Source: Actinomycetota bacterium (GTDB lineage: Bacteria > Actinomycetota > UBA4738 > JACQTL01). From it: DNA of 64,000 nt. Positions within the stretch are counted from its first letter, which is position 1; each line of letters opens with the position of its first letter. This document shows positions 1 through 64,000 of this stretch, one piece after another. The stretch covers positions 128,846-192,845 of the forward strand of contig JBJMLO010000008.1 in the NCBI GenBank assembly GCA_045805265.1. The letters are read 5' to 3'. The notes under the pieces were generated by a model. It was given only the letters and a program-made list of their open reading frames with translations. It did no database searches and had not been told where the DNA came from. Both the position numbers and the translations under genes were made by a program.

Positions 1-731
1 GCCCTGGCCGCGGCCGTGAGCCGAAGCCAGTTCCCGCCGAGCACCAGGGACTCCTGGTCCCGAGGGAGCCCGAGGGCCCGGACCTTCGCCAGCTCGACGC
101 CCGGGTGGAGCCACGGGCCGTCGGTCCCGAACAGCAGCTTGTGGGCCCCGCCCCGGCCGACGGCCTCGACGAGGAGATCGAAGCGTCGGATCCCCGAGGA
201 GTCCGCGTGCACGTTCGGGGCCCGCGCCAGGAGGTCGATCGTCTGCCGTTGCGCGCGCCAGTCGTCGGCGAAGCTCCCGAGGTGGGGGACGATGAACTGC
301 ACTTGCTCGTATTGCTGCGCCGCGAGGTCGACGGTGGCCACCTCCCCCATCACGTCGTAGAGCACCGGAAGCTCCAGCGACCCGGCCACCTCGCAGACTT
401 CACGGGTGATCCGGGAGTCGTGGCGGTGCAGCTTGATCCCGCACGCCCCCCAGCCCGTCACCGCCTCGGTCACCATCGCCCGGATCCGGCCGGCGTCCCG
501 TTTGGCGTCCACCATGGCGTAGCCGAAGAACCGGTCGGGCCGGGCGGCCACGATGCGGCCCACCTCCCGGTTGGCCCGGCGGTAGTCGGAGTTGAATGCC
601 GCGAACAGCACCGTCCGGCCGATCCCGGCCCGGGCGGCCCGCCGGAGGTAGGCCCCGAGGGGCGCGTCCGTGTCCCAGGGCCCGGTGAGGCCGTCCCCCT
701 GGCCTGCGTGACAGTGGCTGTCGACGATCAT
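1..731 (-). CDS. amidohydrolase-2 family metal-dependent hydrolase (partial; 3' end lies beyond the window start)
   Basis: Manual translation of the minus strand from the ATG at 731..729 gives MIVDSHCHAGQGDGLTGPWDTDAPLGAYLRRAARAGIGRTVLFAAFNSDYRRANREV...GIKLHRHDS...HADSSGIRRFDLLVEAV...LLFGTDGPWLHPG with no stop before nt 1. The MIVDSHCH start and the overall pattern are typical of TIM-barrel amidohydrolases. The ATG overlaps the stop of the upstream bioF-like gene (ATGA). It is absent from the ORF track because it has no stop inside the window. Confidence 0.6.
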   Translation of the reverse strand, partial: MIVDSHCHAGQGDGLTGPWDTDAPLGAYLRRAARAGIGRTVLFAAFNSDYRRANREVGRIVAARPDRFFGYAMVDAKRDAGRIRAMVTEAVTGWGACGIKLHRHDSRITREVCEVAGSLELPVLYDVMGEVATVDLAAQQYEQVQFIVPHLGSFADDWRAQRQTIDLLARAPNVHADSSGIRRFDLLVEAVGRGGAHKLLFGTDGPWLHPGVELAKVRALGLPRDQESLVLGGNWLRLTAAAR

Positions 732-1846
732 CCCGCGACCGCCCGCCTGCGGGCCCTCGGTTGGGCCGTCCGCCCGGCCCTCGGACGGGCTCGCCCCCCC
801 GAGGCCACCACGATCCCGAGCGCCTCGACCGTCCGGTCGATCTCGGCCTCGCGGTGACCGGCGGTGACGATGAACGACACCGCCAGCCCCCGGCCGCACC
901 TCGGCCGATGCAACACCGTGCGGACCCCGAGCTCGAGGAGGCCCCGGTGGGTGGCCTGGGGGTCGAGGCCGGGCTCCGACCGGACGGACTGGAGCGGGAA
1001 CAGGCCCTCCGAGAGGGGCACGCCGAGCGCCGAGGCGCCGGCGCGGAACCGGGTCACGAGCCGTGCGAGGCGCCGCCGGAGCGCGTCCCCCACCCGGGCG
1101 TTGGCTCCGAGGGCCCGGACGGCCGCGTTGAGATGGGCGTTCGAGGCCGGGCTGCAGTGGACCCGGGTCGCGCTCCTCGACTCGTATCGTCGAACCGCCG
1201 CCCGGCTGCCGGCCACGGCGGCGACCGGAACCCCCAGCCCCTTGGCGAGGGAGGCCACGACGATCAGACCCGCGTCCCCGACGCCGGTCCAGCGCGCGAC
1301 GCCGCCGCCTCCCCGGCCGTAGGGATGCCCGGGCGCCGGAGTTCCCAAGATGCCGAGGGCCTGCGTGTCGTCCACGACCACGGTGCCGGGCTGGAAGCGG
1401 GCGACCGCCAGGTAGTCACCGACGGGAGCCACGCCGCCGCAGCCGGGACACAGGCCGTCGGTCAGCACGAACACGGATCGGGGGTCGCCGGCCTCGGCCA
1501 GTGCCCGCCGAAGCGATGCCGGGTCGTGGTGTCGGAACCTCCTGACCTTCGCCCCGGCGCACCGCGCCCGTTCCGCGCCCCACGACGCGATCGGGTAGGT
1601 CCCCTCGTCCACCAGGATCGTCCTGGCCCCCATCGCGACGAACAGGTCCCAAAACGCGTGCAGAGTGGAGGGCGCCACGGTCGCCGCCGTCGTCCCGATG
1701 AGCCCGGCCACCCGGCTCCCCACCTCACGCGCCGCGGGCGCCTCGGCCAGCGCGGCCGGCCGGCCGGTCGTGAGCTCCGCCCACGGAGGCACGCGCTCGC
1801 CACCGTGCCGCATCCCGAGGTACAGGGAGGAAGTGAGGTCGATCAC
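728..1846 (-). CDS. bioF: 8-amino-7-oxononanoate synthase-like PLP-dependent alpha-oxoamine synthase (BioF family)
   Basis: Frame of track ORF 728..3283. DLTSSLYLG matches the BioF NFSSNDYLGL motif, SLAKGLG carries the PLP lysine, LVTRFRAGA matches E. coli BioF LITRFRAGV, and the C-terminal FIVTAGHREAEIDRTVEAL matches [21 protein letters not shown]. The start is set at the GTG at 1846, which overlaps the upstream gene's stop by 16 nt. No other start codon exists in this frame up to about 1980, so the N-terminus is uncertain. Confidence 0.7.
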   Translation of the reverse strand: MIDLTSSLYLGMRHGGERVPPWAELTTGRPAALAEAPAAREVGSRVAGLIGTTAATVAPSTLHAFWDLFVAMGARTILVDEGTYPIASWGAERARCAGAKVRRFRHHDPASLRRALAEAGDPRSVFVLTDGLCPGCGGVAPVGDYLAVARFQPGTVVVDDTQALGILGTPAPGHPYGRGGGGVARWTGVGDAGLIVVASLAKGLGVPVAAVAGSRAAVRRYESRSATRVHCSPASNAHLNAAVRALGANARVGDALRRRLARLVTRFRAGASALGVPLSEGLFPLQSVRSEPGLDPQATHRGLLELGVRTVLHRPRCGRGLAVSFIVTAGHREAEIDRTVEALGIVVASGGRARPRAGRTAQPRARRRAVAG

Positions 1847-1860
1847 GGCTCGCGCCGCGA

Positions 1861-3384
1861 TCAGGTCCGCACACCCACCCGCGACCCGTCGGACGAGACC
1901 TGCTTCGGGAGCCGCTTGCGGAGCAGCACGGCCGGGATCGTGGCGTTCACCTGCCCCGTCACGGTGCTCGCGGCCAGGTCCACGCCGGTCGCGGCGCGAT
2001 AGGCATGGAGGTAACCCTGGACCTCCGGGCGCCAGTACCGGGCCCAGTTCGCCGCGCTCTCGGGGTGGATCTGGCCCGTCCAGGCCCCGTATCGGATCGA
2101 GAGAAGGATCTTCTCCCCGAAGATCGCGAGGTCCCGGAAGTGCAGGATCGACGTGTCCGTCCACGCCTGCAGGCTCTTCATGGTCTCGACCGAGTCCATC
2201 CAGGGCTCCGGGTAGTCGACCATGATCCGCCGGGGCAGGAACTCCCGCATCTCCGGGCGGGCCAGGATCCACTGCTGCATCAGGAACTCCTGCCGCGCGG
2301 TCCACGGGAGGTCGCCATACTGGTTGTGGGCGCCCTGAGTCAGCTGGAGATGGACCTCCCGTAGGCCGTTCAGCACGGGGAACCCGTCGGCGACCACCGT
2401 CGTGTCGTCGTCCTCCTTGTAGAAGATCGAGCACAGCATCAGGAGCGTGTGGAACGCCTCGAGGAACCGGGACCGCGAGTCCGCGCCCCGGATCGCGGGG
2501 ATCGCCTTTCCGATGAGCTTCAGGCCGTACTCGTGGTCGTACTCGTAGGCCCGCCGGGGGATCGTGAGCCGGTGCTCCTCGTCCTGCACCCAGCCCCACA
2601 GCAGGTTGTTCAGTCCGCGGAGCGGGTCGATCTCCAGCATCGCGAGCGGGTCGCGCTCCGCGGGGCCCCGCCGGTTCTGGAACCGCCAGCTCATGGCGTT
2701 CGTGGTCTGGACCAACATGCCTTCCTCGAGCCAGTAGTTCCAGAGCAATTCGAGCAGACACGGCCGGGTGAGCTTCGAGCGGAGGATCCCGTAGCACTGG
2801 CGGGCTCCGTACGCCCTCCGGCCGTGGATCGGGACGTCGCCGAGCTTCAGCTGGACGACGTCGTGCAGGTACGGGATCGTTCGGTGCTGGCCCACGGCCC
2901 GGAGGTACCCGAGCCACTGGGAGTCGACATCGGGGGCCGACGCCGTCGGCCGGAGCAGCCGGAGCTCCTCCTCCTCGGCGACCCCCACGTCCGAGGTCAG
3001 CACTCCGAAGTCGGCGTCCTCGAACCTCGTGTTGACCGAGATGCCGAGGTTGTCGTCGGACTCGCCGATCACCACTCCGCAGTGCGCCATCATGAAGACC
3101 TCGGTGGCGATCTTCAGCAGCCGGTACGGCTCCACATCCGGGAACGGGAGCTGGCGCTTCGCCCGGATGTGGTCGAACTGTCCCTGTGCGCGCGGCGGCG
3201 GCGAGCCACACATGATCGGCTCGATGAACGCCGCGTAGTTCTCGAAGGCCAGCGCCTCCGCGCTGTTGCGGATCACGACCCACAGCGCTTGGTCCGGCGT
3301 GGGCGTCACGTCGGCCCGGCGCATCGTCACCTCCACGGGCTGCCGCGGCCGGCCGCCCGGCGCCTTGAACATCGCCTTAGTCAT
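1861..3384 (-). CDS. hypothetical protein, 507 aa, Trp/Tyr/Phe-rich globular, no family recognised
   Basis: Track ORF 1861..3966 trimmed to the internal ATG (MTKAMFKAPGG...), which is preceded by GGAGG. Composition is protein-like throughout and local GC is lower than the surroundings. The sequence upstream of this ATG in the same frame is low-complexity G/R/A. Confidence 0.7.
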   Translation of the reverse strand: MTKAMFKAPGGRPRQPVEVTMRRADVTPTPDQALWVVIRNSAEALAFENYAAFIEPIMCGSPPPRAQGQFDHIRAKRQLPFPDVEPYRLLKIATEVFMMAHCGVVIGESDDNLGISVNTRFEDADFGVLTSDVGVAEEEELRLLRPTASAPDVDSQWLGYLRAVGQHRTIPYLHDVVQLKLGDVPIHGRRAYGARQCYGILRSKLTRPCLLELLWNYWLEEGMLVQTTNAMSWRFQNRRGPAERDPLAMLEIDPLRGLNNLLWGWVQDEEHRLTIPRRAYEYDHEYGLKLIGKAIPAIRGADSRSRFLEAFHTLLMLCSIFYKEDDDTTVVADGFPVLNGLREVHLQLTQGAHNQYGDLPWTARQEFLMQQWILARPEMREFLPRRIMVDYPEPWMDSVETMKSLQAWTDTSILHFRDLAIFGEKILLSIRYGAWTGQIHPESAANWARYWRPEVQGYLHAYRAATGVDLAASTVTGQVNATIPAVLLRKRLPKQVSSDGSRVGVRT

Positions 3385-3422
3385 GTGCCTCTCCTTCCTC
3401 CGTCCCTCGCGGGCTCCGCCCG

Positions 3423-4508
3423 CTACTTCCGGCGCAGGTGCGCTTCGACGACGTACGTCCCGGTCGGCACCGCCCGGGCGTCGATCCGGACCCGGGACCC
3501 CACGTCCTCGAGCAGGCCGCCCGCCTCGACGGTCCACTGGAGCTCGTAGCCGGCCGGGATCGGGCGCGGGAGCCTCGCCTCGGCGAGGACCAGCCCGGCG
3601 GAGTCGGGCTCGCTGACGTCGATGCGCTCTACGAACTTCTGCTCCGCCTCGCTCAGGACCTCGAGGGTCGCTTTGTGGTGCTCCTCCGCCTCCGCGAGCG
3701 CCTCCTCCGCCAGGCGCAGCTCGGCGTGCGCCCGGCGTTCCGCCTCCGGCGCCTCGACGAGCGCCCGCTCGGCTGCCTCGAACTCCTTCCTGGCCTCCTG
3801 GATCTCGGCCGGGCTGGCCCCGGGCGCCTTCGCCTGCAGCGCGTCGTGGGCGGCGGCCAGTTGCCGGTCGAGTCGCTCCTCTCTGGCGCGCAGCCCTCTG
3901 AGCTTCGCCGGATCGGGGGCCGCGGCCTTGAGCTCCGCCTCCGCGTCCCGAAGCCCCTTCTGCCACTCGGCGAGCTCCACCAGGTGCGCGTCGAGTGCCT
4001 CCTGTTGCTCACGAAGGGTTCCCGCCGAGTTCGCGAGCGCCGTCTTCTGCGCACCGGCCGGAGCAGCGGTCGCGGCGGAGTCGGTGTGCTTCGCGGACGT
4101 GGCCACCACCGTGGTGGCCCTCTTCGCGCTCGCGTTCCACTGCCTCGCCGCCTTGACGACCGATGCGAGGGCGTCTCGGGCGCGCTTGATCGAGTCGTGC
4201 GTCGCCTCGGCCTGGGCGAGCTCCCTCGTCACGGCATCGTGAGCCTCGCGGGTCTCGTCGTATTTCGCCTGGAGGGCCTTCGCATCGGCGTCGGAGAGCT
4301 CCACGCCCTCGGCCAGGACCCGGAATCGGGCCTCCGCGTTCCTCCACTGGCGCTGAGCAGCTCCGTTGAGCCCGGTCGTCGAATCGGCCCGCTTCCGCGC
4401 CGTCGCCTGTTCCTTCCTCCGTTCCTCCAGGATCGCCTCCGCCGCCTCGACCTCGTCGATGGCGAGGGCGAGCAGCTCCTCCGGCGTCCTGGTGATCGTG
4501 CCGGCCAT
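3423..4508 (-). CDS. coiled-coil protein with a small C-terminal beta-rich domain (hypothetical)
   Basis: Track ORF 3423..4508 has an ATG with a GGAGG site 7 nt upstream. A long Ala/Glu/Arg/Lys-rich heptad-like region (AEAELKAAAP..., EARKEFEAAERALVEAPEAERRAHAELRLAEEALAEAEEHHKATLEVLSEAEQKF) is followed by ...PAGYELQWTVEAGGLLEDVGSRVRIDARAVPTGTYVVEAHLRRK. Confidence 0.75.
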   Translation of the reverse strand: MAGTITRTPEELLALAIDEVEAAEAILEERRKEQATARKRADSTTGLNGAAQRQWRNAEARFRVLAEGVELSDADAKALQAKYDETREAHDAVTRELAQAEATHDSIKRARDALASVVKAARQWNASAKRATTVVATSAKHTDSAATAAPAGAQKTALANSAGTLREQQEALDAHLVELAEWQKGLRDAEAELKAAAPDPAKLRGLRAREERLDRQLAAAHDALQAKAPGASPAEIQEARKEFEAAERALVEAPEAERRAHAELRLAEEALAEAEEHHKATLEVLSEAEQKFVERIDVSEPDSAGLVLAEARLPRPIPAGYELQWTVEAGGLLEDVGSRVRIDARAVPTGTYVVEAHLRRK

Positions 4509-4525
4509 CTCGCTACCTCCTCACC

Positions 4526-5996
4526 TCAGGGCCGGGATCCAGCTCTCCGGCCGATCCGCACCATCGGGCGGGCCCCCGCCGGCCGCCCGCCGTGGATCCC
4601 GGGCGGCGACCTCCTGACCGTCCCCCCGCCTCCGCCCGGCGGGATCGCTCTCCGCCGGACGAAGGCACGGCCGTACGGGCCGACCAGACCCGGGGCCGGC
4701 TGAGCGCCCGCCCGCGCCGCCAGCGCGGCGTTTGCCCGGAGCGTGCTCTCGAGCGCCCAGTAGGAGATCAGCCGTCCCAGCAAGCGGTCCTCGCCCTCCG
4801 GCGTGATCAGTCCCCGGGCCCTCGCCTGGCCCACCACGGCGAAGGCGAGCGCTGGGCGGGTCCGGCGGACCGCCCGGGGGTCTGCGGTCCACTGCGCGTA
4901 CAGGCGGATCAGCCGATCCGGTGTGCGGTCCGCGGTCCGGACGGCATCGCCGACGGTGCGTCCCCGGAGCGTGCCGGGACGGTGTCCCAGGACCAGTCGG
5001 ACGAACGCCGGCATGGTCGCCAGCAGGGCCTGGAGCACCCGACGGCGCTGCGCCGGCAGTCCCTCTGCCGGATAGAACGAGGTCCAGACGCTCGCCAGAC
5101 GGCGCCACTGCCGGTCGGGGTACAGGGCTTCGCCGAACGCGCATGAGACATGGACCCGAATCCACGAGAAGGGGTGGGGGTCGTCCGCCGACATCCGGAA
5201 CACGAACGCGCGCGGCAGACTCACCAATCCGATGAGGCCCATGGTCGACGAGACGCCGACCCGGGCGATGGAGAACAGGTCCGCGACGACCTCCGAGATC
5301 CATCGCTCCCACATGCGCCATGCGAGCCGCTCCGGCCCCGCCGCCGCGAGGCCGGCCCGGTGGATCTCCGGGCGGAGCGATTCGACCAGCCCGAGGAGCG
5401 CAGCCGCTTGGTGACCGGCCTCGTGGATCAGGGAGGAGGAAATCCCGTATGTAGCCGATCATGCGCTCCCGAGGGATGCGGATGATCGACACAGGGTTCT
5501 CACCTCCCCCGGGCAGGCGGGTCCGCGCACGGCGGATGGCGCCGCCCAGCCCCCGATGCAGGTAGCACACGGCCGGTGGCGCGCGGAAGTACCCCCCGGG
5601 CAGGTCGAGGGCGTCCTGGACCGCCACGTCGAGACCCGACAGCCACAGCCCGGTCTCGTGTTCGCTTCGTTGCGTGATCGCGTCGGAGAACAGATCCAGC
5701 TGCGACAACGCCAGGTTGAACCGGAGCCGGAGGAACGTGTACCGCCGCTGCTGTTCGCTCGGCCGGGCGCCGCGCCCGTGGCCCCGCAGCCACCTGAGGT
5801 ACCGGAGGATCTGGCGTCGAAGCGTCCGCCTCCCGCCGATCAGGTACAGCTCGATGGCCGTCTGGGCCTCGGGCGACAGCGCCGCGGCGGGCAGCATCGT
5901 CTCCTGGAGGGCAAACGGCTTCACCCGATCCAGCCGAGCCAGCAGCGCGCGGGCCTCGCGCTCCAGCATCCACGTGGACAGGCCGTCGGTGGACAC
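4526..5996 (-). pseudogene. putative HExxH zinc metallopeptidase (about 490 aa) interrupted by a single frameshift near 5445-5460
   Basis: Track ORF 4521..5996 is protein-like only for its first ~185 aa (MSTDGLSTWMLEREARALL...IRIPRERMIGYI). Translating the second frame upstream of track ORF 4526..5314 gives ...SATYGISSSLIHEAGHQAAALLGLVESLRPEIHRAGLAAAGPERLAWRMWERWISEVVADLF..., which contains an HEAGH motif. The two frames abut at about 5447-5459. The combined length equals one ~490-aa protein. Confidence 0.5.
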
Positions 5997-5999
5997 GCG

Positions 6000-7166
6000 T
6001 CAGGCCCCGTAGACGATGATCCGGTTGCCCTGACGGACCCACGTGCCGGACCCCTGACCCCCGCCGGACCCGTCCGCCGGCCCCCCGCCGCCCCAGGTCG
6101 ACGGGCCGCCGTACCAGCCGCCGTACCCGGGCCCGTACCAGCGCCGGCGCGCGGACGGCGCGTACCCGTAGCCCGCGCGGCGCCGGGCGTAGGGGGCGCC
6201 CCGGTAGGCGTACCTCGGCATCCGGCGTCCGTAGCCCCGCCGGTAGGGGGCGCCGACCCGACGGGAGGGGCTCCGGTAGCCGTACCGGCCGAGCATCGCC
6301 GGCCGGCGAACGCCGACTCCCATCGGACGCCGCGGCACGACCGGACCGCCCAGGGAGCGGACCATCGACCGGTAGATGCCCGGCGCGTGGGAGCGCGCCG
6401 CTGCCGCCACCGCGGCGCGGGCCACCGCCTGGGGGCTGATGCCGGGCCGCGGCCGGGCCAGCGCCGCGTTCCTCGCCGACGCGGCAGCGAGGTTGACGAA
6501 GCGCCGGGCCACCTCGAACTCGGCCGCCTCGGCCGGCATGGCCTCCAGCTCGACCTCGAACAGGCCGCCCGCCATGGATCCGAGCTTGCTGCCGAGTGCG
6601 GTGCCGATCCCCGGCGCGATCATCGACCCGAGCGCCCCGCCCACGACCGGCAGGGCCTTCTTCGCCACGCTCTTCAGCACGCCGCCAAGGGCCCGCCCGA
6701 TCGGTGACTTGATGAAGCCGCCGACCCCGCGCGAGATGCGCTTGAAGACGTTGCCGAGGAACTGCTCGAGCTCCTGTTCGTTGTTGATCTCCAGCAGCTC
6801 GGAGGCCAGCTCGACCTCCTGGGCGCCGGAGAGCGGCGACTCCAGCTCGCCGCCGAGGATCGACCCGAGGATCCCGCCGAGGAACTGCTCGGTCTCGAAC
6901 TCGCCGCCGCCCTCGAACTCGCCTCCCTCGAACTCGCCGCCTCCCTCGAACTCGCCGCCGCCCTCGAACTCTCCTCCCTCGAACTCGCCGCCGCCCTCGA
7001 ATTCGCCGCCCTCGAACTCGCCGCCGCCCTCGAACTCGCCTCCCTCGAACTCGCCGCCTCCCTCGAACTCGCCGCCCTCGAACTCTCCTCCCTCAAACTC
7101 TCCGCCCTCGAACTCGCCTCCCTCGAACTCCCCGAATTCCGTCAGCTCCGCACCCTGCATGCCCAT
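6000..7166 (-). CDS. GEFEGG-repeat protein 1: acidic N-terminal tandem repeats, Gly-zipper-like amphipathic core, Arg/Tyr/Gly-rich C-terminal tail (hypothetical)
   Basis: Track ORF 6000..7166; the start is preceded by GGAGGAGG. The N-terminus holds about 18 copies of GEFEGG(G). The core reads ELASELLEINNEQELEQFLGNVF...ALPVVGGALGSMIAPGIGTALGSKLGSMAGGLF...EFEVARRFV...IYRS. The tail reads RRPMGVGVRRPAMLGRYGYRSPSRRVGAPYRRGYGRRMPRYAYRGAPYARRRAGYGYAPSARRRWYGPGYGGWYGG...RQGNRIIVYGA. Confidence 0.75.
   Translation of the reverse strand: MGMQGAELTEFGEFEGGEFEGGEFEGGEFEGGEFEGGGEFEGGEFEGGGEFEGGEFEGGGEFEGGEFEGGGEFEGGGEFEGGEFEGGGEFETEQFLGGILGSILGGELESPLSGAQEVELASELLEINNEQELEQFLGNVFKRISRGVGGFIKSPIGRALGGVLKSVAKKALPVVGGALGSMIAPGIGTALGSKLGSMAGGLFEVELEAMPAEAAEFEVARRFVNLAAASARNAALARPRPGISPQAVARAAVAAAARSHAPGIYRSMVRSLGGPVVPRRPMGVGVRRPAMLGRYGYRSPSRRVGAPYRRGYGRRMPRYAYRGAPYARRRAGYGYAPSARRRWYGPGYGGWYGGPSTWGGGGPADGSGGGQGSGTWVRQGNRIIVYGA
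6890..7135 (-). repeat. tandem 18-21 bp coding repeat array (about 18 units) encoding the GEFEGG(G) repeats
   Basis: The plus strand reads gaactcgccgccgccctcgaactcgcctccctc... repeated head-to-tail. Its antisense frame produces the spurious SNSPP-repeat ORF 6376..7590. Confidence 0.8.
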
Positions 7167-7195
7167 GGGCCTCCTCCTCTCTCCCGGTGACCTCG

Positions 7196-7873
7196 TCAGG
7201 AGCCGTACAGCACGATCGTTCGACCTCTCCGGATCCAGCGGCCCCCACGCGGCCAGGCGCGCGTCGAGCGACCCTGGAGCCGCGGCAGGAGACCGGGCGC
7301 GTAGATCCGCGCCGAGCTGCGGGCGGCCAGCCGCGCCACCGCGGAGGGCGGCAGGTGCGCCGGCGCGGCCACCGCCCGCCGGGCCGCGGCGCTCACGAAC
7401 CGCACGAGCTGGCGGGCGATCTCGAACTCGCGGTCCTCGCCCGAGAGGCCCTCGAGCTCCAAGCCGAGCAGCGTGCCTGCCGCTGCCCCGGCCCTGGCGC
7501 CGATGTCCCCGTACCCGCCCACGCGCTCGCCGATGGCCCGGCCCACGACCGGCAAGGCCTGCTTCGCGGCGCTCTGAAGGCTGTCCTTGAGGATGGTCCC
7601 GAGCGCCCGGCCGGTGTCCGAGCGGATGAAGTTCCCCGCGGCCCGCCCGACCGCCCCGAACACGTTCCCGAGGAACTGCTCGAGCTCCTGCTCGCTCGAC
7701 ACCTCGAGGAGCTCCGAGGCCAGCTCGATCTCCTGCATCTCGCCGAGCGGGCTCTCCAGCTCGGCGGGCGACTCGAACTCGCCGACTTCGAACTCAGAGC
7801 CCTCGAACTCGCCGGGGCCCTCGAACTCTCCGACCTGCCCGTGCTCGAGTTGCGTCCGTCCGATGTCGTGCAT
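7196..7873 (-). CDS. GEFEGG-repeat protein 2 (shorter paralog of 6000..7166)
   Basis: Track ORF 7196..7942 trimmed to the internal ATG (MHDIGRTQLEHGQVGEFEGPGEFEGSEFEVGEFES...), which has GGAGG 5 nt upstream. It shares ELASELLE..SEQELEQFLGNVF, ALPVVG, EFEIARQLV, IYAPG and the C-terminal R.GRTIVLYGS with gene 1. It lies 23 nt upstream of gene 1. Confidence 0.75.
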   Translation of the reverse strand: MHDIGRTQLEHGQVGEFEGPGEFEGSEFEVGEFESPAELESPLGEMQEIELASELLEVSSEQELEQFLGNVFGAVGRAAGNFIRSDTGRALGTILKDSLQSAAKQALPVVGRAIGERVGGYGDIGARAGAAAGTLLGLELEGLSGEDREFEIARQLVRFVSAAARRAVAAPAHLPPSAVARLAARSSARIYAPGLLPRLQGRSTRAWPRGGRWIRRGRTIVLYGS

Positions 7874-7980
7874 CCATACCTCCCGCGCCCTCCGGGCGGC
7901 GCCCCGGCCGTCGGCGCCGCGTTGCCATGGCCACGCCCTCACCTCCTCGATCCGTCGATCCGCGTCGCTGTCCCCATCGG

Positions 7981-7997
7981 TGCACGTTCCGTGCCGG
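7981..7997 (-). promoter_or_regulatory. candidate sigma-54-type -24/-12 element (CGGCACGGAACGTGCAC on the minus strand) about 110 nt upstream of the GEFEGG-repeat operon
   Basis: The GG-N10-GC spacing is conserved, with 2 mismatches to TGGCACG-N4-TTGCA. It is 14/17 identical to the element upstream of the rpoN-like gene. It is the only such match in the 275-bp gap between the rpoN-like gene and the first GEFEGG gene. Confidence 0.4.
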
Positions 7998-8146
7998 GCT
8001 GCCTCGGCGATCGACGTCGGGGGGGGACGCGAACGACGCTTCGGCTCGGGGGATCCGCGCCTCGCCAGGACGAAGCGACCTTCGCCTCATTTGGAGCGGG
8101 CCGGCGGCGCACGACGGGGACGGGGCATTTCCGGTGACGCCTGGGC

Positions 8147-9457
8147 TCAGCGATACGTGCTGGGAAGGATCCGGAGGCGGCTGCGGTACTTGGCGACCGT
8201 CCGTCTCGCGACGCGGTGACCGGCTCGGCGGAGCCGCTCGGACAGCTCCGCGTCGCTGAGGGGCCGGTCCTCCGCGGCGATGATGTCCCGAAGGCGGGCG
8301 CGCATCCCGAGCGAGCCGTCGAAGAACGCGCCGAAGGGGACAACGCGGCGCGACGGCAGGAGGACGTACTTCTCGGCAGTCGCGCGGCTCACCGTGGATG
8401 GACTGAGACCGAGTTCCCCCGCGACATCGGCGCGGGTCAGGCGCAGGTCGGTGGCCGGATCGCCGGACATCAGGTCCGGCCGCCGGTCCGCAAGGTGCTC
8501 GGTGATCCTCCGCATCGTCGACCAGCGCTCCCGGAGCCGGGCCAGCAGGAAGTCGCCCCTCCTGACCAGCTCGCACATCTTCCGGTCGCTGCGGGCGACG
8601 CCGCGGAACGCCGGGTCCACGCGGAGGGGGAGACGTCGCTCCTCGAGGACCTCGACTTGAAACGTCCCCGGCCGGTCGGCGCGGCCCAGGACCGCGACGT
8701 CCGGCTGGACCGGCGGGGCCGTCACGCCGGCTCCCGATTCGTCGTCCACGTCGGGACGCGGGAGGAGCTCCCGCCGGATGTACTCGCGGGCGTCCGCGAC
8801 GTCGGCAACGGACACGCCGAGCAGCCGCGCGATGGAGGCCGTGGCTCCCCGGGCGAGCGACTCGAGGTGATCGGCGACGACCGCGCGGGCGACGGGATGG
8901 AAGTTGCCTTCGCCGGCCAGCCGATCGATCTGCAGCAGGAGGCAGTCTCGGAGGTCCCTCGCGGCCACGCCCACGGGACCGGTCTCCCGCAGGGTCCGGA
9001 CGACGCGCTCGACGGACGCCGGGTCTGCGCCGGCGATGCGCGCCAGCTCCTGGATCCCTTCCCTGAGGTATCCCCTGTCGTCCAGGCTGGCGACGACGGC
9101 GGCGGCGATCCCGGCGTCCCGCGCCGGCAGCACGAGCATGAGCTCCCGGAGCAGCCGCTCGGCGAACGATTCCGTCGAGACGGCCGCCGGCCCGGTCGGG
9201 GGGTCGTCCGGGTCGCGGAGACTCGCCCGGGAGGGCCGGCTCGTGCAGTAGATGCAGGGTGGGTCGGCGGGGAGTCCGCAGCCGCCGCACACGTGCACCT
9301 CGTCCTCGACCAGCGCGGGGTTCTCGGAGAGCTCGCGGGCCACGGTCTGTTCCAGCTCGATCCCCGAGAGGGCCAGGAGGCTCGCGTAGGCGACGAGCGC
9401 GGGCGAGGGAGACATCCGGAGCTCCTGCGTCACGTCGAGCGCGACCGTGAGCGACAC
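8147..9457 (-). CDS. rpoN: RNA polymerase sigma-54 factor (RpoN) homolog, 436 aa, with a CxxC...CxxC insertion in region II
   Basis: Frame of track ORF 8147..10300. The C-terminus ADVAGELGLSPSTVSRATAEKYVLLPSRRVVPFGAFFDGS...PLSDAELSERLRRAGHRVARRTVAKYRSRLRILP aligns with the E. coli sigma-54 HTH and RpoN box (ARRTVAKYRE). The core-binding region ETGPVGVAARDLRDCLLLQI is near-identical to E. coli DPVGVAARDLRDCLLIQL. Region I reads VSLTVALDVTQELRMSPSPALVAYASLLALSGIELEQTVARELSENPALVE. The start is set at the GTG 14 codons upstream of the first ATG, with AGGAGG 6 nt upstream. The insertion HVCGGCGLPADPPCIYC follows region I. Confidence 0.85.
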   Translation of the reverse strand: MSLTVALDVTQELRMSPSPALVAYASLLALSGIELEQTVARELSENPALVEDEVHVCGGCGLPADPPCIYCTSRPSRASLRDPDDPPTGPAAVSTESFAERLLRELMLVLPARDAGIAAAVVASLDDRGYLREGIQELARIAGADPASVERVVRTLRETGPVGVAARDLRDCLLLQIDRLAGEGNFHPVARAVVADHLESLARGATASIARLLGVSVADVADAREYIRRELLPRPDVDDESGAGVTAPPVQPDVAVLGRADRPGTFQVEVLEERRLPLRVDPAFRGVARSDRKMCELVRRGDFLLARLRERWSTMRRITEHLADRRPDLMSGDPATDLRLTRADVAGELGLSPSTVSRATAEKYVLLPSRRVVPFGAFFDGSLGMRARLRDIIAAEDRPLSDAELSERLRRAGHRVARRTVAKYRSRLRILPSTYR

Positions 9458-9504
9458 CGAATCCCTCCTGTCCGACGAGAGTGTGTCCCTCAACCCACGG
9501 TCAG

Positions 9505-9521
9505 TGCAAGGTCCGTGCCAA
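9505..9521 (-). promoter_or_regulatory. canonical sigma-54 -24/-12 promoter element (TGGCACG-GACC-TTGCA) directly upstream of the rpoN-like gene
   Basis: The minus strand reads ...GGGGT TGGCACG GACC TTGCA CTGACCGTGGGTTGAGGGACACACTCTCGTCGGACAGGAGGGATTCG GTG. This is a perfect match to TGGCACG-N4-TTGCW. The GC dinucleotide lies about 48 nt upstream of the GTG start, leaving a ~35-nt leader with the AGGAGG site. Confidence 0.55.
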
Positions 9522-9607
9522 CCCCCGGCGGCGTCTCGGCGCTCAGCTCTCGACTTCCCCCTGGACCCGCCGGTATCCTCGGCCGGGTCTCGGATGGAGG
9601 GGAATGA

Positions 9608-10924
9608 ATGACGCTTCGTCGCATGGTCCGGTTGGCGCTCCCGGCGATGGTGGGGAGTGCGCTCGTGCTGGGGGGTGGACTGCGGGCCTGGGCGGCCTCC
9701 GGCGACCTCGACGGCAGCTTCGGGGGTGGTGACGGGATCGCGACGCAGGACTTCGGCGGCGCAAGTGCCTCCCACGGCCATGCGGCCCTGCTGCAGCCCG
9801 ACGGCAAGATCGTCGCGGCCGGGTCGACGGTGCTGCCCTCCCGTTTCGACGCCGACTTCGGCGTCGCCAGGTTCCTGTCCAACGGAGACCCGGATCCCGC
9901 CTTCGGGACGGGCGGCGCCGTCTCGACCAACTTCCTGGGGGGGCACGATGTCGCCCGCGCGATCCTCCGGCAGAGCGACGGGAAGCTCGTGGTGGTCGGC
10001 GACGCGTGCGAGCTCGACGACTCGAGCGCCTGCGGGTTCGCTGTCGTGCGGTACCTGCCCTCCGGGAAGCGGGACCTGTCCTTCAGCGGCGATGGCCGAG
10101 AGCGCATCGAGTTCCCTGGGTACGACGACCTCACCGGCTTCAACGGCGCGCTGATGTCCGGCGGAAAGATCCTGATCGTCGGCGACGGGAACAAGACCGC
10201 CGACGGCCAGTCCGACATGGTGCTCGCCCGGCTGAACGGGAACGGCTCGCTCGACACGACGTTCAGCGGAGACGGGCGGCAGACCCTCGACCCGTCGCAC
10301 GGCGGCGACGACGGCATGTCCGGCGTTGCGATCCAGAGCGACGGCAAGATCGTGGGGTCCGGGTGGGCCTACAACGGCAGCGACGGCCGGTGGTGCGTGG
10401 TCCGCCTCAAGCCGAACGGCACCCTCGACACCACCTTCAGCGGCGACGGCGTCGTGATCAAGAACGTGGTGCCTGGCCAGGACGACTACTCCAACGACCT
10501 CATCGTGTTGCCCTCGTCGCGCATCCTGGCGATCGGCCGGGCGGTGAACGCGGTGGGGGTCTCCACCGGGGGCGACGTCGTCCTCCTCCGGCTGACGTCC
10601 GGGGGCGTCCCGGACACGTCGTTCGGCGCCGGCGGCCTGCGGAAGGCAGACTTCGGGGGCGACGAGGAGCCCGTCAGCGTCGCCCGCGACAGCACCGGGC
10701 GGATCGTGATGTCCGGCCGGGTCGGGAACGGCACGGGGTTCGGCGTGTTCCGGTTCACGGCGGCCGGAGCTCCCGACACCACCTTCGCCGGCGACGGACT
10801 GGCCGTGGAGGGCGGCGGCGCGCTGGCCGCCGGCATCGCGGTCCAGGGGAACGACCGTCCGGTGGCGGTGGGCAGCACGTCCCAGGGTCCGGGCGATCTC
10901 GAGGTCGCCAGGTTCCTGGCCTGA
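9608..10924 (+). CDS. secreted beta-propeller repeat protein (delta-60 / SBBP-like repeats, repeated LDxxFGxxG motifs)
   Basis: Track ORF 9608..10924. The ATG is preceded by GGAGGGG. The N-terminal signal peptide is MTLRRMVRLALPAMVGSALVLGGGLRAWAASG. Repeats of the form DG.LD.SF..DG...... / G.IV..G occur throughout. Confidence 0.8.
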   Translation: MTLRRMVRLALPAMVGSALVLGGGLRAWAASGDLDGSFGGGDGIATQDFGGASASHGHAALLQPDGKIVAAGSTVLPSRFDADFGVARFLSNGDPDPAFGTGGAVSTNFLGGHDVARAILRQSDGKLVVVGDACELDDSSACGFAVVRYLPSGKRDLSFSGDGRERIEFPGYDDLTGFNGALMSGGKILIVGDGNKTADGQSDMVLARLNGNGSLDTTFSGDGRQTLDPSHGGDDGMSGVAIQSDGKIVGSGWAYNGSDGRWCVVRLKPNGTLDTTFSGDGVVIKNVVPGQDDYSNDLIVLPSSRILAIGRAVNAVGVSTGGDVVLLRLTSGGVPDTSFGAGGLRKADFGGDEEPVSVARDSTGRIVMSGRVGNGTGFGVFRFTAAGAPDTTFAGDGLAVEGGGALAAGIAVQGNDRPVAVGSTSQGPGDLEVARFLA

Positions 10925-10933
10925 GCCCGGTCC

Positions 10934-10972
10934 GCTCCCGCCGGCGGCACCGCTGGCCGGACGGGAGCGGAA
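10934..10972. terminator. inverted repeat (CCGCTCCCG ... CGGGAGCGG) between convergent genes
   Basis: A 9-bp perfect stem with a ~21-nt loop sits between the stop of the + gene (10924) and the stop of the - gene (10986). There is no clear U-tract. Confidence 0.35.
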
Positions 10973-10985
10973 CCTCAGTCGCGGG

Positions 10986-11288
10986 CTACCCGGGGAGGAT
11001 CTGGTCGTAGATCTCGTAATGGCCGATCGTCTGCTGGGGCTGGCCCTGGGAGACGGCCGCGCGCATCTCCGCCGTCGAGGCCTCGTAGGCCTGAATGTTT
11101 TCCATCGTGTCCCAGAACGTGAGGCCCACGAACAGCCCGGTGCTCCGGTCCGCCATCCAGTAGCCGCCGCGAAACCCCGCGCTGGACTTCAGCATCGGGC
11201 CGACGGTCGACGCCGCCTGCTTCGCGGCCGCCTCCAGCTGGTCGATCACGTCGAGTTGCCACTGGGTCCAGGTAATCCTCGCGTTCAC
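10986..11288 (-). CDS. ABM/Dabb-like small stress-responsive domain protein (100 aa)
   Basis: C-terminal part of track ORF 10986..11669. GTG start (VNARITWTQWQLDVIDQLEAAAKQAA...GYWMADRSTGLFVGLTFWDTMENIQAYEAS...) with GGAGGAAGGAG upstream. Confidence 0.65.
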   Translation of the reverse strand: MNARITWTQWQLDVIDQLEAAAKQAASTVGPMLKSSAGFRGGYWMADRSTGLFVGLTFWDTMENIQAYEASTAEMRAAVSQGQPQQTIGHYEIYDQILPG

Positions 11289-11472
11289 GGTGCGCTCCTT
11301 CCTCCGGCTCCCGCCGGCGCCGCCTGGTCGAGGGCCCGACCCTCGCGGCCGGGCACGATCGGGGATCATCCGGAACCGGCGGCCGTTGGTCAACCCGCCG
11401 GGGCCGCGACCCGCCGGGTCAAGTTCGGCCCGCCACCGGGCCGATGGTGGTTCGGTGGATAGTGTGCGGCAC

Positions 11473-12465
11473 ATGCGACGCCCGCTTCGCCACGCGGCAC
11501 TCCGGCTCCGGCTCGCGGCCGCCGTGGCGTGCATGGCCGTCGCGTTCCCGGTCGCTGCCGGCGAGCCGGTCGCGGCCGCGGCGGGGCGGCACGCGGTCCC
11601 GGGAACGAGCTGCTCGGTGTTCCCGGCCGACAACGTCTGGAACACCGACATCTCGAAGCTGCCCGTCAACCCGCTGTCGGGCGTCTGGAAGAAGACGATG
11701 CACGCGTCGTCGACCGACCTGCACCCGGACTTCGGTCCGCCCGGCTACGGCATGCCGTTCGTCGTCGTCGACGGCGACACGCCGACGCACCGGATCAAGT
11801 TCCAGTACGCCGGTGAGAGCGACGACGTCCCCTACCCGTTCGGCCCGAAGACGCCCATCGAGGGCGGGCAGAGCTCGGGCGGGGACCGCCACGCCCTGAT
11901 TGTCGACAAGGACACGTGCACGCTCTACGAGCTGTACCGGGCGTACTGGAACGGCGGCCACCCCAAGGCCGGGAGCGGCGCGGCGTTCGATCTCGGCGCC
12001 AACCATCTCCGGCCGGACGGGTGGACCTCCGCGGACGCGGCCGGCCTCCCCATCTTCCCCGGCCTGGTCCGGTTCGACGAGGTCCGGGCCGGATTCATCG
12101 GCCACGCGATCCGGTTCACCGCGGACCTCACCCGCGACTCGCACCTGTGGCCGGCGCGTCACGACGCCAGCGATCTCACGGCTCCCCGCTACCCGCCCCT
12201 GGGCGCGCGGTTCCGTCTGAAGGCGAGCTTCAGCCTCGCGGGGTTCAGCCGGAACGCGAGGGTGATCCTGCGCGCCATGAAGCACTACGGGCTGATCCTC
12301 GCCGACAACGGCTCCGACTGGTACTTCCAGGGAACTCGCGACTCCCGGTGGACCAACACCCTGCTCGACCAGCTCAAGCGGGTCCCCGCGGCGGCCTTCG
12401 TGGCCGTGGACGAGTCCGCGTGCAAGGTGGCCAACGACTCCGCCACGGCAAACTGCCCGAGCTGA
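11473..12465 (+). CDS. secreted hypothetical protein (330 aa)
   Basis: Track ORF 11290..12465 trimmed to the ATG at MRRPLRHAALRLRLAAAVACMAVAFPVAAGEP, which is a signal peptide. The remainder is a globular W/Y-rich body. Confidence 0.7.
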   Translation: MRRPLRHAALRLRLAAAVACMAVAFPVAAGEPVAAAAGRHAVPGTSCSVFPADNVWNTDISKLPVNPLSGVWKKTMHASSTDLHPDFGPPGYGMPFVVVDGDTPTHRIKFQYAGESDDVPYPFGPKTPIEGGQSSGGDRHALIVDKDTCTLYELYRAYWNGGHPKAGSGAAFDLGANHLRPDGWTSADAAGLPIFPGLVRFDEVRAGFIGHAIRFTADLTRDSHLWPARHDASDLTAPRYPPLGARFRLKASFSLAGFSRNARVILRAMKHYGLILADNGSDWYFQGTRDSRWTNTLLDQLKRVPAAAFVAVDESACKVANDSATANCPS

Positions 12466-12493
12466 ACCCGTCCGTCCCGGTGAACGGCCTCAG

Positions 12494-12524
12494 TTTGACA
12501 TGTGACCAACAGGTCACCTATTCT
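12494..12524 (+). promoter_or_regulatory. sigma-70-like promoter with an embedded palindromic operator (GTGACC-AACA-GGTCAC) for a leaderless ArsR-family gene
   Basis: TTGACA sits at 12494-12499. The spacer contains the perfect 6-4-6 palindrome tGTGACCaacaGGTCAcc. A TATTCT -10-like hexamer at 12519-12524 ends 6 nt before the ATG at 12531, which implies a leaderless mRNA. No SD is present. Confidence 0.45.
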
Positions 12525-12530
12525 CCCGGC

Positions 12531-12854
12531 ATGACCGACGATGACCGCGTGTTCCGGGCGCTGGCGGACCCGACGCGGCGTTTCCTGCTCGACCGCCTCT
12601 ACGAGCGCGACGGCCGCACGCTCACGGAGCTCGAGTCCGAGCTGGAGATGTCCCGCTTCGGCGCCATGAAGCACCTGCGCGTCCTGGAGGACGCGGGCCT
12701 CGTCGTCACCCGCAGGTCGGGCCGGGAGAAGCTGCACTTCCTGAACCCCGTGCCGATCCGACTGATCCACGACCGGTGGATCGACAAGTATCGGGAGCGC
12801 CAGGTCTCGGCGCTGGCAGAGCTCAAGAGCGAGCTCGAGAAGGAGACGGGATGA
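12531..12854 (+). CDS. ArsR/SmtB-family HTH transcriptional regulator
   Basis: MTDDDRVFRALADPTRRFLLDRLYERDGRTLTELESELEMSRFGAMKHLRVLEDAGLV (C-terminal part of track ORF 11916..12854). Confidence 0.85.
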   Translation: MTDDDRVFRALADPTRRFLLDRLYERDGRTLTELESELEMSRFGAMKHLRVLEDAGLVVTRRSGREKLHFLNPVPIRLIHDRWIDKYRERQVSALAELKSELEKETG

Positions 12855-13369
12855 CGACCATGACCGAAACGAAGACCACCCAGGTCTACCGGGTGTACAT
12901 CAAGGCGACGCCCCAGGCCATCTGGGACGCCATCACGAAGCCCGAGTGGACCGAGCGGTACGGGTTCGGCGGGCGGGTGGAGTACGAGCTGCGCCCCGGC
13001 GGCTCGTACCGCGTGCCCACGACCGAGGCCATGAAGGAGGCGGGAATCCGGATGGGGTTCGCGACTCCGGAGGTGATGGTCGACGGCGAGGTGATCGAGG
13101 CCGATCCGCCGCGCCGGCTCGTCCAGACCTGGCGGATGCTCATGGACCGGGAGACCGAGGCGGAGGGATTCACCCGCCTGACATATGAGATCGAGGAGAG
13201 CGGGGCCGGCGTGAGCAAGCTCACGCTCATCCACGAGCTCGAAGGCGCCCCGAAGGTGGCCGCCCTGTCGGCCGGCGAGCGCGAGGCCGAGGGGGCCGGC
13301 GGCGGTTGGGCGTGGGTCCTCAGCGACCTGAAGACCCTGCTCGAGACGGGCGAGCGGCTGCAGGGCTGA
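12851..13369 (+). CDS. SRPBCC / Aha1-like (activator of Hsp90 ATPase homolog) domain protein
   Basis: Track ORF 12776..13369 trimmed to the ATG that overlaps the ArsR stop (ATGA). AAGGAG lies upstream. The ArsR plus SRPBCC pairing is a common arrangement. Confidence 0.8.
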   Translation: MTTMTETKTTQVYRVYIKATPQAIWDAITKPEWTERYGFGGRVEYELRPGGSYRVPTTEAMKEAGIRMGFATPEVMVDGEVIEADPPRRLVQTWRMLMDRETEAEGFTRLTYEIEESGAGVSKLTLIHELEGAPKVAALSAGEREAEGAGGGWAWVLSDLKTLLETGERLQG

Positions 13370-13431
13370 GCCCCGACCAACTCGTCGATCTACAGGTTCG
13401 AACGCCACGGCCCACGGGGCCGGATCGACAC

Positions 13432-13470
13432 GGCGGAGACCCCAGCGCGGGCGGGGTCTCCGCCGTTTCG
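13432..13470. terminator. bidirectional intrinsic terminator-like hairpin (GGCGGAGACCCC-agcgcgggc-GGGGTCTCCGCC, then GTTTCG)
   Basis: A perfect 12-bp GC-rich stem lies between convergent stops at 13369 (+) and 13492 (-). Confidence 0.6.
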
Positions 13471-13491
13471 ATCAGCGCCTGGTAGGCCCGA

Positions 13492-14376
13492 TCAGATCCG
13501 GTCCCACTGGATCATGACGAGGCTGGGATTGTCGGACGAGACCTTCACGGGGACGTTCGCCCCGGTGACGAGCTTCGGGGCGTCGTCGGCGGGGACGACC
13601 GCCGCACTCGTCTCCTGGTAGGGCGCCTTCCCCGGGACGTTCACGGCCATCTGCACGGAGAACAGCTTGCTGGCGCCGATGGCCACACCCATGTCCTGGG
13701 CCTGCAGGATGGTCCCCGTCCCGTCGAGGCCAGTGGCGGCGAGCTGCGCCCGCAGCTGGTCGACGTTCCCCTGGCTCGCGACGTTCACGCTGGTGGTCAC
13801 CACCGCCGGCGTGACCATGACGCCGCCGGGCATCACGCCGCCCTGCATCGGCATCGCCGCTCCCGGCATGGCTCCCCCCCACTGCCCGATGCCACCGGTC
13901 ACCTGGGCGCCGCCGTCCCAGTCGATGACCACCTTGCCGGGGTCCTGCTGGTCCACCTTCACCGGCAGGGTCCGCCCCACCGACAGCGAGCCCAGCAGCA
14001 TCAGCGGGATGAACTGCTTGACCTCGATCGGGTAGGGGTTCCGGCCGGGGACGGCCACCATGAGGTTCAACCCGATCTGCGGGTTGTTGTTGAGGTACAT
14101 ACCGGTCTGGGTCATGCCGGTGATCTGGGCCGTCCCCGCCAGGCCGGTCTGGTCGATGCGGTCGGCCTCCGCGGCCTTCTTCCGCGAACCGATCCCGAAC
14201 ACCAGCAGGACGATCCCCACGATGCCGAGGATCACCCCGGTCATGGTGAGCCCGGCGATGCCCGACGACAACCCGAAGACGAAGAAGCCGGCCGACAGCA
14301 CCAATTCGAAGATCGCGGTGCCGATCAGCCAGCCACCCGTGTACTTACCGAACGTGGACGACGTGAACGTAGCCAC
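13492..14376 (-). CDS. membrane protein (two N-terminal TM helices plus a periplasmic Gly/Val/Pro-rich domain), hypothetical
   Basis: Track ORF 13492..14505 trimmed to the GTG (VATFTSSTFGKYTGGWLIGTAIFELVLSAGFFVFGLSSGIAGLTMTGVILGIVGIVLLVFGI...), which is preceded by GGAGGAGGAGG. Confidence 0.7.
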   Translation of the reverse strand: MATFTSSTFGKYTGGWLIGTAIFELVLSAGFFVFGLSSGIAGLTMTGVILGIVGIVLLVFGIGSRKKAAEADRIDQTGLAGTAQITGMTQTGMYLNNNPQIGLNLMVAVPGRNPYPIEVKQFIPLMLLGSLSVGRTLPVKVDQQDPGKVVIDWDGGAQVTGGIGQWGGAMPGAAMPMQGGVMPGGVMVTPAVVTTSVNVASQGNVDQLRAQLAATGLDGTGTILQAQDMGVAIGASKLFSVQMAVNVPGKAPYQETSAAVVPADDAPKLVTGANVPVKVSSDNPSLVMIQWDRI

Positions 14377-14452
14377 GGTGCCTCCTCCTCCCGCCCTGCA
14401 GTCGGCGCGGACGTTAGCAGTCGGAGCCCGGCCGAGGAACCCCCCAGATGTC

Positions 14453-15418
14453 CTACGACGCGAGGCGACCCCGCCCGCCCTGGGCGAGCTCTCGCTCCGC
14501 GCCATGAGGCGGCGTGGGGTCCAGGAAGAAGTGCGTCACGGACGGCACGGCCTCGCGCACGTCGTGGTCGATGCGGTCGGCCATCTGCTCGACCTGGTCC
14601 GTGTTCATCCCGTCGCCGAGGTCGACCCGAGCGGCGACCATCAGCGACTCGGGCCCGAGCGCCATCGTGAGGAGCTCGATGACCCGCTCGACCCCCTCGT
14701 GGTCCTCGATGGCCCTCCGGATCTTCTCCCGGTCCTCCCCCCGGGCGGCCTCGCCCAACAGCAGGCCCTTGGTGTTCCTCCCGAGACGGAACGCGATGTA
14801 CGCCAGCAGGCAGCCGATGAGCAGCGAGGCGATCGGGTCGAACGCGTGGATGCCGGTGACCTGGGACAGGCCGACGCCCAGGAACGCGATCGCGATGCCG
14901 GCCAGCGCGCCCGAGTCCTCCAGCAGGACGGTCTTCACGGTGGGGTCCTTGCTCTCCCGGACGAACTCCCGGAACCCCATCCCCTGCTCGCGGGCCTGCG
15001 ACCGCGTCTGGCGGTACGCCCGGAGCCACGACGTGGCCTCGGCGAGGGCCGCGACCACCAGCACCGCGTAGGCCGCGAGGTAGCCGGCCGAGTCCTCCCT
15101 GCCGCCCGCGATCAGCCCGGCGATGCCCTGGAGGAACGAGAACCCCGCGCCCAGGATGAAGATCCCCATGGCCGCGATGAACGCCCAGAAGAACCGTTCC
15201 TTGCCGTAGCCGAAGGGGTGCTCCTCGTCGGCCGGACGATCCCCCATCTTCAACGAGACCAGCAGGAACACCTGGTCCGCGGTGTCGGCGAAGGAGTGCG
15301 CGCCCTCGGCGAGGATCGCGGCCGACCCCGAGATCGCGCCGGCCACGAACTTCGACAGCGCGATCAGCAGGTTGGCCCCCGCCGCCACGAGGACCGTCTT
15401 CTTGCTCTCCGAGGCCAT
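14453..15418 (-). CDS. cation diffusion facilitator (CDF) family metal efflux transporter
   Basis: Track ORF 14453..15499 trimmed to MASESKKTVLVAAGANLLIALSKFVAGAISGSAAILAEGAHSFADTADQVFLL...HPFGYGKERFFWAF.... Confidence 0.85.
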   Translation of the reverse strand: MASESKKTVLVAAGANLLIALSKFVAGAISGSAAILAEGAHSFADTADQVFLLVSLKMGDRPADEEHPFGYGKERFFWAFIAAMGIFILGAGFSFLQGIAGLIAGGREDSAGYLAAYAVLVVAALAEATSWLRAYRQTRSQAREQGMGFREFVRESKDPTVKTVLLEDSGALAGIAIAFLGVGLSQVTGIHAFDPIASLLIGCLLAYIAFRLGRNTKGLLLGEAARGEDREKIRRAIEDHEGVERVIELLTMALGPESLMVAARVDLGDGMNTDQVEQMADRIDHDVREAVPSVTHFFLDPTPPHGAERELAQGGRGRLAS

Positions 15419-15540
15419 GGTCCTCCGAAGGGCCGGACGGCCGCGCCCGCGGTGAACACGGCCTGGAGTCCATGTACCCGCCGGGTGGCGGCCCGACACG
15501 ACGACGCTCGCCCGGCGCGCGCCCGCGCCGGGCGGGGGCG

Positions 15541-17622
15541 CTATTCGGAGAGCGGGATCGTCCCCCGCACCCGTGTCCCCCGGCCGGGGGTGGACTCGAC
15601 GCGCAGGGTGCCCCCGACCGCCCCCAGGCGGTCGTTCATGTTGGTGAAACCCACGCCGTTCCGCCGGGCGGTCACGTCGAATCCGACGCCGTCGTCGGCG
15701 GCCTCGAACAGCAGCGCCCCGGCCTCCTCCCAGACCCGGACGACCACCGACGCGCCCTCACCCGCGTACTTCCCGGCGTTCTGCATGGCCTCCAGGCAGC
15801 AGAAGTACACGGTGGCCTCGACCTCGGCGGAGTGGCGGCCCACGTCCCCGGCTCGGATCTCCACCGGGAGCGCCGCGCGGCGCGCCGCGGAGTCCAGCGC
15901 CGGCCCGATGCCCCGGTCGGCCAGGAGCGGCGGGTAGATCCCATGGGCCAGGGCGCGCAGCTGCTGCACCGCTTCCTCGATGTCGCCGCCCAGCTCCTCG
16001 ATCAGCTCGGATGCCTTGGCGGGGTCCCGCTCGCCCAGCTGGCGGGCCAGGCGGAGCTTCACCGCGATGGCCACCAGGTGCTGCTGGGCGCCGTCGTGGA
16101 GGTTCCGCTCGATGCGCCGCCGCTCCTGGTTGGCCACGGCCACGATGCGGCCCCGGGACGCCTGGAGCTCGCCGGCCTGCCGGCGCACCTCGTCCAGCGA
16201 CGACTGCAGGGCGGAGTCCAGCCGGACGTTGTGCATGGCCAGCCCGACCTGCCGGGAGAGCTCGGCCAGGACCCGGTCCTCCTCGTCGTCGAACGGCTGC
16301 CCCTCCGGCGCGCGCTCGGCGACGAGGAGCCCGAGCAGCTCGCCGGAGTGGGTGACCGGAGCCAGTCGCAGCACGGCGTCCTCCCGCCCCTCCAGGACCC
16401 CGGGGAGCCACAGGCGGGCCCACGCGGGCCCGGACAGGCCCGCCCGGGAGACCGTGGCCTCCTCCGTCTGGCCGAGCGAGATGGGGCCGCGGGGCCCCTC
16501 CGGATCGGAGGCCGAGAGGTCCAGCCTGCCGCCGGTGGCCGTCCACATCTCCGCCGCGCGCAGCGCGAACGCCGAGCGCACCGACTCCACCATCTGCAGC
16601 AGGAGCTCGTCGAGCGGCACCGACCGCGACATCCGGGTTCCGAACGAGCGCAGGACGTCCTCCGACGTCGGCCGGCCGCCGTAGGCCAGGCGGGAGGCGA
16701 GACGGCGCAGCCGCCCCCGGGCGGGGACGTACAGCAACGCCGCCAGGCCGGCCGCGACCATCGACAGCACGAGCAGGGTCCGCTCGTCGTGGCGGGGAAC
16801 GCGCCCCAGGCCGATCACGACCGCCACGTAGATCCCGGCGACGATCGCCGAGAGCCCGGCGAGCGACACCGCGTTCGCAAACAGGGCGTCGATCGCCACG
16901 GCGACTCCCGGCGCGGCCTCCAGCAGCAGGGCGACCGGGACGGCGACCGTCCAGCCGACGGCCCACAGCCCGGCCGACGGCGGCCAGTCGACCAGCGCCC
17001 ACAGGATCCCCACGGCCACCGCGCCCCAGGCCGCCGCGAGGACTCCCAGCGCGAGCCACTTCATGTGCCGCTGCTCGTTCGGCGTGACCCGGCCGAACCG
17101 GTCGGCGAATCCCGGCGCGCCCACGAGCAGGGCCACGACGAGCTCGCCGGCGACGAGCGGCGTGTTCACCCGGCCTCCCGCCATCGCCACGGCGGCGGCC
17201 AGGGCGCCCACGTAGACGAGGCCGGCGACCACCCGCCGGGTCGACGTCCCGAGGCGTCCGTCCGGCATGCCCAGCAGCAGATGGGCGCCGACCGCGGGCA
17301 GCAAGCCGGCCGCGGCCGGGCCCAGGTCCCCGTTCAGCAGCCCGATGCCCGCCACCGCCGCTCCCCCACCGAGGACGGCGCCCAGGGGCTCGCCCCGGAA
17401 CCGGAACGTGCGGACCGCCCCGGCCGCCGCCCACACCACCGCGGTGGCGGCGAGCAGGATCAGTCCGTGTCCCGCCCCCCGCACGACCTGGGCGACCAGC
17501 GCGGCGCCGGACAGGCCGATCCCGGCCACCGCGAGCACGGCGCCGAGGGCGAGGGCTCCCGTCCTTCGATCGCGCCCGACGTCCACATGGGGTGCCGTTC
17601 CCGCCTTCACCGTGGTGGCCAT
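15541..17622 (-). CDS. sensor histidine kinase, NarL/HisKA_3 type, with a multi-pass N-terminal membrane domain
   Basis: Track ORF 15541..17628. ERRRIERNLHDGAQQHLVAIAVKLRLA is the HisKA_3 H-box. The C-terminal HATPase (GVGFTNMNDRLGAVGGTLRVESTPGRGTRVRGTIPL) follows. The N-terminal 300 aa are hydrophobic. No response-regulator gene is adjacent. Confidence 0.85.
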   Translation of the reverse strand: MATTVKAGTAPHVDVGRDRRTGALALGAVLAVAGIGLSGAALVAQVVRGAGHGLILLAATAVVWAAAGAVRTFRFRGEPLGAVLGGGAAVAGIGLLNGDLGPAAAGLLPAVGAHLLLGMPDGRLGTSTRRVVAGLVYVGALAAAVAMAGGRVNTPLVAGELVVALLVGAPGFADRFGRVTPNEQRHMKWLALGVLAAAWGAVAVGILWALVDWPPSAGLWAVGWTVAVPVALLLEAAPGVAVAIDALFANAVSLAGLSAIVAGIYVAVVIGLGRVPRHDERTLLVLSMVAAGLAALLYVPARGRLRRLASRLAYGGRPTSEDVLRSFGTRMSRSVPLDELLLQMVESVRSAFALRAAEMWTATGGRLDLSASDPEGPRGPISLGQTEEATVSRAGLSGPAWARLWLPGVLEGREDAVLRLAPVTHSGELLGLLVAERAPEGQPFDDEEDRVLAELSRQVGLAMHNVRLDSALQSSLDEVRRQAGELQASRGRIVAVANQERRRIERNLHDGAQQHLVAIAVKLRLARQLGERDPAKASELIEELGGDIEEAVQQLRALAHGIYPPLLADRGIGPALDSAARRAALPVEIRAGDVGRHSAEVEATVYFCCLEAMQNAGKYAGEGASVVVRVWEEAGALLFEAADDGVGFDVTARRNGVGFTNMNDRLGAVGGTLRVESTPGRGTRVRGTIPLSE

Positions 17623-17644
17623 TCCCAATTCCCCTTTCTCGTGT

Positions 17645-20095
17645 TCATTCCGCTCTCAGCGCCAGCGCGGCCTGGGTCCGCGCGGCTCGAAATCCCGGCG
17701 CCGCGGCGACGAGGTTCGCGGCGAGGAACGTGGTGGCGGCGATCGCCAGCACGATCACCGCGGGCACGGTCGCCTCGGGAACCACGCCCAGCCCCTCCGC
17801 GAAGGCCGTCCACGCCCACCTGCCGGCGGTCACGCCGAGCGGGATCCCCGCGGCCACCGCCACCACCGCGGTGGTGGTGGCCTGCCAGACCACGGTCCCC
17901 CACACCTGCCGCCGGACGAACCCCAGGGTCTTCAACACGGCCAGGTCCCGGCGGCGCCGGCGTACCGCGGCGGCCAGGGCGTGGGCCAGCGTGGCGGCGG
18001 CGATCACCCCCAGCCCGAACGCGAGGAAGACCGGCAGGCTGCGCACCCGCCCGACGTTCTGGAGGTCCTCGGCCAGGTCCGGGCTGGCCACCGTTCCGCC
18101 GATCCGCCGATCGACCCGATTCAGCGAACGCACCGCCGCGCCACGGTCGACCCCGGGCCGAAGGCGGACGGCGACGACGTTCTCGGCCGCCTCGGGGACG
18201 AGGGCCCGGAGCCCGTCGAACGTCATCCCCGCGCCGTGGCCGAGGGTGTCGGTTCCACCACCCTCCGGGACCACGACGCGCCCCGTGACCCGCATGTCGA
18301 GGGTTCGCGTGCCGACCCGGGCACGGACGGTGTCGCCCAACCCCACACCGAGCTCCTGCATGGTCTTCGACCCGAAGGCCACCTCGCCGTCGTCGGCCGG
18401 CCACGTCCCCTGGACCACGGTGGGCGAAAGGTGGCCCCTGACCTGGTCGAGGGCCCACACGGTCACCCGTGTCGAGCGGCCCGGCACGCCGAACTCCACC
18501 TTCGTGATGACGTTGCCCCCCGCGAAAGCGCCGACATAATTGTTGTGCCGCAGCGGCGGGAACACACGCCGGGCGGTGTCGCCCCCGTAGGAGTTGCCCA
18601 GCCCGTAATCCCAGTTCCATCCCGCCAGGCGCGGGGTCGAGAGGAGCCTGTCGAAGCTCGAGTGGAACGTGAACGACGCGACCACGGCCGACACGGCGAG
18701 GGCGAGGCCCACCATGGTGCTCCACACCGGGACGGCGGTTCGCCCCCGGCCCGGGAGCAGCGCCATGCGCACGCCCGACGTCACGGTCGGGGGGGCGCCC
18801 GCATCGGCCAGCGCACCGACCACCCGGCTCGGCCGGGAGCCGCCCTCGAGGACGATCACGCCCTGCGGGTCCCCCCGGGCCACGGCGGCGCGCCACGCCG
18901 GCACGATCGCGAGGAGGACGGCGGCGACGACCACCCCCGCGGCGCCGAGGATGATGACGAGGACGTCCACCGACAGGCCCGGGTTCGGCTCGACCACCCA
19001 GGCTCGGCCGATCGGCATCAGCACGGAGAGCCCCACGGCGATGCACACCGCGATCGCCGAGCCGACCGCGCCGATCAACGCACCGCGGAGGATCCCTCCG
19101 GCGAACAGCTGACCCCGGCTGAAGCCGAGGGCCCGGAGCGTCGGGTGCTCGATGCTGTCGAGGAACTGCTGCCTGGCCAGTGCCTGCCCCACGACCAGCA
19201 GCCCCACCAGCGCGGCGAGGCCGGCGAAGATCCACAGGGCGATGGCCAGCGGGTGGAGCTGGTTGGTGCTGACCGCCCTCGCGTCGCCGAACGTGCCCTC
19301 CCCGATCTGCTCGCCGCGCGCCAGCCGGTCGACGTCCCGAGAGAAGCGGATGACGTCCGCCTGACCGTGACGGAGCCGCACCAGCATCGCCGGCAGGCGC
19401 TCGAACCGGTCCCGGACGCTCCGATCGAAGGCCGGGGTGAAGAACACGTCGGAGTACGCGGCATCCGCGGTCAGCGAGGCCTCATCCACCACGATGCCGA
19501 CGATGCGGAACCTCATGGCGCCCGCGAAGACCCCCGGAGGCGGGGACGAGGGGTCCCCCTGGACCAGGCCGGGATCAACCCCCGGTTTGAGGAACCGCGC
19601 GGTGAACGTCGACCCCGGCCGCACCGGCACGTGCAGGTTCGCCTCCACCTGCGAGACGGAGGCGTAGCCCACGGTGACCTCGTCGGGCCGTGACGGGTCG
19701 GCCAGTCGCCCCTCCAGAACCTTCACCCTGCCGAACTCGAGGCCCCGGACGCCCAGGCAGACGGCGCCGCTGCCCTGCCCCACCGGATACAGCTTGCCGC
19801 CCTGCGTCGGCAGGAAGTTGTACGAGAAGCACCGGACGGACCCGGCGACCTCGGGCAGCGATGCGACCCGGCCCAGGTCGAGCCGACGGAAGCCGTGGAC
19901 GTCGATCGTCCCGATCCCCACGTCGGCGGGTTGCTCGTACGCGAGGAGGCGCTCGTACGCAGAATCAGTTCGCCGAGCCCCGGCGGCGGTTCCCAGAACG
20001 AGTCCCCCGGCAAGCCCCAGCACCACGGCCAGCGCGGCCCAGGATCGCCACCGGCGCCCGAGCGCCGAGCGCACCAACGCCCACGTCGCGATCAT
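17645..20095 (-). CDS. ABC transporter permease, two-FtsX-domain MacB-like (816 aa), copy 1
   Basis: Track ORF 17645..20551 trimmed to MIATWALVRSALGRRWRSWAALAVVLGLAGG (ATG at 20095, or the GTG at 20101 overlapping the upstream stop). The LKTLGF motif appears twice. Confidence 0.85.
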   Translation of the reverse strand: MIATWALVRSALGRRWRSWAALAVVLGLAGGLVLGTAAGARRTDSAYERLLAYEQPADVGIGTIDVHGFRRLDLGRVASLPEVAGSVRCFSYNFLPTQGGKLYPVGQGSGAVCLGVRGLEFGRVKVLEGRLADPSRPDEVTVGYASVSQVEANLHVPVRPGSTFTARFLKPGVDPGLVQGDPSSPPPGVFAGAMRFRIVGIVVDEASLTADAAYSDVFFTPAFDRSVRDRFERLPAMLVRLRHGQADVIRFSRDVDRLARGEQIGEGTFGDARAVSTNQLHPLAIALWIFAGLAALVGLLVVGQALARQQFLDSIEHPTLRALGFSRGQLFAGGILRGALIGAVGSAIAVCIAVGLSVLMPIGRAWVVEPNPGLSVDVLVIILGAAGVVVAAVLLAIVPAWRAAVARGDPQGVIVLEGGSRPSRVVGALADAGAPPTVTSGVRMALLPGRGRTAVPVWSTMVGLALAVSAVVASFTFHSSFDRLLSTPRLAGWNWDYGLGNSYGGDTARRVFPPLRHNNYVGAFAGGNVITKVEFGVPGRSTRVTVWALDQVRGHLSPTVVQGTWPADDGEVAFGSKTMQELGVGLGDTVRARVGTRTLDMRVTGRVVVPEGGGTDTLGHGAGMTFDGLRALVPEAAENVVAVRLRPGVDRGAAVRSLNRVDRRIGGTVASPDLAEDLQNVGRVRSLPVFLAFGLGVIAAATLAHALAAAVRRRRRDLAVLKTLGFVRRQVWGTVVWQATTTAVVAVAAGIPLGVTAGRWAWTAFAEGLGVVPEATVPAVIVLAIAATTFLAANLVAAAPGFRAARTQAALALRAE

Positions 20096-20097
20096 CG

Positions 20098-22563
20098 TCA
20101 CTCCGTCCTCAGGACCATGGCGGGCCGGGTCCGGGCGGCGCTCCGGCCCGGGAGCGCCGCGATCAGGTTCGCCAGGAGGATCGCGGCCGGCACGGTGACG
20201 GCCAGGGTCACGCTCGGCATCAGGAGGTCCGAGGCCACCCCGAGTCGCCCCGCGAAGAGGGCCCAGGCCCACCGTCCTCCGGCCACGCCGAGCGGGATGC
20301 CGACGAGGAGCGACACGGCGATCAGCGTGGTGGCCTGCCAGGCAACGGTGGCCCGCACCTGCCGCCGAGAGAACCCGAGCGTCTTCAGCACGGCCAGATC
20401 TCGGCGCCGGCGGCGGACCGACGTCACCAGGACATGGACCATCAGCGCGGCAGCGAGAAGCGCGAGGAGGGCGGAGAGCAGCATCGGCGTCGCCACGACC
20501 CGCTGGTAGCTCGAGATGTCGGCCGGGGGGGCCGGCCCGAGCTGGTCGCACTCCCCCTGAGGACAGCCGCCCTGGTAGAGCGTACGGCGAAGGCGTGCCG
20601 TGGCCGCGCCGACGTCCGTCCCGGGCCGGAACCGCACCAGCACGAAGTTGTAGGCGTGGCTCGGCGAGGGCCGGACCGGCCCGTGGGGGCCGAACACCTG
20701 GGGCACGGGCAGATCCGAGGCGATCACCTCCGCCCCCGCTCCGAGGCTGGTCGGGGTGAAGGACCCCTGTCCGAGCGTCGGGAACACCGCCTCCCCCACC
20801 ACCCGCATGTTCCTCGTCGCGCCGGACGGGAGCCGGACGCTCACCGTCCGCCCGATCCCGGTCCCGAGATCCCGAGCCGTCGTCGCCCCCAGCACGATCT
20901 CGTCGGGACCGGTCGCGTTCCGCCCGAGGAGCAGCGTGGGATGGACGTCGCCGTTGAGGGGGTCGATCCCGACCGCGGGGACCCTCGCCGAGCCGATCGA
21001 CAGGTTCCCGTACACGCCCCCCGAGTACGTCCCGATGGCCTGGTCATGCGCCGCGACGCCGCGGACGTCGTCCACGGAGGATGCCGCGAACCCGAAGTCG
21101 ACCATGGCGTCCCAGTTCCATCCGTACCGGGACGGGTCGTGCACCAGCCGGTCGAGGTTCGTGCCGAACGTGGCCGCCGCGATCACGGCGGCGACGCCGA
21201 CGGCGAGGCCGGCCAGCGCGCTCCGCACCGGAACCGCGGTACGACCTCGTCCCGGCTCCACGGCCATGCGCACGCCGGTGGCAGCGGAAACCGGGAGGCC
21301 GGCCCGCACGGCGGCCGCCCCCAGCCGGGACACCGGCGCCGGCCGGTCCGCGACGCCCTGGGCCGAGCCGGGGACGCCGGCGGCCCTCCAGGCCGGTACG
21401 GCCGCGGCGCCCACCAGGACGAGGATCGCGGCTGCGGACCCGCCCCCCAGGATCGCCCAGTTCACGGCGAAGCCGGGGTGGAGCTCCACGAGCCGGACCG
21501 CGCCAATCGGGAACAACGGGGACGCAGCCGCCGCAACGGCCATCCCGATCACGCAGCCGGCGGCCGCCACGGCCGCCACGCGGCTGATGGCCACCGCGGC
21601 CAGCTGGGGGCGGGTCATCCCCAGCGCCCGCAGCGTGGGGTACTCGAGCCCCTCCGTCCACACCTGGCGCGACACGAGCTGCGAGGCGGCAAGGAACGAG
21701 GCCACGGCCGCGAGCAGCGCGAACAGGCCGAGCGCTGCGGACTCCGGCGCGATGGCCCGCCGGACCCGCTCGTGCTGGTCGGCCTGGTTCGCAAAGAAGA
21801 GGCCATGGGCCCGGGGGTCCGCCTTCGCGAGGCGCCGGGCCTCGTCACGGAACCCGGCGAGATCGGTCCCCGGCCGGAGCTGCACGTACATGCCGTCGAA
21901 GTCGAGCGCCCGGAACCGGAAGCTCCGGTAGAAGGCCGGGGTCGAGACGATCGTCGGGGCCACGTCGAGCCGATTCGCCGGGACGACGTCGGTGGACGTG
22001 ACGCCGACGCCCACGACCCGGAGGGTGATGGGGGTGCCCTTGGAGACCGGAGTCGTCGAGGTGTCATCGGGGGAGAACGGGAACACGACCGCCCGAACCT
22101 TGTCGCCCACCGAGAGGTGCAGCCGGCCGGCGGCGACGCGGTTGATCAGGACCTCGGTCCGGCTGCGGGAGTCGGGGAGCCTGCCCGCCAGGAGGCGGGG
22201 GCGCTCGATCGACCTCAGGAACCTGCCGTCGACGCTCGCGAGGTCGTTGAACGCCCCGAACTGGCGGCCGTCCGGGAGGAGCAGCGCGGTCGGGACCCCC
22301 GCGACGACCCCGACGCGCCGCACCTCCGGGAGGGCCGCGACCCGGTCGTAGAAGCCGTGGAGGCCCGTCCCCAGCACCGAGACCAGCGCGTCGGCCGCGT
22401 ACCCCTCCCGCAGGAAACGCGGGTACGCCGTCTGGGTCCGCCGGGCGCCGGCGGCCGCCGTGAGCACGACGCCGAGCGCGACCGCGATGACCGCGGCGAG
22501 CGCCACCGACGAGCGCCATCTCGACCGAAGCTCGGCGGCGACCCTGACCCGGACGGCGCCCAT
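20098..22563 (-). CDS. ABC transporter permease, two-FtsX-domain MacB-like, copy 2
   Basis: Track ORF 20098..22737 trimmed to MGAVRVRVAAELRSRWRSSVALAAVIAVALG. The start overlaps the stop of copy 3 (ATGA). Confidence 0.85.
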   Translation of the reverse strand: MGAVRVRVAAELRSRWRSSVALAAVIAVALGVVLTAAAGARRTQTAYPRFLREGYAADALVSVLGTGLHGFYDRVAALPEVRRVGVVAGVPTALLLPDGRQFGAFNDLASVDGRFLRSIERPRLLAGRLPDSRSRTEVLINRVAAGRLHLSVGDKVRAVVFPFSPDDTSTTPVSKGTPITLRVVGVGVTSTDVVPANRLDVAPTIVSTPAFYRSFRFRALDFDGMYVQLRPGTDLAGFRDEARRLAKADPRAHGLFFANQADQHERVRRAIAPESAALGLFALLAAVASFLAASQLVSRQVWTEGLEYPTLRALGMTRPQLAAVAISRVAAVAAAGCVIGMAVAAAASPLFPIGAVRLVELHPGFAVNWAILGGGSAAAILVLVGAAAVPAWRAAGVPGSAQGVADRPAPVSRLGAAAVRAGLPVSAATGVRMAVEPGRGRTAVPVRSALAGLAVGVAAVIAAATFGTNLDRLVHDPSRYGWNWDAMVDFGFAASSVDDVRGVAAHDQAIGTYSGGVYGNLSIGSARVPAVGIDPLNGDVHPTLLLGRNATGPDEIVLGATTARDLGTGIGRTVSVRLPSGATRNMRVVGEAVFPTLGQGSFTPTSLGAGAEVIASDLPVPQVFGPHGPVRPSPSHAYNFVLVRFRPGTDVGAATARLRRTLYQGGCPQGECDQLGPAPPADISSYQRVVATPMLLSALLALLAAALMVHVLVTSVRRRRRDLAVLKTLGFSRRQVRATVAWQATTLIAVSLLVGIPLGVAGGRWAWALFAGRLGVASDLLMPSVTLAVTVPAAILLANLIAALPGRSAARTRPAMVLRTE

Positions 22564-24998
22564 CACTCGCTCCTCAGCACCTCGGCCGGGCGGGTCCGCG
22601 CGGCGAGCCGGCCGGGGACCGCGGCCATCGCGTTCGCCACCGCGAGCGTCGCCGGGGCGATCAGGAGCACCCCGACGATCGGCACGATCGCGACCGGGAC
22701 CACCCCGAGCTGGCCCGCGAAGAAGTTCCATCCCCACCGGCCGGCGACGGCGCCGAGCGGCAGCCCGATCGCGACCGCGATGGCGGCCAGCGCCGTGGCC
22801 TGCCAGGCCACGGTCGCGGACACCTGTCTCCTCGAGAAGCCGATGGTCTTGAGGATCGCCAGGTCACGGCGGCGGCGCCGGACCGACGTGACCAGCGTGT
22901 GGGCCAGCGTGGCGGCGGCGAGCAGCGCCACGACCCCCGCCAGCACGATGGGCACCCCTCGGACGTCGCCCAGGTACGCCACCCGCTGCGACTGCAGGAG
23001 CGGCAGGTCGAAGAAGTACGGCACGGTGCGCGCGAGCTCGGCCATCACCATCCCCTGGTGGACGCCGGGCGCGAACCGCACGAACTCGCCACCCTCGTGG
23101 GCGCTCTGCGGATCGACCCGCCGCACCCACTCCAGGAAGAGCGCGGCACCCTCCCCCGGCCGGGAGAAGGAGAAGAACAGGTCCGGCATGGCGACCCGGC
23201 CGACGACCCGCATGGTGGTGGTGGTGCTCGCGACACGCACGCGGACGGTGTCCCCGATCCCGACGCCGGACGACCGCAACGTCTCCGCTCCCAGGGCGAT
23301 CTCGTCGGGCGATGCGGGGAGGGAGCCGTCCGCAAGCGACGGGGTCACCGAGCCCCGTCTCGACTCCATGGCGATCCCCAGCACCCGGTTCCCGTTCACG
23401 GTGACCTCCGGGAGGGCGCCGACCGAGTAGGACTCCACCCGCGGATCGTGAGCCAGGAACGCGATGAGCTTCCGCTGCGAGACCTGGTTCGCGGCCGCGG
23501 GGGCGTTCTCGTCGAGATCGATGCCCACGAGCGCGTCCCAGTTCCACCCCGAGAGCGCCGGCGTGGCGGTGAGGTGCTGCAGGCTCGCCCCGAAGGACAG
23601 CGCGCCCGCCAGCGCGAACAGACCGAGGGCGGTGCCGAGCATCGTGGTCCGCACCGGCACGGCGGTCCGGCCCCGGCCCGGCTCGAGCGCCATGCGGACC
23701 CCGGTCACCGCGCTGGGCGCGCGCCCCAACCGGGCCAGCAGCTCGGCGAACGCCGACGGCCGCCGGGCGCCACCCTCGAGGACGCCGAGTCCAGTGCCCC
23801 GGGCCCGGGCGGCCCGCCAGACGGGAACCGCCCCCACCAGCACCACCAGGACGGCGATCGCGGCTGCCCCGACCACCACCACGAGCGCGTCCACGGCGAA
23901 CCCGGGGTGGGGCTCCGCGATCCGGGCCAGACCGGTAGGGCTGAGGGGGGACAACAGGATGCCGACGCCGGCCGCGATGACGGCGCCCACGGCCCCGATG
24001 GCAACGACGCGGACGATTCCGACCGCGAACAGCTGCCGCGGGGACATCCCCAGGGCGCGCAGCGTGGGGTACTCCGTCGACTCCAGGAAGGTGTGGCGGG
24101 CCAGCGACTGGCCGAAGATGGCCAGCCCGGCCACGACGAGCAGGATCGCGAGCACCCACAGCGCGATGGCCTGGGCCTTCGTCGCGCTCTGAACCCCGGC
24201 GGTCTGCTGCTCCTGCCGGAACGGAAAGTCGAACGACACCTGCAGCCGGTCGTGGAGCGCGCTCAGCTCGCGGCGGAACGCCGGGACGTCGGCCGTGCCA
24301 TGGCGCAGGCGGACGGCCACCGCCTCGTCCGACCCGTAGAACAACGAGCGGTGCGCCCGGTAGAACGCCGGCGTGAGGTGGAAGCCGGCCAGGTATCCGC
24401 CCGACACCGGCTCGAATTCCCCCGGCGCCGCGCCCACTCCGACGACCGTCACCGGGATCGGCGGGGGCCGCCGGCCGGAAGGGGGCGCGGACCCGAACGT
24501 GCCCCGTCCGAAGATGCCCAGCTGCACCCGGTCGCCCGGCTCGAGGTGCAGCCGCTGGGCCACCGTGAAGCTGGCGACCGCCTCGTCTGGCCGTGCGGGG
24601 TTCGCCGGCCTGCCCGACAGGATCTTGAGCTCGTTGAGGGTGGTCCCGAAGCGGCCGTCCAGGCTCACGATCGGGAACACGTCAGGGAACTGCAGGATCC
24701 GCCCGGTCGAGGTGCGGACGGCCTGGGCGGTGATGGTCAGCCTCGAGAACTGGACGACCTGGGGAAGCCGCTCGACCTCGGTGAACGCGCGCTCGCGGTC
24801 CCTTCCGAACGGGTTCACCACGAGGTCGAGCCCGCGCTGCGCAGTCACGAACCTGGGGTACGCGGTCTCGGTCCGCCGGGCCCCGGCCGCCGCCGCGATC
24901 ACGACCCCGCCCATCAGTCCCACCAGGACGGCGAGCGCGACTGCCGCGGGGAACCGCGAGCGGAGCTCCGCGCCGGCTCGCATCCTCACGGCCCCCAT
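22563..24998 (-). CDS. ABC transporter permease, two-FtsX-domain MacB-like, copy 3
   Basis: Track ORF 22563..25973 trimmed to MGAVRMRAGAELRSRFPAAVALAVLVGLMGG. The start overlaps the stop of copy 4. Confidence 0.85.
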   Translation of the reverse strand: MGAVRMRAGAELRSRFPAAVALAVLVGLMGGVVIAAAAGARRTETAYPRFVTAQRGLDLVVNPFGRDRERAFTEVERLPQVVQFSRLTITAQAVRTSTGRILQFPDVFPIVSLDGRFGTTLNELKILSGRPANPARPDEAVASFTVAQRLHLEPGDRVQLGIFGRGTFGSAPPSGRRPPPIPVTVVGVGAAPGEFEPVSGGYLAGFHLTPAFYRAHRSLFYGSDEAVAVRLRHGTADVPAFRRELSALHDRLQVSFDFPFRQEQQTAGVQSATKAQAIALWVLAILLVVAGLAIFGQSLARHTFLESTEYPTLRALGMSPRQLFAVGIVRVVAIGAVGAVIAAGVGILLSPLSPTGLARIAEPHPGFAVDALVVVVGAAAIAVLVVLVGAVPVWRAARARGTGLGVLEGGARRPSAFAELLARLGRAPSAVTGVRMALEPGRGRTAVPVRTTMLGTALGLFALAGALSFGASLQHLTATPALSGWNWDALVGIDLDENAPAAANQVSQRKLIAFLAHDPRVESYSVGALPEVTVNGNRVLGIAMESRRGSVTPSLADGSLPASPDEIALGAETLRSSGVGIGDTVRVRVASTTTTMRVVGRVAMPDLFFSFSRPGEGAALFLEWVRRVDPQSAHEGGEFVRFAPGVHQGMVMAELARTVPYFFDLPLLQSQRVAYLGDVRGVPIVLAGVVALLAAATLAHTLVTSVRRRRRDLAILKTIGFSRRQVSATVAWQATALAAIAVAIGLPLGAVAGRWGWNFFAGQLGVVPVAIVPIVGVLLIAPATLAVANAMAAVPGRLAARTRPAEVLRSE

Positions 24999-27415
24999 CA
25001 CTCGCTCCGCAGCACGACGGACGCGCGGGTGCGCGCGGCGAACCGGCCCGGGACCGCCGCGACCAGGTTCGCCAGCGCCAGCGCCGCGGGGATCGCCAGG
25101 AGCGCGGGAATCAGCGCGACCACCGGCTCGGGCACGACCCCGATCTGGTCTGCGAAGTACGTCCACGTCCACCTGCCCGCGGCGAGCCCGAGTGGCACCC
25201 CGACGACGAGCGCGATCAGGACGACCGCGGTGGCCTGCCACGCCACCGTCGCCGAGACCTGCCGCCGGACGAACCCCAGGGTCTTGAGGATGGCCAGGTC
25301 GCGCCGGCGTCGCCGCACCGACGTCACCAGCATGTGGGCCATCGCGGCGGCCGCCGCCAGGGCGAGCAGCCCGGCCAGGAATAGGGGCAGGGCCTGGATC
25401 CGCCGGAGGTTCCCGAGCTGGGTCCCCTGGCTCGGGGTCTCGGCGACGGCTCCGTACTGCATGAACTCCCGGTTCACCTTGCGGATCTCGGTCGGGATGT
25501 CCGTCCGGGGCGCGAACCGGAACGCGAAGCCGTTCGCCACCGCGCCTGGGTCGATCGTGTGCAGCCCGGCGAGGGTGACGCCCGCGCCCTCCCCGAGGCC
25601 CGGCCCGAAACCGTTGTCGGGGAACACCGCGCGCCCCACCACGCGCATGGTCGTTGGCCGCCCCGCGTGGACCGCGGGGACCAGGTCGCCCACCTCCGCG
25701 TGGATGATCCGCAGGGTCTTGGAACCGAGGGCGATCTCGCGGGCCGACCTGGGCCAGCGCCCCTCCGCGACGGTCGGATGGAGGTTGCCCCGCACCCGTT
25801 GGATGGCCCAGACGTTGACGTTGCTGCCACCCTCCGGGCCAACCTGGATGAACTCGCGGAAGCTCGCGGCGGAGAGATCCGTGATGGCGGGGTCGCGCCG
25901 CAGGCCATTCAACATCGCCGCCGCTGCGTCGGGCCCGACGAAGGGCGAGCCGGTGTCGGCCTGCCAGGTCCACCCGTACAGGCGGGGTGTGTGGAGGAGG
26001 TGATGGAAGCTCGATCCGAAGGTCAGGGCCGCCGCCAGAGCCCCGATCGACAGTGCGGCGCCGACCACCGCGCTCCGCACGGGCGTGGCGGTCCTGCCGC
26101 GGCCGGTCTCCAGGGCCAGGCGGACCCCGGTCACGGCGCTTGGCGGGAACCCGGCACGCGCCACCGCGGCCGCGACCGCCGACGGACGGGCCCGTCCGCT
26201 CAGGTCGGCGGACCCCTGCAGGTCGCCCGGGAGTCGGGCCACCCTCCAGGCGGGCATGACGCCGACGAGGAGCGTGACGGCGACGACGCCGACCACTCCG
26301 CCGAGCAGGACGATCGAGTCAAACGAGAACCCTGGGTGGGGTTCGATCAGACGGGCGAAGTGCCCGAGCGGCATCACCGGGGAGAGTGCCGCCGCCAGCA
26401 CGAACGCGACGACCGCGCCCAGGATCCCGACCATGGCCGTGCGGACGATGGCGACAGCGAACAACTGACGCCGGGTCATGCCGAGGGCGCGCAGCCGCGG
26501 GTTCTCCCCCGATTCCTCGAAAGTCCGGCGCACGAGCGCCTGGCCGAAGATCAGCAGCCCGGCCACCACCGCCAGCCCCGCGAACAGCCACAGCGAGAGG
26601 GCCAGCAGGTGGGTCGACCGTCCGACGAGGATCGCCTCGTTCTCGTTCGAGAAGGAGAAGGCACCCGGCGACACCCGATCGACCGCCCGCTGGAAGGCGG
26701 GCACGTCGGCCAGCCCGTGGCGCAGCCGGACCCCCGCCACCGGAAGCGTCAGGGCCTTGGACACGTACCGTCGGTCGAACTCGGGGCCGACGAACACGTC
26801 CTTGGAGTCGGTCAGCTCCCCGGCCGCGAAGACGACGCCGACCACCCGGACGTGGACCGGTGACAGGAAGTCGCGGCGGCTCAGGGTCCCGGCCAGGGCG
26901 CGCGTCGGATCGATCCCCTTCCTCACCAGGACCAGCTGCAGACGCGCCCCCAGGTGGACCCGGGGATCCTGGTGGGGCTGGTACCCGACGGCGATCTCGT
27001 CGGGCCGGTCAGGGTCGGGGAGCCGCCCCGACAGCAGCTTGGCCCGGATCCCTGGCGCGTGTGGGACGGGCGTGTTGAAGTTCGTGTCCCCGCCCCACAG
27101 CAGGTCGCCGTCAGACGTGCGGGCGACGCCGACCGGGGACGGGACGATGGTGCCGTCGACGACCTCGGGCAACCGGAGGATCGCCGGGAGGTTTGCCGGA
27201 GGGAAGTCGGCCGGCCCCCCCGTGCCGTTGAACACGAACACATCCGGCGGCCTCGTCGCGGCCAGGAACCGCGCGTACGCCGAGTCCGTGCGACGCGCCC
27301 CGGCAGCGGCGGCCAGGGTGACGCCGCCGAACAGGCCGAGCACGAGGGCGAGCGCGATCAGCGACCGCAGGCCCGACCGGAGCTCGGCGCGGAGCCGGGC
27401 CCAGACGGCGGTCAA
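24998..27415 (-). CDS. ABC transporter permease, two-FtsX-domain MacB-like, copy 4
   Basis: Track ORF 24998..27415 has a TTG start (MTAVWARLRAELRSGLRSLIALALVLGLFGG) with GAGGAG 8 nt upstream. Confidence 0.85.
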   Translation of the reverse strand: MTAVWARLRAELRSGLRSLIALALVLGLFGGVTLAAAAGARRTDSAYARFLAATRPPDVFVFNGTGGPADFPPANLPAILRLPEVVDGTIVPSPVGVARTSDGDLLWGGDTNFNTPVPHAPGIRAKLLSGRLPDPDRPDEIAVGYQPHQDPRVHLGARLQLVLVRKGIDPTRALAGTLSRRDFLSPVHVRVVGVVFAAGELTDSKDVFVGPEFDRRYVSKALTLPVAGVRLRHGLADVPAFQRAVDRVSPGAFSFSNENEAILVGRSTHLLALSLWLFAGLAVVAGLLIFGQALVRRTFEESGENPRLRALGMTRRQLFAVAIVRTAMVGILGAVVAFVLAAALSPVMPLGHFARLIEPHPGFSFDSIVLLGGVVGVVAVTLLVGVMPAWRVARLPGDLQGSADLSGRARPSAVAAAVARAGFPPSAVTGVRLALETGRGRTATPVRSAVVGAALSIGALAAALTFGSSFHHLLHTPRLYGWTWQADTGSPFVGPDAAAAMLNGLRRDPAITDLSAASFREFIQVGPEGGSNVNVWAIQRVRGNLHPTVAEGRWPRSAREIALGSKTLRIIHAEVGDLVPAVHAGRPTTMRVVGRAVFPDNGFGPGLGEGAGVTLAGLHTIDPGAVANGFAFRFAPRTDIPTEIRKVNREFMQYGAVAETPSQGTQLGNLRRIQALPLFLAGLLALAAAAAMAHMLVTSVRRRRRDLAILKTLGFVRRQVSATVAWQATAVVLIALVVGVPLGLAAGRWTWTYFADQIGVVPEPVVALIPALLAIPAALALANLVAAVPGRFAARTRASVVLRSE

Positions 27416-27417
27416 TT

Positions 27418-28170
27418 TCAGTGCTCCTCGGCCCCGTCGTCGATGGTCCCGAACGTGGGGTCGTGACCGGCGGCCACGCCAACGGGGGTCGCGCCGTCGT
27501 CGATCCGCCCGTCGCGCATCTTGACGATGCGGTCGGCGGCCGCGGCCACCGAGTCGTCGTGGGTGACGAGGAGGATGGCCTGGCCGTCACGGTGCAGCCG
27601 GCGGAACAGCTCCATGACCTCGGCCCCGCCTGCCGAGTCCAGCGCCCCCGTGGGCTCGTCGGCCAGCAGCAGCGTGGGCTGGTTGGCGAGGGCCCGGGCG
27701 ATGGCCAGGCGCTGGCGCTGCCCGCCGGACAGGACGCCGGGGGCCTTTCCGGCCTTGTCGGACAGGCCGAGGAGATCGAGCAGGTCCCGGGCCCTCGTCT
27801 CCGCCTGCCGCCGGGGCATGCCGGCAACGATCGCGGGCAGCGTGACGTTCTCCAGCACGCTCATCCCCTCGAGCAGGTTGAAGAACTGGAACACGATGCC
27901 GATGTGGCGGCGCCGCATCCGGGCCAGGTCGTCCTCGTCCATCCCTCCCAGCGACTCGCCGGCCACCTTGATCTCGCCCTCGGACGGGGTGTCCAGGCCC
28001 GCCACCAGGTTGAGCAGGGTCGACTTCCCGCACCCGGAGGGCCCCATGACCGCGACGAACTCGCCGGCGGCGATGTCCATGTCGACCCCCCGCAGGGCGC
28101 GAACCGGCGCCCCCTCCGCCTCCTCGGACTGGTACGTCTTGCGCAGGCCTCGGACCTCGAGCGTGTCCAC
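27418..28170 (-). CDS. ABC transporter ATP-binding protein (MacB/LolD-type ATPase)
   Basis: Track ORF 27418..28851 trimmed to the GTG at VDTLEVRGLRKTYQSEEAEGAPVRALRGVDMDIAAGEFVAVMGPSGCGKSTLL, with GGAGGAGGAGGAA upstream. Walker A, LSGGQRQRLAIARAL and the D-loop are all present. Confidence 0.85.
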   Translation of the reverse strand: MDTLEVRGLRKTYQSEEAEGAPVRALRGVDMDIAAGEFVAVMGPSGCGKSTLLNLVAGLDTPSEGEIKVAGESLGGMDEDDLARMRRRHIGIVFQFFNLLEGMSVLENVTLPAIVAGMPRRQAETRARDLLDLLGLSDKAGKAPGVLSGGQRQRLAIARALANQPTLLLADEPTGALDSAGGAEVMELFRRLHRDGQAILLVTHDDSVAAAADRIVKMRDGRIDDGATPVGVAAGHDPTFGTIDDGAEEH

Positions 28171-28447
28171 GGCTTCCTCCTCCTCGTCGAGCGTAGGTAC
28201 GAATGCGATCGGATCATCCGCCTCGCGATCGCACGAGGGAAGGGTGGAGGCCGCCGAGGCCGGGAAGGCCTCACCGGGTTCGCCGGTGGTGCTGGCACCC
28301 TGCTCGAGTCCAGGCACGTGCGGGCCGCCCGAACCCCTCCGCGGCGCGCGAGGACCCGCGTGCCGTCCGGGCAGTTCGAGGGAGGGTACCAGCCGACGTT
28401 TACGGCTCCGGCAAGCCGAGCACATACCGGATCGGGTGGAAGGCTCG

Positions 28448-29992
28448 ATGGGATCGTTCCCGCGCGTCGGCCGCCGCCTGGCTTGGCCCGCGGCCGTCCT
28501 CGCGCTGCTGCTCGTCGTGACCTCCTGCGGGACGAGGGTCCCCGACCGGGAGGTCCGCCGCGACCTGGCCCGGACCGCGTTCCGGCAGGGCGGCGCGGGT
28601 CTCGGGGCAGCCGGGCCGGCCCACGGCGGCGGGGTCCACACGACGTCTCGGGCGACGCGGAACCGTGGCGGCGGGAAACATTCCTCCGCCGGGGGCGGGG
28701 GGCACGGGGGTGGAGGGGGATCCGCGCCCGCCGGCGCCGTGGCGGCGGGAGGAGGTGGGGGCGGGGACAGCCGAGGCGGCCGTGGCTCCTCGGGCTCCGG
28801 TGGCTGTTCCGGCGGCTCCACCGACGTGGGCGTCACGGCGACCTCGATCAAGGTGGGGGCGTCCTACGCCGAGTCCAGCCTGATCCCCGGCGAGTTCCGG
28901 CCGGCCGTCGACGCCGTCGGCGCCTACCTCGACTCGGTGAACCGCTCCAGGGGCGTGTGCGGCCGGCGGTTCCAGTACGTCACCTACAACGACGGCCTGG
29001 ACGCGGGGACCTACGAGGCGAACGTCCGCCGCCTGGTCGAGAAGGACAAGGTCTTCTCGCTCCTCGGCAGCCTCTCGGCCGCCGACTCCGGCGGCTGCAA
29101 CTACATGGGGTCCCAGAAGCCGCCGAACGGCGTCCCGGACGTCGGCGCCTTCTCGCTGTCGTATTGCCGGGGGCAGTCGGCCAACTTCCTGTCGCCCGTC
29201 GGTTCCCTCCATCCCGGGCTGTACGGCTGCTGCGCCGAGTGGGACTTCCTCGAGCACAAGTACGGCTTCCACCACCCCGCCGTGCACTACCTGGACGTGG
29301 CGATCTCCCACGACGAGGGCCTGGAGGTCGTCGACAGCCTGGTGCGGACGCTGCACCTCTCCGGCCGGGGCGCCGTCTACCAGGGCGAGCACTCCGCCGC
29401 CCAGTTCGACTACACGGGCGACGTCATCCAGATGCAGCAGCACGGCGTGGACAGCGTGTGGTCCTCGATGGACCTGAACAACGACGTGAAGCTGGTCCGG
29501 GCCATCTGCCAGCAGGGGTGGCATCCGAAGGTCATCCACCTCGAGGTGTCCTCCTACGACCCGTCGCTGCAGGACCGCATCGGGGCGTCGTGCGTGTCCA
29601 GCCAGAACATCTGGATGCGATCGGTGTTCCTGCCGTTCACCAGCTCGAACCCGCAGATCCGGCGCTACGTCGCGACGCTGCACGGGTACTGCTCGAGCTG
29701 CCCGCCGACCACGTTCGGCATGATGGGCTGGCTGTCGGCGGAGATGTTCGTGGACGCCGTGCGGGCCGCGGGCGGCAACCTGACCCGGGCGGCGCTGTAC
29801 CGCCGGCTGGACGCCCTGAGGAACTGGACCGCGGGCGGCGTCATGGGCCCGGTCACGCCCTCCCAGCGGATCCCGTACCACTGCAACACGATGCTGCACG
29901 TGGTGGCGAACGGCTTCGTGCAGGGAAGCGGCATGCTGTGCGGGCCCTTCTACCGCGAGGGCGACTACTCGGGCCCGCCGGCGGCCGGGTGA
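28448..29992 (+). CDS. branched-chain amino-acid ABC transporter substrate-binding lipoprotein (LivK/PBP1-like) with a long Gly-rich linker
   Basis: Track ORF 27521..29992 trimmed to MGSFPRVGRRLAWPAAVLALLLVVTSCG (lipobox). An unusual ~90-aa Gly/Ser-rich low-complexity linker precedes the PBP fold. Confidence 0.8.
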   Translation: MGSFPRVGRRLAWPAAVLALLLVVTSCGTRVPDREVRRDLARTAFRQGGAGLGAAGPAHGGGVHTTSRATRNRGGGKHSSAGGGGHGGGGGSAPAGAVAAGGGGGGDSRGGRGSSGSGGCSGGSTDVGVTATSIKVGASYAESSLIPGEFRPAVDAVGAYLDSVNRSRGVCGRRFQYVTYNDGLDAGTYEANVRRLVEKDKVFSLLGSLSAADSGGCNYMGSQKPPNGVPDVGAFSLSYCRGQSANFLSPVGSLHPGLYGCCAEWDFLEHKYGFHHPAVHYLDVAISHDEGLEVVDSLVRTLHLSGRGAVYQGEHSAAQFDYTGDVIQMQQHGVDSVWSSMDLNNDVKLVRAICQQGWHPKVIHLEVSSYDPSLQDRIGASCVSSQNIWMRSVFLPFTSSNPQIRRYVATLHGYCSSCPPTTFGMMGWLSAEMFVDAVRAAGGNLTRAALYRRLDALRNWTAGGVMGPVTPSQRIPYHCNTMLHVVANGFVQGSGMLCGPFYREGDYSGPPAAG

Positions 29993-29996
29993 AGCG

Positions 29997-32003
29997 ATGA
30001 CGCGCCTGCTGCAGATCGCCGTGGCGGCGGTCCCCGTCGGGAGCGTCTATGCGCTGGCCGCCTCCGGGCTGGTCCTCACGTACCGGACGTCGCGGGTCTT
30101 CAACTTCGCCCACGGCGCGGTGGGAATGTTCTGCGCGTTCCTGTTCTACCAGGCGTGGGTGGCCTGGAAGCTCCCGGTGGGCATCGCGTTCGTCCTGGTG
30201 GTGGCCGTGTTCGCGCCGGCCATGGCCCTCCTGCTGGAACGGGTGGTGTTCCGCCGGCTGCGGGACGCCGCGACCTCGGTGAAGGTCGTGGTGACCGTCG
30301 GGCTGCTCATCGCCCTGCAGGGCGGCGCCTCGGCGATCTGGGGCAGCCAGGGCTCGCTGTTCCTTCCGCCGCTGTTCCCCCAGGGCTCGGTGCGGATCGC
30401 GGGCGGGGTGCGGCTGGGGTTCGACCAGCTGGCCATCCTCGCCATCAGCGTGGGCACGATGGTGGTCCTGGGGGCCGTCATCCGGTTCACCCCGTTCGGA
30501 CTGCGGGTCCGGGCCGGCGTCGACCGGCCGGACCTGGCCGAGCTGTCGGGCGTGGACACGGCGCGGGTGTCCGCGATCTCGTGGGCCATCGGGTTCGCCA
30601 CCGCGGCGATGGCCGGCATCCTGCTCTCCCCCACGCTCGGCCTCGACTCCTACACGCTCACGCTGTTCGTGATCCAGGCCTTCGCGGCCGCCCTGATTGG
30701 GCGACTGGAGAGCTTCCCGCTGGTGTTCCTGGGAGGGATGGTCGTGTCGCTGCTGGAGCAGATGGCGACGGCGTACCTGCCGTCGTCGTGCAGCTTGTGC
30801 CTGGCCGTCCGCCCGGCGATCCCGTTCGCGCTGATCTTCGGCCTCCTCGCGTTCGCGGCGATGGTGCCGGGATCGCGGCTGGGGCGGTGGGTCCGCACGG
30901 GAACGGGCGAACCCTCGGCGCCGCCGCCGGTCGCGGCGCGGCCCGGCCCGGGCGGGCGAACCACCGTCGTGGCCGTCGTGGCCGCGCTGGCGGTGGCGGC
31001 GCCCCTGCTCCCGGACGACTGGCTGCTCCGCGAGGAACGGGGGCTGGTGATGGCGGGGGTGTTCGCCAGCCTGGTGCTGCTGTCGGGCCTGTCCGGGCAG
31101 ATCTCGCTGACGCACACGGCGTTCGTGGGGACCGGCGCGTTCACGATGGCCGTCCTGGCCTCGCACGGGGTCCCGTGGCCGGTGGCGCTCGGCGTGGCCG
31201 GGCTGGCCGTGGTCCCGGTCGCGATCTTCGTGGCGCTCCCGGCGATCCGTCTCCAGGGGCTGAACGTGGCGCTGATCACGTTCGGGTTCGGGCTGGTGGT
31301 GGCCCAGGTGTTCCAATCGACGCTGACCGGGGGGACGACCGGCATGACCGCCCCCCGCCCTTCGTTCGCGACGTCGTCGGTGGCGTACTGCTACGTGCTC
31401 CTGGCCGTGGCCACCGCGCTCGTGCTGGTGGTGCGCAACGTGCAGCGCAGCGCCACCGGACGGATCCTCGCTGCGATCCGCGACAGCGAGCCTGCGGCCC
31501 GGTCGATCGGCGTCCGCCTGCCGATCTACCGGCTGGCGGTGTTCGCGCTGTCCGCGTTCATGGCCGCGATCGGGGGCGCGGCGCTCGCGTCCCTGCAGGG
31601 CCTCGTCACGTTCAACGACTTCCACCCACTGTTCTCGCTCATCTGGCTGTCGGTGGCGGTGATCGGCGGGCTGGGCACGGCAGCCGGCGCGGTCGTGGGC
31701 GCGGCGCTCTGGGGGCTGGGCTCGACGTCCGTCGGCGCCCTGCCCCAGGTGGCCTTCGGGCTGGGCGCGATGCTCCTGGCGCACAACGAGCGCGGGATCG
31801 CCGGGGCGTGGCCGGTCGTCCGCCGGGCGCTCGGGCGGGCCGGCGACGTGGCGGGCCGGGCCGCCGCGGCTCACGACGCGCTCCCCCTGGGCGCCGTGCG
31901 CATGCCCTCCCCGCGGGTTCGCACACCGGTGGAGCACCCCGTCGTCGAGCAGCCCGTCGCGGAGGTTCCGGAGTGGGAGGCGACGCCGCATGGCGCTGCT
32001 TGA
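29997..32003 (+). CDS. fused LivH-LivM branched-chain amino-acid ABC transporter permease (668 aa)
   Basis: Track ORF 29997..32003. Two permease halves are joined by a Pro/Ala-rich linker. Confidence 0.85.
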   Translation: MTRLLQIAVAAVPVGSVYALAASGLVLTYRTSRVFNFAHGAVGMFCAFLFYQAWVAWKLPVGIAFVLVVAVFAPAMALLLERVVFRRLRDAATSVKVVVTVGLLIALQGGASAIWGSQGSLFLPPLFPQGSVRIAGGVRLGFDQLAILAISVGTMVVLGAVIRFTPFGLRVRAGVDRPDLAELSGVDTARVSAISWAIGFATAAMAGILLSPTLGLDSYTLTLFVIQAFAAALIGRLESFPLVFLGGMVVSLLEQMATAYLPSSCSLCLAVRPAIPFALIFGLLAFAAMVPGSRLGRWVRTGTGEPSAPPPVAARPGPGGRTTVVAVVAALAVAAPLLPDDWLLREERGLVMAGVFASLVLLSGLSGQISLTHTAFVGTGAFTMAVLASHGVPWPVALGVAGLAVVPVAIFVALPAIRLQGLNVALITFGFGLVVAQVFQSTLTGGTTGMTAPRPSFATSSVAYCYVLLAVATALVLVVRNVQRSATGRILAAIRDSEPAARSIGVRLPIYRLAVFALSAFMAAIGGAALASLQGLVTFNDFHPLFSLIWLSVAVIGGLGTAAGAVVGAALWGLGSTSVGALPQVAFGLGAMLLAHNERGIAGAWPVVRRALGRAGDVAGRAAAAHDALPLGAVRMPSPRVRTPVEHPVVEQPVAEVPEWEATPHGAA

Positions 32004-32793
32004 GGCGCGGGGGATCTCGGTCCGGTACGCCGGGCTGGTCGCCGCCAACGCGGTGTCGCTGGCGCTCGACCCTGGAGACGTGCTAGGGCTGATCGGGCCG
32101 AACGGCGCCGGGAAGACCACCGTGCTGGGGGCCCTGACCGGGTTCGTCCGGCCGAGCGAGGGGCGGGTGGTCCTGGACGGCCGGGACGTGACCGAGTGGA
32201 CGCCCGAGCGGCGGGCGGCCCACGGCCTGGCCCGGACGTTCCAGCGCCTCGAGCTCTTCCGGACGATGACCGTGTTCGACAACCTGCTGGTCGCCGCCGA
32301 GGCCCGGTTCGCCGAGGCCGAGTTCATCGCGGACCTGGCCGGGCGGAGCCGCCGGGGGAAGGCCGAGCTGGCGGCCGCCCAGGTGCTGACGCGACTCGGG
32401 CTGCGTCCGGTCGCGGACCGTGTCGCGGACGAGCTGCCGCTCGGGATCGGCCGCCTCGTGGAGATCGCCCGCGCGCTGTGCACCGGGCCGCGGATCCTCC
32501 TGCTGGACGAGCCGGCGAGCGGCCTGGACGAGGCCGAGACGGAGCGGCTGCGGGCCGTGCTTAGGGAGATCGCCCGCGACGACGGGCTGGGGATCCTCCT
32601 CGTCGAGCACGACCTGCCGATCGTCATGGACCTGTGCGACCGCGTGGCGGTCATGGACTTCGGTTCCCTCATCGCCGAGGGGACTCCCGAGGAGATCCGT
32701 CGCGACCCCGAGGTGCAGGCGGCGTATCTCGGGACGGAATTGCGCTCGGACGAGGGGAAGGAGGTGCGCGGTGCCGGCGCTGCTCGCGGCTGA
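31990..32793 (+). CDS. livG: branched-chain amino-acid ABC transporter ATP-binding protein LivG
   Basis: MALLEARGISVRYAGLVAANAVSLALDPGDVLGLIGPNGAGKTT... Confidence 0.85.
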   Translation: MALLEARGISVRYAGLVAANAVSLALDPGDVLGLIGPNGAGKTTVLGALTGFVRPSEGRVVLDGRDVTEWTPERRAAHGLARTFQRLELFRTMTVFDNLLVAAEARFAEAEFIADLAGRSRRGKAELAAAQVLTRLGLRPVADRVADELPLGIGRLVEIARALCTGPRILLLDEPASGLDEAETERLRAVLREIARDDGLGILLVEHDLPIVMDLCDRVAVMDFGSLIAEGTPEEIRRDPEVQAAYLGTELRSDEGKEVRGAGAARG

Positions 32794-33469
32794 GGACGTC
32801 TCCGCCTCCTACGGCGGCCTCCGGGCGCTGGCCGACGTGTCCGTGGCCGTCCCCGAGCGGTCCCTGGCCGCCGTCCTCGGTCCCAACGGCGCGGGCAAGA
32901 GCACGCTCCTTCGCGTGCTGGCCGGCCTGCACCGGCCCCGGGCCGGGCGCGTTCGCTTCCGGGGCAACGACATCACCGGCCTCCCGGCGCACCGCGTGGC
33001 CCGGGCCGGCGTGGTGCTGGTCCCGGAGGGCCGGTCGGTGTTCCCCTCGCTCTCGGTGGCCGACAACCTCCGGCTGGCCGGCGCGAAGGGCGAGCGGTTC
33101 GACGAGGTCGCGGCCGCCTTTCCCGTCCTCGCCGGGCGGCTCCGGCAGACCGCGGGGACCCTGTCCGGCGGCGAGCAGCAGATGCTGGCGGTGGCCCGGG
33201 CCATGGCCGCCGGCGCCGACGTCCTGCTGCTGGACGAGCCGTCCCTGGGGCTCGCCCCGAGGCTCGTGGAACGCGTCCTGGAATCCGTGCGGAACCTCCG
33301 GGACGAGGGAAGAACCATCGTGTTGGTGGAGCAGTACGTGAGCAGGGCGCTGGAGATGGCCGACGTCGCGTACGTCCTGGACAAGGGCCGGGTCGCATTC
33401 GCCGGGGAGCCCCGCGAGCTCGAGGGGCACCGGGTCCTGGAACGCGCGTACCTGGGGGTCGCCTCGTGA
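32771..33469 (+). CDS. livF: branched-chain amino-acid ABC transporter ATP-binding protein LivF
   Basis: Frame of track ORF 32420..33469. GTG start (VPALLAAEDVSASYGGLRALADVSVAVPERSLAAVLGPNGAGKSTLL) with AAGGAGG 6 nt upstream. Confidence 0.8.
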   Translation: MPALLAAEDVSASYGGLRALADVSVAVPERSLAAVLGPNGAGKSTLLRVLAGLHRPRAGRVRFRGNDITGLPAHRVARAGVVLVPEGRSVFPSLSVADNLRLAGAKGERFDEVAAAFPVLAGRLRQTAGTLSGGEQQMLAVARAMAAGADVLLLDEPSLGLAPRLVERVLESVRNLRDEGRTIVLVEQYVSRALEMADVAYVLDKGRVAFAGEPRELEGHRVLERAYLGVAS

Positions 33470-34998
33470 GACGGAGAGGGCGGGCTCGGGCCGCGGGGCT
33501 GTTGCTGAGCCCGATCCTGGCGTTCTGGGCCGTGGCCGGGGCGGCGGGGGGCGCCCGCGCCTCGGGCTCTGCCGAGCAGCTGTTCCGGGCGTCCGCCACG
33601 GCCACGGCCGTCCACGGGTTCTACGACCACCAGGGCCTGTTCCCGGTCCCGATCGGGAACCTCGACGTGCCGCAGAGCGAGGTGACGCTCGAACCCGGCC
33701 CCGCCACCACGGCGATGGGGTCGTTCCTGTGGGATCCGCAGGCGGCCGAGCTGGGGACGATCTTCTGCGAGCTCTCGAACGGCCAGGCGTGCGGGCTCCC
33801 CAACTACCCCTTCGTGGCCCAGGCCACGTATCCGCCGTCGGGCAAGCACGCCGAGCCCCCGGCCCTCGATGTCTCGGACCCGAGGTCGCCGGTCGAGGTC
33901 CGGGGAGCGGACGAGCACGCGACCGCGCTGGCCACCCGGGCGGGCGCCGACGCCTCGGTCGCCGGCCTGGCGGCCATCCCGATGACGGCGTCGCAGCGAG
34001 CGGCGGCGCGCCGGCTGTCGCTGGCCATCCGGGCCGTGCGGGCCGTCCGGCTGGCGAGCGGCGGCGTCGGCGGTGGCATTCCGGGCCTCCCCTCGGCCTC
34101 CCCGTCTCCCTCGAGCGGGGGAGGAGGCACGACCACCAGGTGGCTCGTCGAGATCGACGCAGCCACGTCGTCGTCGACGCTCACCACCGGAAGCGGCTTC
34201 GCGTCGGCCTCGGCGTCCTCGGAGGTCCACGGCCTGTCGCTCCTCGGCGGGACCGTCACGCTGCGATCCGCGACCGGCGACGCCTCGGCCTCCCAGGGGC
34301 GCGTTCCCGGCGGCCGGGCAGCCGCGCGATGGGCCGGCCTCTCGGTCGGGGGCTACGCGGCCACCGTGGGGCCCGACGGGATCCAGATCCAGGACCGCCG
34401 GCTGGGAGGGCCACAGCTCCGGCAGCTCCAGGACGCGGTGAACGGCGCCCTGTCCCGGGCCGGCCTGTCGCTGTCCCGCGGATCGCACACCGCGCGCCGC
34501 CAAGGCGAAGCGGTCGTCGCGGAGTCCTGGGCGTTGTCCATCGACTACGCACACCAGAACGTTCCCTCGAGCGCGCCGCAGGGCGCGGGCGGGCAGGACG
34601 TGCTCCAGATCCCCGTGGGGTATGCATGGGCCTCGGCCGAGCGGGCCTCGTTCCGGGCGCCCCCCACGTTCCCTGCACCGTCCCTCGGTCCGGTTCCGGT
34701 GCCGCCGGGCGGTCAGGGGGTTCCGCCGGCGCCCCCGGGCGGGACCGGCGTCGGTCCCGGCGGAGGCGGAGTCGGCGGCGCCCCGAACGCCGGCCTCGGC
34801 CCGCCGCCACCGAAGCATGCGGGCAACTCCCGAGTGGGGTCACGCCGGACCTCGCGGTTCCTGCCGGTGGTGGGCACGCTGGACCACGGCATCCCGGCCC
34901 GGTCGGTCGTGTTGCTCGCGCTGGCGGGGGTAGCTTTCGTGGTGGGCATGACCGGGCTCAAGACGATGGAGTCGCTCACGGAGGGCATCCGCCGATGA
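33466..34998 (+). CDS. secreted and C-terminally membrane-anchored hypothetical protein (Ala/Gly/Ser-rich, Pro-rich stalk)
   Basis: Track ORF 33466..34998. The GTG overlaps the livF stop (GTGA). Signal peptide is MRRRGRARAAGLLLSPILAFWAVAGAAGGARA. The C-terminus reads RFLPVVGTLDHGIPARSVVLLALAGVAFVVGMTGL (TM). Confidence 0.65.
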   Translation: MRRRGRARAAGLLLSPILAFWAVAGAAGGARASGSAEQLFRASATATAVHGFYDHQGLFPVPIGNLDVPQSEVTLEPGPATTAMGSFLWDPQAAELGTIFCELSNGQACGLPNYPFVAQATYPPSGKHAEPPALDVSDPRSPVEVRGADEHATALATRAGADASVAGLAAIPMTASQRAAARRLSLAIRAVRAVRLASGGVGGGIPGLPSASPSPSSGGGGTTTRWLVEIDAATSSSTLTTGSGFASASASSEVHGLSLLGGTVTLRSATGDASASQGRVPGGRAAARWAGLSVGGYAATVGPDGIQIQDRRLGGPQLRQLQDAVNGALSRAGLSLSRGSHTARRQGEAVVAESWALSIDYAHQNVPSSAPQGAGGQDVLQIPVGYAWASAERASFRAPPTFPAPSLGPVPVPPGGQGVPPAPPGGTGVGPGGGGVGGAPNAGLGPPPPKHAGNSRVGSRRTSRFLPVVGTLDHGIPARSVVLLALAGVAFVVGMTGLKTMESLTEGIRR

Positions 34999-35507
34999 GG
35001 TCCCGCGCGCCGTGGGCGGCGTTCCTCGGAGCGTTCTGGCCGTTCGTCCTGGGCAGCATCCTCGTGGCCGGCGGCCTGGCCGCCATCGTGATCGGGTACC
35101 TGGGCGTGTCCGGGACCGTGTACGTCCCGCTCCAGATGCCGTATCTGGTGAGCGGCGCGGTGCTCGGGCTGGCGCTCGTGATCGTTGGAACCGCGCTGTT
35201 CGTCGTGCAGGTCCTGACCCGCCAGACCCGGCTGCTCCGCCGCCTGCTCTCGGAGGTCGAGGCGCCGCCCCAGCCGGCCCTTCCCGCCGAGTCGACGGCG
35301 GCCACCGAGAAGCTTCACCCCGACGGCGACGGCGCCGCGGTCAACGGCAGCAGCGTGTTCGCCGTGCGCGGAGGCCGGTGGTTCCACCGCCAGGGGTGCA
35401 TCCTGCTCGAGGGCAAATCGTCCCGCGCCATGGCCCCCCGCGAGGCCGAGGACCTCGGGCTCGCGCCGTGCCGGCTGTGCGACCCGGTGGTTCCGGCCGG
35501 AACGTAA
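34995..35507 (+). CDS. small membrane protein (two TM helices) with a Cys-containing C-terminal tail, hypothetical
   Basis: C-terminal part of track ORF 33729..35507. The ATG overlaps the preceding stop (ATGA). MRSRAPWAAFLGAFWPFVLGSILVAGGLAAIVIGYLG.... Confidence 0.6.
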   Translation: MRSRAPWAAFLGAFWPFVLGSILVAGGLAAIVIGYLGVSGTVYVPLQMPYLVSGAVLGLALVIVGTALFVVQVLTRQTRLLRRLLSEVEAPPQPALPAESTAATEKLHPDGDGAAVNGSSVFAVRGGRWFHRQGCILLEGKSSRAMAPREAEDLGLAPCRLCDPVVPAGT

Positions 35508-35535
35508 GGCCGTCTGTAGACTGAAATCCCGCCGA

Positions 35536-35611
35536 GGTCCCATCGTCTAGTGGCCTAGGACACCACCCTCTCAAGGTGGAGACACGGGTTCAAATCCCGT
35601 TGGGACTACCA
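35536..35611 (+). tRNA. tRNA-Glu (anticodon CUC)
   Basis: GGTCCCATCGTCTAGTGGCCTAGGACACCACCCTCTCAAGGTGGAGACACGGGTTCAAATCCCGTTGGGACTACCA folds as a cloverleaf. The acceptor has a G1:U72 wobble, the anticodon stem is CCACC/GGTGG, the loop is CTCTCAA (U33, A37), the T-arm is ACGGG-TTCAAAT-CCCGT, and CCA is encoded. It closely resembles E. coli tRNA-Glu. Coordinates are +/-1. Confidence 0.85.
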
Positions 35612-35626
35612 GAGAGAACATGCGGG

Positions 35627-35860
35627 TCAGGCCGGGTTTCCTGCTCCCCGCGCTCGCGATCTCATGTCGTTGATCCCGTCCTCGTCCCGACCCGGTCCCG
35701 TGGACGACACGGGACGGAGCCTCTTCGACTCCTTGGTGCTGCGCCTCCGCATGGTTCCGAGCTTCTGCCCGATCTCGCGGTCGAGGCCCTCGAAGAGACT
35801 GACGTAGTGCTGCTCAACCATGCGTGTCGACGTGTGGCCGAGTCGGGCGCCCCAAAGCCG
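35627..35860 (-). pseudogene. C-terminal remnant (~75 codons) of a tyrosine integrase adjacent to tRNA-Glu
   Basis: The minus-strand frame of track ORF 35627..35821, extended upstream to an in-frame stop, reads RLWGARLGHTSTRMVEQHYVSLFEGLDREIGQKLGT.... This matches the conserved integrase C-terminus (LGH-S/T...Y-H). No N-terminal or catalytic core is present. Confidence 0.45.
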
Positions 35861-36107
35861 CTACAAGCCATCGTCGCTGCGATAGCTGCCGGGACCGTCT
35901 CCCTGCGCTGGCTCGCTCAGATGCCCGGTACTCCTCGGGACGGTGCCGCGTGGCCGCATACCGCGCCATGGCCGCCTGAGCGCGAGACCCGCAGCCGCGT
36001 CCCTTGGTCGTGCTGCGCGGGTTCGGCGACCTCCGTCGGTGCGGGCCTTGACTTGCTGAGACGAGTTGCCGCAGTGTTCGTACACCATCGAGGGAGGAGG
36101 GGGAATC

Positions 36108-36845
36108 ATGCGTTCTCGCATCAAGATCGCCAGTGTTGCAGCCGTGGCCGTCCTCGTCGCAGCCGCCATGTTTCACGAGTCACGGAGAGCGGATGCCACA
36201 CAGAATCAGCCAGTCGTGGCGGGGCAAATTAACACCGAGCTGGGGGCAACCTCGATTTGCTGGATGGCGGGCGGTGCTACGTGCACCATCGACAACACGG
36301 GATTCTTTGTGCGGACTGACCTGGCGAACGTGGGTGTGATGGGCAGGACAGATACCTTGAACGGCATCGGTGTCGACGGCGAGTCCGGCAAGACCGGGGC
36401 AACGGGGGTCTATGGGAATGGCACCTACGCCGTACACGGTAAGAGTTTCGACGGCTGGGGCGTATGGGGGGAAGGCCTTGACCGGGGCGTGTACGGGATC
36501 AGCGACAACGAGGGCGTCGTCGGGTTCGGCAACAACGTCGGGATCCGAGCCGAGAGCCCGAACATAGCCCTGCGCGTGAAGGGCAAGGCCGAGTTCAGCC
36601 GCAGTGGAAAGGTGACCATCTCCTACCCGAACAAGCAGGCCACAGTGACCGGCGTCCCGGTCACGGCCAAGAGCCTGGCCTTCGCCACGCTGCAGCAGTT
36701 CCTGGCCGGACGGTACGTGCTGGCGGCCGTCCCCAACCTCGGCGGATCCAGCAACTCGTTCACCATCTACTTGAACAAGGCCCCCGGGTCGAGTTCTGCC
36801 CCCAAGAGCGTGGTTGTGGGCTGGCACGTCATCGAAAGGCCCTAG
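36108..36845 (+). CDS. secreted Gly-rich repeat protein (hypothetical)
   Basis: Track ORF 36066..36845 trimmed to the ATG, which is preceded by GGAGGAGGGGG. Signal peptide is MRSRIKIASVAAVAVLVAAAMFHESRRADA. The body repeats G.GV.G motifs. Local GC is visibly lower than the flanks. Confidence 0.7.
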   Translation: MRSRIKIASVAAVAVLVAAAMFHESRRADATQNQPVVAGQINTELGATSICWMAGGATCTIDNTGFFVRTDLANVGVMGRTDTLNGIGVDGESGKTGATGVYGNGTYAVHGKSFDGWGVWGEGLDRGVYGISDNEGVVGFGNNVGIRAESPNIALRVKGKAEFSRSGKVTISYPNKQATVTGVPVTAKSLAFATLQQFLAGRYVLAAVPNLGGSSNSFTIYLNKAPGSSSAPKSVVVGWHVIERP

Positions 36846-37065
36846 CCCTGGGGTGGTCTTGAAGTCTCGGTTCGCAAACCGCCTGCTCACGGCCCGCCCG
36901 TCCAAATCGTCTTGGGCGACTCCGGCGTGCGGACGATCGGCAGGGGGGCCCTAAGCAAGGAGGCTCGCGGGCCTACCTGGCGTGCGGCGAGTGTAACCGG
37001 ACCGGAGTAGCGCGGACGAGGAGTGTGGTCGGTGGGCCGCGATCGTGCTTACACCGCGCGCAGTC

Positions 37066-37347
37066 TCAGCATGGTGAGGATAGATCCTCGAAGACTCCAA
37101 AATCGCGGGACTCGACATTCTTCATATTCTGGTCGGCCTTGATCGCGTTGAAGACCTCGCCCTTGATGTAGCGCTCGTAGGCCTCCTGATCGGCCCACAG
37201 GTACAGACCTCCGTACGTGTTCGTCTCCGGGTCCCGGAGCAGGGGCTCTCGGGAGACCTGCTCGACGAACGGCCGGATGACTGCGTATTCGGACCGGGCC
37301 AAGAGGCGCGTGACGGCGATGCTCGCCGCATCCGGAGCGACGTTCAA
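37066..37347 (-). CDS. YdhR-like putative monooxygenase family small protein
   Basis: Track ORF 37066..37347 with a TTG start (...GGLYLWADQEAYERYIKGEVFNAIKADQNMKNVESRDFGVFEDL). Confidence 0.5.
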   Translation of the reverse strand: MNVAPDAASIAVTRLLARSEYAVIRPFVEQVSREPLLRDPETNTYGGLYLWADQEAYERYIKGEVFNAIKADQNMKNVESRDFGVFEDLSSPC

Positions 37348-37389
37348 GAGAGTCTCGACCGCCGGACGTAGCTGAAGAGCTGTTCGCGT

Positions 37390-37611
37390 TTACTTGTCGT
37401 ACGCAGACGGCGACGATCCCGAGTTCTGTCCAGACGTCGCCTCCGACCGCCACCAGTCGGCGCCGGCCATCATCTCGCGAACTTGACTGTCGGTGAGGTC
37501 GGGATGAGCCTCGGCGGTATGCGCCTTGATACGTTCAAAAAGCTCCTCGTCGTCGGCCGCGGTGAAATCGATCCGGTCGTGCGATGGGTCTACGCAGTGG
37601 AATCCACGCAT
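37390..37611 (-). CDS. DUF1059-like small metal-binding protein (73 aa)
   Basis: Track ORF 37390..37698 trimmed to MRGFHCVDPSHDRIDFTAADDEELFERIKAHTAEAHPDL, with AGGAGG 4 nt upstream. Confidence 0.65.
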   Translation of the reverse strand: MRGFHCVDPSHDRIDFTAADDEELFERIKAHTAEAHPDLTDSQVREMMAGADWWRSEATSGQNSGSSPSAYDK

Positions 37612-37696
37612 CGCTCCTCCTTCCCGCGGTCTTGACGGGCCCATTGCCCGGACCGCATCGGTGAGAAGGACGATAAGGGTGCGGCCGGCTCGTATC

Positions 37697-40543
37697 ATGA
37701 GGGAGCTCCCTCAGATCCGGTTGGAACGAGATGCACGTAGTGTGGCGGGCATGGCCGAGTTCTTCGGGCGCCCGCACGAGCTCGAACTGGTTCGCGGAGC
37801 TTTGGCTCGGGCGCGCCGGGAGCGGCGCCCGACCGCCGTGGTTGTGGACGGCGAGCCCGGAGTCGGCAAGAGCAGGCTGATCGACGAGGCCTCAAGCATT
37901 GTTCGGGGGGATCGGGTTGCGGTCTCCGCGTACGAGCCGGAGATGAGCCTGCCCTTCTCCCTCGGCCACGACCTGACCCGTGCGCTCGCGCACTCCTCGC
38001 GCGCGGCTGGGCAGATCCTGGGCCCGATGCTCGCGCCGCAGCCGGGCGGTCAGCGGCCCGACTGGTCGTCCGTGTTCGAGGCGGCTCATCGCGCGGCCGG
38101 CGTCGGCGACTCACTGCCCATCACGATCGACGACTTCCAATGGTGTGATGAGCGATCCACGGCGCTCATCCACTACCTGGTGCGCGGGGCCCAGGCCGAT
38201 GGTGATCCTCTGGCGCTCGTCGTTGGCGGTCGGCGGTCAACGCGCGTGAGCGCGCTCGTCACGTCATTGCAGCGACTACTCGGCGACTGTTTGACGCGGG
38301 TGACGCTCGGACCACTGGACCATCACTCGACAGTGGCGCTCGCGATCGCGGTGAACCCGGAGTTGGATCCTCGGGCCGCAGCGGCGGTCGCCGACCGGTC
38401 CGGCGGCTCTCCTTTCTGGTGCGAGCTCCTCGCCGGGACCCGGAACGTCGACGCTGATGTCAAGCGCATCGTCACCGACCGGCTCTCGACGGCGGGCACC
38501 GATGCGGCGGTACTCCTGGAAACGATCGCGGTGCTCGGGCGGCAGGCGCCGGTCGAGGATCTCATCGCCATCCGAGGCTGGCCGGAGGATCGGCTCACGG
38601 CGGCGCGGGTGGAGCTGGTGACGGCAGGCTTGGGCGTGGAGGAGGGAGCCGCATTCCGGATAGTCCACGATCTCGTGAGAGCAGCCGTGGAGAAAGATCT
38701 CCCCGACGAACGGCGCCGTGACATCCACGCTCGGGTCGCGTCTTGGCTGGAGAGCATCGCCGGCGAGAACGTGACGCTGCTGCTGCGGGCGTCGGAAGCC
38801 AAGAATCGAGCGGGGCTGGACCACCTGCCACTCACCCTCCGGATCGTACGGTCACCGATGCGCAGGCTGGTGGACCTCGAGGGGCTACGGTCGATCGCCG
38901 CTCTCATCGACTCGGTGCCGGCCGGCACGCCGCAGGAGCGCGAGCTGCAAACCGAACTCGCATCCTTGGCCGCGGAGCTCGGTCAGCACGGGCTTGCGAT
39001 GGAGCGTTGGGCACGCATCGCTGACAGGCTGGATGAGCCGCGTGATCGCGCGCGCGCCTGGCTGGGTGCATCCGAGGCGGCACAGCAGCTCGAGAGGGCC
39101 GATGATGCACGCGCACACCTCGAGCGCGCGCGGGGTGCCGGCAGCGACGACCCGGTTTTACTCCTGGAGCTTCAGGCTGCGGACGCAGCGATCACACGGT
39201 GGCTCGAGCATCGCCCGCAGGAAGCGGGGAGCGCGACGATCGCCGCCCTCGGACGCGCCCGCGCGTTGGCCGCTTCGACCGGCGCGAGGGAGGCGCTGGA
39301 ACCACGCCTCCAGAGCGCGTACCAACGCACTCTCGTGCTCGCCTGCGTAGACGCAATGCAGGCGAACGAGCCGGAGAACATTCTGCCCCTGACAGAGGAG
39401 ATGACACGGGTTGCAGCCGGCGCCGGCATCGAGGCATCGCTGCAGGCGAGCCTCCGGCGTGGCTCGGCTCTCACGCTCCTGGGCCGCCTCGCCGAAGCCG
39501 AGGGGCGGCTTGGACCGGCGTGGCTGGAGGCGCGCCGTGCGTCTCTTCCGGGGATCGCTCTGGACATCGGGGTGTGGCTCGCCCAAACGAGGTACATCGC
39601 CGGCCGCCTTATCGAGGCACAGGAGGTGGCCGACGAATGTGAGGCGCTTGCGGAGCGCATCGGCGAATATTCTCGGCAGGCCATGCTCGCGAGGATGTGG
39701 CGGCTGATCATCACGATCTCCGCCGGCGACCAAGACGCCGCACTCGCCGGCCTCCGGGCGCTGTGCGAGAGCGAACGGGATCCTCATCATCGCATCCCCC
39801 TCCATCAGGCCATCGCGCGCTGGCGGTCACGGCTCAACGGAGCCGCGAGCGCCGACGAGGTGCATGCGCGGATCGCCAGCGGCCGGGGGGACATGGAGGA
39901 CGCGCGATGCACCCGATGCGGCCTCGAGTTCATCAGAGCGGCCACCGAATCGCTGGCGCGCATCGGCGCCGTTGCCGAGGCTGTGCGCTGGTTCAAAGAG
40001 GCGGAGCACGCGCCGCCGCGGGGCGACCTTCAAGCGTGGGACCATCTGCGAGCCCGATCGACCCTGGCCGCAGCAGGGCACGGGGATCATGCCTCGCTTG
40101 AAGAAGCCGTCGACATGGCGGACAGACTGGGGATGGGCATCGAATCGATCTGGGCGCGCACGAGCCTCGCGCGCGTGAAGGCGGTCGAGGGCGACACGGC
40201 CGGAGCGGAGACGGTCCTGCGGCTCGCCTCGGCGACCGCCGAGGAAAGGGGAGCCGCGACAGAGCGAGCTCATATCGACCAGCTCCTGCGCCAACTGGGC
40301 GTCCGCACCTGGCGACGCAGGTCGCGCGTACGAGCGACCGGTGATCTCTCCGTCCTGAGTGACCGCGAGCGCGAGATCGCGAACCTCATCACGGGTGGCG
40401 CCAGCAACCCGGATATCGCGCGCACGCTGTTCCTGTCGCGCAAGACGGTGGAGAGACACGTCTCGAGCATCCTGGCGAAGCTTGAAGTAAGGAATCGTGC
40501 CCAGCTTGCGGCCAGGATGGCAACCAGCGATCGGCCCCGCTAG
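37697..40543 (+). CDS. LAL-family (large ATP-binding LuxR-type) transcriptional regulator
   Basis: Track ORF 37526..40543. The N-terminal AAA/NB-ARC region is FFGRPHELELVRGALARARRERRPTAVVVDGEPGVGKSRLIDEA, followed by TPR-like helices and a C-terminal LuxR HTH (SDREREIANLITGGASNPDIARTLFLSRKTVERHVSSILAKL). The start is either the ATG at 37697 or the one at 37751. Confidence 0.8.
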   Translation: MRELPQIRLERDARSVAGMAEFFGRPHELELVRGALARARRERRPTAVVVDGEPGVGKSRLIDEASSIVRGDRVAVSAYEPEMSLPFSLGHDLTRALAHSSRAAGQILGPMLAPQPGGQRPDWSSVFEAAHRAAGVGDSLPITIDDFQWCDERSTALIHYLVRGAQADGDPLALVVGGRRSTRVSALVTSLQRLLGDCLTRVTLGPLDHHSTVALAIAVNPELDPRAAAAVADRSGGSPFWCELLAGTRNVDADVKRIVTDRLSTAGTDAAVLLETIAVLGRQAPVEDLIAIRGWPEDRLTAARVELVTAGLGVEEGAAFRIVHDLVRAAVEKDLPDERRRDIHARVASWLESIAGENVTLLLRASEAKNRAGLDHLPLTLRIVRSPMRRLVDLEGLRSIAALIDSVPAGTPQERELQTELASLAAELGQHGLAMERWARIADRLDEPRDRARAWLGASEAAQQLERADDARAHLERARGAGSDDPVLLLELQAADAAITRWLEHRPQEAGSATIAALGRARALAASTGAREALEPRLQSAYQRTLVLACVDAMQANEPENILPLTEEMTRVAAGAGIEASLQASLRRGSALTLLGRLAEAEGRLGPAWLEARRASLPGIALDIGVWLAQTRYIAGRLIEAQEVADECEALAERIGEYSRQAMLARMWRLIITISAGDQDAALAGLRALCESERDPHHRIPLHQAIARWRSRLNGAASADEVHARIASGRGDMEDARCTRCGLEFIRAATESLARIGAVAEAVRWFKEAEHAPPRGDLQAWDHLRARSTLAAAGHGDHASLEEAVDMADRLGMGIESIWARTSLARVKAVEGDTAGAETVLRLASATAEERGAATERAHIDQLLRQLGVRTWRRRSRVRATGDLSVLSDREREIANLITGGASNPDIARTLFLSRKTVERHVSSILAKLEVRNRAQLAARMATSDRPR

Positions 40544-40836
40544 CGGCGCGCGGCCGCGGCGACACGACGCGGTGAGCAGTCAGACAACGTCGCGCTACAC
40601 GTCGCTCGTCGTGACGATCGTGGTGTGGCCCTACTCGATATGGTCGCCCTCAGGTCGGCCCGCGATTCGACGGGCCCGGCCGGCCGAGCGCCGGAGGGAG
40701 AGGGCGGCACCGAGGAAACGAGCCTCGTGACGGTCTGCTGCCCGTTCGGCGGCTGTCAGTGCAAGTATCCGTCGGACTCGTCGGGCCGAAAATCCAGGCT
40801 TGAAGTGTGTCGAAGGGATCCAGGAGAGGAGGGACC

Positions 40837-41304
40837 GTGGCCGAGGACCGAGGCAACGTCCGCATGATCGCGACCGGTGAGGGCGAGGAGATCGACTTCC
40901 GCGGAGCGAGGATCATCCGGAAGGTCCGCCAAGAGGAGACCGGCAGTCGGTGGGCCTTCGGCGAGTCATTCAACGAGGCTGGGTTCCACAACACGCCGCA
41001 CGTCCACAGCGAACCGGAGGGCTTCTACGTCCTCGAGGGGGAGTACCGCTTCTACACGGAGGGAGCGACGAGGGCCGCCCCCGCGGGGACGTTCGTGTTC
41101 ATCCCGCCCAACACCCGCCACGGCTTCGTCGCGGGACACGACGGTGGACGCCTGCTCTGTCTGTGGCCGGCCGCCTTCGACGGCTACTTCTGGGACATGC
41201 GGGAGGCGTTCCGAACCCACGGCGAGGACCCCGCAGCGCTCGCGGAGGTTGCCGGGAGTCATGGCATGACATCGTTGCCCGTCCCCGCGGTTCCCGGAGA
41301 GTGA
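40837..41304 (+). CDS. cupin domain protein
   Basis: Track ORF 40807..41304 trimmed to the GTG after GGAGAGGAGGG. ...FHNTPHVHSEPEGFYVLEGEYRFYTEG...FVFIPPNTRHGFVAG. Confidence 0.7.
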   Translation: MAEDRGNVRMIATGEGEEIDFRGARIIRKVRQEETGSRWAFGESFNEAGFHNTPHVHSEPEGFYVLEGEYRFYTEGATRAAPAGTFVFIPPNTRHGFVAGHDGGRLLCLWPAAFDGYFWDMREAFRTHGEDPAALAEVAGSHGMTSLPVPAVPGE

Positions 41305-41358
41305 GTGCCCAACAGAACAGCGCCTCGATTGGAGAACGGTGACCCTGGATGGTGACCG

Positions 41359-41721
41359 CTACAGTGGTGGGGCGACGCCGAAGGCTTCCTGGATCCTTCG
41401 GAGCTCGCGCATCCTCGGCTCGGTGCGGCCGTTGACCCAGCGGTTCACCGTCTTGAGCGACACGCCGACCGCGCGCGCCGCGGCCTCCTGGGACATGCGC
41501 CGGGCCTTGAGGACTCCGCCCAGCCACACGTCGAATCCCGCCGTGCGGGGCGAGGTGCCCGCGCGCTTCATCGTGCCGCCGGAGACCACGTCCATGGACA
41601 CCGATGCGCCCGCGACGTGGAACCGGAGCGAAAGGTCGCCGTCGCGTCCCCGAAGAAGATCTCGGACCCACCGTTCGGTGACCGGGTCGAGTCCAGGCCC
41701 CTTGACTTCGTGTTCTGCCAT
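41359..41721 (-). CDS. XRE-family HTH transcriptional regulator with a ~60-aa N-terminal domain
   Basis: Track ORF 41359..41784 trimmed to MAEHEVKGPGLDPVTERWVRDLL.... The C-terminus is RRMSQEAAARAVGVSLKTVNRWVNGRTEPRMRELRRIQEAFGV. It is a paralog of 45478..45861. Confidence 0.65.
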   Translation of the reverse strand: MAEHEVKGPGLDPVTERWVRDLLRGRDGDLSLRFHVAGASVSMDVVSGGTMKRAGTSPRTAGFDVWLGGVLKARRMSQEAAARAVGVSLKTVNRWVNGRTEPRMRELRRIQEAFGVAPPL

Positions 41722-41857
41722 GTGGCACCCCCGTACGAGGGGCCAGAGACGACCCCGCATTCCTGTCCACGGAGTGTACGGCAACGAATAGCCTCACGCG
41801 AACCCAACCTCGCAAAAAGGTTCGAGCGGACAGGAAGCGTGCGCAAACGCCGCCGGG

Positions 41858-42271
41858 TCAGGCACGGAACTGCACGTAGCCGCGCATGTTCGACGCCTGG
41901 TGGAAGCGGCAGTAGAACCCGTACTGGCCGGCGGTGGGGACCGTCACGGTGACGGTTCGCGACTGGCCGGGTTCGACGGTGACGTCGACCCCGAGCTCCG
42001 GCGAAGTGAAGGTGTGGGCCTGCACCGACTCGTTGCGCAGCACGACCCTCGCGCTCCGGCCCTGCTCGACGACGATCGCATGGGGCGTGAAGTTGAAGGC
42101 GCGCATGTCGAGCCTGACCTCGCCGCCCCCGCTGGCCACGGCCGGGCGGGAGGTGCGGAACATGTCGCCCACCGCGGTCGCGATCCCGAGGGCCAGCAGG
42201 ATCGCCGCGCCGATTCCCAGGATGCGCGGCAGCCCTCGGCGGGGCTCGTCGTCGCCCCGACCGGCCCTCAC
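41858..42271 (-). CDS. membrane-anchored cupredoxin (type-1 copper) domain protein
   Basis: Track ORF 41858..43147 trimmed to the GTG (VRAGRGDDEPRRGLPRILGIGAAILLALGIATAV...), with GGAGG 4 nt upstream. The C-terminus GQYGFYCRFHQASNMRGYVQF carries the Cys/His/Met copper ligands. Confidence 0.7.
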   Translation of the reverse strand: MRAGRGDDEPRRGLPRILGIGAAILLALGIATAVGDMFRTSRPAVASGGGEVRLDMRAFNFTPHAIVVEQGRSARVVLRNESVQAHTFTSPELGVDVTVEPGQSRTVTVTVPTAGQYGFYCRFHQASNMRGYVQFRA

Positions 42272-42999
42272 GCCGCCTCCGCCTCCCGGCCGAGCTCGAA
42301 GATCCGGAACGGGAGGCGGATCACCGGCTGGGCCACGTTCCGGACGGGGACCCCGCCCGGCGTGACCCCCTGGTCCCGCCCCCGGTGCGCATGGCCGTGC
42401 AGCGCGATGTCCGCGCCCGCCCGGTCCACCGCCTCCGCCAGCAGGTAGCTCCCCAGGAACGCGAAGATCTCCGGCGGCTCGCCGTGCAGGGTGTCCTTCA
42501 CCGGCGAGTAGTGCATCAGCGCCACGCGGTGGTCGGCGCCCGAGATCTCGCCGAGGGCCCGCTCCAGCGCCCCGGCCTCGTCCCTCGCGTACCGGACGAA
42601 CGACTTCATCTCGCGCTCCCCGAAGTCCGTCGCGCTGGCCCCGACGAAGCCGCCGCAGAACCCCTTCACGCCGGCCACCCCCACCGTGCCGCCCGCGTGC
42701 TCGATCGTGTGGCTCTCGCCCTCCAGCACCACGACTCCGACCTCCTCGAGCAGGGCGCGGATCCTGACCTCCTCGTCCGATTCGTGGTCGTGATTGCCGA
42801 GGACGGCGATCACCGGAACCTCGACGCGCGCCAGCTCCCCGGCCAGCACGGCCGCCTCGTCCGCGCGGCCGTGCTGGGTGAGGTCGCCGGCCAGCAGCAG
42901 CACGTCGGCGCATTCCGGAAGGCGCTCGAGGTGCGGGGCCATCAGGCCGGCGGAGTCCAGGCCGTAGTGCACGTCGCCGGCGGCAGCGATGCGGATCAC
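42268..42999 (-). CDS. metallophosphoesterase (calcineurin-like)
   Basis: Track ORF 42268..42999. GDVHYG...LLAGDLTQHG...VLGNHDHE...GHAHRG. Confidence 0.8.
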   Translation of the reverse strand: MIRIAAAGDVHYGLDSAGLMAPHLERLPECADVLLLAGDLTQHGRADEAAVLAGELARVEVPVIAVLGNHDHESDEEVRIRALLEEVGVVVLEGESHTIEHAGGTVGVAGVKGFCGGFVGASATDFGEREMKSFVRYARDEAGALERALGEISGADHRVALMHYSPVKDTLHGEPPEIFAFLGSYLLAEAVDRAGADIALHGHAHRGRDQGVTPGGVPVRNVAQPVIRLPFRIFELGREAEAA

Positions 43000-43262
43000 G
43001 AGACCGTCTCCACGTCGTCGGTCCCGGACAGCGCCGCGACCACCGTGACCTGGTTGTGGATCTCGAGATCGGGGGCGACCTCCCGGACGACCTGCGAGAC
43101 CGCCCGCCGCCGCTCGTCAGTGTGCACGGTCCCCGTGACGAACACATGCCCGCCGCGAAGCTTCACGCCGAGCTCCAGCTCGCCGACCCGGGGGTCGTGG
43201 ACCAGAGCCTCGCGGATGCGCTGGATGAGGTAGTGGGGAGCTTCCTCCGCGGGGCGTTCCAT
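42996..43262 (-). CDS. BON-domain protein (88 aa)
   Basis: C-terminal part of track ORF 42996..44513. MERPAEEAPHYLIQRIREALVHDPRVGELELGVKLRGGHVFVTGTVHTDERRRAVSQVVREVAPDLEIHNQVTV. Confidence 0.65.
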   Translation of the reverse strand: MERPAEEAPHYLIQRIREALVHDPRVGELELGVKLRGGHVFVTGTVHTDERRRAVSQVVREVAPDLEIHNQVTVVAALSGTDDVETVS

Positions 43263-43891
43263 CACTTGCCTCCTTCGTCGGGTCCGCGTTCTTCCTCGGC
43301 CACGGCGAACAGCGTCCGCACCGCGGTGGCCGGCACCGCGAGGTCCTGGGACTGGGCGTACACCAGCAGGGACAGGACCCGGTGGACGCCGTGGCGGGCT
43401 CGCCGGAGCACATAGTCCCAATCCAGGTCGTGCCGCGCGATGATCGACAGGGCCTCGGCCCAGTAGGTGGGCGTCTGTTCGCCGAACGCCAGCGCCTTCA
43501 TGACGACGGTGTCCTCGGCGGACACCACGGGGACCGCCACGCCCTCGACGTCCCGCTCGACCACCCGCTCGATCATCTCGTCGTCGAGGTAGACGTCGCC
43601 CGCAGCGCGGAAGATGAGGTCGACCCCGACGCCGTCGCGCATCGCCCTGCGCAGCCAGTGCTCGTCGGTGGTCGGCACGGCTTCGAAACCCTCCCCGACC
43701 AGGGCGGCCAGCGCCGCCTCCGCGTCCTGGGGGCGCACCATGAGGTCGACGTCGGCCGAGGCCGGGTCCCACCGGGGCCGGCCCCACACCACCGCGGCCA
43801 GGCCACCGATCGCGCCGAACGGCAGGTCGCGGGCGGCCAGTGCCTTCACCGCACGCTCCAGGGCGTCGACGAACCTCCCGAGGTCGGGCAC
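43262..43891 (-). CDS. nucleotidyltransferase-like family protein
   Basis: Track ORF 43262..44236 trimmed to the GTG (VPDLGRFVDALERAVKALAARDLPFGAIGGLAAVVWGRPR...DVDLMV...). Confidence 0.65.
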   Translation of the reverse strand: MPDLGRFVDALERAVKALAARDLPFGAIGGLAAVVWGRPRWDPASADVDLMVRPQDAEAALAALVGEGFEAVPTTDEHWLRRAMRDGVGVDLIFRAAGDVYLDDEMIERVVERDVEGVAVPVVSAEDTVVMKALAFGEQTPTYWAEALSIIARHDLDWDYVLRRARHGVHRVLSLLVYAQSQDLAVPATAVRTLFAVAEEERGPDEGGK

Positions 43892-43970
43892 AACACACCT
43901 CGTACCCGGGGCGGCCGAGGCCGATACCTGGCGGCCGTTTCCACGTGCGAGCCCCGGGTACCCCCGTTCC

Positions 43971-44630
43971 GTGACCATCGACGCCGCGGCGGGTCCGCAC
44001 GGTGAGGGCGCGTTCGCGAAGGGGTCCGTCGACGAGGACCGGTTCCTGCGCGTCCTGGACCGGCTCGTGGCCGCGCTGTCGTCGACGGGCGTGCCCTTCG
44101 CGTTCATCGGCGGGATCGCCTCCGCGGTGCTGGGCCGCCCCCGACCGACGGTCGACGTCGACGTCCTGGTCCGGCCCTGGGAGGCCGTCGACGTCATGGG
44201 GCGCCTGCAGGCCGCGGGGTTCGCCACCCAGCGCACCTACCCCCACTGGCTGTTCAAGGCGGAGCGCGACGGCGTGGTCACCGACGTGATCTTCGTCTCC
44301 ACCGGAGACCTGTACCTCGACGACGAGATGGTCGTGCGGGTACAGGACCGGGAGTTCATGGGCCGGAGGCTGCCGGTGGTCGCGCCCGAGGACCTCGTCG
44401 TGATGAAGGCGCTGGCCCACTCCGAGGAGACCCCGCGGTATTGGTACGACGGGCTGTCGATCCTCGCGTGGAACGAGCCCGACTGGGACTACCTGCTCCG
44501 CCGGGCCCGCCACGGGCCGCGCCGGGTCCTGTCGTTCCTGCTGTTCGCCCGGTCGACCGGGCTGGTCATCCCGGGGTCGGCCCTGCGGGCGCTCCGGGAC
44601 GTGATCGAGCGGGGCCGCAGGGCGGCGTGA
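43971..44630 (+). CDS. nucleotidyltransferase-like family protein (paralog of 43262..43891, divergent)
   Basis: Track ORF 43614..44630 trimmed to the GTG at 43971 (...SVDEDRFLRVLDRLVAALSSTGVPFAFIGGIASAVLGRPRPTVDVDVLV...). It shares the DW/DYLLRRARHG..RVLS.L motifs with the minus-strand copy. Confidence 0.6.
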   Translation: MTIDAAAGPHGEGAFAKGSVDEDRFLRVLDRLVAALSSTGVPFAFIGGIASAVLGRPRPTVDVDVLVRPWEAVDVMGRLQAAGFATQRTYPHWLFKAERDGVVTDVIFVSTGDLYLDDEMVVRVQDREFMGRRLPVVAPEDLVVMKALAHSEETPRYWYDGLSILAWNEPDWDYLLRRARHGPRRVLSFLLFARSTGLVIPGSALRALRDVIERGRRAA

Positions 44631-44633
44631 GGC

Positions 44634-45371
44634 TCACCCGGAGTGGCCGACCTCCGTGAGGAACCGGTCGTACTCGTCGAGGATCACCCGGTAGCACTCG
44701 CAGGACGCCGCCGCGAGCCCGTCGGCATCGAGCACCTCGATCCTGCCGCGCCGGTACCGGATCACCCCGGCCTTCTGCAGCAGCCCGGCGGCGATGGTGA
44801 CCGTGGCCCGGCGGACGCCGAGCATCTCGGCCAGGAACTCCTGGGTCAGGTCGAACTCGTCCGCCCCCACCTGCTGCCGGGTCGTGAGGAGCCACCGCGC
44901 GCATCGCATCTCGAGGGGGTGCAGCCGGTTGCACGCCACCTCTTGCGCCGTCGAGACGACGAGCACGAGGGCGTAGCGCTCCAGGAGGTCCCGGAGGGGC
45001 CCCGCGGCCTGGCTGGCCTCCCGGAACGTGCCGGCGTCCACCTCGAGCGCATCGCCGGCCACCTGGGAGATCGCCCGCTGGCTCGGCATCGACCGGGACC
45101 CCAGGAAATGGTGCAGCCCGACCATGCCCTCCCTGCCCACGGTCGCGAACTCCACCATGTCGCCGTCGTTCATCACGGTGACCAGCGACAGCACGCCCGA
45201 CAGCGGGAAGTACACGTGCGGGGTCTCCTGGCCCGGCTCCCACAGGACGCGTCGCTGCTCGAGGTGCACCACCCGCGACCCGGCCGCGATCATCCCCCGG
45301 GCCTCGACGGGCAGCGCCCCGAGCAGTGCGTTCTGCGTTTCGGCGTCCCCGGTCGGTCCGACCGCGTCCAT
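44634..45371 (-). CDS. Crp/Fnr-family transcriptional regulator (cNMP-binding domain plus C-terminal HTH)
   Basis: Track ORF 44634..45371. GGGAGG lies upstream. ...RRATVTIAAGLLQKAGVIRYRRGRIEVLD. Confidence 0.8.
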   Translation of the reverse strand: MDAVGPTGDAETQNALLGALPVEARGMIAAGSRVVHLEQRRVLWEPGQETPHVYFPLSGVLSLVTVMNDGDMVEFATVGREGMVGLHHFLGSRSMPSQRAISQVAGDALEVDAGTFREASQAAGPLRDLLERYALVLVVSTAQEVACNRLHPLEMRCARWLLTTRQQVGADEFDLTQEFLAEMLGVRRATVTIAAGLLQKAGVIRYRRGRIEVLDADGLAAASCECYRVILDEYDRFLTEVGHSG

Positions 45372-45477
45372 GTGCGAGATCCTCCCGGTCCGGGGATCCG
45401 GCGTGGTTCCTTGCGCGGGCAGGCGTCGTGCGACGACGCACTCTAGTTGCGTGTCGGAGGAACCTCAACCCGGGAGA

Positions 45478-45861
45478 TCAGAACGCGGGGAGTTCGCCGA
45501 GCACCTCGCGGACGCGGGCCAGGTCACGCATCCTCGGCTGGGTCTGGCCGCGGGCCCACCGACCCACCGTGCGGGAGGAGACGCCGATCCGGCGGGCCGC
45601 CGACTCCTGCGACAGCCCCTCAGCGCGGAGACGCTGCAGCAGCCAGGAGCGGAACTCCTCCGCCCCCGCAGGATGCTGCGTGGCCCCTGACGGGACGACC
45701 TCCAGCTCGAGCTCGGAGCGATCCAGCCGGATGTGGATGTCGACGGGCGAGCCCTGCCGGCCCGTCGCGGCCAGGCCCGCCAGCTCGCCGCGGACCCCGT
45801 TCCGTTGCCTGGCTTCGGTTCCGGCCGCGGCGACGGCGCGCTCCAGCGAGGCGACGATCAT
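45478..45861 (-). CDS. XRE-family HTH transcriptional regulator (paralog of 41359..41721)
   Basis: Track ORF 45478..46167 trimmed to MIVASLERAV.... The C-terminus is EGLSQESAARRIGVSSRTVGRWARGQTQPRMRDLARVREVLGELPAF. Confidence 0.6.
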   Translation of the reverse strand: MIVASLERAVAAAGTEARQRNGVRGELAGLAATGRQGSPVDIHIRLDRSELELEVVPSGATQHPAGAEEFRSWLLQRLRAEGLSQESAARRIGVSSRTVGRWARGQTQPRMRDLARVREVLGELPAF

Positions 45862-46097
45862 CGCGAGGACGTCGCCGCGTTTGCCTTCGTCGAGCTGGAA
45901 CCTGGTGCGCCGGGCGGTCGGACCCTGTGGTGTCGGTGCAGGCACAAGCGAGGACCTCCTAGCTGGGCATTTCTTCGCCCCGTCGTGGACCTGCTCTCTT
46001 CTTGCACCCTTCCCCCCGGGCCACTCGGACAAACCGGACTCGCCGGGAGTGAAGGCGCAGCCCAAAGGGGGTATGGTGTGCCGGGAGGTAGTCACTC

Positions 46098-46559
46098 TTG
46101 GATCAAGCTGACGCCCCGGCCGGCGCGTCCGTCGGCGGTATCGACTTTCTCTCCGGGCTGCTCGCAAGGCTGCAGACGATGTTCGGAGCCGTGGTGCTGG
46201 ATGCCCGGGACGAGCTGGACGGCTCGATCGTCGTCGACGTGCAGCTCGAGGCCGGCCGGGCGCTCGAGGTGTATCGGGCCCACATCCGCAACTCGGTGCA
46301 CGACCAGCTGGCCATCTCGGCGCTGCTCGTCGAGACCAGCGCGTCCATCGTGGGCCGGACCGGCGCCCTGGTGGAACGCCTCCGGCTGGCCAGAGAGCAG
46401 CGCAGCGTTGCGGTGTCGAACCTCAGGCAGTTGCGGGCGACGCTTGCTCAACGGCGAGACCTGCTGCGGACGGCGGACCTTTCCTCAGGCCTGTCCCGGG
46501 GCGGGATCCATCGTCAGGATGACGCCGGTGATCCCGCCGCCGGCGTCGACCATGGGTGA
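46098..46559 (+). CDS. hypothetical protein (weak call)
   Basis: Track ORF 46098..46559. TTG start with GGGAGG 9 nt upstream. The composition is protein-like, but its 3' end overlaps the convergent CheR-like gene by ~75 nt. Confidence 0.3.
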   Translation: MDQADAPAGASVGGIDFLSGLLARLQTMFGAVVLDARDELDGSIVVDVQLEAGRALEVYRAHIRNSVHDQLAISALLVETSASIVGRTGALVERLRLAREQRSVAVSNLRQLRATLAQRRDLLRTADLSSGLSRGGIHRQDDAGDPAAGVDHG

Positions 46560-48338
46560 GCACGCTACCCGGCAGACGATCCGCTGACCGCGCCGGGTCA
46601 CGGCGTCGAGCTCGATCGGCTCCTGTGACTGACCGCCCAGTGCGCCCAGCAGCGATGCCTTGAGCTCCCCCACCGGGAGCCCGATGTCGAGATCCAGGAA
46701 CGGCTGACCCCGCACCTCGTCCTCGGTGAACCCCCACAGGTCTCGAGCCCGATCGTTCCACATCATCACCCGGAGCTCTCCGTCCACCACGGCGACCCCC
46801 GAGCTGACGCTGGCCAGGATCGAGGTCATGAAGGCATTGGCCAGGTGCACCTCGTCGGTACGCCGCCGGACCTCCTCGTTGATGGTCTCGAGCTCCTCGT
46901 TGGTCGAGCGGAGCTCCTCGTTGGTGGTCTCGAGCTCCTCGTTGGTGGACTGGAGCTCCTCGTTGGTGGTCTCCAGCTCCTCGTTGGTGGACTGGAGCTC
47001 CTCGTTGGTGGTCTCCAGCTCCTCGTTGGTCGACTGGAGCTCCTCCATGGCGGTCTCGAGCTCCTGGTTCGCGTGCTCGAAGGCCTGCCGGAGATCCCGG
47101 TAGCTGGTCACCTCGTGGACGGCTACGCTCACGCCGAGGAGCCCGCCCCCCCGGTCCTCGAGCGGCACCAGCTCCACTTCGAGCCACATCGTCTCGCCCT
47201 CGAGCTGCCACTGGACGTCCTCCAGCCGAATGGGCTCGCGATCGGCCTGGATGCGCTGGATGTGCGAGCGCAGCTCCACGGGCCGGAACGACACGTCGAG
47301 GTCCTGCAGGGGCCGTCCGAGGTCCTGGGGGTTCAGGCCGAACAGCTTCCGGGCCCGAGCGTTGGCCTGGGTGAGCATCCCGTTGCGATCGACGACCAGC
47401 TGGGCGACCGGTCCGAGCTCGAACGCGGACTCACGGCCCCGAAGGTGACTGGAGATGGAACCCCCCTCCTCGTAGGCGTTGGAGATGAGCATAAGCCGCT
47501 CACGCACGTCCTCATCCGAGGTTGCCTTCATGAACACCCGGCGCCGGAGGTCGACGGGCGAGAAGGAGCGCAGGTGCGTGAACAGCATCTCGGCCTTCCC
47601 CAGGACCAGGAACCCCCCCTCGTTCAGGGCGAAATAGAAGTTGCCCATCACGTGGGTCTGGGTCTCGGAGTTCAGGTACATCAGCGTGTTGCGGCACATC
47701 AGGAGGTCGATGCGGGAGATCGGGGCGTCCTGGACCAGGTCGTGCCGCCCGAAGATCATGGCCTGCCGGAGCTCCTTCGAGACCATGTACGAGCCGTCCG
47801 ACCCGCGGTCGAGGTACCGCGAGAGCAGGACCGGCGGGACGTCCTCAACCTGGCGCGCCGTGTACACCGCGGCCCGGGCCTGCGCCAGCGCGTCCTCGTC
47901 GACGTCGGTGGCGTAGATCTTCACCCGCTCCCGGAACCGGCCGGTCCCCAGCTGCTCGGCGAAGAGCATGGCCAGGCTGTAGGGCTCCTCGCCCGACGCG
48001 CACCCCGGCAGCCACAGCCGGATGGTCTGGTCCTCGCCGCGCGCCTCGACGACGCGGGGGACCACCTCGTCCGCCAGGAAGTCCCAGATCGCCGGGTCGC
48101 GGAAGAAGTTGGTGACGTTGATCAGGATGCAGTTGAACAGCTCGGTGAACTCGTCGGGGTCCACCTGGAGCCGGTCGAGGTAGTCGGCCGCGCCGTCGAT
48201 GCCGACGGTCTCCATGCGCTTGTGGATCCGCCGGGACAGGCTGGAGCGCTTGTACCCGGTGAAGTCGAACCCCCGGCTCTCCTTCAGGTAGCGAAGGAGG
48301 GCCTCGAGCTCCTCCTCGGTCCGGCCCTGTTCGCTCAT
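46485..48338 (-). CDS. CheR-type protein-glutamate O-methyltransferase fused to PAS domains and a coiled-coil repeat region
   Basis: Track ORF 46485..48338. CheR_N plus SAM-MTase (FFRDPAIWDFLADEVVP...LWLPGCASGEEPYSLAML), then PAS, then 14-aa tandem repeats (EELETTNEELQSTN) x ~5, then a second PAS. Confidence 0.85.
   Translation of the reverse strand: MSEQGRTEEELEALLRYLKESRGFDFTGYKRSSLSRRIHKRMETVGIDGAADYLDRLQVDPDEFTELFNCILINVTNFFRDPAIWDFLADEVVPRVVEARGEDQTIRLWLPGCASGEEPYSLAMLFAEQLGTGRFRERVKIYATDVDEDALAQARAAVYTARQVEDVPPVLLSRYLDRGSDGSYMVSKELRQAMIFGRHDLVQDAPISRIDLLMCRNTLMYLNSETQTHVMGNFYFALNEGGFLVLGKAEMLFTHLRSFSPVDLRRRVFMKATSDEDVRERLMLISNAYEEGGSISSHLRGRESAFELGPVAQLVVDRNGMLTQANARARKLFGLNPQDLGRPLQDLDVSFRPVELRSHIQRIQADREPIRLEDVQWQLEGETMWLEVELVPLEDRGGGLLGVSVAVHEVTSYRDLRQAFEHANQELETAMEELQSTNEELETTNEELQSTNEELETTNEELQSTNEELETTNEELRSTNEELETINEEVRRRTDEVHLANAFMTSILASVSSGVAVVDGELRVMMWNDRARDLWGFTEDEVRGQPFLDLDIGLPVGELKASLLGALGGQSQEPIELDAVTRRGQRIVCRVACSPMVDAGGGITGVILTMDPAPGQA
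46860..47050 (-). repeat. tandem 42-bp coding repeats (coiled-coil ELETTNEELQSTNE units) inside the CheR-PAS gene
   Basis: The plus strand reads ctcctcgttggtggtctccagctcctcgttggtggactggag repeated several times. Confidence 0.6.
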
Positions 48339-48925
48339 GGCTGTCCCCCGGACACGAGCGAGACCAGCGCGCCGGGAATCTCCGCCAGCGACAGGACGAA
48401 GTCCACCGAGCCCGTGTCGATCGCCGCCTGGGGCATCCCGGAGAACTCCGCCGCCTCGTCCTGGGCGATCACCGTGCCCCCCATCTGCTTCACCGCCTTC
48501 GCCCCCATCGCGCCGTCGCTCCCCGTCCCCGACAGGATGACCGCAATCGCGCGCTGACGGAACCCGGCCGCGAGCGATTCGAACAACAGGTCGGCCGACG
48601 GACGCACGAAGTGCACCAGCTCGGTCTCGGTCAGCTCGAGCACGCCGTCCGAGTTCACCAGCAGATGGTGGTTCGGCGGGGCCACGAACACCTGCCCGGG
48701 CTCGAGCCGGTCGCCCGCTCGCGCCTCCTTGACCTCCAGGGGGATGCGACGATCGAGGATCTCGGCCATGACGCTGCGGTGCCGCGGGTCGAGGTGCTGC
48801 ACGACCAGCACGGGCGCCGGGAAGTCCGATTGCAGCTCCTTGAGAACTGTGCTCAGCGCGCTGAGCCCGCCCGCCGACGCCGCCATCCCCACGACGTCGA
48901 ACCCGCCCCCGGCTCCCCCGTCCAC
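48335..48925 (-). CDS. CheB-type methylesterase catalytic-domain protein (no receiver domain)
   Basis: Track ORF 48335..48925. FDVVGMAASAGGLSAL...VVQHLDP...GTGSDGA. Its stop overlaps the CheR start (ATGA). Confidence 0.8.
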   Translation of the reverse strand: MDGGAGGGFDVVGMAASAGGLSALSTVLKELQSDFPAPVLVVQHLDPRHRSVMAEILDRRIPLEVKEARAGDRLEPGQVFVAPPNHHLLVNSDGVLELTETELVHFVRPSADLLFESLAAGFRQRAIAVILSGTGSDGAMGAKAVKQMGGTVIAQDEAAEFSGMPQAAIDTGSVDFVLSLAEIPGALVSLVSGGQP

Positions 48926-48926
48926 G

Positions 48927-50057
48927 TCAGCTTCCCGTGTCCTGCTGTTCCCGCGCCTCCGCTTCCTCGGAGCGCTTCCCGGTGGCCGGATCGGCCGGGA
49001 GGCCGGCCCCGGCCGGGACCAGCACCTGCCCGGTCAGCGCCGCGCGCAGGATCGTGGCCCGCTCCCGGGAAGCCCGGGCCTGCCGCTCGAACCGCGTGGC
49101 GGTGATGGCCTGACCCAGCTCCCGGGCCCGGCCGGCCAGCCGGCCCTGGAGGCTGCCGCTCTCCTCCAGCGAGCGGATGCCCGCCCAGATCGCGGCCTCC
49201 AGGGAGTCGGACTGCGCCGACAGCAGGCCGGCCGGCGAGTAGGCGTGCCCGACCCGGCACCGGTACCGGACCAGCTGCCCGTCCCGCACCTCCCACAGGA
49301 CCCCGCTGCACTCGGGACACGTGAACCCGCTCGGCTCCCCGGCGAGGTCGGTCTGTGCGATCGGGGCCTCGACCTCCACGATGTCGAGCTCCTGGTCGTC
49401 GTCCACCACTGGCTCCTCCCCGCTCCTCGGACGGGGCTCCGCGGCGAGCCGCGCGAGCACGCTCCCCATCTTCGCCAGCCCGACCACGTGGTCGACCGGC
49501 ACGCTGGCGATCGCCGCCCGCGCCATGCCGTCGAACAGCGCGTCGTCGGGGTCGAGCACGACGGCGGTCCCGCCGCGCTCCCGGATCCGGCCCAGGCCCT
49601 GTGAACCGTCGTCCAGGGCGCCGGACAGCACGACGCCCATCACCCGCGGCCCGTACGCCGCCGCGGCCGACCGGAACAGAGGATCGATCGCCGGCCGCAT
49701 GCCGTTCTCCCTCGGACCGGCGACGAGCTTGATGTGCCCGCGCTTCACCAGCATGTGCGCGCCGGGCGGCGCGATCGCGATCCGATTCCGCTCGATGGGC
49801 TGTCCGTCGACCGCATGCGCCGCGCGCAGCGGTCCCACCCTGGACAGGATGGCCGGCAGGACGCTCGTCCCGACGGCGGGCATGTGCATGACGACGAGCA
49901 CGGCCGCGTCGAGGTCGGCCGGCAGCTCCCGGGCCACCTCGCTCAGGGATTCCACGCCGCCGGCGGAGGCGCCCATCACGATGATGTCGTGATCGGGCAT
50001 CGTGCTTTGAGGGTACCCCCCTCGGGCGCGCCCGGACACCGCGTGCCCGGCACTCAC
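48927..50057 (-). CDS. CheB-type methylesterase domain protein with a C-terminal Cys-containing (CPECSG...YRCRVGH) extension
   Basis: Track ORF 48927..50057. IIVMGASAGGVESLSEV...VVMHMPA.... The GTG at 50057 overlaps the SDR stop (GTGA). An alternative start is the ATG at 50000. Confidence 0.7.
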   Translation of the reverse strand: MSAGHAVSGRARGGYPQSTMPDHDIIVMGASAGGVESLSEVARELPADLDAAVLVVMHMPAVGTSVLPAILSRVGPLRAAHAVDGQPIERNRIAIAPPGAHMLVKRGHIKLVAGPRENGMRPAIDPLFRSAAAAYGPRVMGVVLSGALDDGSQGLGRIRERGGTAVVLDPDDALFDGMARAAIASVPVDHVVGLAKMGSVLARLAAEPRPRSGEEPVVDDDQELDIVEVEAPIAQTDLAGEPSGFTCPECSGVLWEVRDGQLVRYRCRVGHAYSPAGLLSAQSDSLEAAIWAGIRSLEESGSLQGRLAGRARELGQAITATRFERQARASRERATILRAALTGQVLVPAGAGLPADPATGKRSEEAEAREQQDTGS

Positions 50058-51103
50058 CCCGCGTGGAGCTGCAGGTCCTCCGCCGCGCGGTCGCCCAGCG
50101 CGATCAGCGGGTCGGGAACCCCGCCCCGGCTGTCCACGCCCGCGCGGCGGTCCGTTCCGATCCCATCGGGCGACGGCAGCAGGCGCGACACCAGGGACAG
50201 GGCGCGAGCCGTGGTCGCCGGGGCCAGCCCGTGGATGCGAACGAGGGCCTTGGCCTGCGGCGTCAGGACGATCTCCGCCCTGCGCACCGCGATGGCCTCG
50301 ACGATCCGCCGCGCCGCCCGGTCGGCGTCCATCGAGACCACCGGCAGGGAGGACGCCAGGCTGAACCAGGCGAACTCCTCCCGGTGACGGGACTTGAACA
50401 GGGCCTGGAGGTGCGAGCCGGTCCGCATCAGGCCCGGCACCACCGTCGTCACCGAGATGCCGTGGGGCGCGAGCTCCGCGCGAAGGCCCTCGGAGAGACC
50501 GACCGCGGCGAACTTCGCGGCACAGTACGGCAGCAGGTGGGGCATGCTGATCCTTCCGCCGATCGACGTCACGGTGGCGATGCGGCCCTCCCCCCGATCC
50601 CGCATGTGCGGCAGCACTGCCAGGACGGGCCGGAGGACGCCCCAGAACATGACGTCCATGGCCTCCGCGAAGTCCTCCTGGGTCTGGGCCTCGAGTGGCC
50701 CCACCTGGACGACCCCCGCGTTGTTGACCAGCACGTCGATCGCGCCGAAGGCGTCGAGCGCCCGCTGGACGAGGCGATCGACGTCCTCCTGGCGGGAGAC
50801 GTCAGCAGGCACGGCCTCCACGGAACCGGGCCCCTCCACCCGGAGCCGGTGGGCGGCGGTCTCGAGCGTCTCCGCGTCCCGGCCGCAGATCACGAGGTCC
50901 GCGCCGAGCTCGGCGAACCGCCGGGCCATGGCGAACCCCAGCCCCCGCGACGCGCCGGTGACGAGCACCGTGCGGTCCTCGAACGCGGTGGCCGCGGCCC
51001 GTGCCCCCCGCAGCATCCGGAGCGCGGGGACGCCGGCCACGGCGCCCGCGGTGAGCGACGCGGCCAGCGAGGAGCTTCCGTCGCCGTTCGCTGACGTGCG
51101 CAT
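50054..51103 (-). CDS. short-chain dehydrogenase/reductase (SDR) family oxidoreductase
   Basis: Track ORF 50054..51103. TVLVTGASRGLG...NNAG...YCAAKFA. The start is either the ATG at 51103 (GGAGGG upstream) or the internal ATG at 51016. Confidence 0.8.
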   Translation of the reverse strand: MRTSANGDGSSSLAASLTAGAVAGVPALRMLRGARAAATAFEDRTVLVTGASRGLGFAMARRFAELGADLVICGRDAETLETAAHRLRVEGPGSVEAVPADVSRQEDVDRLVQRALDAFGAIDVLVNNAGVVQVGPLEAQTQEDFAEAMDVMFWGVLRPVLAVLPHMRDRGEGRIATVTSIGGRISMPHLLPYCAAKFAAVGLSEGLRAELAPHGISVTTVVPGLMRTGSHLQALFKSRHREEFAWFSLASSLPVVSMDADRAARRIVEAIAVRRAEIVLTPQAKALVRIHGLAPATTARALSLVSRLLPSPDGIGTDRRAGVDSRGGVPDPLIALGDRAAEDLQLHAG

Positions 51104-51191
51104 TGAGGCATCCCTCCAGTGGGTACGGGCGACACTTCTGTCTGCGCTGTATGGACCCGTACCCGAGGGATTCCGGCGGAAAACGGCGCGG

Positions 51192-53330
51192 CTAGCTCGG
51201 CGATGGCGGCGCGGGCTCGGATTCCTCGTCGTCGTCGCGGCCTCCGGGGCCCTCCTGCTGGCGGAACTCCTCCGCCCGGGATTCGGTCGGCTCGCCCCGG
51301 TGGATCGCCTGCGTCTCCTTCTCCAGCTCCTCGTCGACGCGAGGGTTGTGCTTGTCGCTTCCTCGGTCCATCGCGACCCCCTGCTGTCGTTCCTCCTCTC
51401 CGCGATGTACCCGGGACCGGGCGGGCGAACCTCGGAGGGCGATGGCGATCCACCCGCCCGCGGCCAGGGCGCCGACGACCCCGAGGGCCGCGAGGCCGTG
51501 GAGGCGCACGCCGGCCCGGTCGGCCGCGGTCCCGCCCAGGACCAGGACCGCCACGCCCAGCGCGGGAGCCACCGGCAGGCGGACGCGCGGCGGCAGCAGC
51601 GCCGCCGACCAGCCCGACCCGACGGCCGTCGTCAGACCGACCGACCCCAGGGTGAGCAGCGCCAGCAGGAAGACCGACGGGGGACCCGGGATGGACGGCG
51701 CCGCGAACGGACCGGCCGGGAGAGGCCCCCGGAGCACGGCGACGCCGGGCGCGATCTCCGAGCCCGGCCTCGCCGCCGCCAGCCGAGGGAACGAACGATC
51801 GAGGCTCGACAGCGCGATCACGGCCGGGTCGCGCCGAGCAAGGTCGCGGGTCCCGCTCCAGAACCGGGACGACCCGCGGTCGAACCGTTCCTGGCCCCGA
51901 AGGGTCGGCCGGTCCGCGAGCAGCCGGCCGTAGTCCCCGACGTACACCGCGACGGTCGCGATGCGGTCGGTGTCGACGGAGAGCCGGATCCAGTGGTCGG
52001 CCAGGATCGCGTCGACGTCCGGGCGGAAGGTTCCGGTGTCGACGAGCAGGATCGCGGGCCGTCCCTCCGGCAGGCCGTCCACGTACGCGGCGGCGGCGCG
52101 GACCTGCCGGAGCTCGGCCTCGTCGATGGTCGGCTGGGTCTTCCACCACGCCGAGGCGGAGGCGGCCACGGTGCCGGCGGCGCCCGCGGCCACCAGCAGC
52201 GTCCCGAGCGCGAGGCCGGCCCGCCGCGGCCCGCCGCGGCCTCGGGCCCTCCCCGCCCGGGCCAGCCCCCCGGCTGCCGCGATCACGCCCGCCGCCGCCA
52301 GCAGGGGGAGCGCGAGCGCGAACTCCAGCACCCGGTGGGCCGGGGCCGACGCGCCCGCCTCCAGCGCCGCCACCGCGAGCACGGGCGTGGCCGCCCACAG
52401 CACGAGGAAGACCAGCGCGCGGCTGGGCATGCGGCTCGGCCGGGGGTCGCCGGCCACGGCCGCGACGCCCACCGCCGCGGCCGGCGCCGCCACCGGCCAC
52501 CACGTGTCCGGCAGGGCCTGGTGGAGCTTGGTCAGAAACCCGTGCCGCGACAGGCCGGGGAACGACGGGGAGGCCGGGGCGAGGGCCAGCGCCGCGGCGC
52601 CGACCGCCGCCCCACCGGCCACCGCGCCGAGCGCGCGGACGGCCGGCGTGCGCGCCCAGGGGGTCCCGGCCCTCCTGGCCCGGAGGCTCTCCGGCACCAC
52701 CGCGATGCCGAGCGCCGCCAGCAACACACCGAGGAGCGCCGCGAAGCTCCAGTGGATGACGGCGCCGGAACCGAGCAGCAGCGCGGCCGCGACCATCGTC
52801 CGCCGCCCGTCGGCCGCGAGCAGCACGGCCACCGCCGCGCCGACCGCCACCACCGACAGGAGGAGGCTGTCGGCGTGTCCCCCGGCCATGAGCGCCACCA
52901 GCGGCGAGGCCCCGACCGCCAGCCCGAACAGGGGCGCCTGCCACGCCGGACGCCGCAGGCAGGCCCGGGCGAACCCGGCGGCCCCGGCGGCGATCATGAC
53001 CGCGGCCACCGCCGGGAACACCATGGCCAGCCGGAACGGCGACGCGCCGAGGGCGGCCGACCACAGGTCGACCAGCACCGGGTACCCGGGCCGGTCCGCC
53101 GTGACGGACACGCCGTGGGGAACGCTCGAGAGCGCGGCCATCCCCCGGTCGGCCACCAGTCGCGCCCGCCACACGTATTTCGGCGTGTCGTAGCCGACCG
53201 GCACCCGCAGGTGGTGGAACACGTACAGCGACAGGAACACCCCGGCGACCGCGACGAGCATGGCGGCGGCGAGCGCCCGCGCTTGCCAACGCGGCCCGGC
53301 GCCCTCCGGGCGGAGGCGGGTGGAGCTCAC
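51192..53330 (-). CDS. large polytopic membrane protein (712 aa; possibly a GT-C-like glycosyltransferase) with a hydrophilic acidic C-terminal tail
   Basis: Track ORF 51192..53330, GTG start. More than 12 predicted TM helices. The tail is MDRGSDKHNPRVDEELEKETQAIHRGEPTESRAEEFRQQEGPGGRDDDEESEPAPPSPS. Confidence 0.65.
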   Translation of the reverse strand: MSSTRLRPEGAGPRWQARALAAAMLVAVAGVFLSLYVFHHLRVPVGYDTPKYVWRARLVADRGMAALSSVPHGVSVTADRPGYPVLVDLWSAALGASPFRLAMVFPAVAAVMIAAGAAGFARACLRRPAWQAPLFGLAVGASPLVALMAGGHADSLLLSVVAVGAAVAVLLAADGRRTMVAAALLLGSGAVIHWSFAALLGVLLAALGIAVVPESLRARRAGTPWARTPAVRALGAVAGGAAVGAAALALAPASPSFPGLSRHGFLTKLHQALPDTWWPVAAPAAAVGVAAVAGDPRPSRMPSRALVFLVLWAATPVLAVAALEAGASAPAHRVLEFALALPLLAAAGVIAAAGGLARAGRARGRGGPRRAGLALGTLLVAAGAAGTVAASASAWWKTQPTIDEAELRQVRAAAAYVDGLPEGRPAILLVDTGTFRPDVDAILADHWIRLSVDTDRIATVAVYVGDYGRLLADRPTLRGQERFDRGSSRFWSGTRDLARRDPAVIALSSLDRSFPRLAAARPGSEIAPGVAVLRGPLPAGPFAAPSIPGPPSVFLLALLTLGSVGLTTAVGSGWSAALLPPRVRLPVAPALGVAVLVLGGTAADRAGVRLHGLAALGVVGALAAGGWIAIALRGSPARSRVHRGEEERQQGVAMDRGSDKHNPRVDEELEKETQAIHRGEPTESRAEEFRQQEGPGGRDDDEESEPAPPSPS

Positions 53331-53331
53331 G

Positions 53332-54819
53332 TCAGGCGCCCGGCGTGGTCGTGAGCGGGAGCGGGATCACGCAGGCGGAACGCTCGCACGATTCCCGGGA
53401 CAGCTCGTGCAGGCGCAGGGCCAGCCGGTCCCGGAGCCCCCGGTGCCGGGGATCCTGCGCGAGGTTCCGCAGCTCGAATGGGTCGTGGCGGAGGTCGTAC
53501 AGCTCGCGCCAGCCGTTCGCGTACTCGATCCAGACGTACCGGTCGGTGTGCAGCCCCACGTACCGGGTGGGGCCCCCACGGAACCCCACGTCGCGCCCCT
53601 CCCACTCGACGAGCAGGTCGTGACGCCACGGTGCGTCCTGCCCCCGCATCAGCGGCACGAGGCTCCGGCCGTCCTCCGGCAGCGGCGGCGTGGTCCCCGC
53701 CAGCTCGGCGAACGTGGGGGCCATGTCGATGTTCGCGACGAGGTGGTCGTCGGTCACGGCCCGGTCCGTCCACGGCGTCCTGATCACGAGCGGCACCTTG
53801 ATCGACTCCTCGTACGGCCACGTCTTGGACAGCAGCCGGTGCTCGCCCCACATGAAACCGTTGTCGGACGCGAACACCACGATCGTGTTGTCGAGGACGC
53901 CGCGATCCTGCAGCGCCTGCACGATCCGGCCGACGTCGCGGTCCAGCGAGCGGATGGAGGCGAGCATGCTCCTCCGGATGCGCTGGGCCGACTCCTGTCC
54001 GGCGGTGCCGAGCGGACGGCTGTGCGCGTGCCACGGCTTGTCCGAGACGTCGGCCTCGTCGTACGACGGGGGGGTGGCCGGCGGGAGGTTCCGGTAGTAC
54101 CCGACGTCCTGCGGCGCGGCGACGGACGCGCGGTGCGGGTTGCTCGGCGCGACGTAGGCGAAGAAGGGCTGCGGCGCCTGCTCGATGAAGTCGCCGGTCA
54201 GCCCGGCCAGCACATCGGTCTCGTAGTGCCGCGGATCCCTCGGATAGGTGACCAGGCGGCCGTCGTGGTTCAACGTGAAGCCGTAGTACTGGTTGAGCGG
54301 CTCGGCGTCGAGGGCGTTCCAGCTCGACCATCCGGGCGGGACGTGGCACCGGCCGATCTCCGGGTAGCCGTTCAGGTACTTGCCGAACAGCCCCGTGGTG
54401 TAGCCCGCCGACTGCAACCAGGTGGCGATGGTCGACCGGTCGTCGAAGGCCTGCGCCCCGCCGTGCGAGCCGACGTTGTCGAGCACGCCCGTGTGGTGCC
54501 CGTACCGTCCGGTGAGGAACGACGAACGGGAGGGGCAGCACACGGGCGTTGTCGCGTAGAAGTGGGTGAACGTGATGCCGTGCGCGACCAGCAGGCGCCG
54601 GACGTTCGGCATCGCCCACAACGTGTCGGCACGCTGGTCGTCGCTGAGGATGAACACGATGTTCGGGGGGTTCGCGCGATGCGTCCGTCCGGGCCGGCCG
54701 ACCGAGCGGTCGGTGATCCCGGCACACCCCTGGCCCACCCCCGTGCCCACCGCGACCAGGACCCCGGCGATCACCGCCGTCACGAGCACGACCAGGCCCC
54801 GCCGGCTTCGGGTTCGCAT
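53332..54819 (-). CDS. sulfatase (formylglycine-dependent; Tat-type signal peptide)
   Basis: Track ORF 53332..54819. MRTRSRRGLVVLV... is the twin-arginine signal. The CCPSRSSFLTG C-x-P-x-R motif and SDNGF... are present. Confidence 0.85.
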   Translation of the reverse strand: MRTRSRRGLVVLVTAVIAGVLVAVGTGVGQGCAGITDRSVGRPGRTHRANPPNIVFILSDDQRADTLWAMPNVRRLLVAHGITFTHFYATTPVCCPSRSSFLTGRYGHHTGVLDNVGSHGGAQAFDDRSTIATWLQSAGYTTGLFGKYLNGYPEIGRCHVPPGWSSWNALDAEPLNQYYGFTLNHDGRLVTYPRDPRHYETDVLAGLTGDFIEQAPQPFFAYVAPSNPHRASVAAPQDVGYYRNLPPATPPSYDEADVSDKPWHAHSRPLGTAGQESAQRIRRSMLASIRSLDRDVGRIVQALQDRGVLDNTIVVFASDNGFMWGEHRLLSKTWPYEESIKVPLVIRTPWTDRAVTDDHLVANIDMAPTFAELAGTTPPLPEDGRSLVPLMRGQDAPWRHDLLVEWEGRDVGFRGGPTRYVGLHTDRYVWIEYANGWRELYDLRHDPFELRNLAQDPRHRGLRDRLALRLHELSRESCERSACVIPLPLTTTPGA

Positions 54820-54999
54820 GGGTGGGTCCGACCTCCAGGAGTGTCGGCATGGCGCCCGGTCCGTGCCGCCGTGCGAGGTTCGCCACGGAGCGCGGAACTG
54901 TCAACCCACGGGCCGGTGGATTGGACGCCGTGGAACCGGGCGGGGGGGCCGGGGAGCGCTACCCTCCTGGCAGGCCCAAGGTCGGCGCGAGGAGGAGCG

Positions 55000-55479
55000 G
55001 TGGACGGGTTCGAGGGCTCCGTGGTGGCGGTATTCCTCACCGCGGGGGGTGGCGGGGTTCCCCAGGAGACGCCCGAGGTGCAGGCGGTCGCCGGGCGCGG
55101 CCTCGAGGGCGACCGGTACTTCGCCGGCGTCGGCACGTTCGACACGCCGGCGCACGCCAACGAGCCCGACCGGCACGTCACGCTCATCGAGGCCGAGGCC
55201 ATCGACGCCGCCCGCCGCGACTACGACGTCCCGATCGGGCTGGGCGAGCACCGCCGGAACATCGTGACCAGGAACGTTCCCCTCAACCACCTCGTGGACC
55301 GGGAGTTCACGGTCGGGGAGGTGCGTCTGCGGGGCATCAAGCTGTGCGAGCCGTGCGCGCACATGGAGAACCTGTCCAAGCCGGGCGCCCGGAAGGCATT
55401 CACCCACCGGGGCGGGCTTCGCGCGGAGATCCTCGAGTCGGGGACGATCCGGGCCGGCGATCCGATCGCGCCTGTCTGA
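55000..55479 (+). CDS. MOSC-domain protein
   Basis: Frame of track ORF 53260..55479. GTG start after GAGGAGGAG. GLEGDRYF...HRRNIV...GEVRLRGIKLCEPCAHME. Confidence 0.75.
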   Translation: MDGFEGSVVAVFLTAGGGGVPQETPEVQAVAGRGLEGDRYFAGVGTFDTPAHANEPDRHVTLIEAEAIDAARRDYDVPIGLGEHRRNIVTRNVPLNHLVDREFTVGEVRLRGIKLCEPCAHMENLSKPGARKAFTHRGGLRAEILESGTIRAGDPIAPV

Positions 55480-55579
55480 TCTTCTGGCCCGGGTCGCACC
55501 TCGTTCCTCGGCTCCTTGCGGTCGCGGACCTGCCGAAGGATCGCCGTGGTGGAGGCGGCGAAGAGCGGAGAATTCGTGG

Positions 55580-57013
55580 TCAGGAACCCGCGGCGGCGTG
55601 CAATCGAGCCAGAGTGCGGCCCTTGCCCAGGAGTTCGAGGGATTCCGGCAGTGGCGGGGAGACCGTCGTGCCGGTGACGGCCGCGCGGATGGGTTGCCAG
55701 CCTTTCGTGCGGTTGAGGCCGGCTTCCCCGGCCGCGGAATCCATGGCGGCGATGATCTCCTTCGCCTTCCAGTCCGTGACCGGCTCCAGCTTGCCGGCGG
55801 CGACGCCCAGATAGTCGGGACCGACCTTGTCGATCGCGGCGCGGGCCTTGTCGTCGAGGGTGACGTCTTCGATGAAGAGGAACCGGAGCATGGGTGCTGC
55901 CTCTTCCAGCGTGCGCATGCGTTCCTTGACGTGGGGGGCGGCCTTGCGAACGGTCTCGAGCTCGGGGGTGAGGCCGGCGTCGGCGAGGAAGGGGACCATG
56001 CGGGCGGCGAGCTCCTCGTCGGAGAGCGAGCGGATGTAGTGGCCGTTCATCCAGGTGAGCTTCTCGACGTCGAATATGGCCGGGTGGTGGGAGACGCCGT
56101 CGAGGTCGAAGCGGCGGATCAGCTCCTCGCGGGGCAGGATCTCCTCGTTGTGGCCGGGGGACCAGCCGAGGAGCGAGAGGTAGTTGACCACGGCCTCGGG
56201 GAGGTAGCCGTGCTCGCGGAACCACTCGACGGCGACGGCGCCGTGGCGCTTCGACAGCTTGGCGCGATCCGGACCGAGGATCAGCGGCAGGTGGGCGTAG
56301 CGGGGCGGTGAGGCCTCGAGCGCCTCGAACATCAGCAGCTGGCGCGGAGTCGAGGGCAGGAGGTCCTCACCCCGGATGACGTGGGTCATGCCCATCCGCA
56401 GGTCGTCGACCCCGCTCGCCAGGAGATAGGTCGGCGACCCGTCAGACCGCACGACGATGAAGTCGCGCAGCGAGTCCGCCGCGAAACGCTGCGGGCCCTT
56501 CACCAGGTCGTCGAACGTGACGTCGCGGCCCTCCGGGATGGCGAACCGCAGGGCCCAGGGGCGGCCCTCGGACTCGAACGCCGCGCGCTCCGCGTCGGTG
56601 AGGCGGCGGCACCGGCCGTCGTACCCGGGCGCCGCGCCGCGAGCCCTGGCCGCCTCCCGGCGCTGCTCCAGCTCCTCGGGCGTGCAGTAGCACCGGTACG
56701 CGTGGCCCCCCTCGGCGAGCTGCCCGGCGGCCTCGCGGTAGATATCGAACCGCTCCGTCTGGCGGTACGGTGCATGCGGTCCGCCGATCTCCGGTCCCTC
56801 GTCCCAGTCCAGCCCGAGCCAGTGCAGCGAGCGTTCCAGCACGTGGACGGCCTCGTCGGTGACCCGGTCGGCGTCGGTGTCCTCGACCCGCAGCACGAAC
56901 ACGCCGCCGTGATGCCGGGCGAACAGCCAGTTGAACAGGGCGGTGCGCGCGCCGCCGACGTGGAGGAACCCGCTCGGCGCCGGCGCGAACCGCGCGCGTA
57001 CGGCAGTGCTCAC
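55580..57013 (-). CDS. gltX: glutamate--tRNA ligase
   Basis: Track ORF 55580..57013. RFAPAPSGFLHVGGARTALFNW...KLSKRHG. Confidence 0.9.
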   Translation of the reverse strand: MSTAVRARFAPAPSGFLHVGGARTALFNWLFARHHGGVFVLRVEDTDADRVTDEAVHVLERSLHWLGLDWDEGPEIGGPHAPYRQTERFDIYREAAGQLAEGGHAYRCYCTPEELEQRREAARARGAAPGYDGRCRRLTDAERAAFESEGRPWALRFAIPEGRDVTFDDLVKGPQRFAADSLRDFIVVRSDGSPTYLLASGVDDLRMGMTHVIRGEDLLPSTPRQLLMFEALEASPPRYAHLPLILGPDRAKLSKRHGAVAVEWFREHGYLPEAVVNYLSLLGWSPGHNEEILPREELIRRFDLDGVSHHPAIFDVEKLTWMNGHYIRSLSDEELAARMVPFLADAGLTPELETVRKAAPHVKERMRTLEEAAPMLRFLFIEDVTLDDKARAAIDKVGPDYLGVAAGKLEPVTDWKAKEIIAAMDSAAGEAGLNRTKGWQPIRAAVTGTTVSPPLPESLELLGKGRTLARLHAAAGS

Positions 57014-57029
57014 GCGACCATTCTCGCAG

Positions 57030-57788
57030 TCAGGCGGCGACGACCGGATTCTGCAGGGATCCGATCCCCTCGATCTCGACCTCGACGCGGTCGCCGGGCT
57101 GCAGCGGCCCGATCCCGGCCGGGGTCCCCGTCATGATCACGTCGCCGGGGAGCAGCGTCATGAACGTCGAGACGAACGCGACGAGCCCGGCGGGGCCGAA
57201 CGTGAGGTCGGAGGTACGGGCCTGCTGGCGGACCTCGCCGTTGACCCGGGTGGTGAGCTCCAGGTCGGCGGGGTCCACGTCCGTCTCGATCCACGGCCCG
57301 AGGGGGCAGGAGGTGTCGAACCCCTTGGCCCGGGTCCACTGGCCGTCCCGGGCCTGGAGGTCGCGGAGCGTCACGTCGTTCCCGCAGGTGTACCCGAGGA
57401 TGGCCAGGACGGCGTCCTCCAGCGACAGCCGGTGGGCCAGGCGGCCGATCACCACCGCGAGCTCGCCCTCATAGTCCATCCGCTCGCTGATCGGCGGGTA
57501 CACGATGGGGTCGCCGGGACCGATCACCGACGTCGAGGGCTTCAGGAAGGTGAGCGGCTCGTCCGGAACCTGCTCGTCCATCTCCCTCGCGTGCTCGGCG
57601 TAGTTCCGGCCGACGGCGACGACCTTCGACGGCAGCACCGGCGCCAGGAGCCGCACGTCGTCGGCGGGAATCGCCTCACCCGTGGGAACCGGCGCTTCGA
57701 AGAACGTTCCCCGCAGCGGCTGCACCTCGCCGCCGTCGAGGACGCCGGTGGCGATGCGGTCGCCGAACCGGAAGCGGACCAGCCTCAT
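57030..57788 (-). CDS. fumarylacetoacetate hydrolase (FAH) family protein
   Basis: Track ORF 57030..57788. ...DYEGELAVVIG...GDVIMTGTPAG.... Its position next to gltX matches the common actinobacterial arrangement. Confidence 0.85.
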   Translation of the reverse strand: MRLVRFRFGDRIATGVLDGGEVQPLRGTFFEAPVPTGEAIPADDVRLLAPVLPSKVVAVGRNYAEHAREMDEQVPDEPLTFLKPSTSVIGPGDPIVYPPISERMDYEGELAVVIGRLAHRLSLEDAVLAILGYTCGNDVTLRDLQARDGQWTRAKGFDTSCPLGPWIETDVDPADLELTTRVNGEVRQQARTSDLTFGPAGLVAFVSTFMTLLPGDVIMTGTPAGIGPLQPGDRVEVEIEGIGSLQNPVVAA

Positions 57789-58049
57789 CGGTCCGGCAGG
57801 CTACCGGATCGCTCCCAGCGGCACCGAGGCCCCGGCCGGGGCGCCCTTCCACACGGAGGGGCCGGAGCGTGGCCCCGGCCCCTCGCGGGGCACGGGCGAG
57901 GGGGATGCCCGCGCCCCGGCTCTCGTCCCAGCTTGCCCCGCTGGTCGGCCAGTCTAGGTCACCGGTGCAAATCGGCCGTACCGCCACGGGAGCGGAGAGT
58001 CGGGCACGCGGAATCGGCGTCGACTGCGGAGTCGCGGCGGTGGACGAGC

Positions 58050-58976
58050 TCAGGCGGAGACCGGGCTCATCCAGCCGGCGTACTTGTCGATCTCGCCGTG
58101 CACCGCACCCAGGAACTCGCTCTGGATCTCCTTGGTGATCGGCCCCCGGCCGCTGGCCGCGACGGCGTGGTCGTCGACCTCCTTGATCGGGCACACCTCG
58201 GCCGCGGTGCCCGTGAAGAAGGCCTCGTCGGCGAAGTACAGGTCCGTGCGGACCAGGTTCTCCTCGTGGACCGTGTACCCGAGGTCCCGGGCGATCGTGA
58301 TCACGGTGTCGCGCGTGATGCCGTCGAGGCACCCGGCGGACAGCGGCGGCGTGTACAGCTCGCCGTCCTTGATCAGGAACACGTTCTCGCCGCTGCCGTC
58401 GGTGACGTAGCCGGACTGGTTCAGCATGATGGCCTCGTCGTACCCGGCCTTGGCCGACTCGATCTTGGCCAGGACAGAGTTGATGTACTGCCCGGTGGCC
58501 TTGGCGCCCGGCGGGATGACGTTCGGATCGAGGCGCTTCCACGACGAGATCTTGACCCTGGCGCCCTTCTCCAGCGCCTCCTCGCCCAGGTACACGCCCC
58601 ACGCCCACACCGTGATCGAGATGTTCACCGGGGCGTTCAGCGGGTTGATGCCCATCTCGCCGTATCCCCGGTGGACGAGCGGCCGGATGTAGCACTCAGC
58701 GAGGCCGTTCGCCCGGACGGTCTCCCGGATGGCGTCCTCGATCGCCTCCAGCGAGTACGGGACTTCCATGTGGTACAGGTGCGCCGAGCGGAACAGCCGC
58801 CGGACGTGGTCGTTGAGGCGGAAGACGGCGGTGCCCCGGGAGGTGTCGTAGGCCCGGATTCCCTCGAAGACGCCCGTTCCGTAGTGCACGGAGTGCGTGA
58901 GGATCGGGATGTGCGCCTCGTCCCACCCGACGAGAGCTCCGTCCATCCAGACCTTCTCGACGGGCTGAACCGGCAC
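58050..58976 (-). CDS. ilvE: branched-chain amino-acid aminotransferase (class IV, IlvE)
   Basis: Track ORF 58050..59102 trimmed to the GTG with AAGGAGG 5 nt upstream (MPVQPVEKVWMDGALVGWDEAHIPILTHSVHYGTGVFEGIRAY...). It is collinear with E. coli IlvE, and the 308-aa length matches. Confidence 0.85.
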   Translation of the reverse strand: MPVQPVEKVWMDGALVGWDEAHIPILTHSVHYGTGVFEGIRAYDTSRGTAVFRLNDHVRRLFRSAHLYHMEVPYSLEAIEDAIRETVRANGLAECYIRPLVHRGYGEMGINPLNAPVNISITVWAWGVYLGEEALEKGARVKISSWKRLDPNVIPPGAKATGQYINSVLAKIESAKAGYDEAIMLNQSGYVTDGSGENVFLIKDGELYTPPLSAGCLDGITRDTVITIARDLGYTVHEENLVRTDLYFADEAFFTGTAAEVCPIKEVDDHAVAASGRGPITKEIQSEFLGAVHGEIDKYAGWMSPVSA

Positions 58977-59139
58977 CGGCGCCTCCTTCCGACTCTGCGC
59001 GAACCGGAAGCTCGCGCTGCTCTGGGGGCCCAGCATACCCAGCGAAGCGAACCAAGCGGCGGCCGCGCTCGCGGCGGTCGTCACGGCATCGGAATTCCTC
59101 ACGGGTTCCGTGTCGGGTGCGGCCGGGATGCGGGCCGGG

Positions 59140-60723
59140 TCAGGCCGGAAGGACGATCGCCCGGGCCTGCTGGGCGCCGATCTCGGTTGCGATCCGCTGC
59201 AGGACCTCCGGGGGGATCGGCGTGTCGACGGTGACGCACATCAGCGCGAGGCCCCCGGCGGCGCTCCGGGCGACCTGGGCGCCCGCGATGTTGATGGCCG
59301 CCTCGCCGAGCATCGTCCCGATGCGGCCGATCACGCCCGGGCGGTCCTCGTATCGGAAGAACGCCATGTGCGTAGCCGGCGCCATGTCGACGTCGAGCTC
59401 GAACACCTGGACCAGGCGCTCAGCGTCCCGCTTGCCCACCAGCGTCCCGGCCACCTGGACATCGCCGGCGTCGGTCTCGCCGCGGAGCGTCACCAGGTTG
59501 ACGTAGTCGCGGGTGACCGTGGACTTCCGCTCGCTGAGGGTGATGCCGCGCTCGGCAGCGATGATCGGTGCATTCACGTAGCTCACCGGCTCGTGGACCA
59601 CGCCGTGCAGGCATCCCTTCAGCGCGGCGAGCGTCAGCACGCGGGTATCGGCCTCTGCGATGCGGCCGGTGTACTCGCACTCCAGCGACTGGAGGGCGCC
59701 GTCGGCGAGCCCGGTGAGGACCGCCCCGAGGTGCTCGACCAGCGGCAGGAACGCCCGGACGGCCTCGGGGACGTCCGCGCCGGCGGAGACGTTCACCGCG
59801 TACGGCACGAACTCGCCGCGCAGCGCGAGGCGGACCATCTCGGCGATCGCGGTCCCCGCCTTGTCCTGTGCCTCGACGGTCGAGGCGCCGAGGTGCGGCG
59901 TGACCACGACGTCGTCGAGCTCGAACAGGGGCGACTCGGTGGTCGGTTCCACCGCGAAGACGTCGAGGGCAGCGCCGCCGAGGTGGCCGTCCTTCAGGGT
60001 CTTGGCCAGGGCGTCCTCGTCGACGATCCCCCCCCGGGCCGTGTTCACCAGGCGCGCGCCGTCCTTCATCAGGGCCAGCTCGCGCTCGCCGATCAGGCCC
60101 TCGGTCTCGGGGGTGCGGGGCAGGTGGATCGTCAGGAAGTCGGACTGCACCAGCACCGCCTCGAGGCCGGGCATGAGCTCGACGCCCATCTCCTTGGCGC
60201 GGTCGCGGCTGACGTAGGGGTCGTACGCGATGACCCGCATGCCGAAAGCGGCCGACCGGTGAGCGACCATGGCGCCGACCCGCCCGAGGCCGATGACGCC
60301 GATCGTCTTCCCGGCGAGCTCCACGCCCTGGAACCTCGACCGCGACCACTCCCCCCGCTTCAGGGCCCGGTCGGCCTGGGGGATGTTCCGGGCTTGGGCC
60401 AGCAGGAGCGCCAGCGTGTGCTCGGCGGCGGACAGGATGTTCGACTGGGGGGCGTTCACGACCATCACGCCCCGCCGGGTGGCCGCCTCGACGTCGACGT
60501 TGTCGAGCCCGATCCCGGCACGGGCGATGACCTTGAGGTTCTCGGCCGCCTCGATCACGTCGGCGGTGACCTGCGTCTGCGACCGGATGATCAACGCGTC
60601 GTAGGGATGGATCTCTGCTGCCAGCCCGCCGGCGGCCAGATCCTCGCGCACGTCGACCTGGAAGTCCTTCCGGAGCAGGGCGATCCCCCGCTCGGAAAGC
60701 TGCTCGGTGACCAGGATCCGCAT
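59140..60723 (-). CDS. serA: D-3-phosphoglycerate dehydrogenase (long form with ASB and ACT domains)
   Basis: Track ORF 59140..61002 trimmed to MRILVTEQLSERGIALL.... GVIGLGRVG is the NAD-binding motif. 528 aa. Confidence 0.9.
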   Translation of the reverse strand: MRILVTEQLSERGIALLRKDFQVDVREDLAAGGLAAEIHPYDALIIRSQTQVTADVIEAAENLKVIARAGIGLDNVDVEAATRRGVMVVNAPQSNILSAAEHTLALLLAQARNIPQADRALKRGEWSRSRFQGVELAGKTIGVIGLGRVGAMVAHRSAAFGMRVIAYDPYVSRDRAKEMGVELMPGLEAVLVQSDFLTIHLPRTPETEGLIGERELALMKDGARLVNTARGGIVDEDALAKTLKDGHLGGAALDVFAVEPTTESPLFELDDVVVTPHLGASTVEAQDKAGTAIAEMVRLALRGEFVPYAVNVSAGADVPEAVRAFLPLVEHLGAVLTGLADGALQSLECEYTGRIAEADTRVLTLAALKGCLHGVVHEPVSYVNAPIIAAERGITLSERKSTVTRDYVNLVTLRGETDAGDVQVAGTLVGKRDAERLVQVFELDVDMAPATHMAFFRYEDRPGVIGRIGTMLGEAAINIAGAQVARSAAGGLALMCVTVDTPIPPEVLQRIATEIGAQQARAIVLPA

Positions 60724-61131
60724 GGCTCGCCCATTCTCCCGTGCGGGGTCCCCGGCGACATCCGTGGGATCGGACCGAGTGGAACGGTTCGTATCCAAGC
60801 TCGACGCACCGCGGCCGGGCGGCTCCGCGGTCGCGGTCACCGAGGCGGTCGTCGAGGCCCTCGGCGGCAACGTCCGGGTCAGGGTGACGGGAAGTATCGA
60901 ACACCAGTCGCTGAATCTGTCAGTGAAGCGCGTCACAGCAGACGCACGTTCTTTTCGGCTCTCCGAGTTGCCGGCTTCGAGCGGCGGGCCGGATGTCGGC
61001 AAAAAAGGCCCAGTCCCTTACCGCTGGATCAGGCACCGCTCCGCGCCGGCGGGTGCAGGTGGCCGACGGAAGCAGTGACCAGGGCGAGAGACCGAGGCAG
61101 CCCGGACGATTCGGTCCGTCGGCGACTCGAC

Positions 61132-62301
61132 TCAGCCGCGGTTGGCCAGGGCATTCTCGGCGGCAAAGACCTCCTCGGCCGCCGCGACGGCGCTGCCGCG
61201 CTTCACCGGGTAGCCCATCCCGTCGAGGGTCATCTCCAGGGCGGCGAGGCCCCGGATCATGTCGAGCCGGTCGTAGTAGCCGAGGTGGCCAATGCGGAAC
61301 ACCTTGCCCTTCAGCGGACCCTGGCCGGGCGCCAGCACGATGCCGTGCTCGGCCCGAACCCTGGCGACCAGCTCGTTGCCGTCGATGCCCTCGGGTGCGC
61401 GGATCGCCGTGACTGCCCAGGCCTTCTCGGGGTTGTCCCCGAACAGGTCGAGGCCGAGCGCTCGGACACCCTCCTTCAGGCCCCGGGCCAGCACGCGGTG
61501 CCGCTCGAGCGCCGCGTCGGCGCCGTCGGCGAAGTACAGCTCGAGCGCGGCCTGCAGCCCCTGCACCAGCGAGATCGCCGGCGTCCAGGGGTTCTCCGGG
61601 TCGGGCAGGTCGTAGGACGCCTTGTAGGCCGCCCAGTCGAAGTAGAACCGAGGGCACGTCGCCGTCTCGTTCGCCTTCCATGCGCCGTCGCTGACGGCGA
61701 CGAACGCCAGCCCGGGCGTCGCGCTGAGCGCCTTCTGGGAGCCGCCGCAGGCCACGTCGACGCCCCACGCGTCGCACTCGAACGGAACGGCGCCCACGCT
61801 CGACACGCAGTCCACCGCGAGCAGCACGCCTGCGTCCCGAGCAATCTCGCCGACCGCCTCGACGTCGTGAAGCACGGCCGTCGACGTCTCGCTCTGCTGG
61901 ACGAGGATGCCCTTCGTCGGCGCCTCCTCGACCGCGGCCTTCACGTCCGCCGGCTTCAGCGCCCGGCCCCACTCGTAGTCGATGGTGCGCACGTCGAGGC
62001 CGTACACCCGCGCGATCTTCGCGAACCGCTCCCCGAAGTACCCCGCCACCGGAACCACCACGCGGTCGCCCGGCGAGAACATGTTCGCCACCGACGACTC
62101 CAGGGCGCCGGTCCCCGATGACGTGAACACCAACACGTCGTTCTTCGTCCGGAAGAGGCGCTGCAGCTGCTCGGTGACCTCCCGCAGGAGCTTCCCGTAC
62201 CCCGGTCCGCGGTGGTAGACGAGTGGCTGCGACTGCGCCTGCAACACCTGCGGAGGTACGGGAACGGGGCCGGGTGCCATGAAGATCTCGGGCTTGTCCA
62301 T
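61132..62301 (-). CDS. class V PLP-dependent aminotransferase (serine/alanine--glyoxylate or SerC-like)
   Basis: Track ORF 61132..62355 trimmed to MDKPEIFMAPGPVPVPPQVLQA.... Includes ...GGSQKAL.... Confidence 0.8.
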   Translation of the reverse strand: MDKPEIFMAPGPVPVPPQVLQAQSQPLVYHRGPGYGKLLREVTEQLQRLFRTKNDVLVFTSSGTGALESSVANMFSPGDRVVVPVAGYFGERFAKIARVYGLDVRTIDYEWGRALKPADVKAAVEEAPTKGILVQQSETSTAVLHDVEAVGEIARDAGVLLAVDCVSSVGAVPFECDAWGVDVACGGSQKALSATPGLAFVAVSDGAWKANETATCPRFYFDWAAYKASYDLPDPENPWTPAISLVQGLQAALELYFADGADAALERHRVLARGLKEGVRALGLDLFGDNPEKAWAVTAIRAPEGIDGNELVARVRAEHGIVLAPGQGPLKGKVFRIGHLGYYDRLDMIRGLAALEMTLDGMGYPVKRGSAVAAAEEVFAAENALANRG

Positions 62302-62420
62302 GAGAAGCGCTCCCCTGGTCGACGGGCGGTCCGCGGATCCGGGACAGGCTATCACCGCCTCGTTGGCGGACCCGATCGACGCTCGTCGCCGCCTCGGGGC
62401 GAATCCTGCAAGCTGTGAGG

Positions 62421-63221
62421 ATGAGCAAGAAGGAGCGACCGGACGATCCCAGGTTCTGGGCCGGAGGCCCGCTGACCAGGGACGGCGCCCCGGTGCCCGA
62501 CGACTGGGACCCGGATTGGCCGAAGTTCCGACCCGTCGATGATCCCACGCCGCTTCGCTGGCTGGCCGACGCGCTGGTCCCGGGGCAGTGGCCGTACCGG
62601 GTGGACTGGATCTTGCCGCGTGGCTACGCCGCGAATGCGAGGGTGCTCCATCCGGTCACCGATGAGCACGGCGTGCCGATGGTGCCATGGGCCCGGGTGG
62701 CGGCTTGGAGCGGGCGCCGGCTCGAGCCCACCTCGTACTTCTTCGACATCGCCACCCGGGAGGATGGGACGCAGTGGCCTGGGACGCCCGAGGACGGGAA
62801 ACTGGGGGACGACCTCCTCGAGTTCATCCTCGAAACCCTGGTACCCGCCACGACGACGCCCGGCGCCGGGTGGTTCTGCCTGTGGCCGGGGCAGGCCAGC
62901 TTCCACCTGGTGTGGCCGGATGCGCCGGTGTTCCAGGTCGGGCCGAGTGGGAGCGGAGCGGACGCCTATCTGATCCCCGCTCCGCTTCGAGCAGTGCTCG
63001 GGGACCTGCCGGGACGGCCCACCTGGTGGTGGCCGGAGGATCGCTCCTGGATCGTCGCCACGGAGATCGACGGGTTCTCGACCTATGTGGCCGGCTCCAC
63101 CGATGTCATCGGGTCGATCGTCGCCGATGGGCGGCTCGAGTCGTTCCCGGCCTCCCCCGACGACCCGTGGGAGGGGTGCCATCCGGGGCAGACGCGTTGG
63201 TCCGGGCCGGATCCGGACTGA
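62421..63221 (+). CDS. hypothetical protein (Trp/Pro-rich)
   Basis: Track ORF 62415..63221. The start (GTG at 62415 or ATG at 62421) has no convincing SD. Confidence 0.55.
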   Translation: MSKKERPDDPRFWAGGPLTRDGAPVPDDWDPDWPKFRPVDDPTPLRWLADALVPGQWPYRVDWILPRGYAANARVLHPVTDEHGVPMVPWARVAAWSGRRLEPTSYFFDIATREDGTQWPGTPEDGKLGDDLLEFILETLVPATTTPGAGWFCLWPGQASFHLVWPDAPVFQVGPSGSGADAYLIPAPLRAVLGDLPGRPTWWWPEDRSWIVATEIDGFSTYVAGSTDVIGSIVADGRLESFPASPDDPWEGCHPGQTRWSGPDPD

Positions 63222-63587
63222 GGATCGGAATCACACTTCGAGATCCGTGTCCAAACGCCGGACCGGTCGAGCAGCCGCCCGAGTGCATCAGATGTCGCGC
63301 AGGACCTTCCAGACGTCCTCACCCTGGGGGCGGAAGTCGAAGTCGGCGTGGCCCCGGTGGAGCTTGCCGTTGCCGTTCCCATTGGCCGCCGTCTTCCGGT
63401 TCAGGCGGAACAGGCGCTCCCAGAGCGTCCGGTGACCGTTCGCCCGGTCGACCGACCGGGCCAGCGAATCCAGCTGTGCCTCGCGGATCCGCTGGAGCCG
63501 ATTCAGCTCTCAGCCGGGGTGGGAGACGTTGGGTGTGAACATGGGCGTCACCCACATGGTCCCACGGAACGCACCCGTGTTACGCGC

Positions 63588-64000
63588 TCATCGTGGCGGC
63601 GCCAGCGTCCGGAGGTCCACGCCCTCGTCGGCCAGCACCTCCGGTTCGGGTCGCACGGCCGCCCTGATCAGCGGCATCGAGCGCCGGACGTCGCGGGGCC
63701 GGTTCACGCTGAGCACCGAGCGGAGGACGCCGGAGGATAGATAGAACGCCGTGAACGAGCGGTCCTCCAGCGAGCCGCGGAACACCAGCCGGTCCCAGCT
63801 CGGCGCGAACCCGGCCATCTGCAGGTTCATCTCGTACTGGTCCGACCAGAACCAGTGGGGATCGTCGAAGGGCCTACCGGCGCCCAGCATGTTCCGCGCG
63901 GCCGCCGGGCCCATCTTCAGCGCGTTGTCGAAGTGCTCGATGCGGACGGGACCGAACACCGGGTGATCGTGCCGCGCCACGTCCCCCACCGCCCACACGC
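63588..64000 (-). CDS. pyridine-nucleotide-disulfide/ferredoxin-reductase-type flavoprotein, C-terminal part (5' end lies beyond the window)
   Basis: Track ORF 63588..63998. ...GDVARHDHPVFGPVRIEHFDNALKMGPAAARNMLG...DQYEMNLQMAGF... is a Reductase_C-like dimerisation region. Confidence 0.6.
   Translation of the reverse strand, partial: VWAVGDVARHDHPVFGPVRIEHFDNALKMGPAAARNMLGAGRPFDDPHWFWSDQYEMNLQMAGFAPSWDRLVFRGSLEDRSFTAFYLSSGVLRSVLSVNRPRDVRRSMPLIRAAVRPEPEVLADEGVDLRTLAPPR

Follow-up and report, generated by a model that had tools for sequence, protein, structure and literature searches.

A conserved gene block under predicted sigma-54 control whose core proteins match no known family

The minus-strand gene block at one end of the window (the whole 64-kb stretch of Actinomycetota DNA that was analysed) appears, with strong support from sequence comparison, to be a real gene unit that is conserved across many bacterial phyla and controlled by sigma-54. 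Its three core proteins, termed here GEF, the HExxH protein and the orphan, match no known family: searches of Pfam, NCBIfam, PADLOC and PDB returned no match for any of them. The genes of the block, in order of transcription, are as follows.

7196-7873, minus strand: GEF type A protein (GEFEGG-2), 225 aa, without Pfam, NCBIfam or PADLOC match
6000-7166, minus strand: GEF type B protein (GEFEGG-1), 388 aa, with GEFE repeats, glycine-zipper core and C-terminal tag
4526-5996, minus strand: HExxH...SEIxAD zincin-like protein, approximately 488 aa with the frame restored, assigned at motif level
3423-4508, minus strand: coiled-coil protein, 361 aa, of which approximately 70 at the C-terminal end are beta-rich
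1861-3384, minus strand: orphan protein, 507 aa, all-alpha and highly conserved
728-1846, minus strand: BioF-like fold-type-I PLP enzyme, 372 aa, divergent and related to alpha-oxoamine synthases
1-731, minus strand: Amidohydro_2 metal hydrolase, truncated at the window edge with 243 of 305 aa present

These seven genes are consecutive and tightly packed in the order given by the preliminary description, and GC3 shows continuous coding from approximately bp 9457 to bp 1. Some details of that description require correction. The intergenic gaps, reported as 23, 3, 12, 38, about -16 and -4 nt, measure 29, 3, 17, 38, +14 and -4 nt in block order, and the interval 728-7873, said to hold all seven genes, holds six, as the amidohydrolase gene runs from bp 731 to bp 1 and past the window edge. 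Translational coupling, proposed for the entire block, is retained for two of the six junctions (the 3-nt gap and a 4-nt ATGA overlap) and not for the others; GEFEGG-2, GEFEGG-1, the coiled-coil gene and the orphan gene each have a strong GGAGG-type ribosome-binding site of their own. The metalloprotease gene is present at its place in the order, with its frame broken by a 4-nt insertion. The proposal of a single sigma-54-driven transcription unit is strongly supported by the co-localisation of the genes and by conservation of the -24/-12 element and enhancer dyads, and a scan of the window sequence found neither a sigma-70-like promoter nor a minus-strand terminator-like site inside the block. 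That the block is a self-contained novel module is largely borne out, also with strong support, except that it also needs rpoN, which lies upstream, and a convergent bEBP gene beyond position 1.

The preliminary description made its module depend on these genes being found together elsewhere, and they are co-localised in all 73 related genomes or loci, from approximately 10 phyla: the GEF protein or proteins, the HExxH protein and the orphan are adjacent and in the same order and strand (with GEF and HExxH counted as present in every locus with enough flank). In most loci outside Streptomyces, this core is accompanied by the BioF-like gene, Amidohydro_2 and the convergent bEBP gene, the last being present in 22 of 23 Actinomycetota loci and 12 of 13 Acidobacteriota loci. 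The rpoN gene adjoins the block in 20/20 non-Streptomyces Actinomycetota loci versus 1/24 in other phyla, and phyla with a housekeeping sigma-54 carry the bEBP and operon only. To our knowledge, the Actinomycetota have been reported as a phylum without sigma-54, into which the cassette would carry a sigma factor of its own. The 16 Streptomyces loci have no rpoN, no bEBP and no -24/-12 site. Carriers are soil taxa, among them the cultured Kribbella, Modestobacter, Rhizocola and Actinomadura sp. KC216; distribution across phyla is patchy and the cassette appears to be horizontally mobile. It is found in monoderm and diderm phyla alike, which argues for an intracellular starting point.

The regulatory features lie upstream of GEFEGG-2.

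7981-7996, minus strand: operon promoter, sigma-54 -24/-12 type, CGGCACGGAACGTGCA, 10/12 match
8030-8043, unstranded: proximal enhancer dyad, CGAACGACGCTTCG, one mismatch, approximately 42 bp from the distal dyad
8071-8084, unstranded: distal enhancer dyad, CGAAGCGACCTTCG, CGAAG-N4-CTTCG, candidate bEBP binding site
8147-9457, minus strand: module sigma-54 gene (rpoN), 436 aa, with region I, CBD, HTH and RpoN box
9505-9520, minus strand: rpoN promoter, sigma-54 -24/-12 type, TGGCACGGACCTTGCA, perfect 12/12 match

The module sigma-54, annotated at NCBI as a "hypothetical protein", is predicted to be an RpoN-type sigma factor. All three of its Pfam domains score above cutoff (AID PF00309, 29.8 bits against a cutoff of 23.8; CBD PF04963, 113.1 bits; DBD PF04552, 78.0 bits), region I (the activator-interacting domain) aligns to that of E. 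coli and the RpoN box (ARRTVAKYR) is intact and identical to the E. coli sequence. The protein is divergent: its score with NCBIfam rpoN (TIGR02395) is 202.7 against an equivalog cutoff of 277.35, and in the alignment with E. coli RpoN a 4-Cys insertion replaces acidic region II. The gene starts with GTG at bp 9457, preceded by the ribosome-binding site AGGAGGG, and is probably autoregulated because it sits behind its own perfect -24/-12 site. Equivalent sites are found upstream of rpoN at nine other loci. No CGAAG dyad is present within 300 nt of the rpoN promoter, so that control of rpoN by the same bEBP is putative.

The operon -24/-12 element is located 123 nt upstream of the GEFEGG-2 ATG. 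Outside Streptomyces, 33 of 53 loci have an element that matches at least 10/12 and precedes the first GEF gene by 55-330 nt; in all 16 Streptomyces loci the element is absent (score ≤ 8). The distal dyad is the sole exact copy in the window (0.05 expected from shuffled sequences), and its place approximately 99 nt before the -24 element is conserved between phyla; among 33 loci examined, 30 have at least one dyad and 20 have two, approximately 42 bp apart. The bEBP predicted to bind them consists of an N-terminal domain of approximately 125 aa without family assignment, an AAA+ sigma-54 interaction domain and a Fis-type HTH. For this genome, an identical Logan contig (L004) that extends past window position 1 shows it as a C-terminal fragment, encoded convergently right after that position, and the GAFTGA motif was identified in full-length bEBPs of relatives. 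Cognate -24/-12 promoters and a bEBP of the GAFTGA type are thus both associated with the module sigma-54, the motif being taken from the relatives of the fragment.

GEFEGG-2 has an N-terminus of the form MHDIxRTQLE, an acidic E/F/G head, conserved helices and a C-terminal GRWxRRGxxIxLxG tag, which it has in common with GEFEGG-1 and of which the extreme C-terminus is invariant. In GEFEGG-1, a tandem DNA repeat of 15/18 nt (bp 6894-7134) gives rise to 15 GEFE units. The net charge of this protein over residues 1-105 is about -35, a cationic/hydrophobic amphipathic core with GxxxG runs (muH 0.72) spans residues 136-195, and the R/Y/G-rich basic tail has a charge of approximately +25. No transmembrane helix was found in these proteins, the amphipathic glycine-zipper stretch having a mean hydrophobicity of at most 0.41. 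A family profile search collected 1570 proteins. GEF proteins of 200-575 aa have a conserved helical domain of approximately 150 aa and a repeat sequence that itself varies between lineages. Sub-threshold Pfam matches were to glycine-zipper families and to frog, cecropin, melittin and latarcin antimicrobial-peptide families, a likeness that is compositional and falls below every Pfam threshold. Some members are labelled "DUF697 family" (a membrane-protein family) by JGI, and a Pfam match to it is absent.

The HExxH protein is predicted from its motif to be a new zincin (a gluzincin-type metalloprotease). Both the HExxH motif and a downstream Glu ligand are present, and H190, E191, H194, E234 and D238 (the last two in SEIxAD) are invariant among 51 homologs. 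No relative was found in Pfam, NCBIfam, PHROG or PDB, and no described peptidase family was matched. Between this gene and the orphan gene lies a lineage-variable slot, which the coiled-coil gene occupies in the window. The coiled-coil protein gave weak SMC-type coiled-coil matches (NCBIfam, PADLOC) and was found by tblastn in three other loci only, at 27-28% identity; at other loci, an Ig-like extension fused to the orphan takes its position. The orphan is modelled as an all-alpha protein (pLDDT 86) for which no structural neighbour was found, suggesting a new fold, and it has invariant acidic and His residues that include E281xxH284, E309xxH312 and D326/D327.

The last two genes of the block had been taken to indicate a small-molecule or lipid-modifying step. 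This idea rests on the most dispensable genes of the set, both being missing from most Streptomyces copies (BioF-like gene present in 0/15, Amidohydro_2 present in 4/15). The assignment of the BioF-like protein as an alpha-oxoamine synthase holds in part. Like BioF, Kbl and serine palmitoyltransferase, which are its top NCBIfam matches, it retains the PLP-binding Lys (E. coli BioF K236) and the Asp204 equivalent, both invariant in 40 members of the family. Unlike these enzymes, all 40 members have Tyr for His133 (which stacks on PLP) and Gln for His207 (which binds O3'), and the scores lie approximately six-fold below cutoffs (NCBIfam bioF: E-value 2.4e-20, 72.6 bits against a cutoff of 426.45); no Pfam match, Aminotran_1_2 included, was obtained for the window protein even at E ≤ 10. 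The amidohydrolase, of which the full gene is on contig L004, begins MIVDSHCHAG with an N-terminal HxH motif and matches Pfam PF04909 with 58.4 bits against a cutoff of 26.4. Elsewhere, genes for peptidoglycan-binding hydrolases are inserted between these two. Other loci have accessory genes for PG_binding_1, VanY, 3D, Trypsin, OmpA and M74 proteins, which lack signal peptides and carry acidic-aromatic leaders. One such hydrolase matches endolysin PHROGs at 1e-30, and a PG-binding protein at another locus carries the C-terminal GEF tag. A signal-less peptidoglycan hydrolase is part of the unit at six loci and is absent from the window copy.

The reading that we favour, tentatively and at a little short of an even chance, is that a sigma-54 cassette, conserved and horizontally mobile, has this block as its effector operon, with an envelope-breaching or envelope-remodelling output. 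GEF, the HExxH protein and the orphan have no homology to any characterised protein, and the effector functions outlined here are those that we infer for them. The bEBP would act through the CGAAG-N4-CTTCG dyads on the -24/-12 promoter to express the seven packed genes, with sigma-54 supplied in non-Streptomyces Actinomycetota by the cassette's own rpoN. The GEF proteins may be charge-masked proproteins, composed of the acidic E/F/G head, the cationic amphipathic glycine-zipper core and the tag, from which the co-encoded zincin would cut off the head. The orphan, with its Ig-like adaptor either fused or on the coiled-coil protein, may partner the zincin as an enzyme or assembly factor. The freed core would disturb the cytoplasmic membrane and, in many lineages, signal-less endolysin-like hydrolases from the same operon would then gain access to the cell wall. 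The result would be an envelope breach or remodelling that is tightly gated, whether autolysis or release, or wall remodelling in stress or development, with the PLP enzyme and amidohydrolase as putative accessories. This effector reading leaves the orphan, the best-conserved protein, unexplained.

Several other readings of the block were considered. The phage-shock system is controlled by sigma-54 and PspF, and the block might likewise be a protective or structural stress module, in which, during envelope or desiccation stress, non-toxic amphipathic or disordered GEF proteins keep membranes stable, repair them or form condensates, while the zincin and orphan serve turnover or assembly. Sigma-54/bEBP control as for psp, the soil habitat of the carriers, the JGI label on some GEF members and the lack of a lytic enzyme in the window copy are all consistent with this, and the acidic low-complexity head and R/Y/G basic tail of GEFEGG-1 are a composition typical of coacervating proteins. 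However, endolysin-like hydrolases without signal peptides recur in these operons and fit poorly, the DUF697 label has no Pfam match behind it and no similarity to PspA/IM30 or LEA families was found in Pfam (sub-threshold matches included) or NCBIfam. We consider a stress module rather unlikely.

Closer to the preliminary idea of small-molecule chemistry is a RiPP-like peptide pathway, in which the zincin excises the GEF repeats or C-terminus and the orphan (as a metalloenzyme), PLP enzyme, amidohydrolase and an M20 peptidase tailor the product. The repetitive N-terminal units and invariant extreme C-terminus, the co-occurrence of a protease with PLP, amidohydrolase and M20 enzymes, and the conserved acidic and His residues of the orphan would suit such a pathway, which we nonetheless regard as distinctly unlikely. 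GEF proteins would be precursors of 200-575 aa with a helical domain and with repeats that are not kept between lineages; searches of Pfam and NCBIfam found no RiPP enzyme family, RRE, known maturase or transporter at the block; and of the candidate tailoring enzymes, the BioF-like protein and amidohydrolase are those mostly missing from Streptomyces, the former also lacking the two typical His residues.

The interruption of the HExxH gene has a bearing on whether the module is intact in this genome.

5447-5450, minus strand: 4-nt insertion ATAC, after GGC TAC, shifting the frame nine codons before HEAGH

As a result, HEAGH is out of frame with the 491-aa ORF that starts at bp 5996, and no start codon is available in its own frame. 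Five relatives have TTAC at this site, and ten others are uninterrupted. Because six independent sequences have an insertion here, each time at a TTA or ATA codon, we propose the site (UAC AUA C) as a candidate for programmed recoding, by a +1 shift or by tRNA-Tyr hopping +4 to the next UAC. Comparable recoding is known from RF2 (+1 frameshifting) and T4 gene 60 (hopping). If the module were instead decaying here, the HExxH gene would be a pseudogene and the insertion a fixed lesion; the frame is indeed disrupted, and lesions occur in other copies (for example, a 1-nt deletion in L003 versus L002, and in several Nanopore MAGs). Decay is decidedly improbable for four reasons. First, the six interrupted sequences come from different samples and assemblers. 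Second, both halves of the zincin are conserved as protein (82% and 73-79% identity). Third, every interruption has TTA or ATA as its zero-frame codon and UAC as the in-frame codon after it; no sense codons are rarer in the window than TTA and ATA (0.08 and 0.25 per 1000, respectively). Fourth, the remaining operon genes are intact. Alternatively, the insertion may leave the zincin inactive in this lineage. With the recoding reading, a parallel is the terminase of Streptomyces phage phiHau3, which undergoes UUA-triggered translational bypassing (PMC10732093). At both sites, a very rare "hungry" codon occupies the A site ahead of a short non-coding stretch, the take-off and landing codons match (here UAY-N-UAC, in all six interrupted sequences) and, in our case, an RNA structure is predicted. 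Unlike that of phiHau3, the candidate site described here lies in a cellular gene, with a gap of only 4 nt and AUA rather than UUA in one variant. Under the effector reading, zincin synthesis in this lineage would require recoding at the rare ATA/TTA codon as an added translational gate.

An anti-phage abortive infection or suicide module, with the bEBP as infection sensor and products that are lethal to the cell, seems highly improbable. The tightly off promoter type, the patchy and seemingly mobile cassette and the candidate membrane-active and wall-lytic products would all accord with such a role. However, a PADLOC search for known anti-phage systems gave no match, with the coiled-coil protein yielding weak coiled-coil noise alone, the genes surrounding the cassette copies are ordinary metabolic genes and not a defence island, and orphan identity across phyla (46-80%) is unusually high for a defence gene. 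Fortuitous adjacency of unrelated genes is next to impossible, being refuted by the retention of order and strand, with promoter and enhancer, across the 73 loci.

The effector reading can be extended to a pan-phylum gated protein-effector system, not recognised before, which we think unlikely to be correct in full. Here, a sigma-54/bEBP switch, moved together with its sigma factor into a phylum without sigma-54, would control proproteins and signal-less wall hydrolases sharing an acidic-aromatic leader and/or C-terminal tag, the zincin and the new-fold protein would mature or deliver them as a holin-independent membrane route or self-lysis device, and one actinobacterial lineage would be gated in addition by tRNA-Tyr hopping across the 4-nt gap at the rare TTA/ATA codon, with an output that hinges on rare-tRNA supply.

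The module resembles several known systems in part. Like host-defence peptide precursors of the dermaseptin, cecropin and latarcin types, GEF proteins have an acidic head and a cationic amphipathic core and would need a processing protease; unlike these, they are bacterial, much larger and without signal peptide, have extra helices and the tag, and show a likeness that is compositional. As in phage holin-endolysin cassettes, many module copies pair signal-less wall hydrolases (PG_binding_1/VanY/3D, trypsin-type) with small glycine-rich, putatively membrane-seeking proteins. In contrast to those cassettes, the module has no transmembrane holin and no phage genes, is under predicted sigma-54 control, lacks a hydrolase in the window copy and has as invariant partners the zincin and a 500-aa protein of predicted new fold. 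The module sigma-54 shares three domains, the RpoN box and 38-41% full-length identity with the housekeeping RpoN of Chloroflexota, its nearest relatives outside the module clade, but differs from it in falling below the NCBIfam rpoN cutoff and in being tied to one operon. The pspF-pspABCDE and rtcR-rtcBA systems are dedicated sigma-54/bEBP operons in which the bEBP gene lies beside a single target. Unlike these, the Actinomycetota cassette brings its own rpoN, with the 4-Cys insertion in place of acidic region II, behind a -24/-12 site, and its bEBP sensor domain and all core effectors are unrelated to Psp or Rtc. Like these, the module has its bEBP gene beside its single target operon and paired dyad enhancers approximately 60-100 nt upstream of a TGGCACG-N4-TTGCW promoter, and is predicted to be off until the bEBP is activated.

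The operon lies on the minus strand of the window (72% G+C), where GC3 frame analysis showed coding to be unbroken from ~9457 to position 1. Its genes and candidate regulatory sites are as follows.

9520-9505, minus strand: perfect -24/-12 site TGGCACGGACCTTGCA, ~50 nt upstream of the rpoN start
9457-8147, minus strand: sigma-54 homolog (rpoN)
8071-8084 and 8030-8043: CGAAG-N4-CTTCG dyads, candidate binding sites of the sigma-54 enhancer-binding protein (bEBP)
7873-7196, minus strand: GEFEGG-2
7166-6000, minus strand: GEFEGG-1
5996-4526, minus strand: zincin-like HExxH protein
4508-3423, minus strand: coiled-coil protein
3384-1861, minus strand: 507-aa orphan protein
1846-728, minus strand: BioF-like protein
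731 to the window edge, minus strand: Amidohydro_2 protein

Gene order and content agree with the preliminary description save for three corrections, which concern the extent of the operon, its translational coupling and the reading frame of the HExxH gene. The range 728-7873, said to hold all seven genes, omits the seventh, which is also cut by the window edge. On an identical Logan contig, this amidohydrolase is 305 aa at full length and is followed by the 3' portion of a convergently oriented sigma-54 activator gene. Coupling had been claimed for the whole operon and fits two of the six junctions only: the gaps are 29, 3, 17, 38, 14 and -4 nt, and GEFEGG-2, GEFEGG-1, the coiled-coil gene and the orphan gene each have their own GGAGG-type ribosome-binding site. 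A sequence scan found neither a sigma-70-like promoter nor a minus-strand terminator-like site inside the block. Divergent from rpoN is a gene (9608-10924, plus strand) for a 438-aa protein whose translation has a hydrophobic, signal-like segment at its N-terminus and contains repeated units of the G-x-x-D-x-x-F-G type; this gene is not kept beside the module at other loci.

The proposal that these genes form a largely self-contained module was strongly supported by their neighbourhoods in other genomes. A survey of one genome per species gave 73 loci, from Actinomycetota (including cultured Streptomyces, Kribbella, Actinomadura, Rhizocola and Modestobacter), Acidobacteriota, Myxococcota and "delta" lineages, Bacteroidota, Calditrichia, Methylomirabilis, a Clostridia MAG and Verrucomicrobia; additional module contexts were found in Gammaproteobacteria, Planctomycetota and Alphaproteobacteria. 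In tblastn searches with the window proteins, every locus with enough flank had the HExxH and orphan genes together with one or two GEF genes, in the same order and on the same strand, and most non-Streptomyces loci also had the BioF-like gene, the Amidohydro_2 gene and a convergent bEBP gene. An rpoN gene adjoins the block in 20 of 20 non-Streptomyces Actinomycetota loci versus 1 of 24 in other phyla. The orphan is the best-conserved module component. A 90%-clustered collection contains at least 4987 of its homologs (E ≤ 1e-3); the best 120 of these share 59-100% identity with it, and none of those 120 has an informative name or Pfam domain. It forms 1117 clusters in a 50%-clustered library. 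The cargo block is very widespread: its orphan by itself accounts for at least 1100 clusters at the 50% level, most of them from soil.

The Streptomyces copies (loci L023-L026, L031-L033, L035, L038-L042, L063, L064 and L070) keep just the GEF, HExxH and orphan genes, the last with an Ig-like fusion at the N-terminus. Both rpoN and bEBP genes are absent (0/15 each), as are the BioF-like gene and the -24/-12 site, for which all 16 score ≤ 8. Behind the trio lie genes for an M74-like murein endopeptidase, which has a PG-binding motif, and for a large LuxR-type regulator. At one of these loci, L035, the copy is adjoined by sdhCDAB.

The module sigma factor (8147-9457), annotated by NCBI as a "hypothetical protein", is above the Pfam thresholds for all three sigma-54 domains and scores under the NCBIfam rpoN cutoff. 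Region I and the HTH align with those of E. coli RpoN and the RpoN box (ARRTVAKYR) is identical, while acidic region II is replaced by a CxxC...CxxC (4-Cys, zinc-ribbon-like) insertion (residues 57-71; window 9245-9289, minus strand) that most actinobacterial module sigma factors in the alignment share. These proteins form a clade of their own (59-68% identity, soil MAGs). Their nearest relatives outside it are Chloroflexota RpoN proteins (38-41% identity), and there are hints that Chloroflexota may be the donor lineage.

The operon promoter, CGGCACGGAACGTGCA (7996-7981), is a 10/12 match to TGGCACG-N4-TTGCW. Sites scoring at least 10/12 were found in 33 of 53 non-Streptomyces loci, with 9/12 in 10 more. 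Aligned upstream regions contain the dyad CGAAG-N4-CTTCG twice, ~42 bp apart and, in the typical case, 57 and 99 nt upstream of the -24 element. Of the 33 loci examined, 30 carry at least one dyad and 20 carry both, spanning Actinomycetota to Verrucomicrobia. The dyad at 8071-8084 is the sole exact copy in the 64 kb (0.05 expected from shuffles). As the enhancer dyad is kept from Actinomycetota to Verrucomicrobia, the DNA specificity of the bEBP would have been kept across phyla. In these activators an unassigned N-terminal domain of ~125 aa precedes the GAFTGA-bearing AAA+ domain for sigma-54 interaction, a lid and an HTH of the Fis type. Assignment of the N-terminus as a receiver domain was dropped, there being no Pfam Response_reg match at E ≤ 0.1. 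The perfect site upstream of rpoN is conserved in at least nine related loci, which implies that the module sigma-54 is probably under positive autoregulation; no CGAAG dyad occurs within 300 nt of that promoter. Together, promoter, enhancers and bEBP make up a standard bEBP-dependent promoter architecture that is conserved with the operon. We consider it very probable that this cassette drives the operon and that Actinomycetota copies bring their own sigma-54.

Actinobacteria have been stated to lack sigma-54 in a published survey (PMC3162934), and a 2025 survey judged the phylum to be one that "effectively lacks a functional RpoN", having noted rpoN-like genes in Modestobacter, Alloactinosynnema and Citricoccus (PMC12316311). 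Based on the sequences analyzed here, we argue that these rpoN-like genes are part of a dedicated cassette that is functional. Many actinobacterial genomes, among them those of cultured Kribbella, Modestobacter and Rhizocola, have an rpoN with an intact box, a cognate bEBP, conserved enhancers and -24/-12 promoters that travel as a set, and this makes the question of actinobacterial sigma-54 function directly testable. The cassette could also be a naturally orthogonal expression switch for high-GC hosts.

Searches of Pfam, NCBIfam, PADLOC and PDB sequences gave nothing significant for GEFEGG-1, GEFEGG-2, the HExxH protein or the orphan. PHROGs searches with the GEF, HExxH and orphan proteins gave marginal matches only (E ~1e-3, weak tape-measure-like noise), and PDB profile searches gave no result for them. 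There are two GEF types: type A (GEFEGG-2) starts MHDIxRTQLE, and type B (GEFEGG-1) starts MSxYE and often has a long R/Y/G-rich tail at its end. In both, an acidic, aromatic, glycine-rich head of non-conserved sequence is followed by a boundary motif that approximates SP(L/F)SE, a first helix, which is conserved (ELAxELLEVxxExELxxFLG), a cationic amphipathic segment leading into GxxxG repeats that end in LPxxGxAxG, a second helix (EFExARxFVRxA) and an invariant extreme C-terminus (G-R/K-W-x-R-x-G-x-x-I-x-L-x-G-x). The head of the window GEFEGG-1 (residues 1-105) has a net charge of ~-35, windows of its core have charges of +3 to +6 with muH up to 0.72, and the tail is at ~+25. The family profile matched 1570 proteins, many of which are tandem fusions of two GEF domains. 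Per-member scans gave only sub-threshold Pfam matches, whose common theme is glycine-zipper families and the frog, cecropin, melittin and latarcin peptide families. Some members carry the JGI label "DUF697 family".

The HExxH family has five invariant residues (H190, E191, H194, E234 and D238) in the gluzincin pattern HExxH...SEIxAD. In the window, the frame that opens at 5996 does not contain the HEAGH motif: a 4-nt insertion (ATAC, 5450-5447, minus strand) shifts the frame nine codons before it. The sequence at this point is GGC TAC GGG ATC (G Y G I) in uninterrupted relatives, GGC TAC (ATAC) GGG in the window and GGC TAC (TTAC) GGG in two related loci, L005 and L009; a metagenome scan found GGC TAT (TTAC) GGG in three more contigs and nine contigs without the insertion. 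TTAC occupies the site in L005, L009, L078, L081 and L085, and 10 relatives have no interruption there. In the zero frame, the codon at the site is always TTA or ATA, which no other sense codon in the window matches for rarity (0.08 and 0.25 per 1000), and UAC always follows the skipped base. Both halves of the gene are conserved (82% and 73-79% identity). A fixed pseudogene is less likely because the interruption recurs at one site and the flanking frames are maintained.

The insertion is thus a candidate programmed recoding site, read by either a +1 frameshift or a +4 tRNA-Tyr hop. A +1 shift would give the product GYYGI, while a hop of peptidyl-tRNA-Tyr from UAY to UAC would give GYGI, the same as in uninterrupted relatives. 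A 15-16-bp hairpin (GUGUCGAUCAUCCGC...GCGCAUGAUCGGC, 5455-5500, minus strand; z -1.9 to -4.1) is predicted 5' of the site, with its 3' arm ending at the take-off codon, and in relatives it uses the rare ATT codon; the same hairpin is also found in uninterrupted homologs (such as that of locus L006). Frame breaks elsewhere in the gene (L003/L008, L072 and L074-L076) look like strain lesions or Nanopore errors, with no relation to the conserved site. L003/L008 (~2935) and L002 (~7500) are near-identical Thermoanaerobaculia MAG contigs, in one of which a 1-nt deletion, a strain-level lesion or assembly error, splits the gene. The conserved interruption at TTA/ATA may represent a cellular instance of hungry-codon recoding among actinomycetes.

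The orphan may be an enzyme, judging by its invariant acidic and His residues, and its two ExxH motifs raise the idea of a diiron protein. A terpene-synthase-like assignment (DDxxD/DTE) was rejected, with the motifs ~32 residues apart, not ~140, and no fold match. The predicted fold had no structural neighbour in a comparison made without annotated AlphaFold relatives. Family searches with the coiled-coil protein returned SMC-type coiled-coil noise only. Between its C-terminal beta segment and the Ig-like N-terminal extension of long orphans, BLAST and phmmer found no similarity, and the likeness that suggests homology is one of position and residue pattern only. The BioF-like protein has no Pfam match and weak NCBIfam matches to bioF, SPT and Kbl. 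Its family keeps the PLP Lys and Asp but, in contrast to alpha-oxoamine synthases, has Tyr and Gln in place of His133 and His207 (40/40 members). The last gene encodes a clear Amidohydro_2 member by Pfam.

In other phyla, extra genes are inserted between the BioF-like and amidohydrolase genes. They encode PG_binding_1 proteins, trypsin plus PG_binding_1 proteins, OmpA-family proteins and M20 peptidases, and an inserted PG_binding_1-VanY-PG_binding_1-3D protein matches endolysin PHROGs at 1e-30. Endolysin-like PG_binding_1/VanY/3D/trypsin/OmpA genes lie inside the operon at these loci:

L090, 15307-19909
L091, 15712-16809
L012 and L059

None of the accessory proteins has a signal peptide, and several open with an acidic-aromatic leader (e.g., EAEPFEAYAEFDE). 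Such leaders (e.g., EAEPFE) resemble GEF heads. At a further locus, L092 (12188-12604 and 12757-13569), a PG-binding-motif protein and a small protein both end in the GEF tag, GRW(V/I)RRGxx(I/V)xLxG, and this shared C-terminus suggests a modular recognition or sorting signal.

From these features we infer a function for the module overall. The GEF proteins would be charge-masked proproteins from which the zincin cuts the acidic head, with a predicted cleavage site near the SP(L/F)SE motif; the freed cationic glycine-zipper core would then perturb the cytoplasmic membrane, and signal-less hydrolases, where encoded, could reach the wall. We put this effector model forward tentatively, as one that may well prove wrong, and it gives no account of the orphan's role. 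It competes with three other readings: a module for protection or condensate formation, a pathway to a peptide-derived small molecule, and abortive infection. Sigma-54 promoters have very low basal activity, which would suit harmful products and would explain why the module retains a sigma factor in hosts that have no other sigma-54. Its association with signal-less peptidoglycan hydrolases hints at a new means by which bacteria breach or remodel their own envelope, and the three invariant proteins without a described family make up a sizeable share of conserved "dark matter" that can be approached through a defined regulator.

No description of the module was found in the literature, and its effector core appears to lie outside every described family, fold or system. 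The interruption of the HExxH gene has its closest precedent in Streptomyces phage phiHau3, whose terminase shows bypassing triggered by UUA (PMC10732093). As regulatory logic, the cassette follows a known pattern; what is new is that rpoN has been carried into a phylum that lacks sigma-54.

What the first reader, a model, noticed from the sequence alone, without database searches (positions are those of the whole stretch)
6000..7873. Tandem paralogous proteins with GEFEGG acidic repeats, a Gly-zipper amphipathic core and an Arg/Tyr/Gly-rich tail
Both proteins combine three parts that I do not recognise as any described family. The N-terminus is a perfectly regular acidic tandem array (about 18 GEFEGG units in gene 1 and about 5 degenerate units in gene 2). 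The core is conserved (ELASELLE..EQELEQFLGNVF ... ALPVVGgALGSMIAPGIGTALGSKLGSMAGGLF ... EFEvARrFV ... IY.pG) and looks like a membrane-interacting glycine zipper. The tail is strongly basic with RGG/RY/YG repeats and ends in a conserved GN/RRIIVYGA motif. The DNA repeat array (6890-7135) is the kind that expands and contracts. Charge-segregated repeat plus R/Y-rich architecture is reminiscent of condensate-forming or nucleic-acid/polyanion-binding proteins.
Basis: seen in the sequence. Interest (0 to 1): 0.8.

Follow-up and report, generated by a model that had tools for sequence, protein, structure and literature searches.

The report
Unannotated sigma-54-controlled repeat-leader protein pair
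The two genes are real and belong to a very large protein family that nobody has described; its members carry a variable acidic Glu-Phe repeat leader and open a conserved sigma-54-controlled operon found in many bacterial phyla, which in actinomycetes brings its own sigma-54 factor.

Summary
Gene A (6000-7166, minus strand, 388 aa) and gene B (7196-7873, minus strand, 225 aa) are real coding paralogs, 51% identical over the core. A's 126-residue tail has net charge +23. Both end in a motif conserved across the family, GRWxRRGxxIxLxG.

The family is huge: at least 5,000 clusters at 90% identity and 2,465 representatives at 50%, across seven or more phyla. It has no hit in Pfam, NCBIfam, PHROGs, PADLOC or PDB. 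The AlphaFold model of B is a confident all-helical domain with no significant structural neighbour.

The genes open a strongly conserved operon: 1-5 family genes, an unannotated HExxH peptidase, an unknown 500-700 aa protein, a BioF/Kbl-like PLP enzyme and an amidohydrolase, with an enhancer-binding protein encoded beside it on the opposite strand. A sigma-54 promoter and two palindromes precede the first family gene. Actinomycete and some Chloroflexota loci also carry an adjacent sigma-54 gene.

My best inference (about 0.3) is that the acidic leader is a masking or recognition pro-region removed by the peptidase, releasing a cationic effector that acts on the cell envelope. The condensate idea is neither excluded nor supported. 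A true transmembrane glycine zipper is not supported.

The parts
6000..7166 (-). Gene A, 388 aa. Order of parts: acidic EFE-repeat leader, EQFLGGILGSILGG motif, helical core with Gly-zipper, basic R/G/Y/P tail, C-terminal motif.
6885..7130 (-). DNA repeat array encoding 15 EFE(G)2-3 units (A residues 13-94).
   Evidence: Differences between units are synonymous only.
6372..6848 (-). Conserved helical core of A (residues 107-265). It includes the Gly-zipper segment at 6558-6656.
   Evidence: Homologous to the region of B that was modelled.
6048..6371 (-). Basic low-complexity tail of A (residues 266-373), rich in R, G, Y and P.
6003..6047 (-). C-terminal motif of A, GTWVRQGNRIIVYGA, conserved across the family.
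   Evidence: Predicted to form a beta hairpin in B.
7196..7873 (-). Gene B, 225 aa. Order of parts: invariant MHDI(G/D)RTQLE start, 4 EFE units, helical core, GRWIRRGRTIVLYGS end.
7981..7996 (-). Sigma-54 type -24/-12 promoter, CGGCACGGAACGTGCA, about 108 nt before the start of B.
   Evidence: One of only two such matches in the 64 kb window.
8030..8084 (-). Two palindromes, CGAAG-N4-(C/G)TTCG, at 8030-8043 and 8071-8084. They are likely binding sites for the enhancer-binding protein.
   Evidence: Three matches at these two sites against 0.31 expected by chance, and none elsewhere in the window.
8147..9457 (-). [quoted passage not shown]
9505..9519 (-). Sigma-54 type promoter, GGCACGGACCTTGCA, in front of the sigma-54 gene itself.
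4526..5996 (-). HExxH metallopeptidase gene with no family annotation. It starts 4 nt after the stop of A. It is split between two reading frames by a 4-nt insertion at 5442-5456. The HEAGH motif lies at 5411-5425.
3423..4508 (-). Coiled-coil protein, 361 aa, specific to the actinomycete loci.
1861..3384 (-). Conserved all-alpha protein of unknown function, called 'U545' here, 507 aa.
728..1846 (-). BioF/Kbl-like PLP-dependent acyltransferase (alpha-oxoamine synthase family, divergent).
1..731 (-). Amidohydro_2 gene, cut off by the start of the window. The enhancer-binding protein gene that follows it in related loci lies outside the window.

Best explanation
A and B are the lead products of a self-contained sigma-54 operon that has moved between phyla.

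Each protein is modular:
- a disordered, strongly anionic Glu/aromatic leader of freely variable repeat number
- a roughly 160-residue all-helical domain of a fold not previously described, containing a Gly-rich hairpin
- an optional cationic R/G/Y/P tail
- a C-terminal beta-hairpin motif

Proposed mechanism (inferred, not shown):
1. The operon is silent until the cluster's enhancer-binding protein activates sigma-54 RNA polymerase at the promoter in front of B.
2. The proteins are made as pro-forms, in which the acidic leader masks the cationic parts and/or acts as a common recognition tag.
3. The HExxH peptidase, whose gene is translationally coupled to A, removes the leader. Its active site is preceded by a conserved arginine cluster.
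4. Without its leader, A goes from net charge -9 to about +23 and B from -5 to about +6. The freed basic, Gly-zipper-bearing protein then acts on an anionic target at the cell envelope (membrane or wall).
5. In many other phyla it would act together with leader-bearing peptidoglycan hydrolases and proteases encoded in the same operon.

Shown here: the genes are real; the family exists; the operon and its sigma-54 regulatory architecture are conserved; other operon products share the leader.

Inferred: cleavage of the leader, masking, and action at the envelope.
For: Operon conservation:
- The order 'family genes, peptidase, U545, PLP enzyme' is present in 70 to 84 of 85 loci, depending on the gene, from at least seven phyla.
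- The peptidase gene starts 4 nt after the stop of A.

Regulation:
- A TGGCAC-N5-xTGC promoter lies 54-127 nt before the first family gene in 23 of 39 scorable loci under a strict pattern. The background rate is 0.05 per 350 nt.
- 8 of 9 of the remaining loci that I inspected by eye also have it.
- Paired CGAAG-N4-CTTCG palindromes lie upstream of it.
- The enhancer-binding protein gene sits at the far end of the cluster in 48 loci. In Nitrosomonas this protein has no sensor domain.

Leader:
- The leader is acidic in 99% of parsed members, with median net charge -15 and composition E 25%, G 16%, F 8%.
- Its repeat unit and length differ between lineages.

Shared leader on other operon products:
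- Accessory products lack signal peptides.
- They start with acidic/aromatic leaders such as MNQEFSFETIPFEIEPEF and MSNPFEFEAEPFEFES, followed by R/P-rich stretches.
- They include PG_binding_1 with Peptidase_M74, PG_binding_1 with DUF2272, trypsin-like proteases, and a PG_binding_1 protein fused to the family core.

Peptidase:
- It has invariant or near-invariant R150, R157, R158, R160, R162, R175, R178 and R180 directly before the HExxH motif. This suits Glu-rich substrates.

Charge.
Against: - No cleavage site is defined and no proteomic or transcript data exist.
- No secretion system, signal peptide or clear transmembrane segment is found in the conserved core. Hydropathy maxima are 1.41 for A and 0.76 for B. 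How an envelope target would be reached is therefore unexplained.
- The window's own locus has no peptidoglycan hydrolase.
- The roles of U545, the PLP enzyme and the amidohydrolase are not accounted for.
- The long basic tail is limited to the A-type subfamily.
- In this clade the peptidase gene is interrupted by a frame change, so peptidase supply may be limited or conditional.
Confidence: 0.3

Rival explanations
1. Self-coacervating scaffold. The acidic Phe-rich leader of one molecule pairs with the Arg/Tyr-rich tail of another through charge and cation-pi contacts. The helical core oligomerises. The result is an intracellular condensate or an extracellular gel that concentrates the other leader-bearing operon products.
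For: - A has extreme charge segregation: -32 in the leader against +23 in the tail. It has 15 Phe in the leader and, in the tail, about 14 Tyr, several Trp and 24 Arg.
- The same leader-plus-tail layout is found in A-type orthologues from Actinomycetota, Acidobacteriota and deltaproteobacteria, with tails up to several hundred residues.
- Accessory proteins repeat the pattern of an acidic leader followed by an R-rich stretch.
Against: - Most family members have only a short region (median 18 residues) between the core and the C-terminal motif. This includes B and nearly all proteobacterial copies. The tail therefore cannot be the family's core function.
- The idea does not explain the dedicated peptidase.
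- There are no experimental data.
Confidence: 0.15
2. PspA-like envelope-stress effector that is also a regulator. A and B are the first genes of a sigma-54 operon whose activator lacks a sensor domain. They would bind and hold that activator in check, and leave it to bind damaged membrane through the Gly-rich amphipathic hairpin.
For: - The enhancer-binding protein in Nitrosomonas nitrosa is 373 aa, with the AAA+ domain starting at about residue 40 and no receiver or sensor domain. This is the PspF layout.
- A and B are helical proteins encoded first in the operon, as pspA is.
- There is a weak Gly-zipper resemblance.
Against: - There is no sequence or fold similarity to PspA/IM30.
- The actinomycete activators carry an extra N-terminal region of about 90 residues.
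- The idea does not explain the leader, the peptidase or the enzymes in the operon.
Confidence: 0.12
3. Substrate or carrier for small-molecule or post-translational chemistry. A and B would be modified by the PLP acyltransferase, the amidohydrolase and U545, and then processed by the peptidase, in the manner of a very large ribosomal natural-product precursor. Alternatively, the enzymes make an alpha-amino-ketone signal unrelated to A and B.
For: - The PLP enzyme and Amidohydro_2 are constantly linked with the family genes.
- The PLP enzyme is related to BioF, Kbl and CqsA-type autoinducer synthases, at 63-81 bits.
- The B-type N-terminus MHDI(D/G)RTQLE is invariant, which could be a modification or recognition site.
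Against: - A and B have a confidently folded domain of about 160 residues that is conserved at 40-80% identity. This is unlike a precursor peptide.
- No known RiPP maturase family is present.
- The enzymes score far below their family cut-offs, so their chemistry is unknown.
Confidence: 0.07
4. Artefact: repeat-derived open frames in GC-rich DNA that are not genes.
For: - High-GC DNA gives many long spurious ORFs. Several overlap this region on both strands.
Against: - The GC3 frame signal supports these frames.
- Ribosome-binding sites are present.
- Variation between repeat units is synonymous only.
- There are 2,465 representative homologues, 1,300 of them with E <= 1e-30.
- The AlphaFold model has pTM 0.69.
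- Synteny is conserved across phyla.
Confidence: 0.01

Closest known systems
Glycine zipper 2TM domain proteins (Pfam PF05433, Rick_17kDa_Anti; SlyB/Pcp-type lipoproteins)
   Same: A short Gly-x3-Gly-rich hairpin, for example GGALGSMIAPGIGTALGSKLGSMAGG in A.
   Different: - The match is far below threshold (E = 0.6).
- There is no lipoprotein signal.
- Hydropathy is below the transmembrane range.
- The segment sits inside a larger soluble helical domain.
- In B it carries charged residues.
Phage-shock system (PspF activator with the pspA operon)
   Same: A sigma-54 promoter, an activator without a sensor domain (in Nitrosomonas), and a helical protein as the first operon product.
   Different: - No homology to PspA.
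- The operon additionally encodes a peptidase, a PLP enzyme and an amidohydrolase.
- The proteins carry acidic repeat leaders.
Anionic-propiece / cationic-effector precursors (defensin-type charge masking) and zymogen pro-peptides
   Same: An N-terminal anionic segment balancing a cationic part, with a dedicated protease encoded alongside.
   Different: This is purely an analogy. The proteins are much larger and contain a folded domain, and no cleavage has been shown.
Lysis cassettes and type 10 secretion (a holin plus peptidoglycan hydrolases that lack signal peptides)
   Same: In many related loci the operon encodes PG_binding_1/M74/M15-type hydrolases that have no signal peptide.
   Different: No protein with a clear transmembrane helix is present. 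The hydrolases are accessory and are absent from the window's locus.
Disordered scaffold proteins of condensates (FUS-type RGG/YG regions; bacterial PopZ, CsoS2)
   Same: Low-complexity R/G/Y tail and blockwise charge segregation in the A-type subfamily.
   Different: There is no sequence relation, and the tail is not a feature of the family as a whole.
[not shown]
   Different: - Foldseek finds nothing.
- No internal duplication is detectable (hhalign probability 3%).
- The core is not basic.

Membership tests
Glycine zipper 2TM (PF05433) | Profile match at or above the Pfam gathering score | tested here: not met
   B scores 10.5 bits (E = 0.6) against a cut-off of 24.2. A has no match.
Glycine zipper 2TM (PF05433) | Two membrane-inserting hydrophobic helices, usually after a lipoprotein signal | tested here: not met
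   Kyte-Doolittle 19-residue maxima are 1.41 for A and 0.76 for B. The N-termini are acidic, with no signal peptide or lipobox.
DUF697 (the label JGI gives some members) | Pfam profile match | tested here: not met
   No DUF697 hit for A, B or the two Nitrosomonas paralogues. The precomputed Pfam column is empty for all 240 listed homologues.
PspA/IM30 | Sequence or fold similarity to PspA | tested here: not met
   [not shown]
Sigma-54-dependent operon | A -24 GG / -12 GC promoter at the right spacing upstream of the first gene, conserved in relatives | tested here: met
   CGGCACGGAACGTGCA lies at 7981-7996. The equivalent is present in nearly all related loci.
Sigma-54-dependent operon | A cognate AAA+ enhancer-binding protein and upstream binding sites | tested here: met
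   Sigma54_activat proteins are encoded at the end of the cluster in 48 loci. Paired palindromes lie upstream. The window itself ends before the activator gene.
Sigma-54-dependent operon | Transcription that depends on RpoN and the activator | not testable with these tools
   This needs expression data from mutants.
[not shown]
   [not shown]
Holins | At least one transmembrane helix in a small protein | tested here: not met
   See the hydropathy result. The AlphaFold model is a globular helical domain.
RiPP precursor peptides | A short unfolded core peptide next to a known maturase family | tested here: not met
   The domain is folded (pTM 0.69). No YcaO, radical-SAM or Lan-type enzyme is among the conserved neighbours.
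Zincin metallopeptidase (the neighbouring gene) | HExxH motif conserved in all relatives | tested here: met
   H192, E193 and H196 are nearly invariant in the alignment. There is no match to any Pfam, NCBIfam or PDB family.

The most novel reading that the evidence does not exclude
The A/B family is the signature component of an undescribed bacterial system that moves between phyla. In this reading, a set of pro-proteins tagged with hypervariable anionic Glu/aromatic repeat leaders is produced under a dedicated sigma-54 circuit and activated by a novel zinc peptidase. The set comprises the A/B helical effectors and, in many phyla, peptidoglycan hydrolases and proteases. In Actinomycetota and some Chloroflexota the system carries its own sigma-54 gene, which has a sigma-54-type promoter of its own in nearly all actinomycete loci. 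That would be a working sigma-54 regulon in a phylum reported to lack one. In one actinomycete clade, peptidase output would additionally be gated by a Tyr-to-Tyr 4-nt translational hop over a rare TTA/ATA codon.
Probability: 0.25. Interest if true: 0.85.

Novelty: categorically new. Interest (0 to 1): 0.7.

Why it matters
- It puts a family of several thousand proteins, and a conserved six-gene operon, on the map. None of the core components (A/B, the peptidase, U545) has an annotation or a structural relative. The family occurs in environmentally important bacteria, including nitrifiers, methanotrophs and soil actinomycetes.
- It gives a concrete case of sigma-54 together with promoters for it in Actinomycetota; related loci also carry the activator, which lies outside this window. 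Two comparative studies state that this phylum lacks the system (PMC3162934, PMC12316311). The pattern suggests that a sigma factor can travel with the single operon it serves.
- The hypervariable Glu-Phe leader shared by unrelated operon products points to a recognition or masking principle that can be tested directly.

Tried and rejected
Family and fold searches that found nothing:
- Pfam, NCBIfam, PHROGs and PADLOC scans of A, B and their neighbours gave no family for A, B, the peptidase or U545. The only PHROG matches were weak ones to Gly-rich parts of tape-measure proteins.
- PDB profile searches for the family, the peptidase and U545 gave nothing.
- The afdb50 library was unavailable.

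Ideas tested and dropped:
- U545 structure prediction failed (pLDDT 46), so I made no fold search for it.
- Transmembrane reading of the Gly-zipper: not supported by hydropathy.

Searches that gave no lead:
- Literature searches for the repeat, for the combination of features, and for sigma-54 in actinomycete orders found nothing relevant.
- A plasmid search found only unannotated rhizobial megaplasmid copies.
- Looking for copy-number variation in near-identical strains failed, because short-read contigs end inside the array.
Full report
**1. The observation**

The window is about 72% G+C. Two ORFs lie on the minus strand at 6000-7166 (A, 388 aa) and 7196-7873 (B, 225 aa). A longer GTG-started version of B, reaching 7942, is not used by homologues.

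Several results show that both are genes:
- GC at the third codon position is 0.9-0.98 in exactly these frames.
- Each has a ribosome-binding site.
- BLASTP of A against B gives 51% identity, E = 6e-36, over the core.

A carries 15 EFE units: 8 EFEGG, 6 EFEGGG and a terminal EFETEQ, at 6885-7130. The DNA of the units differs only at synonymous positions, which argues for selection on the peptide. B has 4 units.

Net charge along A is -32 for residues 1-92, 0 for 93-262 and +23 for 263-388. The tail is 25% G, 19% R, 11% Y and 10% P.

Three short-read assemblies of the same organism break 38-40 codons into A. The exact copy number is therefore only as good as the assembly of this contig.

**2. 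The family**

- A search with B alone returned 1,466 clusters at 90% identity.
- A profile of diverse cores returned 5,055.
- An exhaustive HMM search of 1.84 billion representatives at 50% identity found 2,465 with E <= 1e-3 and 1,300 with E <= 1e-30. Many hold 2-4 tandem copies of the domain in one polypeptide.
- Every source calls them 'hypothetical'. JGI sometimes writes 'DUF697 family', which Pfam scans do not bear out.
- Pfam, NCBIfam, PHROGs, PADLOC and a PDB sequence profile give no significant match.

A scan of one genome per species found 236 confirmed loci. They come from Actinomycetota, Chloroflexota, Acidobacteriota, Nitrospirota, Myxococcota, Desulfobacterota-type deltaproteobacteria and Pseudomonadota. 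Cultured carriers include Nitrosomonas nitrosa, N. mobilis, N. eutropha, Bradyrhizobium, Variovorax, Thauera and Noviherbaspirillum.

NCBI labels the window's own contig 'Actinomycetota bacterium'. Its closest relatives are labelled Streptosporangiaceae.

**3. Anatomy conserved across the family**

B-type members start with an almost invariant MHDI(D/G)RTQLE. In every member the region before the core is acidic. Its median net charge is -15, it is negative in 99% of parsed members, and its composition is E 25%, G 16%, F 8%. It is 21-159 residues long.

Its repeat unit is homogenised separately in each lineage:
- GEFEGG in the window and in L011
- GEFEGE in L002/L004
- GEFGE in L009/L010/L015
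- GEYGE in L017
- GELGE in L079
- GEYEGG in P0045

This is what expansion, contraction and concerted evolution of the array would produce.

The core is well conserved at ELELAxELLEV..E.ELEQFLG, ALPVVG, LGLELEGLS.ED.EFEVAR.FVRF and YAPGL. The C-terminal G(R)WxRRGxxIxLxG motif ends 69 of 81 parsed members.

The long R/G/Y/P/Q tail is restricted to A-type orthologues, which occur in Actinomycetota, Acidobacteriota and some deltaproteobacteria. There it varies from tens to several hundred residues.

**4. Structure**

AlphaFold2 on a 71-sequence alignment gives B a mean pLDDT of 77.6 and a pTM of 0.69:
- Residues 41-100 and 131-200 have pLDDT of about 90 or higher.
- There are eight helices, followed by a C-terminal beta hairpin.
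- The leader is disordered.
- The Gly-rich segment (about residues 101-130) has low confidence.

I treat the fold as having no established relative.

Hydropathy maxima are 1.41 for A and 0.76 for B, which does not support a transmembrane segment.

**5. Context**

tblastn of the window's neighbours against 84 related loci, and an all-against-all clustering of ORFs, show one invariant order:
1. 1-5 family genes.
2. An HExxH protein of about 440 aa.
3. A beta-sandwich or coiled-coil element, which is variable.
4. An all-alpha protein of 500-700 aa, called 'U545' here.
5. A PLP enzyme.
6. Accessory genes, which are optional.
7. Amidohydro_2.
8. An enhancer-binding protein, encoded on the opposite strand.

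Details of these genes:
- The PLP enzyme is a divergent BioF/Kbl-type alpha-oxoamine synthase, at 81 bits to bioF and 63 bits to the CqsA-type model. Both scores are far below the family cut-offs.
- The peptidase and U545 have no Pfam, NCBIfam or PDB relatives.
- The U545 model was unusable (pLDDT 46).
- The peptidase gene starts 4 nt after the stop of A.
- The peptidase has a conserved run of arginines directly before the HExxH motif.
- In the window the operon runs from 9457 down to the window's start, and the activator gene lies beyond the edge.

**6. Regulation**

In the whole 64 kb window the pattern GGCACG-N5-TGCW occurs twice: at 7981-7995, about 108 nt before B, and at 9505-9519, before the sigma-54 gene. 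The palindrome CGAAG-N4-STTCG occurs only at 8030-8043 and 8071-8084, giving 3 matches against 0.31 expected.

The same layout, two palindromes followed by TGGCAC-N5-xTGC 54-127 nt before the first family gene, recurs in loci from all phyla:
- 23 of 39 loci match under a strict pattern, against a background of 0.05 per 350 nt.
- 8 of 9 further loci have it on inspection.

The Nitrosomonas activator is 373 aa with no sensor domain, like PspF. The actinomycete activators have about 90 extra N-terminal residues.

An adjacent sigma-54 gene is present in all 11 loci labelled Actinomycetota and in 3 of 8 labelled Chloroflexota. It is absent from all the other loci, whose hosts have a resident rpoN. 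In 13 of 14 actinomycete-type loci (the 11 labelled ones plus three unlabelled relatives) the sigma-54 gene is itself preceded by a sigma-54-type promoter. The window's protein has all three RpoN domains (AID 29.7 bits, CBD 113 bits, DBD 77.9 bits) and the RpoN box.

Two comparative studies state that Actinobacteria/Actinomycetota lack sigma-54 (PMC3162934; PMC12316311).

**7. Accessory products share the leader**

In many non-actinomycete loci, genes between the PLP enzyme and the amidohydrolase encode:
- PG_binding_1 with Peptidase_M74
- PG_binding_1 (two copies) with DUF2272
- trypsin-like proteases
- an M20 peptidase
- a 647-aa protein combining PG_binding_1, a weak GIY-YIG-like region and a copy of the A/B core

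Many of the peptidoglycan-binding, fusion and trypsin-like products have no signal peptide. Instead they begin with acidic/aromatic leaders, for example MNQEFSFETIPFEIEPEF, MSNPFEFEAEPFEFES and MPQLIFRPEPFEGYVEFDEWE. R/P-rich stretches usually follow.

The acidic aromatic leader is therefore a property of the operon's products in general, not only of A and B.

**8. Interpretation**

Shown here:
- real, selected genes
- a very large unannotated family with a confident helical fold that has no known relative
- a conserved operon with a conserved sigma-54 control region
- a hypervariable acidic leader shared with other operon products

Inferred: the leader is a masking and/or recognition pro-region, and the co-encoded arginine-lined zinc peptidase removes it. 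This would turn A from net -9 to about +23 and B from -5 to about +6, and release proteins that act on anionic envelope targets together with the hydrolases. I put this at about 0.3.

Its main weaknesses are these:
- There is no export route.
- There is no transmembrane segment.
- There are no hydrolases in the window's own locus.
- U545 and the two enzymes have no explained role.

Rivals:
- A self-coacervating scaffold (0.15). It is attractive for A-type proteins, but the tail is not family-wide.
- A PspA-like effector and regulator (0.12). The regulatory layout is similar, but there is no homology.
- A modified carrier or precursor (0.07).
- An artefact (0.01).

**9. Comparison with known systems and novelty**

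Nothing I could search places A/B, the peptidase or U545 in a described family. The Gly-zipper, PspA, holin, histone/cyclin and RiPP-precursor memberships were each tested and not met. Only the mode of regulation (sigma-54 with an enhancer-binding protein) is of a known kind.

I therefore rate the system as lying outside the known kinds, and I stress that its function is inferred only from anatomy and context.

Noticed in passing
window 8147-9457 (-), promoters at 9505-9519 and 7981-7996: A complete RpoN gene (AID, CBD, DBD domains and the RpoN box) sits in a contig labelled Actinomycetota, a phylum reported to lack sigma-54 (PMC3162934, PMC12316311). It has a sigma-54-type promoter in front of itself. 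An adjacent sigma-54 gene is found in all 11 related loci labelled Actinomycetota and in 3 of 8 labelled Chloroflexota, and in none from phyla that have a resident rpoN.
   Followed up: partly
window 5442-5456 (-), within the peptidase gene 4526-5996: The HExxH peptidase gene changes reading frame at a 4-nt insertion, GGC TAC A TAC GGG. The same insertion (GGC TAC/TAT T TAC GGG) is present in L002, L003, L004, L005 and L007, whereas 75 other loci are in frame. The zero-frame codon at the site is ATA or TTA, which I expect to be rare in such GC-rich DNA (not measured here). A Tyr codon is recreated 4 nt downstream. There is no start codon before HExxH in the second frame, and both halves stay conserved (73-88% identity). 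This is a candidate programmed +1 shift or Tyr-to-Tyr 4-nt hop. Caveat: some of these assemblies show other indel errors, for example gene B in L004 and the sigma-54 gene in L002. L007 looks like a short-read assembly, judging by its contig name (k141_), and it and the window agree with the other assemblies.
   Followed up: partly
L022 15337-17280 and 17277-18677; L026 16551-17345; L023 8383-9774; L069 8050-9135: Accessory operon products lack signal peptides and start with acidic/aromatic leaders of the form FExEPFE, followed by R/P-rich stretches. They include PG_binding_1 with M74 or DUF2272, trypsin-like proteases, and a PG_binding_1 protein fused to the family core. The leaders echo those of A and B.
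   Followed up: partly
L085 3490-3603, L086 3042-3161, L087 987-1106: All three short-read contigs that carry an identical gene B end 38-40 codons into gene A. The repeat array therefore breaks short-read assembly, and copy number cannot be compared between samples.
   Followed up: yes
window 1861-3384 (-): 'U545' is a highly conserved all-alpha protein, with at least 4,774 clusters at 90% identity and many invariant residues (motifs include FYKEDDDTT, GAHNQ(Y/F)GDLP and YPEPWMD). It has no Pfam, NCBIfam or PDB relative. AlphaFold failed on it (pLDDT 46). Proteobacterial versions carry an N-terminal CarboxypepD_reg-like beta-sandwich.
   Followed up: partly
L001 10001-11173; P0064; many hits: In Competibacteraceae and many metagenomic proteins, two to four copies of the A/B core are fused in one polypeptide. 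The A/B gene pair can therefore also exist as a single chain.
   Followed up: no
L005 about 11000-11700 (A-type orthologue): In one orthologue, a 26-residue block combining the EF repeat with the amphipathic motif (GEFEGDLEGEQFLGDIVGSVLGGEAE) is itself repeated five times. The EQFLG..LG..LGGE motif is thus part of the expandable region.
   Followed up: no
window 9608-10924 (+): A DUF5122 beta-propeller repeat protein is encoded on the opposite strand, beyond the upstream end of the sigma-54 gene. It is not conserved next to the cluster in related loci.
   Followed up: no

Follow-up and report, generated by a model that had tools for sequence, protein, structure and literature searches.

The window analysed here, a stretch of 64,000 nucleotides, comes from a metagenome-assembled genome whose label, Actinomycetota, is taken from NCBI MAG names only; no WhiB motif, which would have served as independent taxonomic support, is found within it. 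Its left part holds a gene for a sigma-54 (RpoN) protein and, after a non-coding gap, seven co-directional genes on the minus strand, as an earlier note on this DNA had described; the third is frameshifted and the seventh runs off the start of the window. The gap, put at 275 bp in that note, measures 273 bp between the stop codon at 8147 and the start codon at 7873. Read along the minus strand, the genes are as follows.

8147 to 9457, minus strand: sigma-54 (RpoN) gene, 436 aa, with region I, a CxxC-N7-CxxC insert, the core-binding domain, the DNA-binding domain and the RpoN box
7196 to 7873, minus strand: g7, operon gene 1, 225 aa, with an N-terminal MHDIGRTQLE segment, an acidic GEFEG repeat that varies, a helical body and, at the C-terminus, a beta hairpin
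6000 to 7166, minus strand: g6, operon gene 2, 388 aa, paralogous to g7 and containing an extended GEFEGG repeat
4526 to 5996, minus strand: g5, operon gene 3, interrupted by a frameshift near 5450; intact orthologues have about 470 aa
3423 to 4508, minus strand: g4, operon gene 4, 361 aa, a predicted coiled coil with 27-34% identity between loci
1861 to 3384, minus strand: g3, operon gene 5, 507 aa, the most conserved protein of the cluster
728 to 1846, minus strand: g2, operon gene 6, a BioF/Kbl-like PLP-dependent enzyme of the aminotransferase class I/II fold
1 to 731, minus strand: g1, operon gene 7, Amidohydro_2 (PF04909), its 3' end cut by the window edge

The sigma-54 protein matches the Pfam domains PF00309 Sigma54_AID (29.8 bits), PF04963 Sigma54_CBD (1.7e-32) and PF04552 Sigma54_DBD (8.9e-22), aligns with solved sigma-54 structures (E = 3e-35), and carries an RpoN box, ARRTVAKYR, that is invariant among its relatives. 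Its score against NCBIfam TIGR02395, 202.7 bits, falls below the equivalog cutoff of 277 and marks it as a divergent protein, which is probably why the source record annotates it as hypothetical. Right after region I, a zinc-ribbon-like CxxC-N7-CxxC insert (residues 57-71) replaces region II; it is invariant in the clade, and a limited literature search found no description of it. About 56 metagenomic relatives, several of them labelled Streptosporangiaceae or Actinomycetota, are 59-68% identical to the protein. The next relatives, at 38-41% identity, are Chloroflexota proteins (loci L005-L011 and L017), the nearest outside the cassette; they share the CxxC...CxxC insert, which is present in 109 of the top 120 matches. 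A genome-collection scan with the single protein returned no relative, and an alignment-based scan of the collection, for which the pattern was the universal RpoN box, gave matches dominated by ordinary rpoN genes.

The proteins of the operon are for the most part unfamiliar. For g7, modelled with a pLDDT of 74.7, no family or fold match was found, and its family has more than 1,400 members. The GEFEGG repeat of its paralogue g6 is encoded by a degenerate tandem DNA repeat (6894-7134, period 15/18), and in homologues the length of the acidic repeat is highly variable, between the conserved MHDIGRTQLE segment and the conserved helical body. In g5, tblastn finds residues 6-182 at 5981-5451 and residues 182-439 at 5449-4667, in different frames; orthologues are also split in L082, L083 and L085, at other positions, and are intact in L081 and L084, so that the frameshift could be either an assembly error or real decay. 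A weak SMC-like match is the only one for g4. The all-helical g3 comes from a family that numbers thousands, none of them annotated; searches of Pfam, NCBIfam and PDB gave no match for it, and its structure model is poor. The assignment of g2 comes from a match to NCBIfam bioF (2.4e-20, below cutoff), and its orthologues match PF00155. In two variant clusters (L164 11055-18061 and L086 17135-19851), OmpA-like proteins, a GH25 lysozyme with PG_binding_1, VanY and an M20 peptidase are encoded between g2 and g1; these inserted genes hint at a link to the cell wall or peptidoglycan, which we offer as a lead only. Elsewhere in the window, the minus strand carries four paralogues in tandem at 17645-27415, each coding for about 810 aa and alike at the N-terminus, and next to them, at 27418-28170, an ABC ATPase-like gene. 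Visual comparison of the N-terminal sequences, the sole basis of this reading, makes them look like an expanded permease array.

Two short elements of the kind recognised by sigma-54 lie on the strand of these genes, one before the sigma-54 gene and one in the gap before g7, and the gap also contains two palindromes.

9504 to 9520, minus strand: -24/-12 element upstream of the sigma-54 gene, TGGCACGGACCTTGCAC, with its GC at 9507-9506; 24.0 bits, the best score in the window
8071 to 8084, no strand: UAS1, putative distal activator site, CGAAGGTCGCTTCG, a perfect palindrome CGAAG-N4-CTTCG
8030 to 8043, no strand: UAS2, putative proximal activator site, CGAAGCGTCGTTCG, one mismatch to CGAAG-N4-CTTCG
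7980 to 7996, minus strand: -24/-12 element of the operon promoter, CGGCACGGAACGTGCAC, with GG at 7995-7994 and GC at 7983-7982

The operon element was first pointed out in the earlier note, which gave it as 7981-7997; the sequence is indeed present on the minus strand and in the gap between the sigma-54 gene and the operon, one base away from that position. Its reported GG-N10-GC geometry holds, with 10 nt between the two dinucleotides, and so does its 14/17 identity to the rpoN element, from which it differs at three positions. The element is intergenic, on the same strand as g7 and 108 nt before its start codon. It agrees with 10 of the 12 specified positions of TGGCACG-N4-TTGCW; the mismatches are C for T at -26, which is unique to the window among 17 loci, and G for T at about -15/-14. 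As the GC of a sigma-54 promoter generally occupies -13/-12, transcription of the operon would be expected to start at about 7970, leaving a 5' UTR of about 97 nt, and for rpoN the predicted start is about 9494, some 37 nt ahead of its GTG codon at 9457. The operon 5' UTR was also considered as an RNA element and rejected, the consensus fold being weak (-5.9 kcal/mol) with almost no covariation. Rfam found one tRNA elsewhere in the window and no other RNA element in it. Past this tRNA gene (35536-35608), the GC content drops to 62-70%, versus 72-78%, over an island of some 6.5 kb (35500-42000) in which the coding signal is weak at 36.8-40.8 kb; the island is possibly an integrated element.

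The sigma-54 consensus is GC-rich, as is the window (72% GC), and a chance match at the operon site is therefore the first explanation to be weighed. The pattern GGCACG-N5-TGCA occurs twice in the 64 kb, both strands included, at exactly the two flagged sites, where 0.21 occurrences are expected, and two matches to this 15-mer pattern were reached in one of 100 shuffles, a result that leaves chance some room. With up to three mismatches allowed, the 17-mer has two matches against 0.17 expected. The earlier note had suggested a matrix search as a check on whether the motif recurs at random frequency in such DNA. Run on the whole window with a weight matrix built from 30 sites of other loci only, the window itself being excluded, this search ranks the rpoN site (9503-9521, 24.0 bits) and the operon site (7979-7997, 18.1 bits) first and second of 128,000 positions, with the third-best score at 10.5 bits. 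The operon site is thus the weaker of the two, and yet the exact expectation at 72% GC is only 0.037 chance matches per window at or above 18.1 bits (0.00075 at or above 24 bits). The location and orientation of the site also fit a promoter. In the Logan contigs of SRR17459137 and SRR17459139, two independent assemblies, the DNA is 100% identical to the window across both sites.

We compared 17 loci that carry a linked sigma-54 gene, the product of which is 43-100% identical to that of the window. Every one of them retains the two elements in the same positions while the flanking non-coding DNA has diverged, with the proviso that L116 shows the operon element only, because its contig starts inside the sigma-54 gene and the rpoN element is out of view. 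In the eight loci examined first, one -24/-12 element precedes the sigma-54 start codon, by 29-76 nt, and another lies in the sigma-54/g7 gap; the mean column identity of the gap alignment is 54%, and its invariant columns fall into three islands (CGAA-N6-TTCG twice and GGCACG-N5-TGC) and a few isolated columns. A metagenome scan seeded with g3 yielded 80 further loci with GC contents of 44-73%, among which 10 have a linked sigma-54 gene and 9 of these 10 have both elements. In many of the loci that lack a linked sigma-54 gene, the operon is headed by one TGGCAC-N6-TGC in its own orientation, and over 840 kb of related loci GGCAC-N6-TGC is found 56 times on the operon strand versus 18 times on the other. 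Since the site is kept in every orthologous locus within diverged DNA, and the loci are not near-identical copies of one another (43-68% protein identity), these conservation data effectively refute a chance match, to which we would assign a very small probability.

Conservation of a site does not by itself specify what binds there, and in the window the operon element reads as a perfect inverted repeat, GCACG-GAA-CGTGC, as an operator of a conventional dimeric transcription factor might. This symmetry is, however, not conserved: the orthologous sites read GCACGGAACTTGCG, GCACGGAACATGCG and GCACGCGAATTGCA, and the conserved 5' TGG lacks a symmetric CCA partner. What is conserved is the asymmetric sigma-54 consensus, which is duplicated upstream of the sigma-54 gene itself, and we thus consider an operator most unlikely. 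The proposal of the earlier note that the two sites may define the recognition motif of this sigma factor can be followed insofar as both fit sigma-54; the motif is nevertheless the canonical consensus TGGCACG-N4-TTGCA, and no new specificity is apparent. Likewise, the operon can be called the regulon of this sigma factor only to the extent that neither the 64-kb window nor the orthologous loci of 21 kb contain a third site.

The gene order points to a coherent unit. Seven contigs with sigma-54 relatives have the same arrangement, namely, sigma-54, a gap of 136-283 bp, g7, g6, g5, (g4), g3, g2 and g1, with g4 present in the closer relatives only. The genes upstream of sigma-54 differ in every locus, which places the boundary of the module just upstream of the rpoN element. 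At its other end lies a further gene, which in the present case falls outside the window.

Beginning 42 nt left of position 1 (3436 to 4251, minus strand, on contig L170): activator gene, convergent with the operon, with PF00158 and AAA_lid_14

Contig L170 is identical to the window over positions 1-3394 and extends 859 nt further into this gene; no GAFTGA protein is encoded inside the window. A convergent Sigma54_activat gene is seen in six of the seven contigs (not in L087), and the activator is convergent at the end of the operon in every locus long enough to show it. Full-length orthologues possess an ERGAFTGA loop, the Walker A motif GESGTGKE, the lid domain and a C-terminal helix-turn-helix; their N-terminal region is short (about 70-100 aa) and has no recognised sensor domain.

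The two 14-bp palindromes are probably the binding sites of this activator. Of 16 linked loci, 15 have the pair ahead of the operon promoter. In the window, the centres of UAS2 and UAS1 are 41 bp apart and lie 41.5 and 82.5 bp, respectively, upstream of the -24 GG, which corresponds to about -66 and -107 relative to the predicted start. Across the linked loci, the two sites are separated by 41-43 bp, except in two loci where the figure is 31 bp, and the distance from UAS2 to the GG falls into classes of 50.5-52.5, 41.5 and 28.5 bp. These distances shift in increments of roughly one helical turn, about 11 bp, which is the pattern to be expected of an activator confined to a single face of the DNA. 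The palindromes also extend to loci without a linked sigma-54 gene, where at least one occurs within 450 nt upstream of g7 in 30 of 43 loci and at least two in 19 of 43, against a background of 91 per 604 kb, or 0.077 expected per 450-nt window. In agreement with this, those clusters end in a gene for an orthologous activator (51-64% identity).

The operon site displays every testable defining feature of an enhancer-dependent sigma-54 promoter, and we regard it as quite likely that 7980-7996 is the -24/-12 core of such an activator-dependent promoter, driving the seven-gene operon on the minus strand. In the mechanism that we envisage from these comparisons, RNA polymerase with the sigma-54 protein encoded at 8147-9457 would bind the GG (-24) and GC (-12) of the element at 7980-7996 as a closed complex. 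The AAA+ activator that belongs to the cluster, encoded convergently past the end of the operon, would bind the palindromes at 8071-8084 and 8030-8043, contact the closed complex through looping of the intervening DNA and open the promoter with ATP, and transcription would then begin near 7970. Closed complexes of sigma-54 are stable without an activator, and the holoenzyme might instead stay at the site as a roadblock or occluder, exerting negative control. A precedent for a negative effect is the rpoN gene of Rhizobium leguminosarum, which is negatively autoregulated according to work cited in PMC3538637. Such a role is more plausible for the element at 9504-9520, which has no activator site, than for the operon site, which is equipped with two conserved, helically phased palindromes of the activator type at typical distances and with a dedicated GAFTGA activator. 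Nor is there a sigma-70-like promoter detectable by an E. coli-type scan that the complex could occlude. We therefore judge a roadblock at the operon site to be very unlikely and retain its reading as an activated promoter.

The same kind of promoter is well known from systems of the glnAp2/NtrC and pspA/PspF type. These have in common with the present locus the GG-N10-GC core in TGGCACG-N4-TTGCA, two dyad-symmetric activator sites about 60-120 bp upstream in helical phasing (binding here being predicted), and a GAFTGA AAA+ activator with a C-terminal helix-turn-helix. Unlike them, the window belongs to a host labelled Actinomycetota, its activator is without a recognised sensor domain, the palindrome CGAAG-N4-CTTCG is specific to the cluster, and the target genes are of no known family.

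The copy at 9504-9520 would place the sigma-54 gene itself under sigma-54 control, creating a feed-forward or autoactivating loop. In an alignment of rpoN upstream regions, this element is the sole conserved island, and no palindrome or other conserved block was found upstream of it in the linked loci. Activation distance is known to be no obstacle for NtrC, and the operon enhancer, 1.44 kb downstream, may serve the rpoN promoter as well; alternatively, the activator may act on it from solution, or the element may mediate negative autoregulation. For an autoactivating loop to work, some sigma-54 would have to be made at a basal level without sigma-54, and the activator gene would have to be free of sigma-54 control. 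In keeping with the latter, no sigma-54 element or palindrome was found upstream of the activator genes of the related loci. With respect to the former, a scan of 7700-9800 found neither a sigma-70 promoter nor a terminator, the sigma-70 model being of the E. coli type, which does not cover actinobacterial promoters; given that no terminator-like structure separates rpoN from the operon, read-through from one into the other is possible.

Comparable circuits have been described in other bacteria. In the nifU2-rpoN superoperon of Rhodobacter capsulatus (Cullen et al. 1994, as recounted in PMC6925177), a sigma-54 gene dedicated to one pathway is likewise situated inside the cluster under its control, and autoactivation proceeds from a sigma-54- and activator-dependent promoter together with a weak constitutive promoter. 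In that account, the sigma-54 promoter is upstream of nifU2 and has NifA sites, whereas here it lies directly upstream of rpoN with no conserved activator site; a counterpart of the weak constitutive promoter was not picked up here by the E. coli-type sigma-70 scan of 7700-9800. The prxS-rpoN2 system of Mesorhizobium loti and Rhizobium etli (PMC3538637) resembles the present one in having a specialised rpoN behind a -24/-12 promoter, carried in a transferable block along with its activator and targets. These rhizobia, however, also possess a housekeeping rpoN1 that can prime the loop, and their prxS-rpoN2 promoter has a NifA site, while the rpoN promoter of the window has none. A further parallel is provided by the Chloroflexota, in which rpoN genes (L005, L006, L007, L009, L010, L011 and L017) have a sigma-54-type -24/-12 element of 12-27 bits located 7-36 nt upstream of the estimated start. 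No such element is seen near the start of rpoN in the loci of most other sampled phyla. The control of rpoN by its own product may be a lineage trait. In the Chloroflexota loci, rpoN does not adjoin the g7-g3 operon, unlike in the window, and the actinobacterial module gives the impression of a Chloroflexota-type rpoN that, along with its promoter, has been attached to a sigma-54-dependent operon common in other settings.

Another reading is that the promoter worked in the ancestor and that in this genome the cassette, acquired horizontally, is now an inactive or decaying remnant in which the site would no longer drive meaningful transcription. The Actinobacteria, or Actinomycetota, are said to lack a functional sigma-54 system (PMC3162934, PMC12316311); the latter source includes RpoN-like genes from three cultured actinomycetes in a supplementary table, namely, Alloactinosynnema sp. 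L-07 (CRK59238), Modestobacter marinus (MODMU_2490) and Citricoccus sp. (E7744_01085), and its main text holds the phylum to be effectively without a functional RpoN. The frameshift of g5 near 5450 and the C at -26, found in this locus alone among the 17, point in the same direction. Against this, the ORFs of sigma-54, g7, g6, g4, g3, g2 and g1 are all intact, and their codon usage is of the coding type; the frameshifts of g5 differ in place between assemblies and may themselves be assembly errors; and the site still scores 18.1 bits when the next-best in the window reaches 10.5. In addition, purifying selection is implied by dozens of relatives, 59-68% identical in sigma-54, whose genes are full-length and in which the two promoters and the two activator sites have been retained. 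A decaying remnant accordingly seems to us unlikely, and we favour a promoter that is in use. Since promoters, phased enhancer sites and a GAFTGA activator are kept down to 43% sigma-54 identity, this sigma-54 is likely to be working, and their conservation argues that sigma-54 is functional in at least this clade.

Elements of this kind are known; it is the context, a self-contained module in a host labelled Actinomycetota, that has not been described before. As to the system as a whole, the comparisons of sequence and gene order are compatible with a self-sufficient, horizontally spread module operating inside the Actinomycetota, in which a sigma-54 with its own promoter, an enhancer pair and a dedicated activator would serve essentially a single operon; relatives of the operon elsewhere would use the rpoN of their hosts, and the actinobacterial versions would bring a Chloroflexota-type rpoN along. 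It would form an autoactivating, possibly bistable loop in control of an uncharacterised and possibly cell-wall-related system of GEFEG-repeat proteins. To this wider picture we give an even chance of being right. If the system is active, enhancer-dependent transcription exists in the Actinomycetota, and a minimal, portable sigma-54 circuit would be at hand, with a single sigma factor, activator, enhancer and operon. A large family of unannotated genes, represented here by g3 and g7, would thereby gain a defined regulatory handle.
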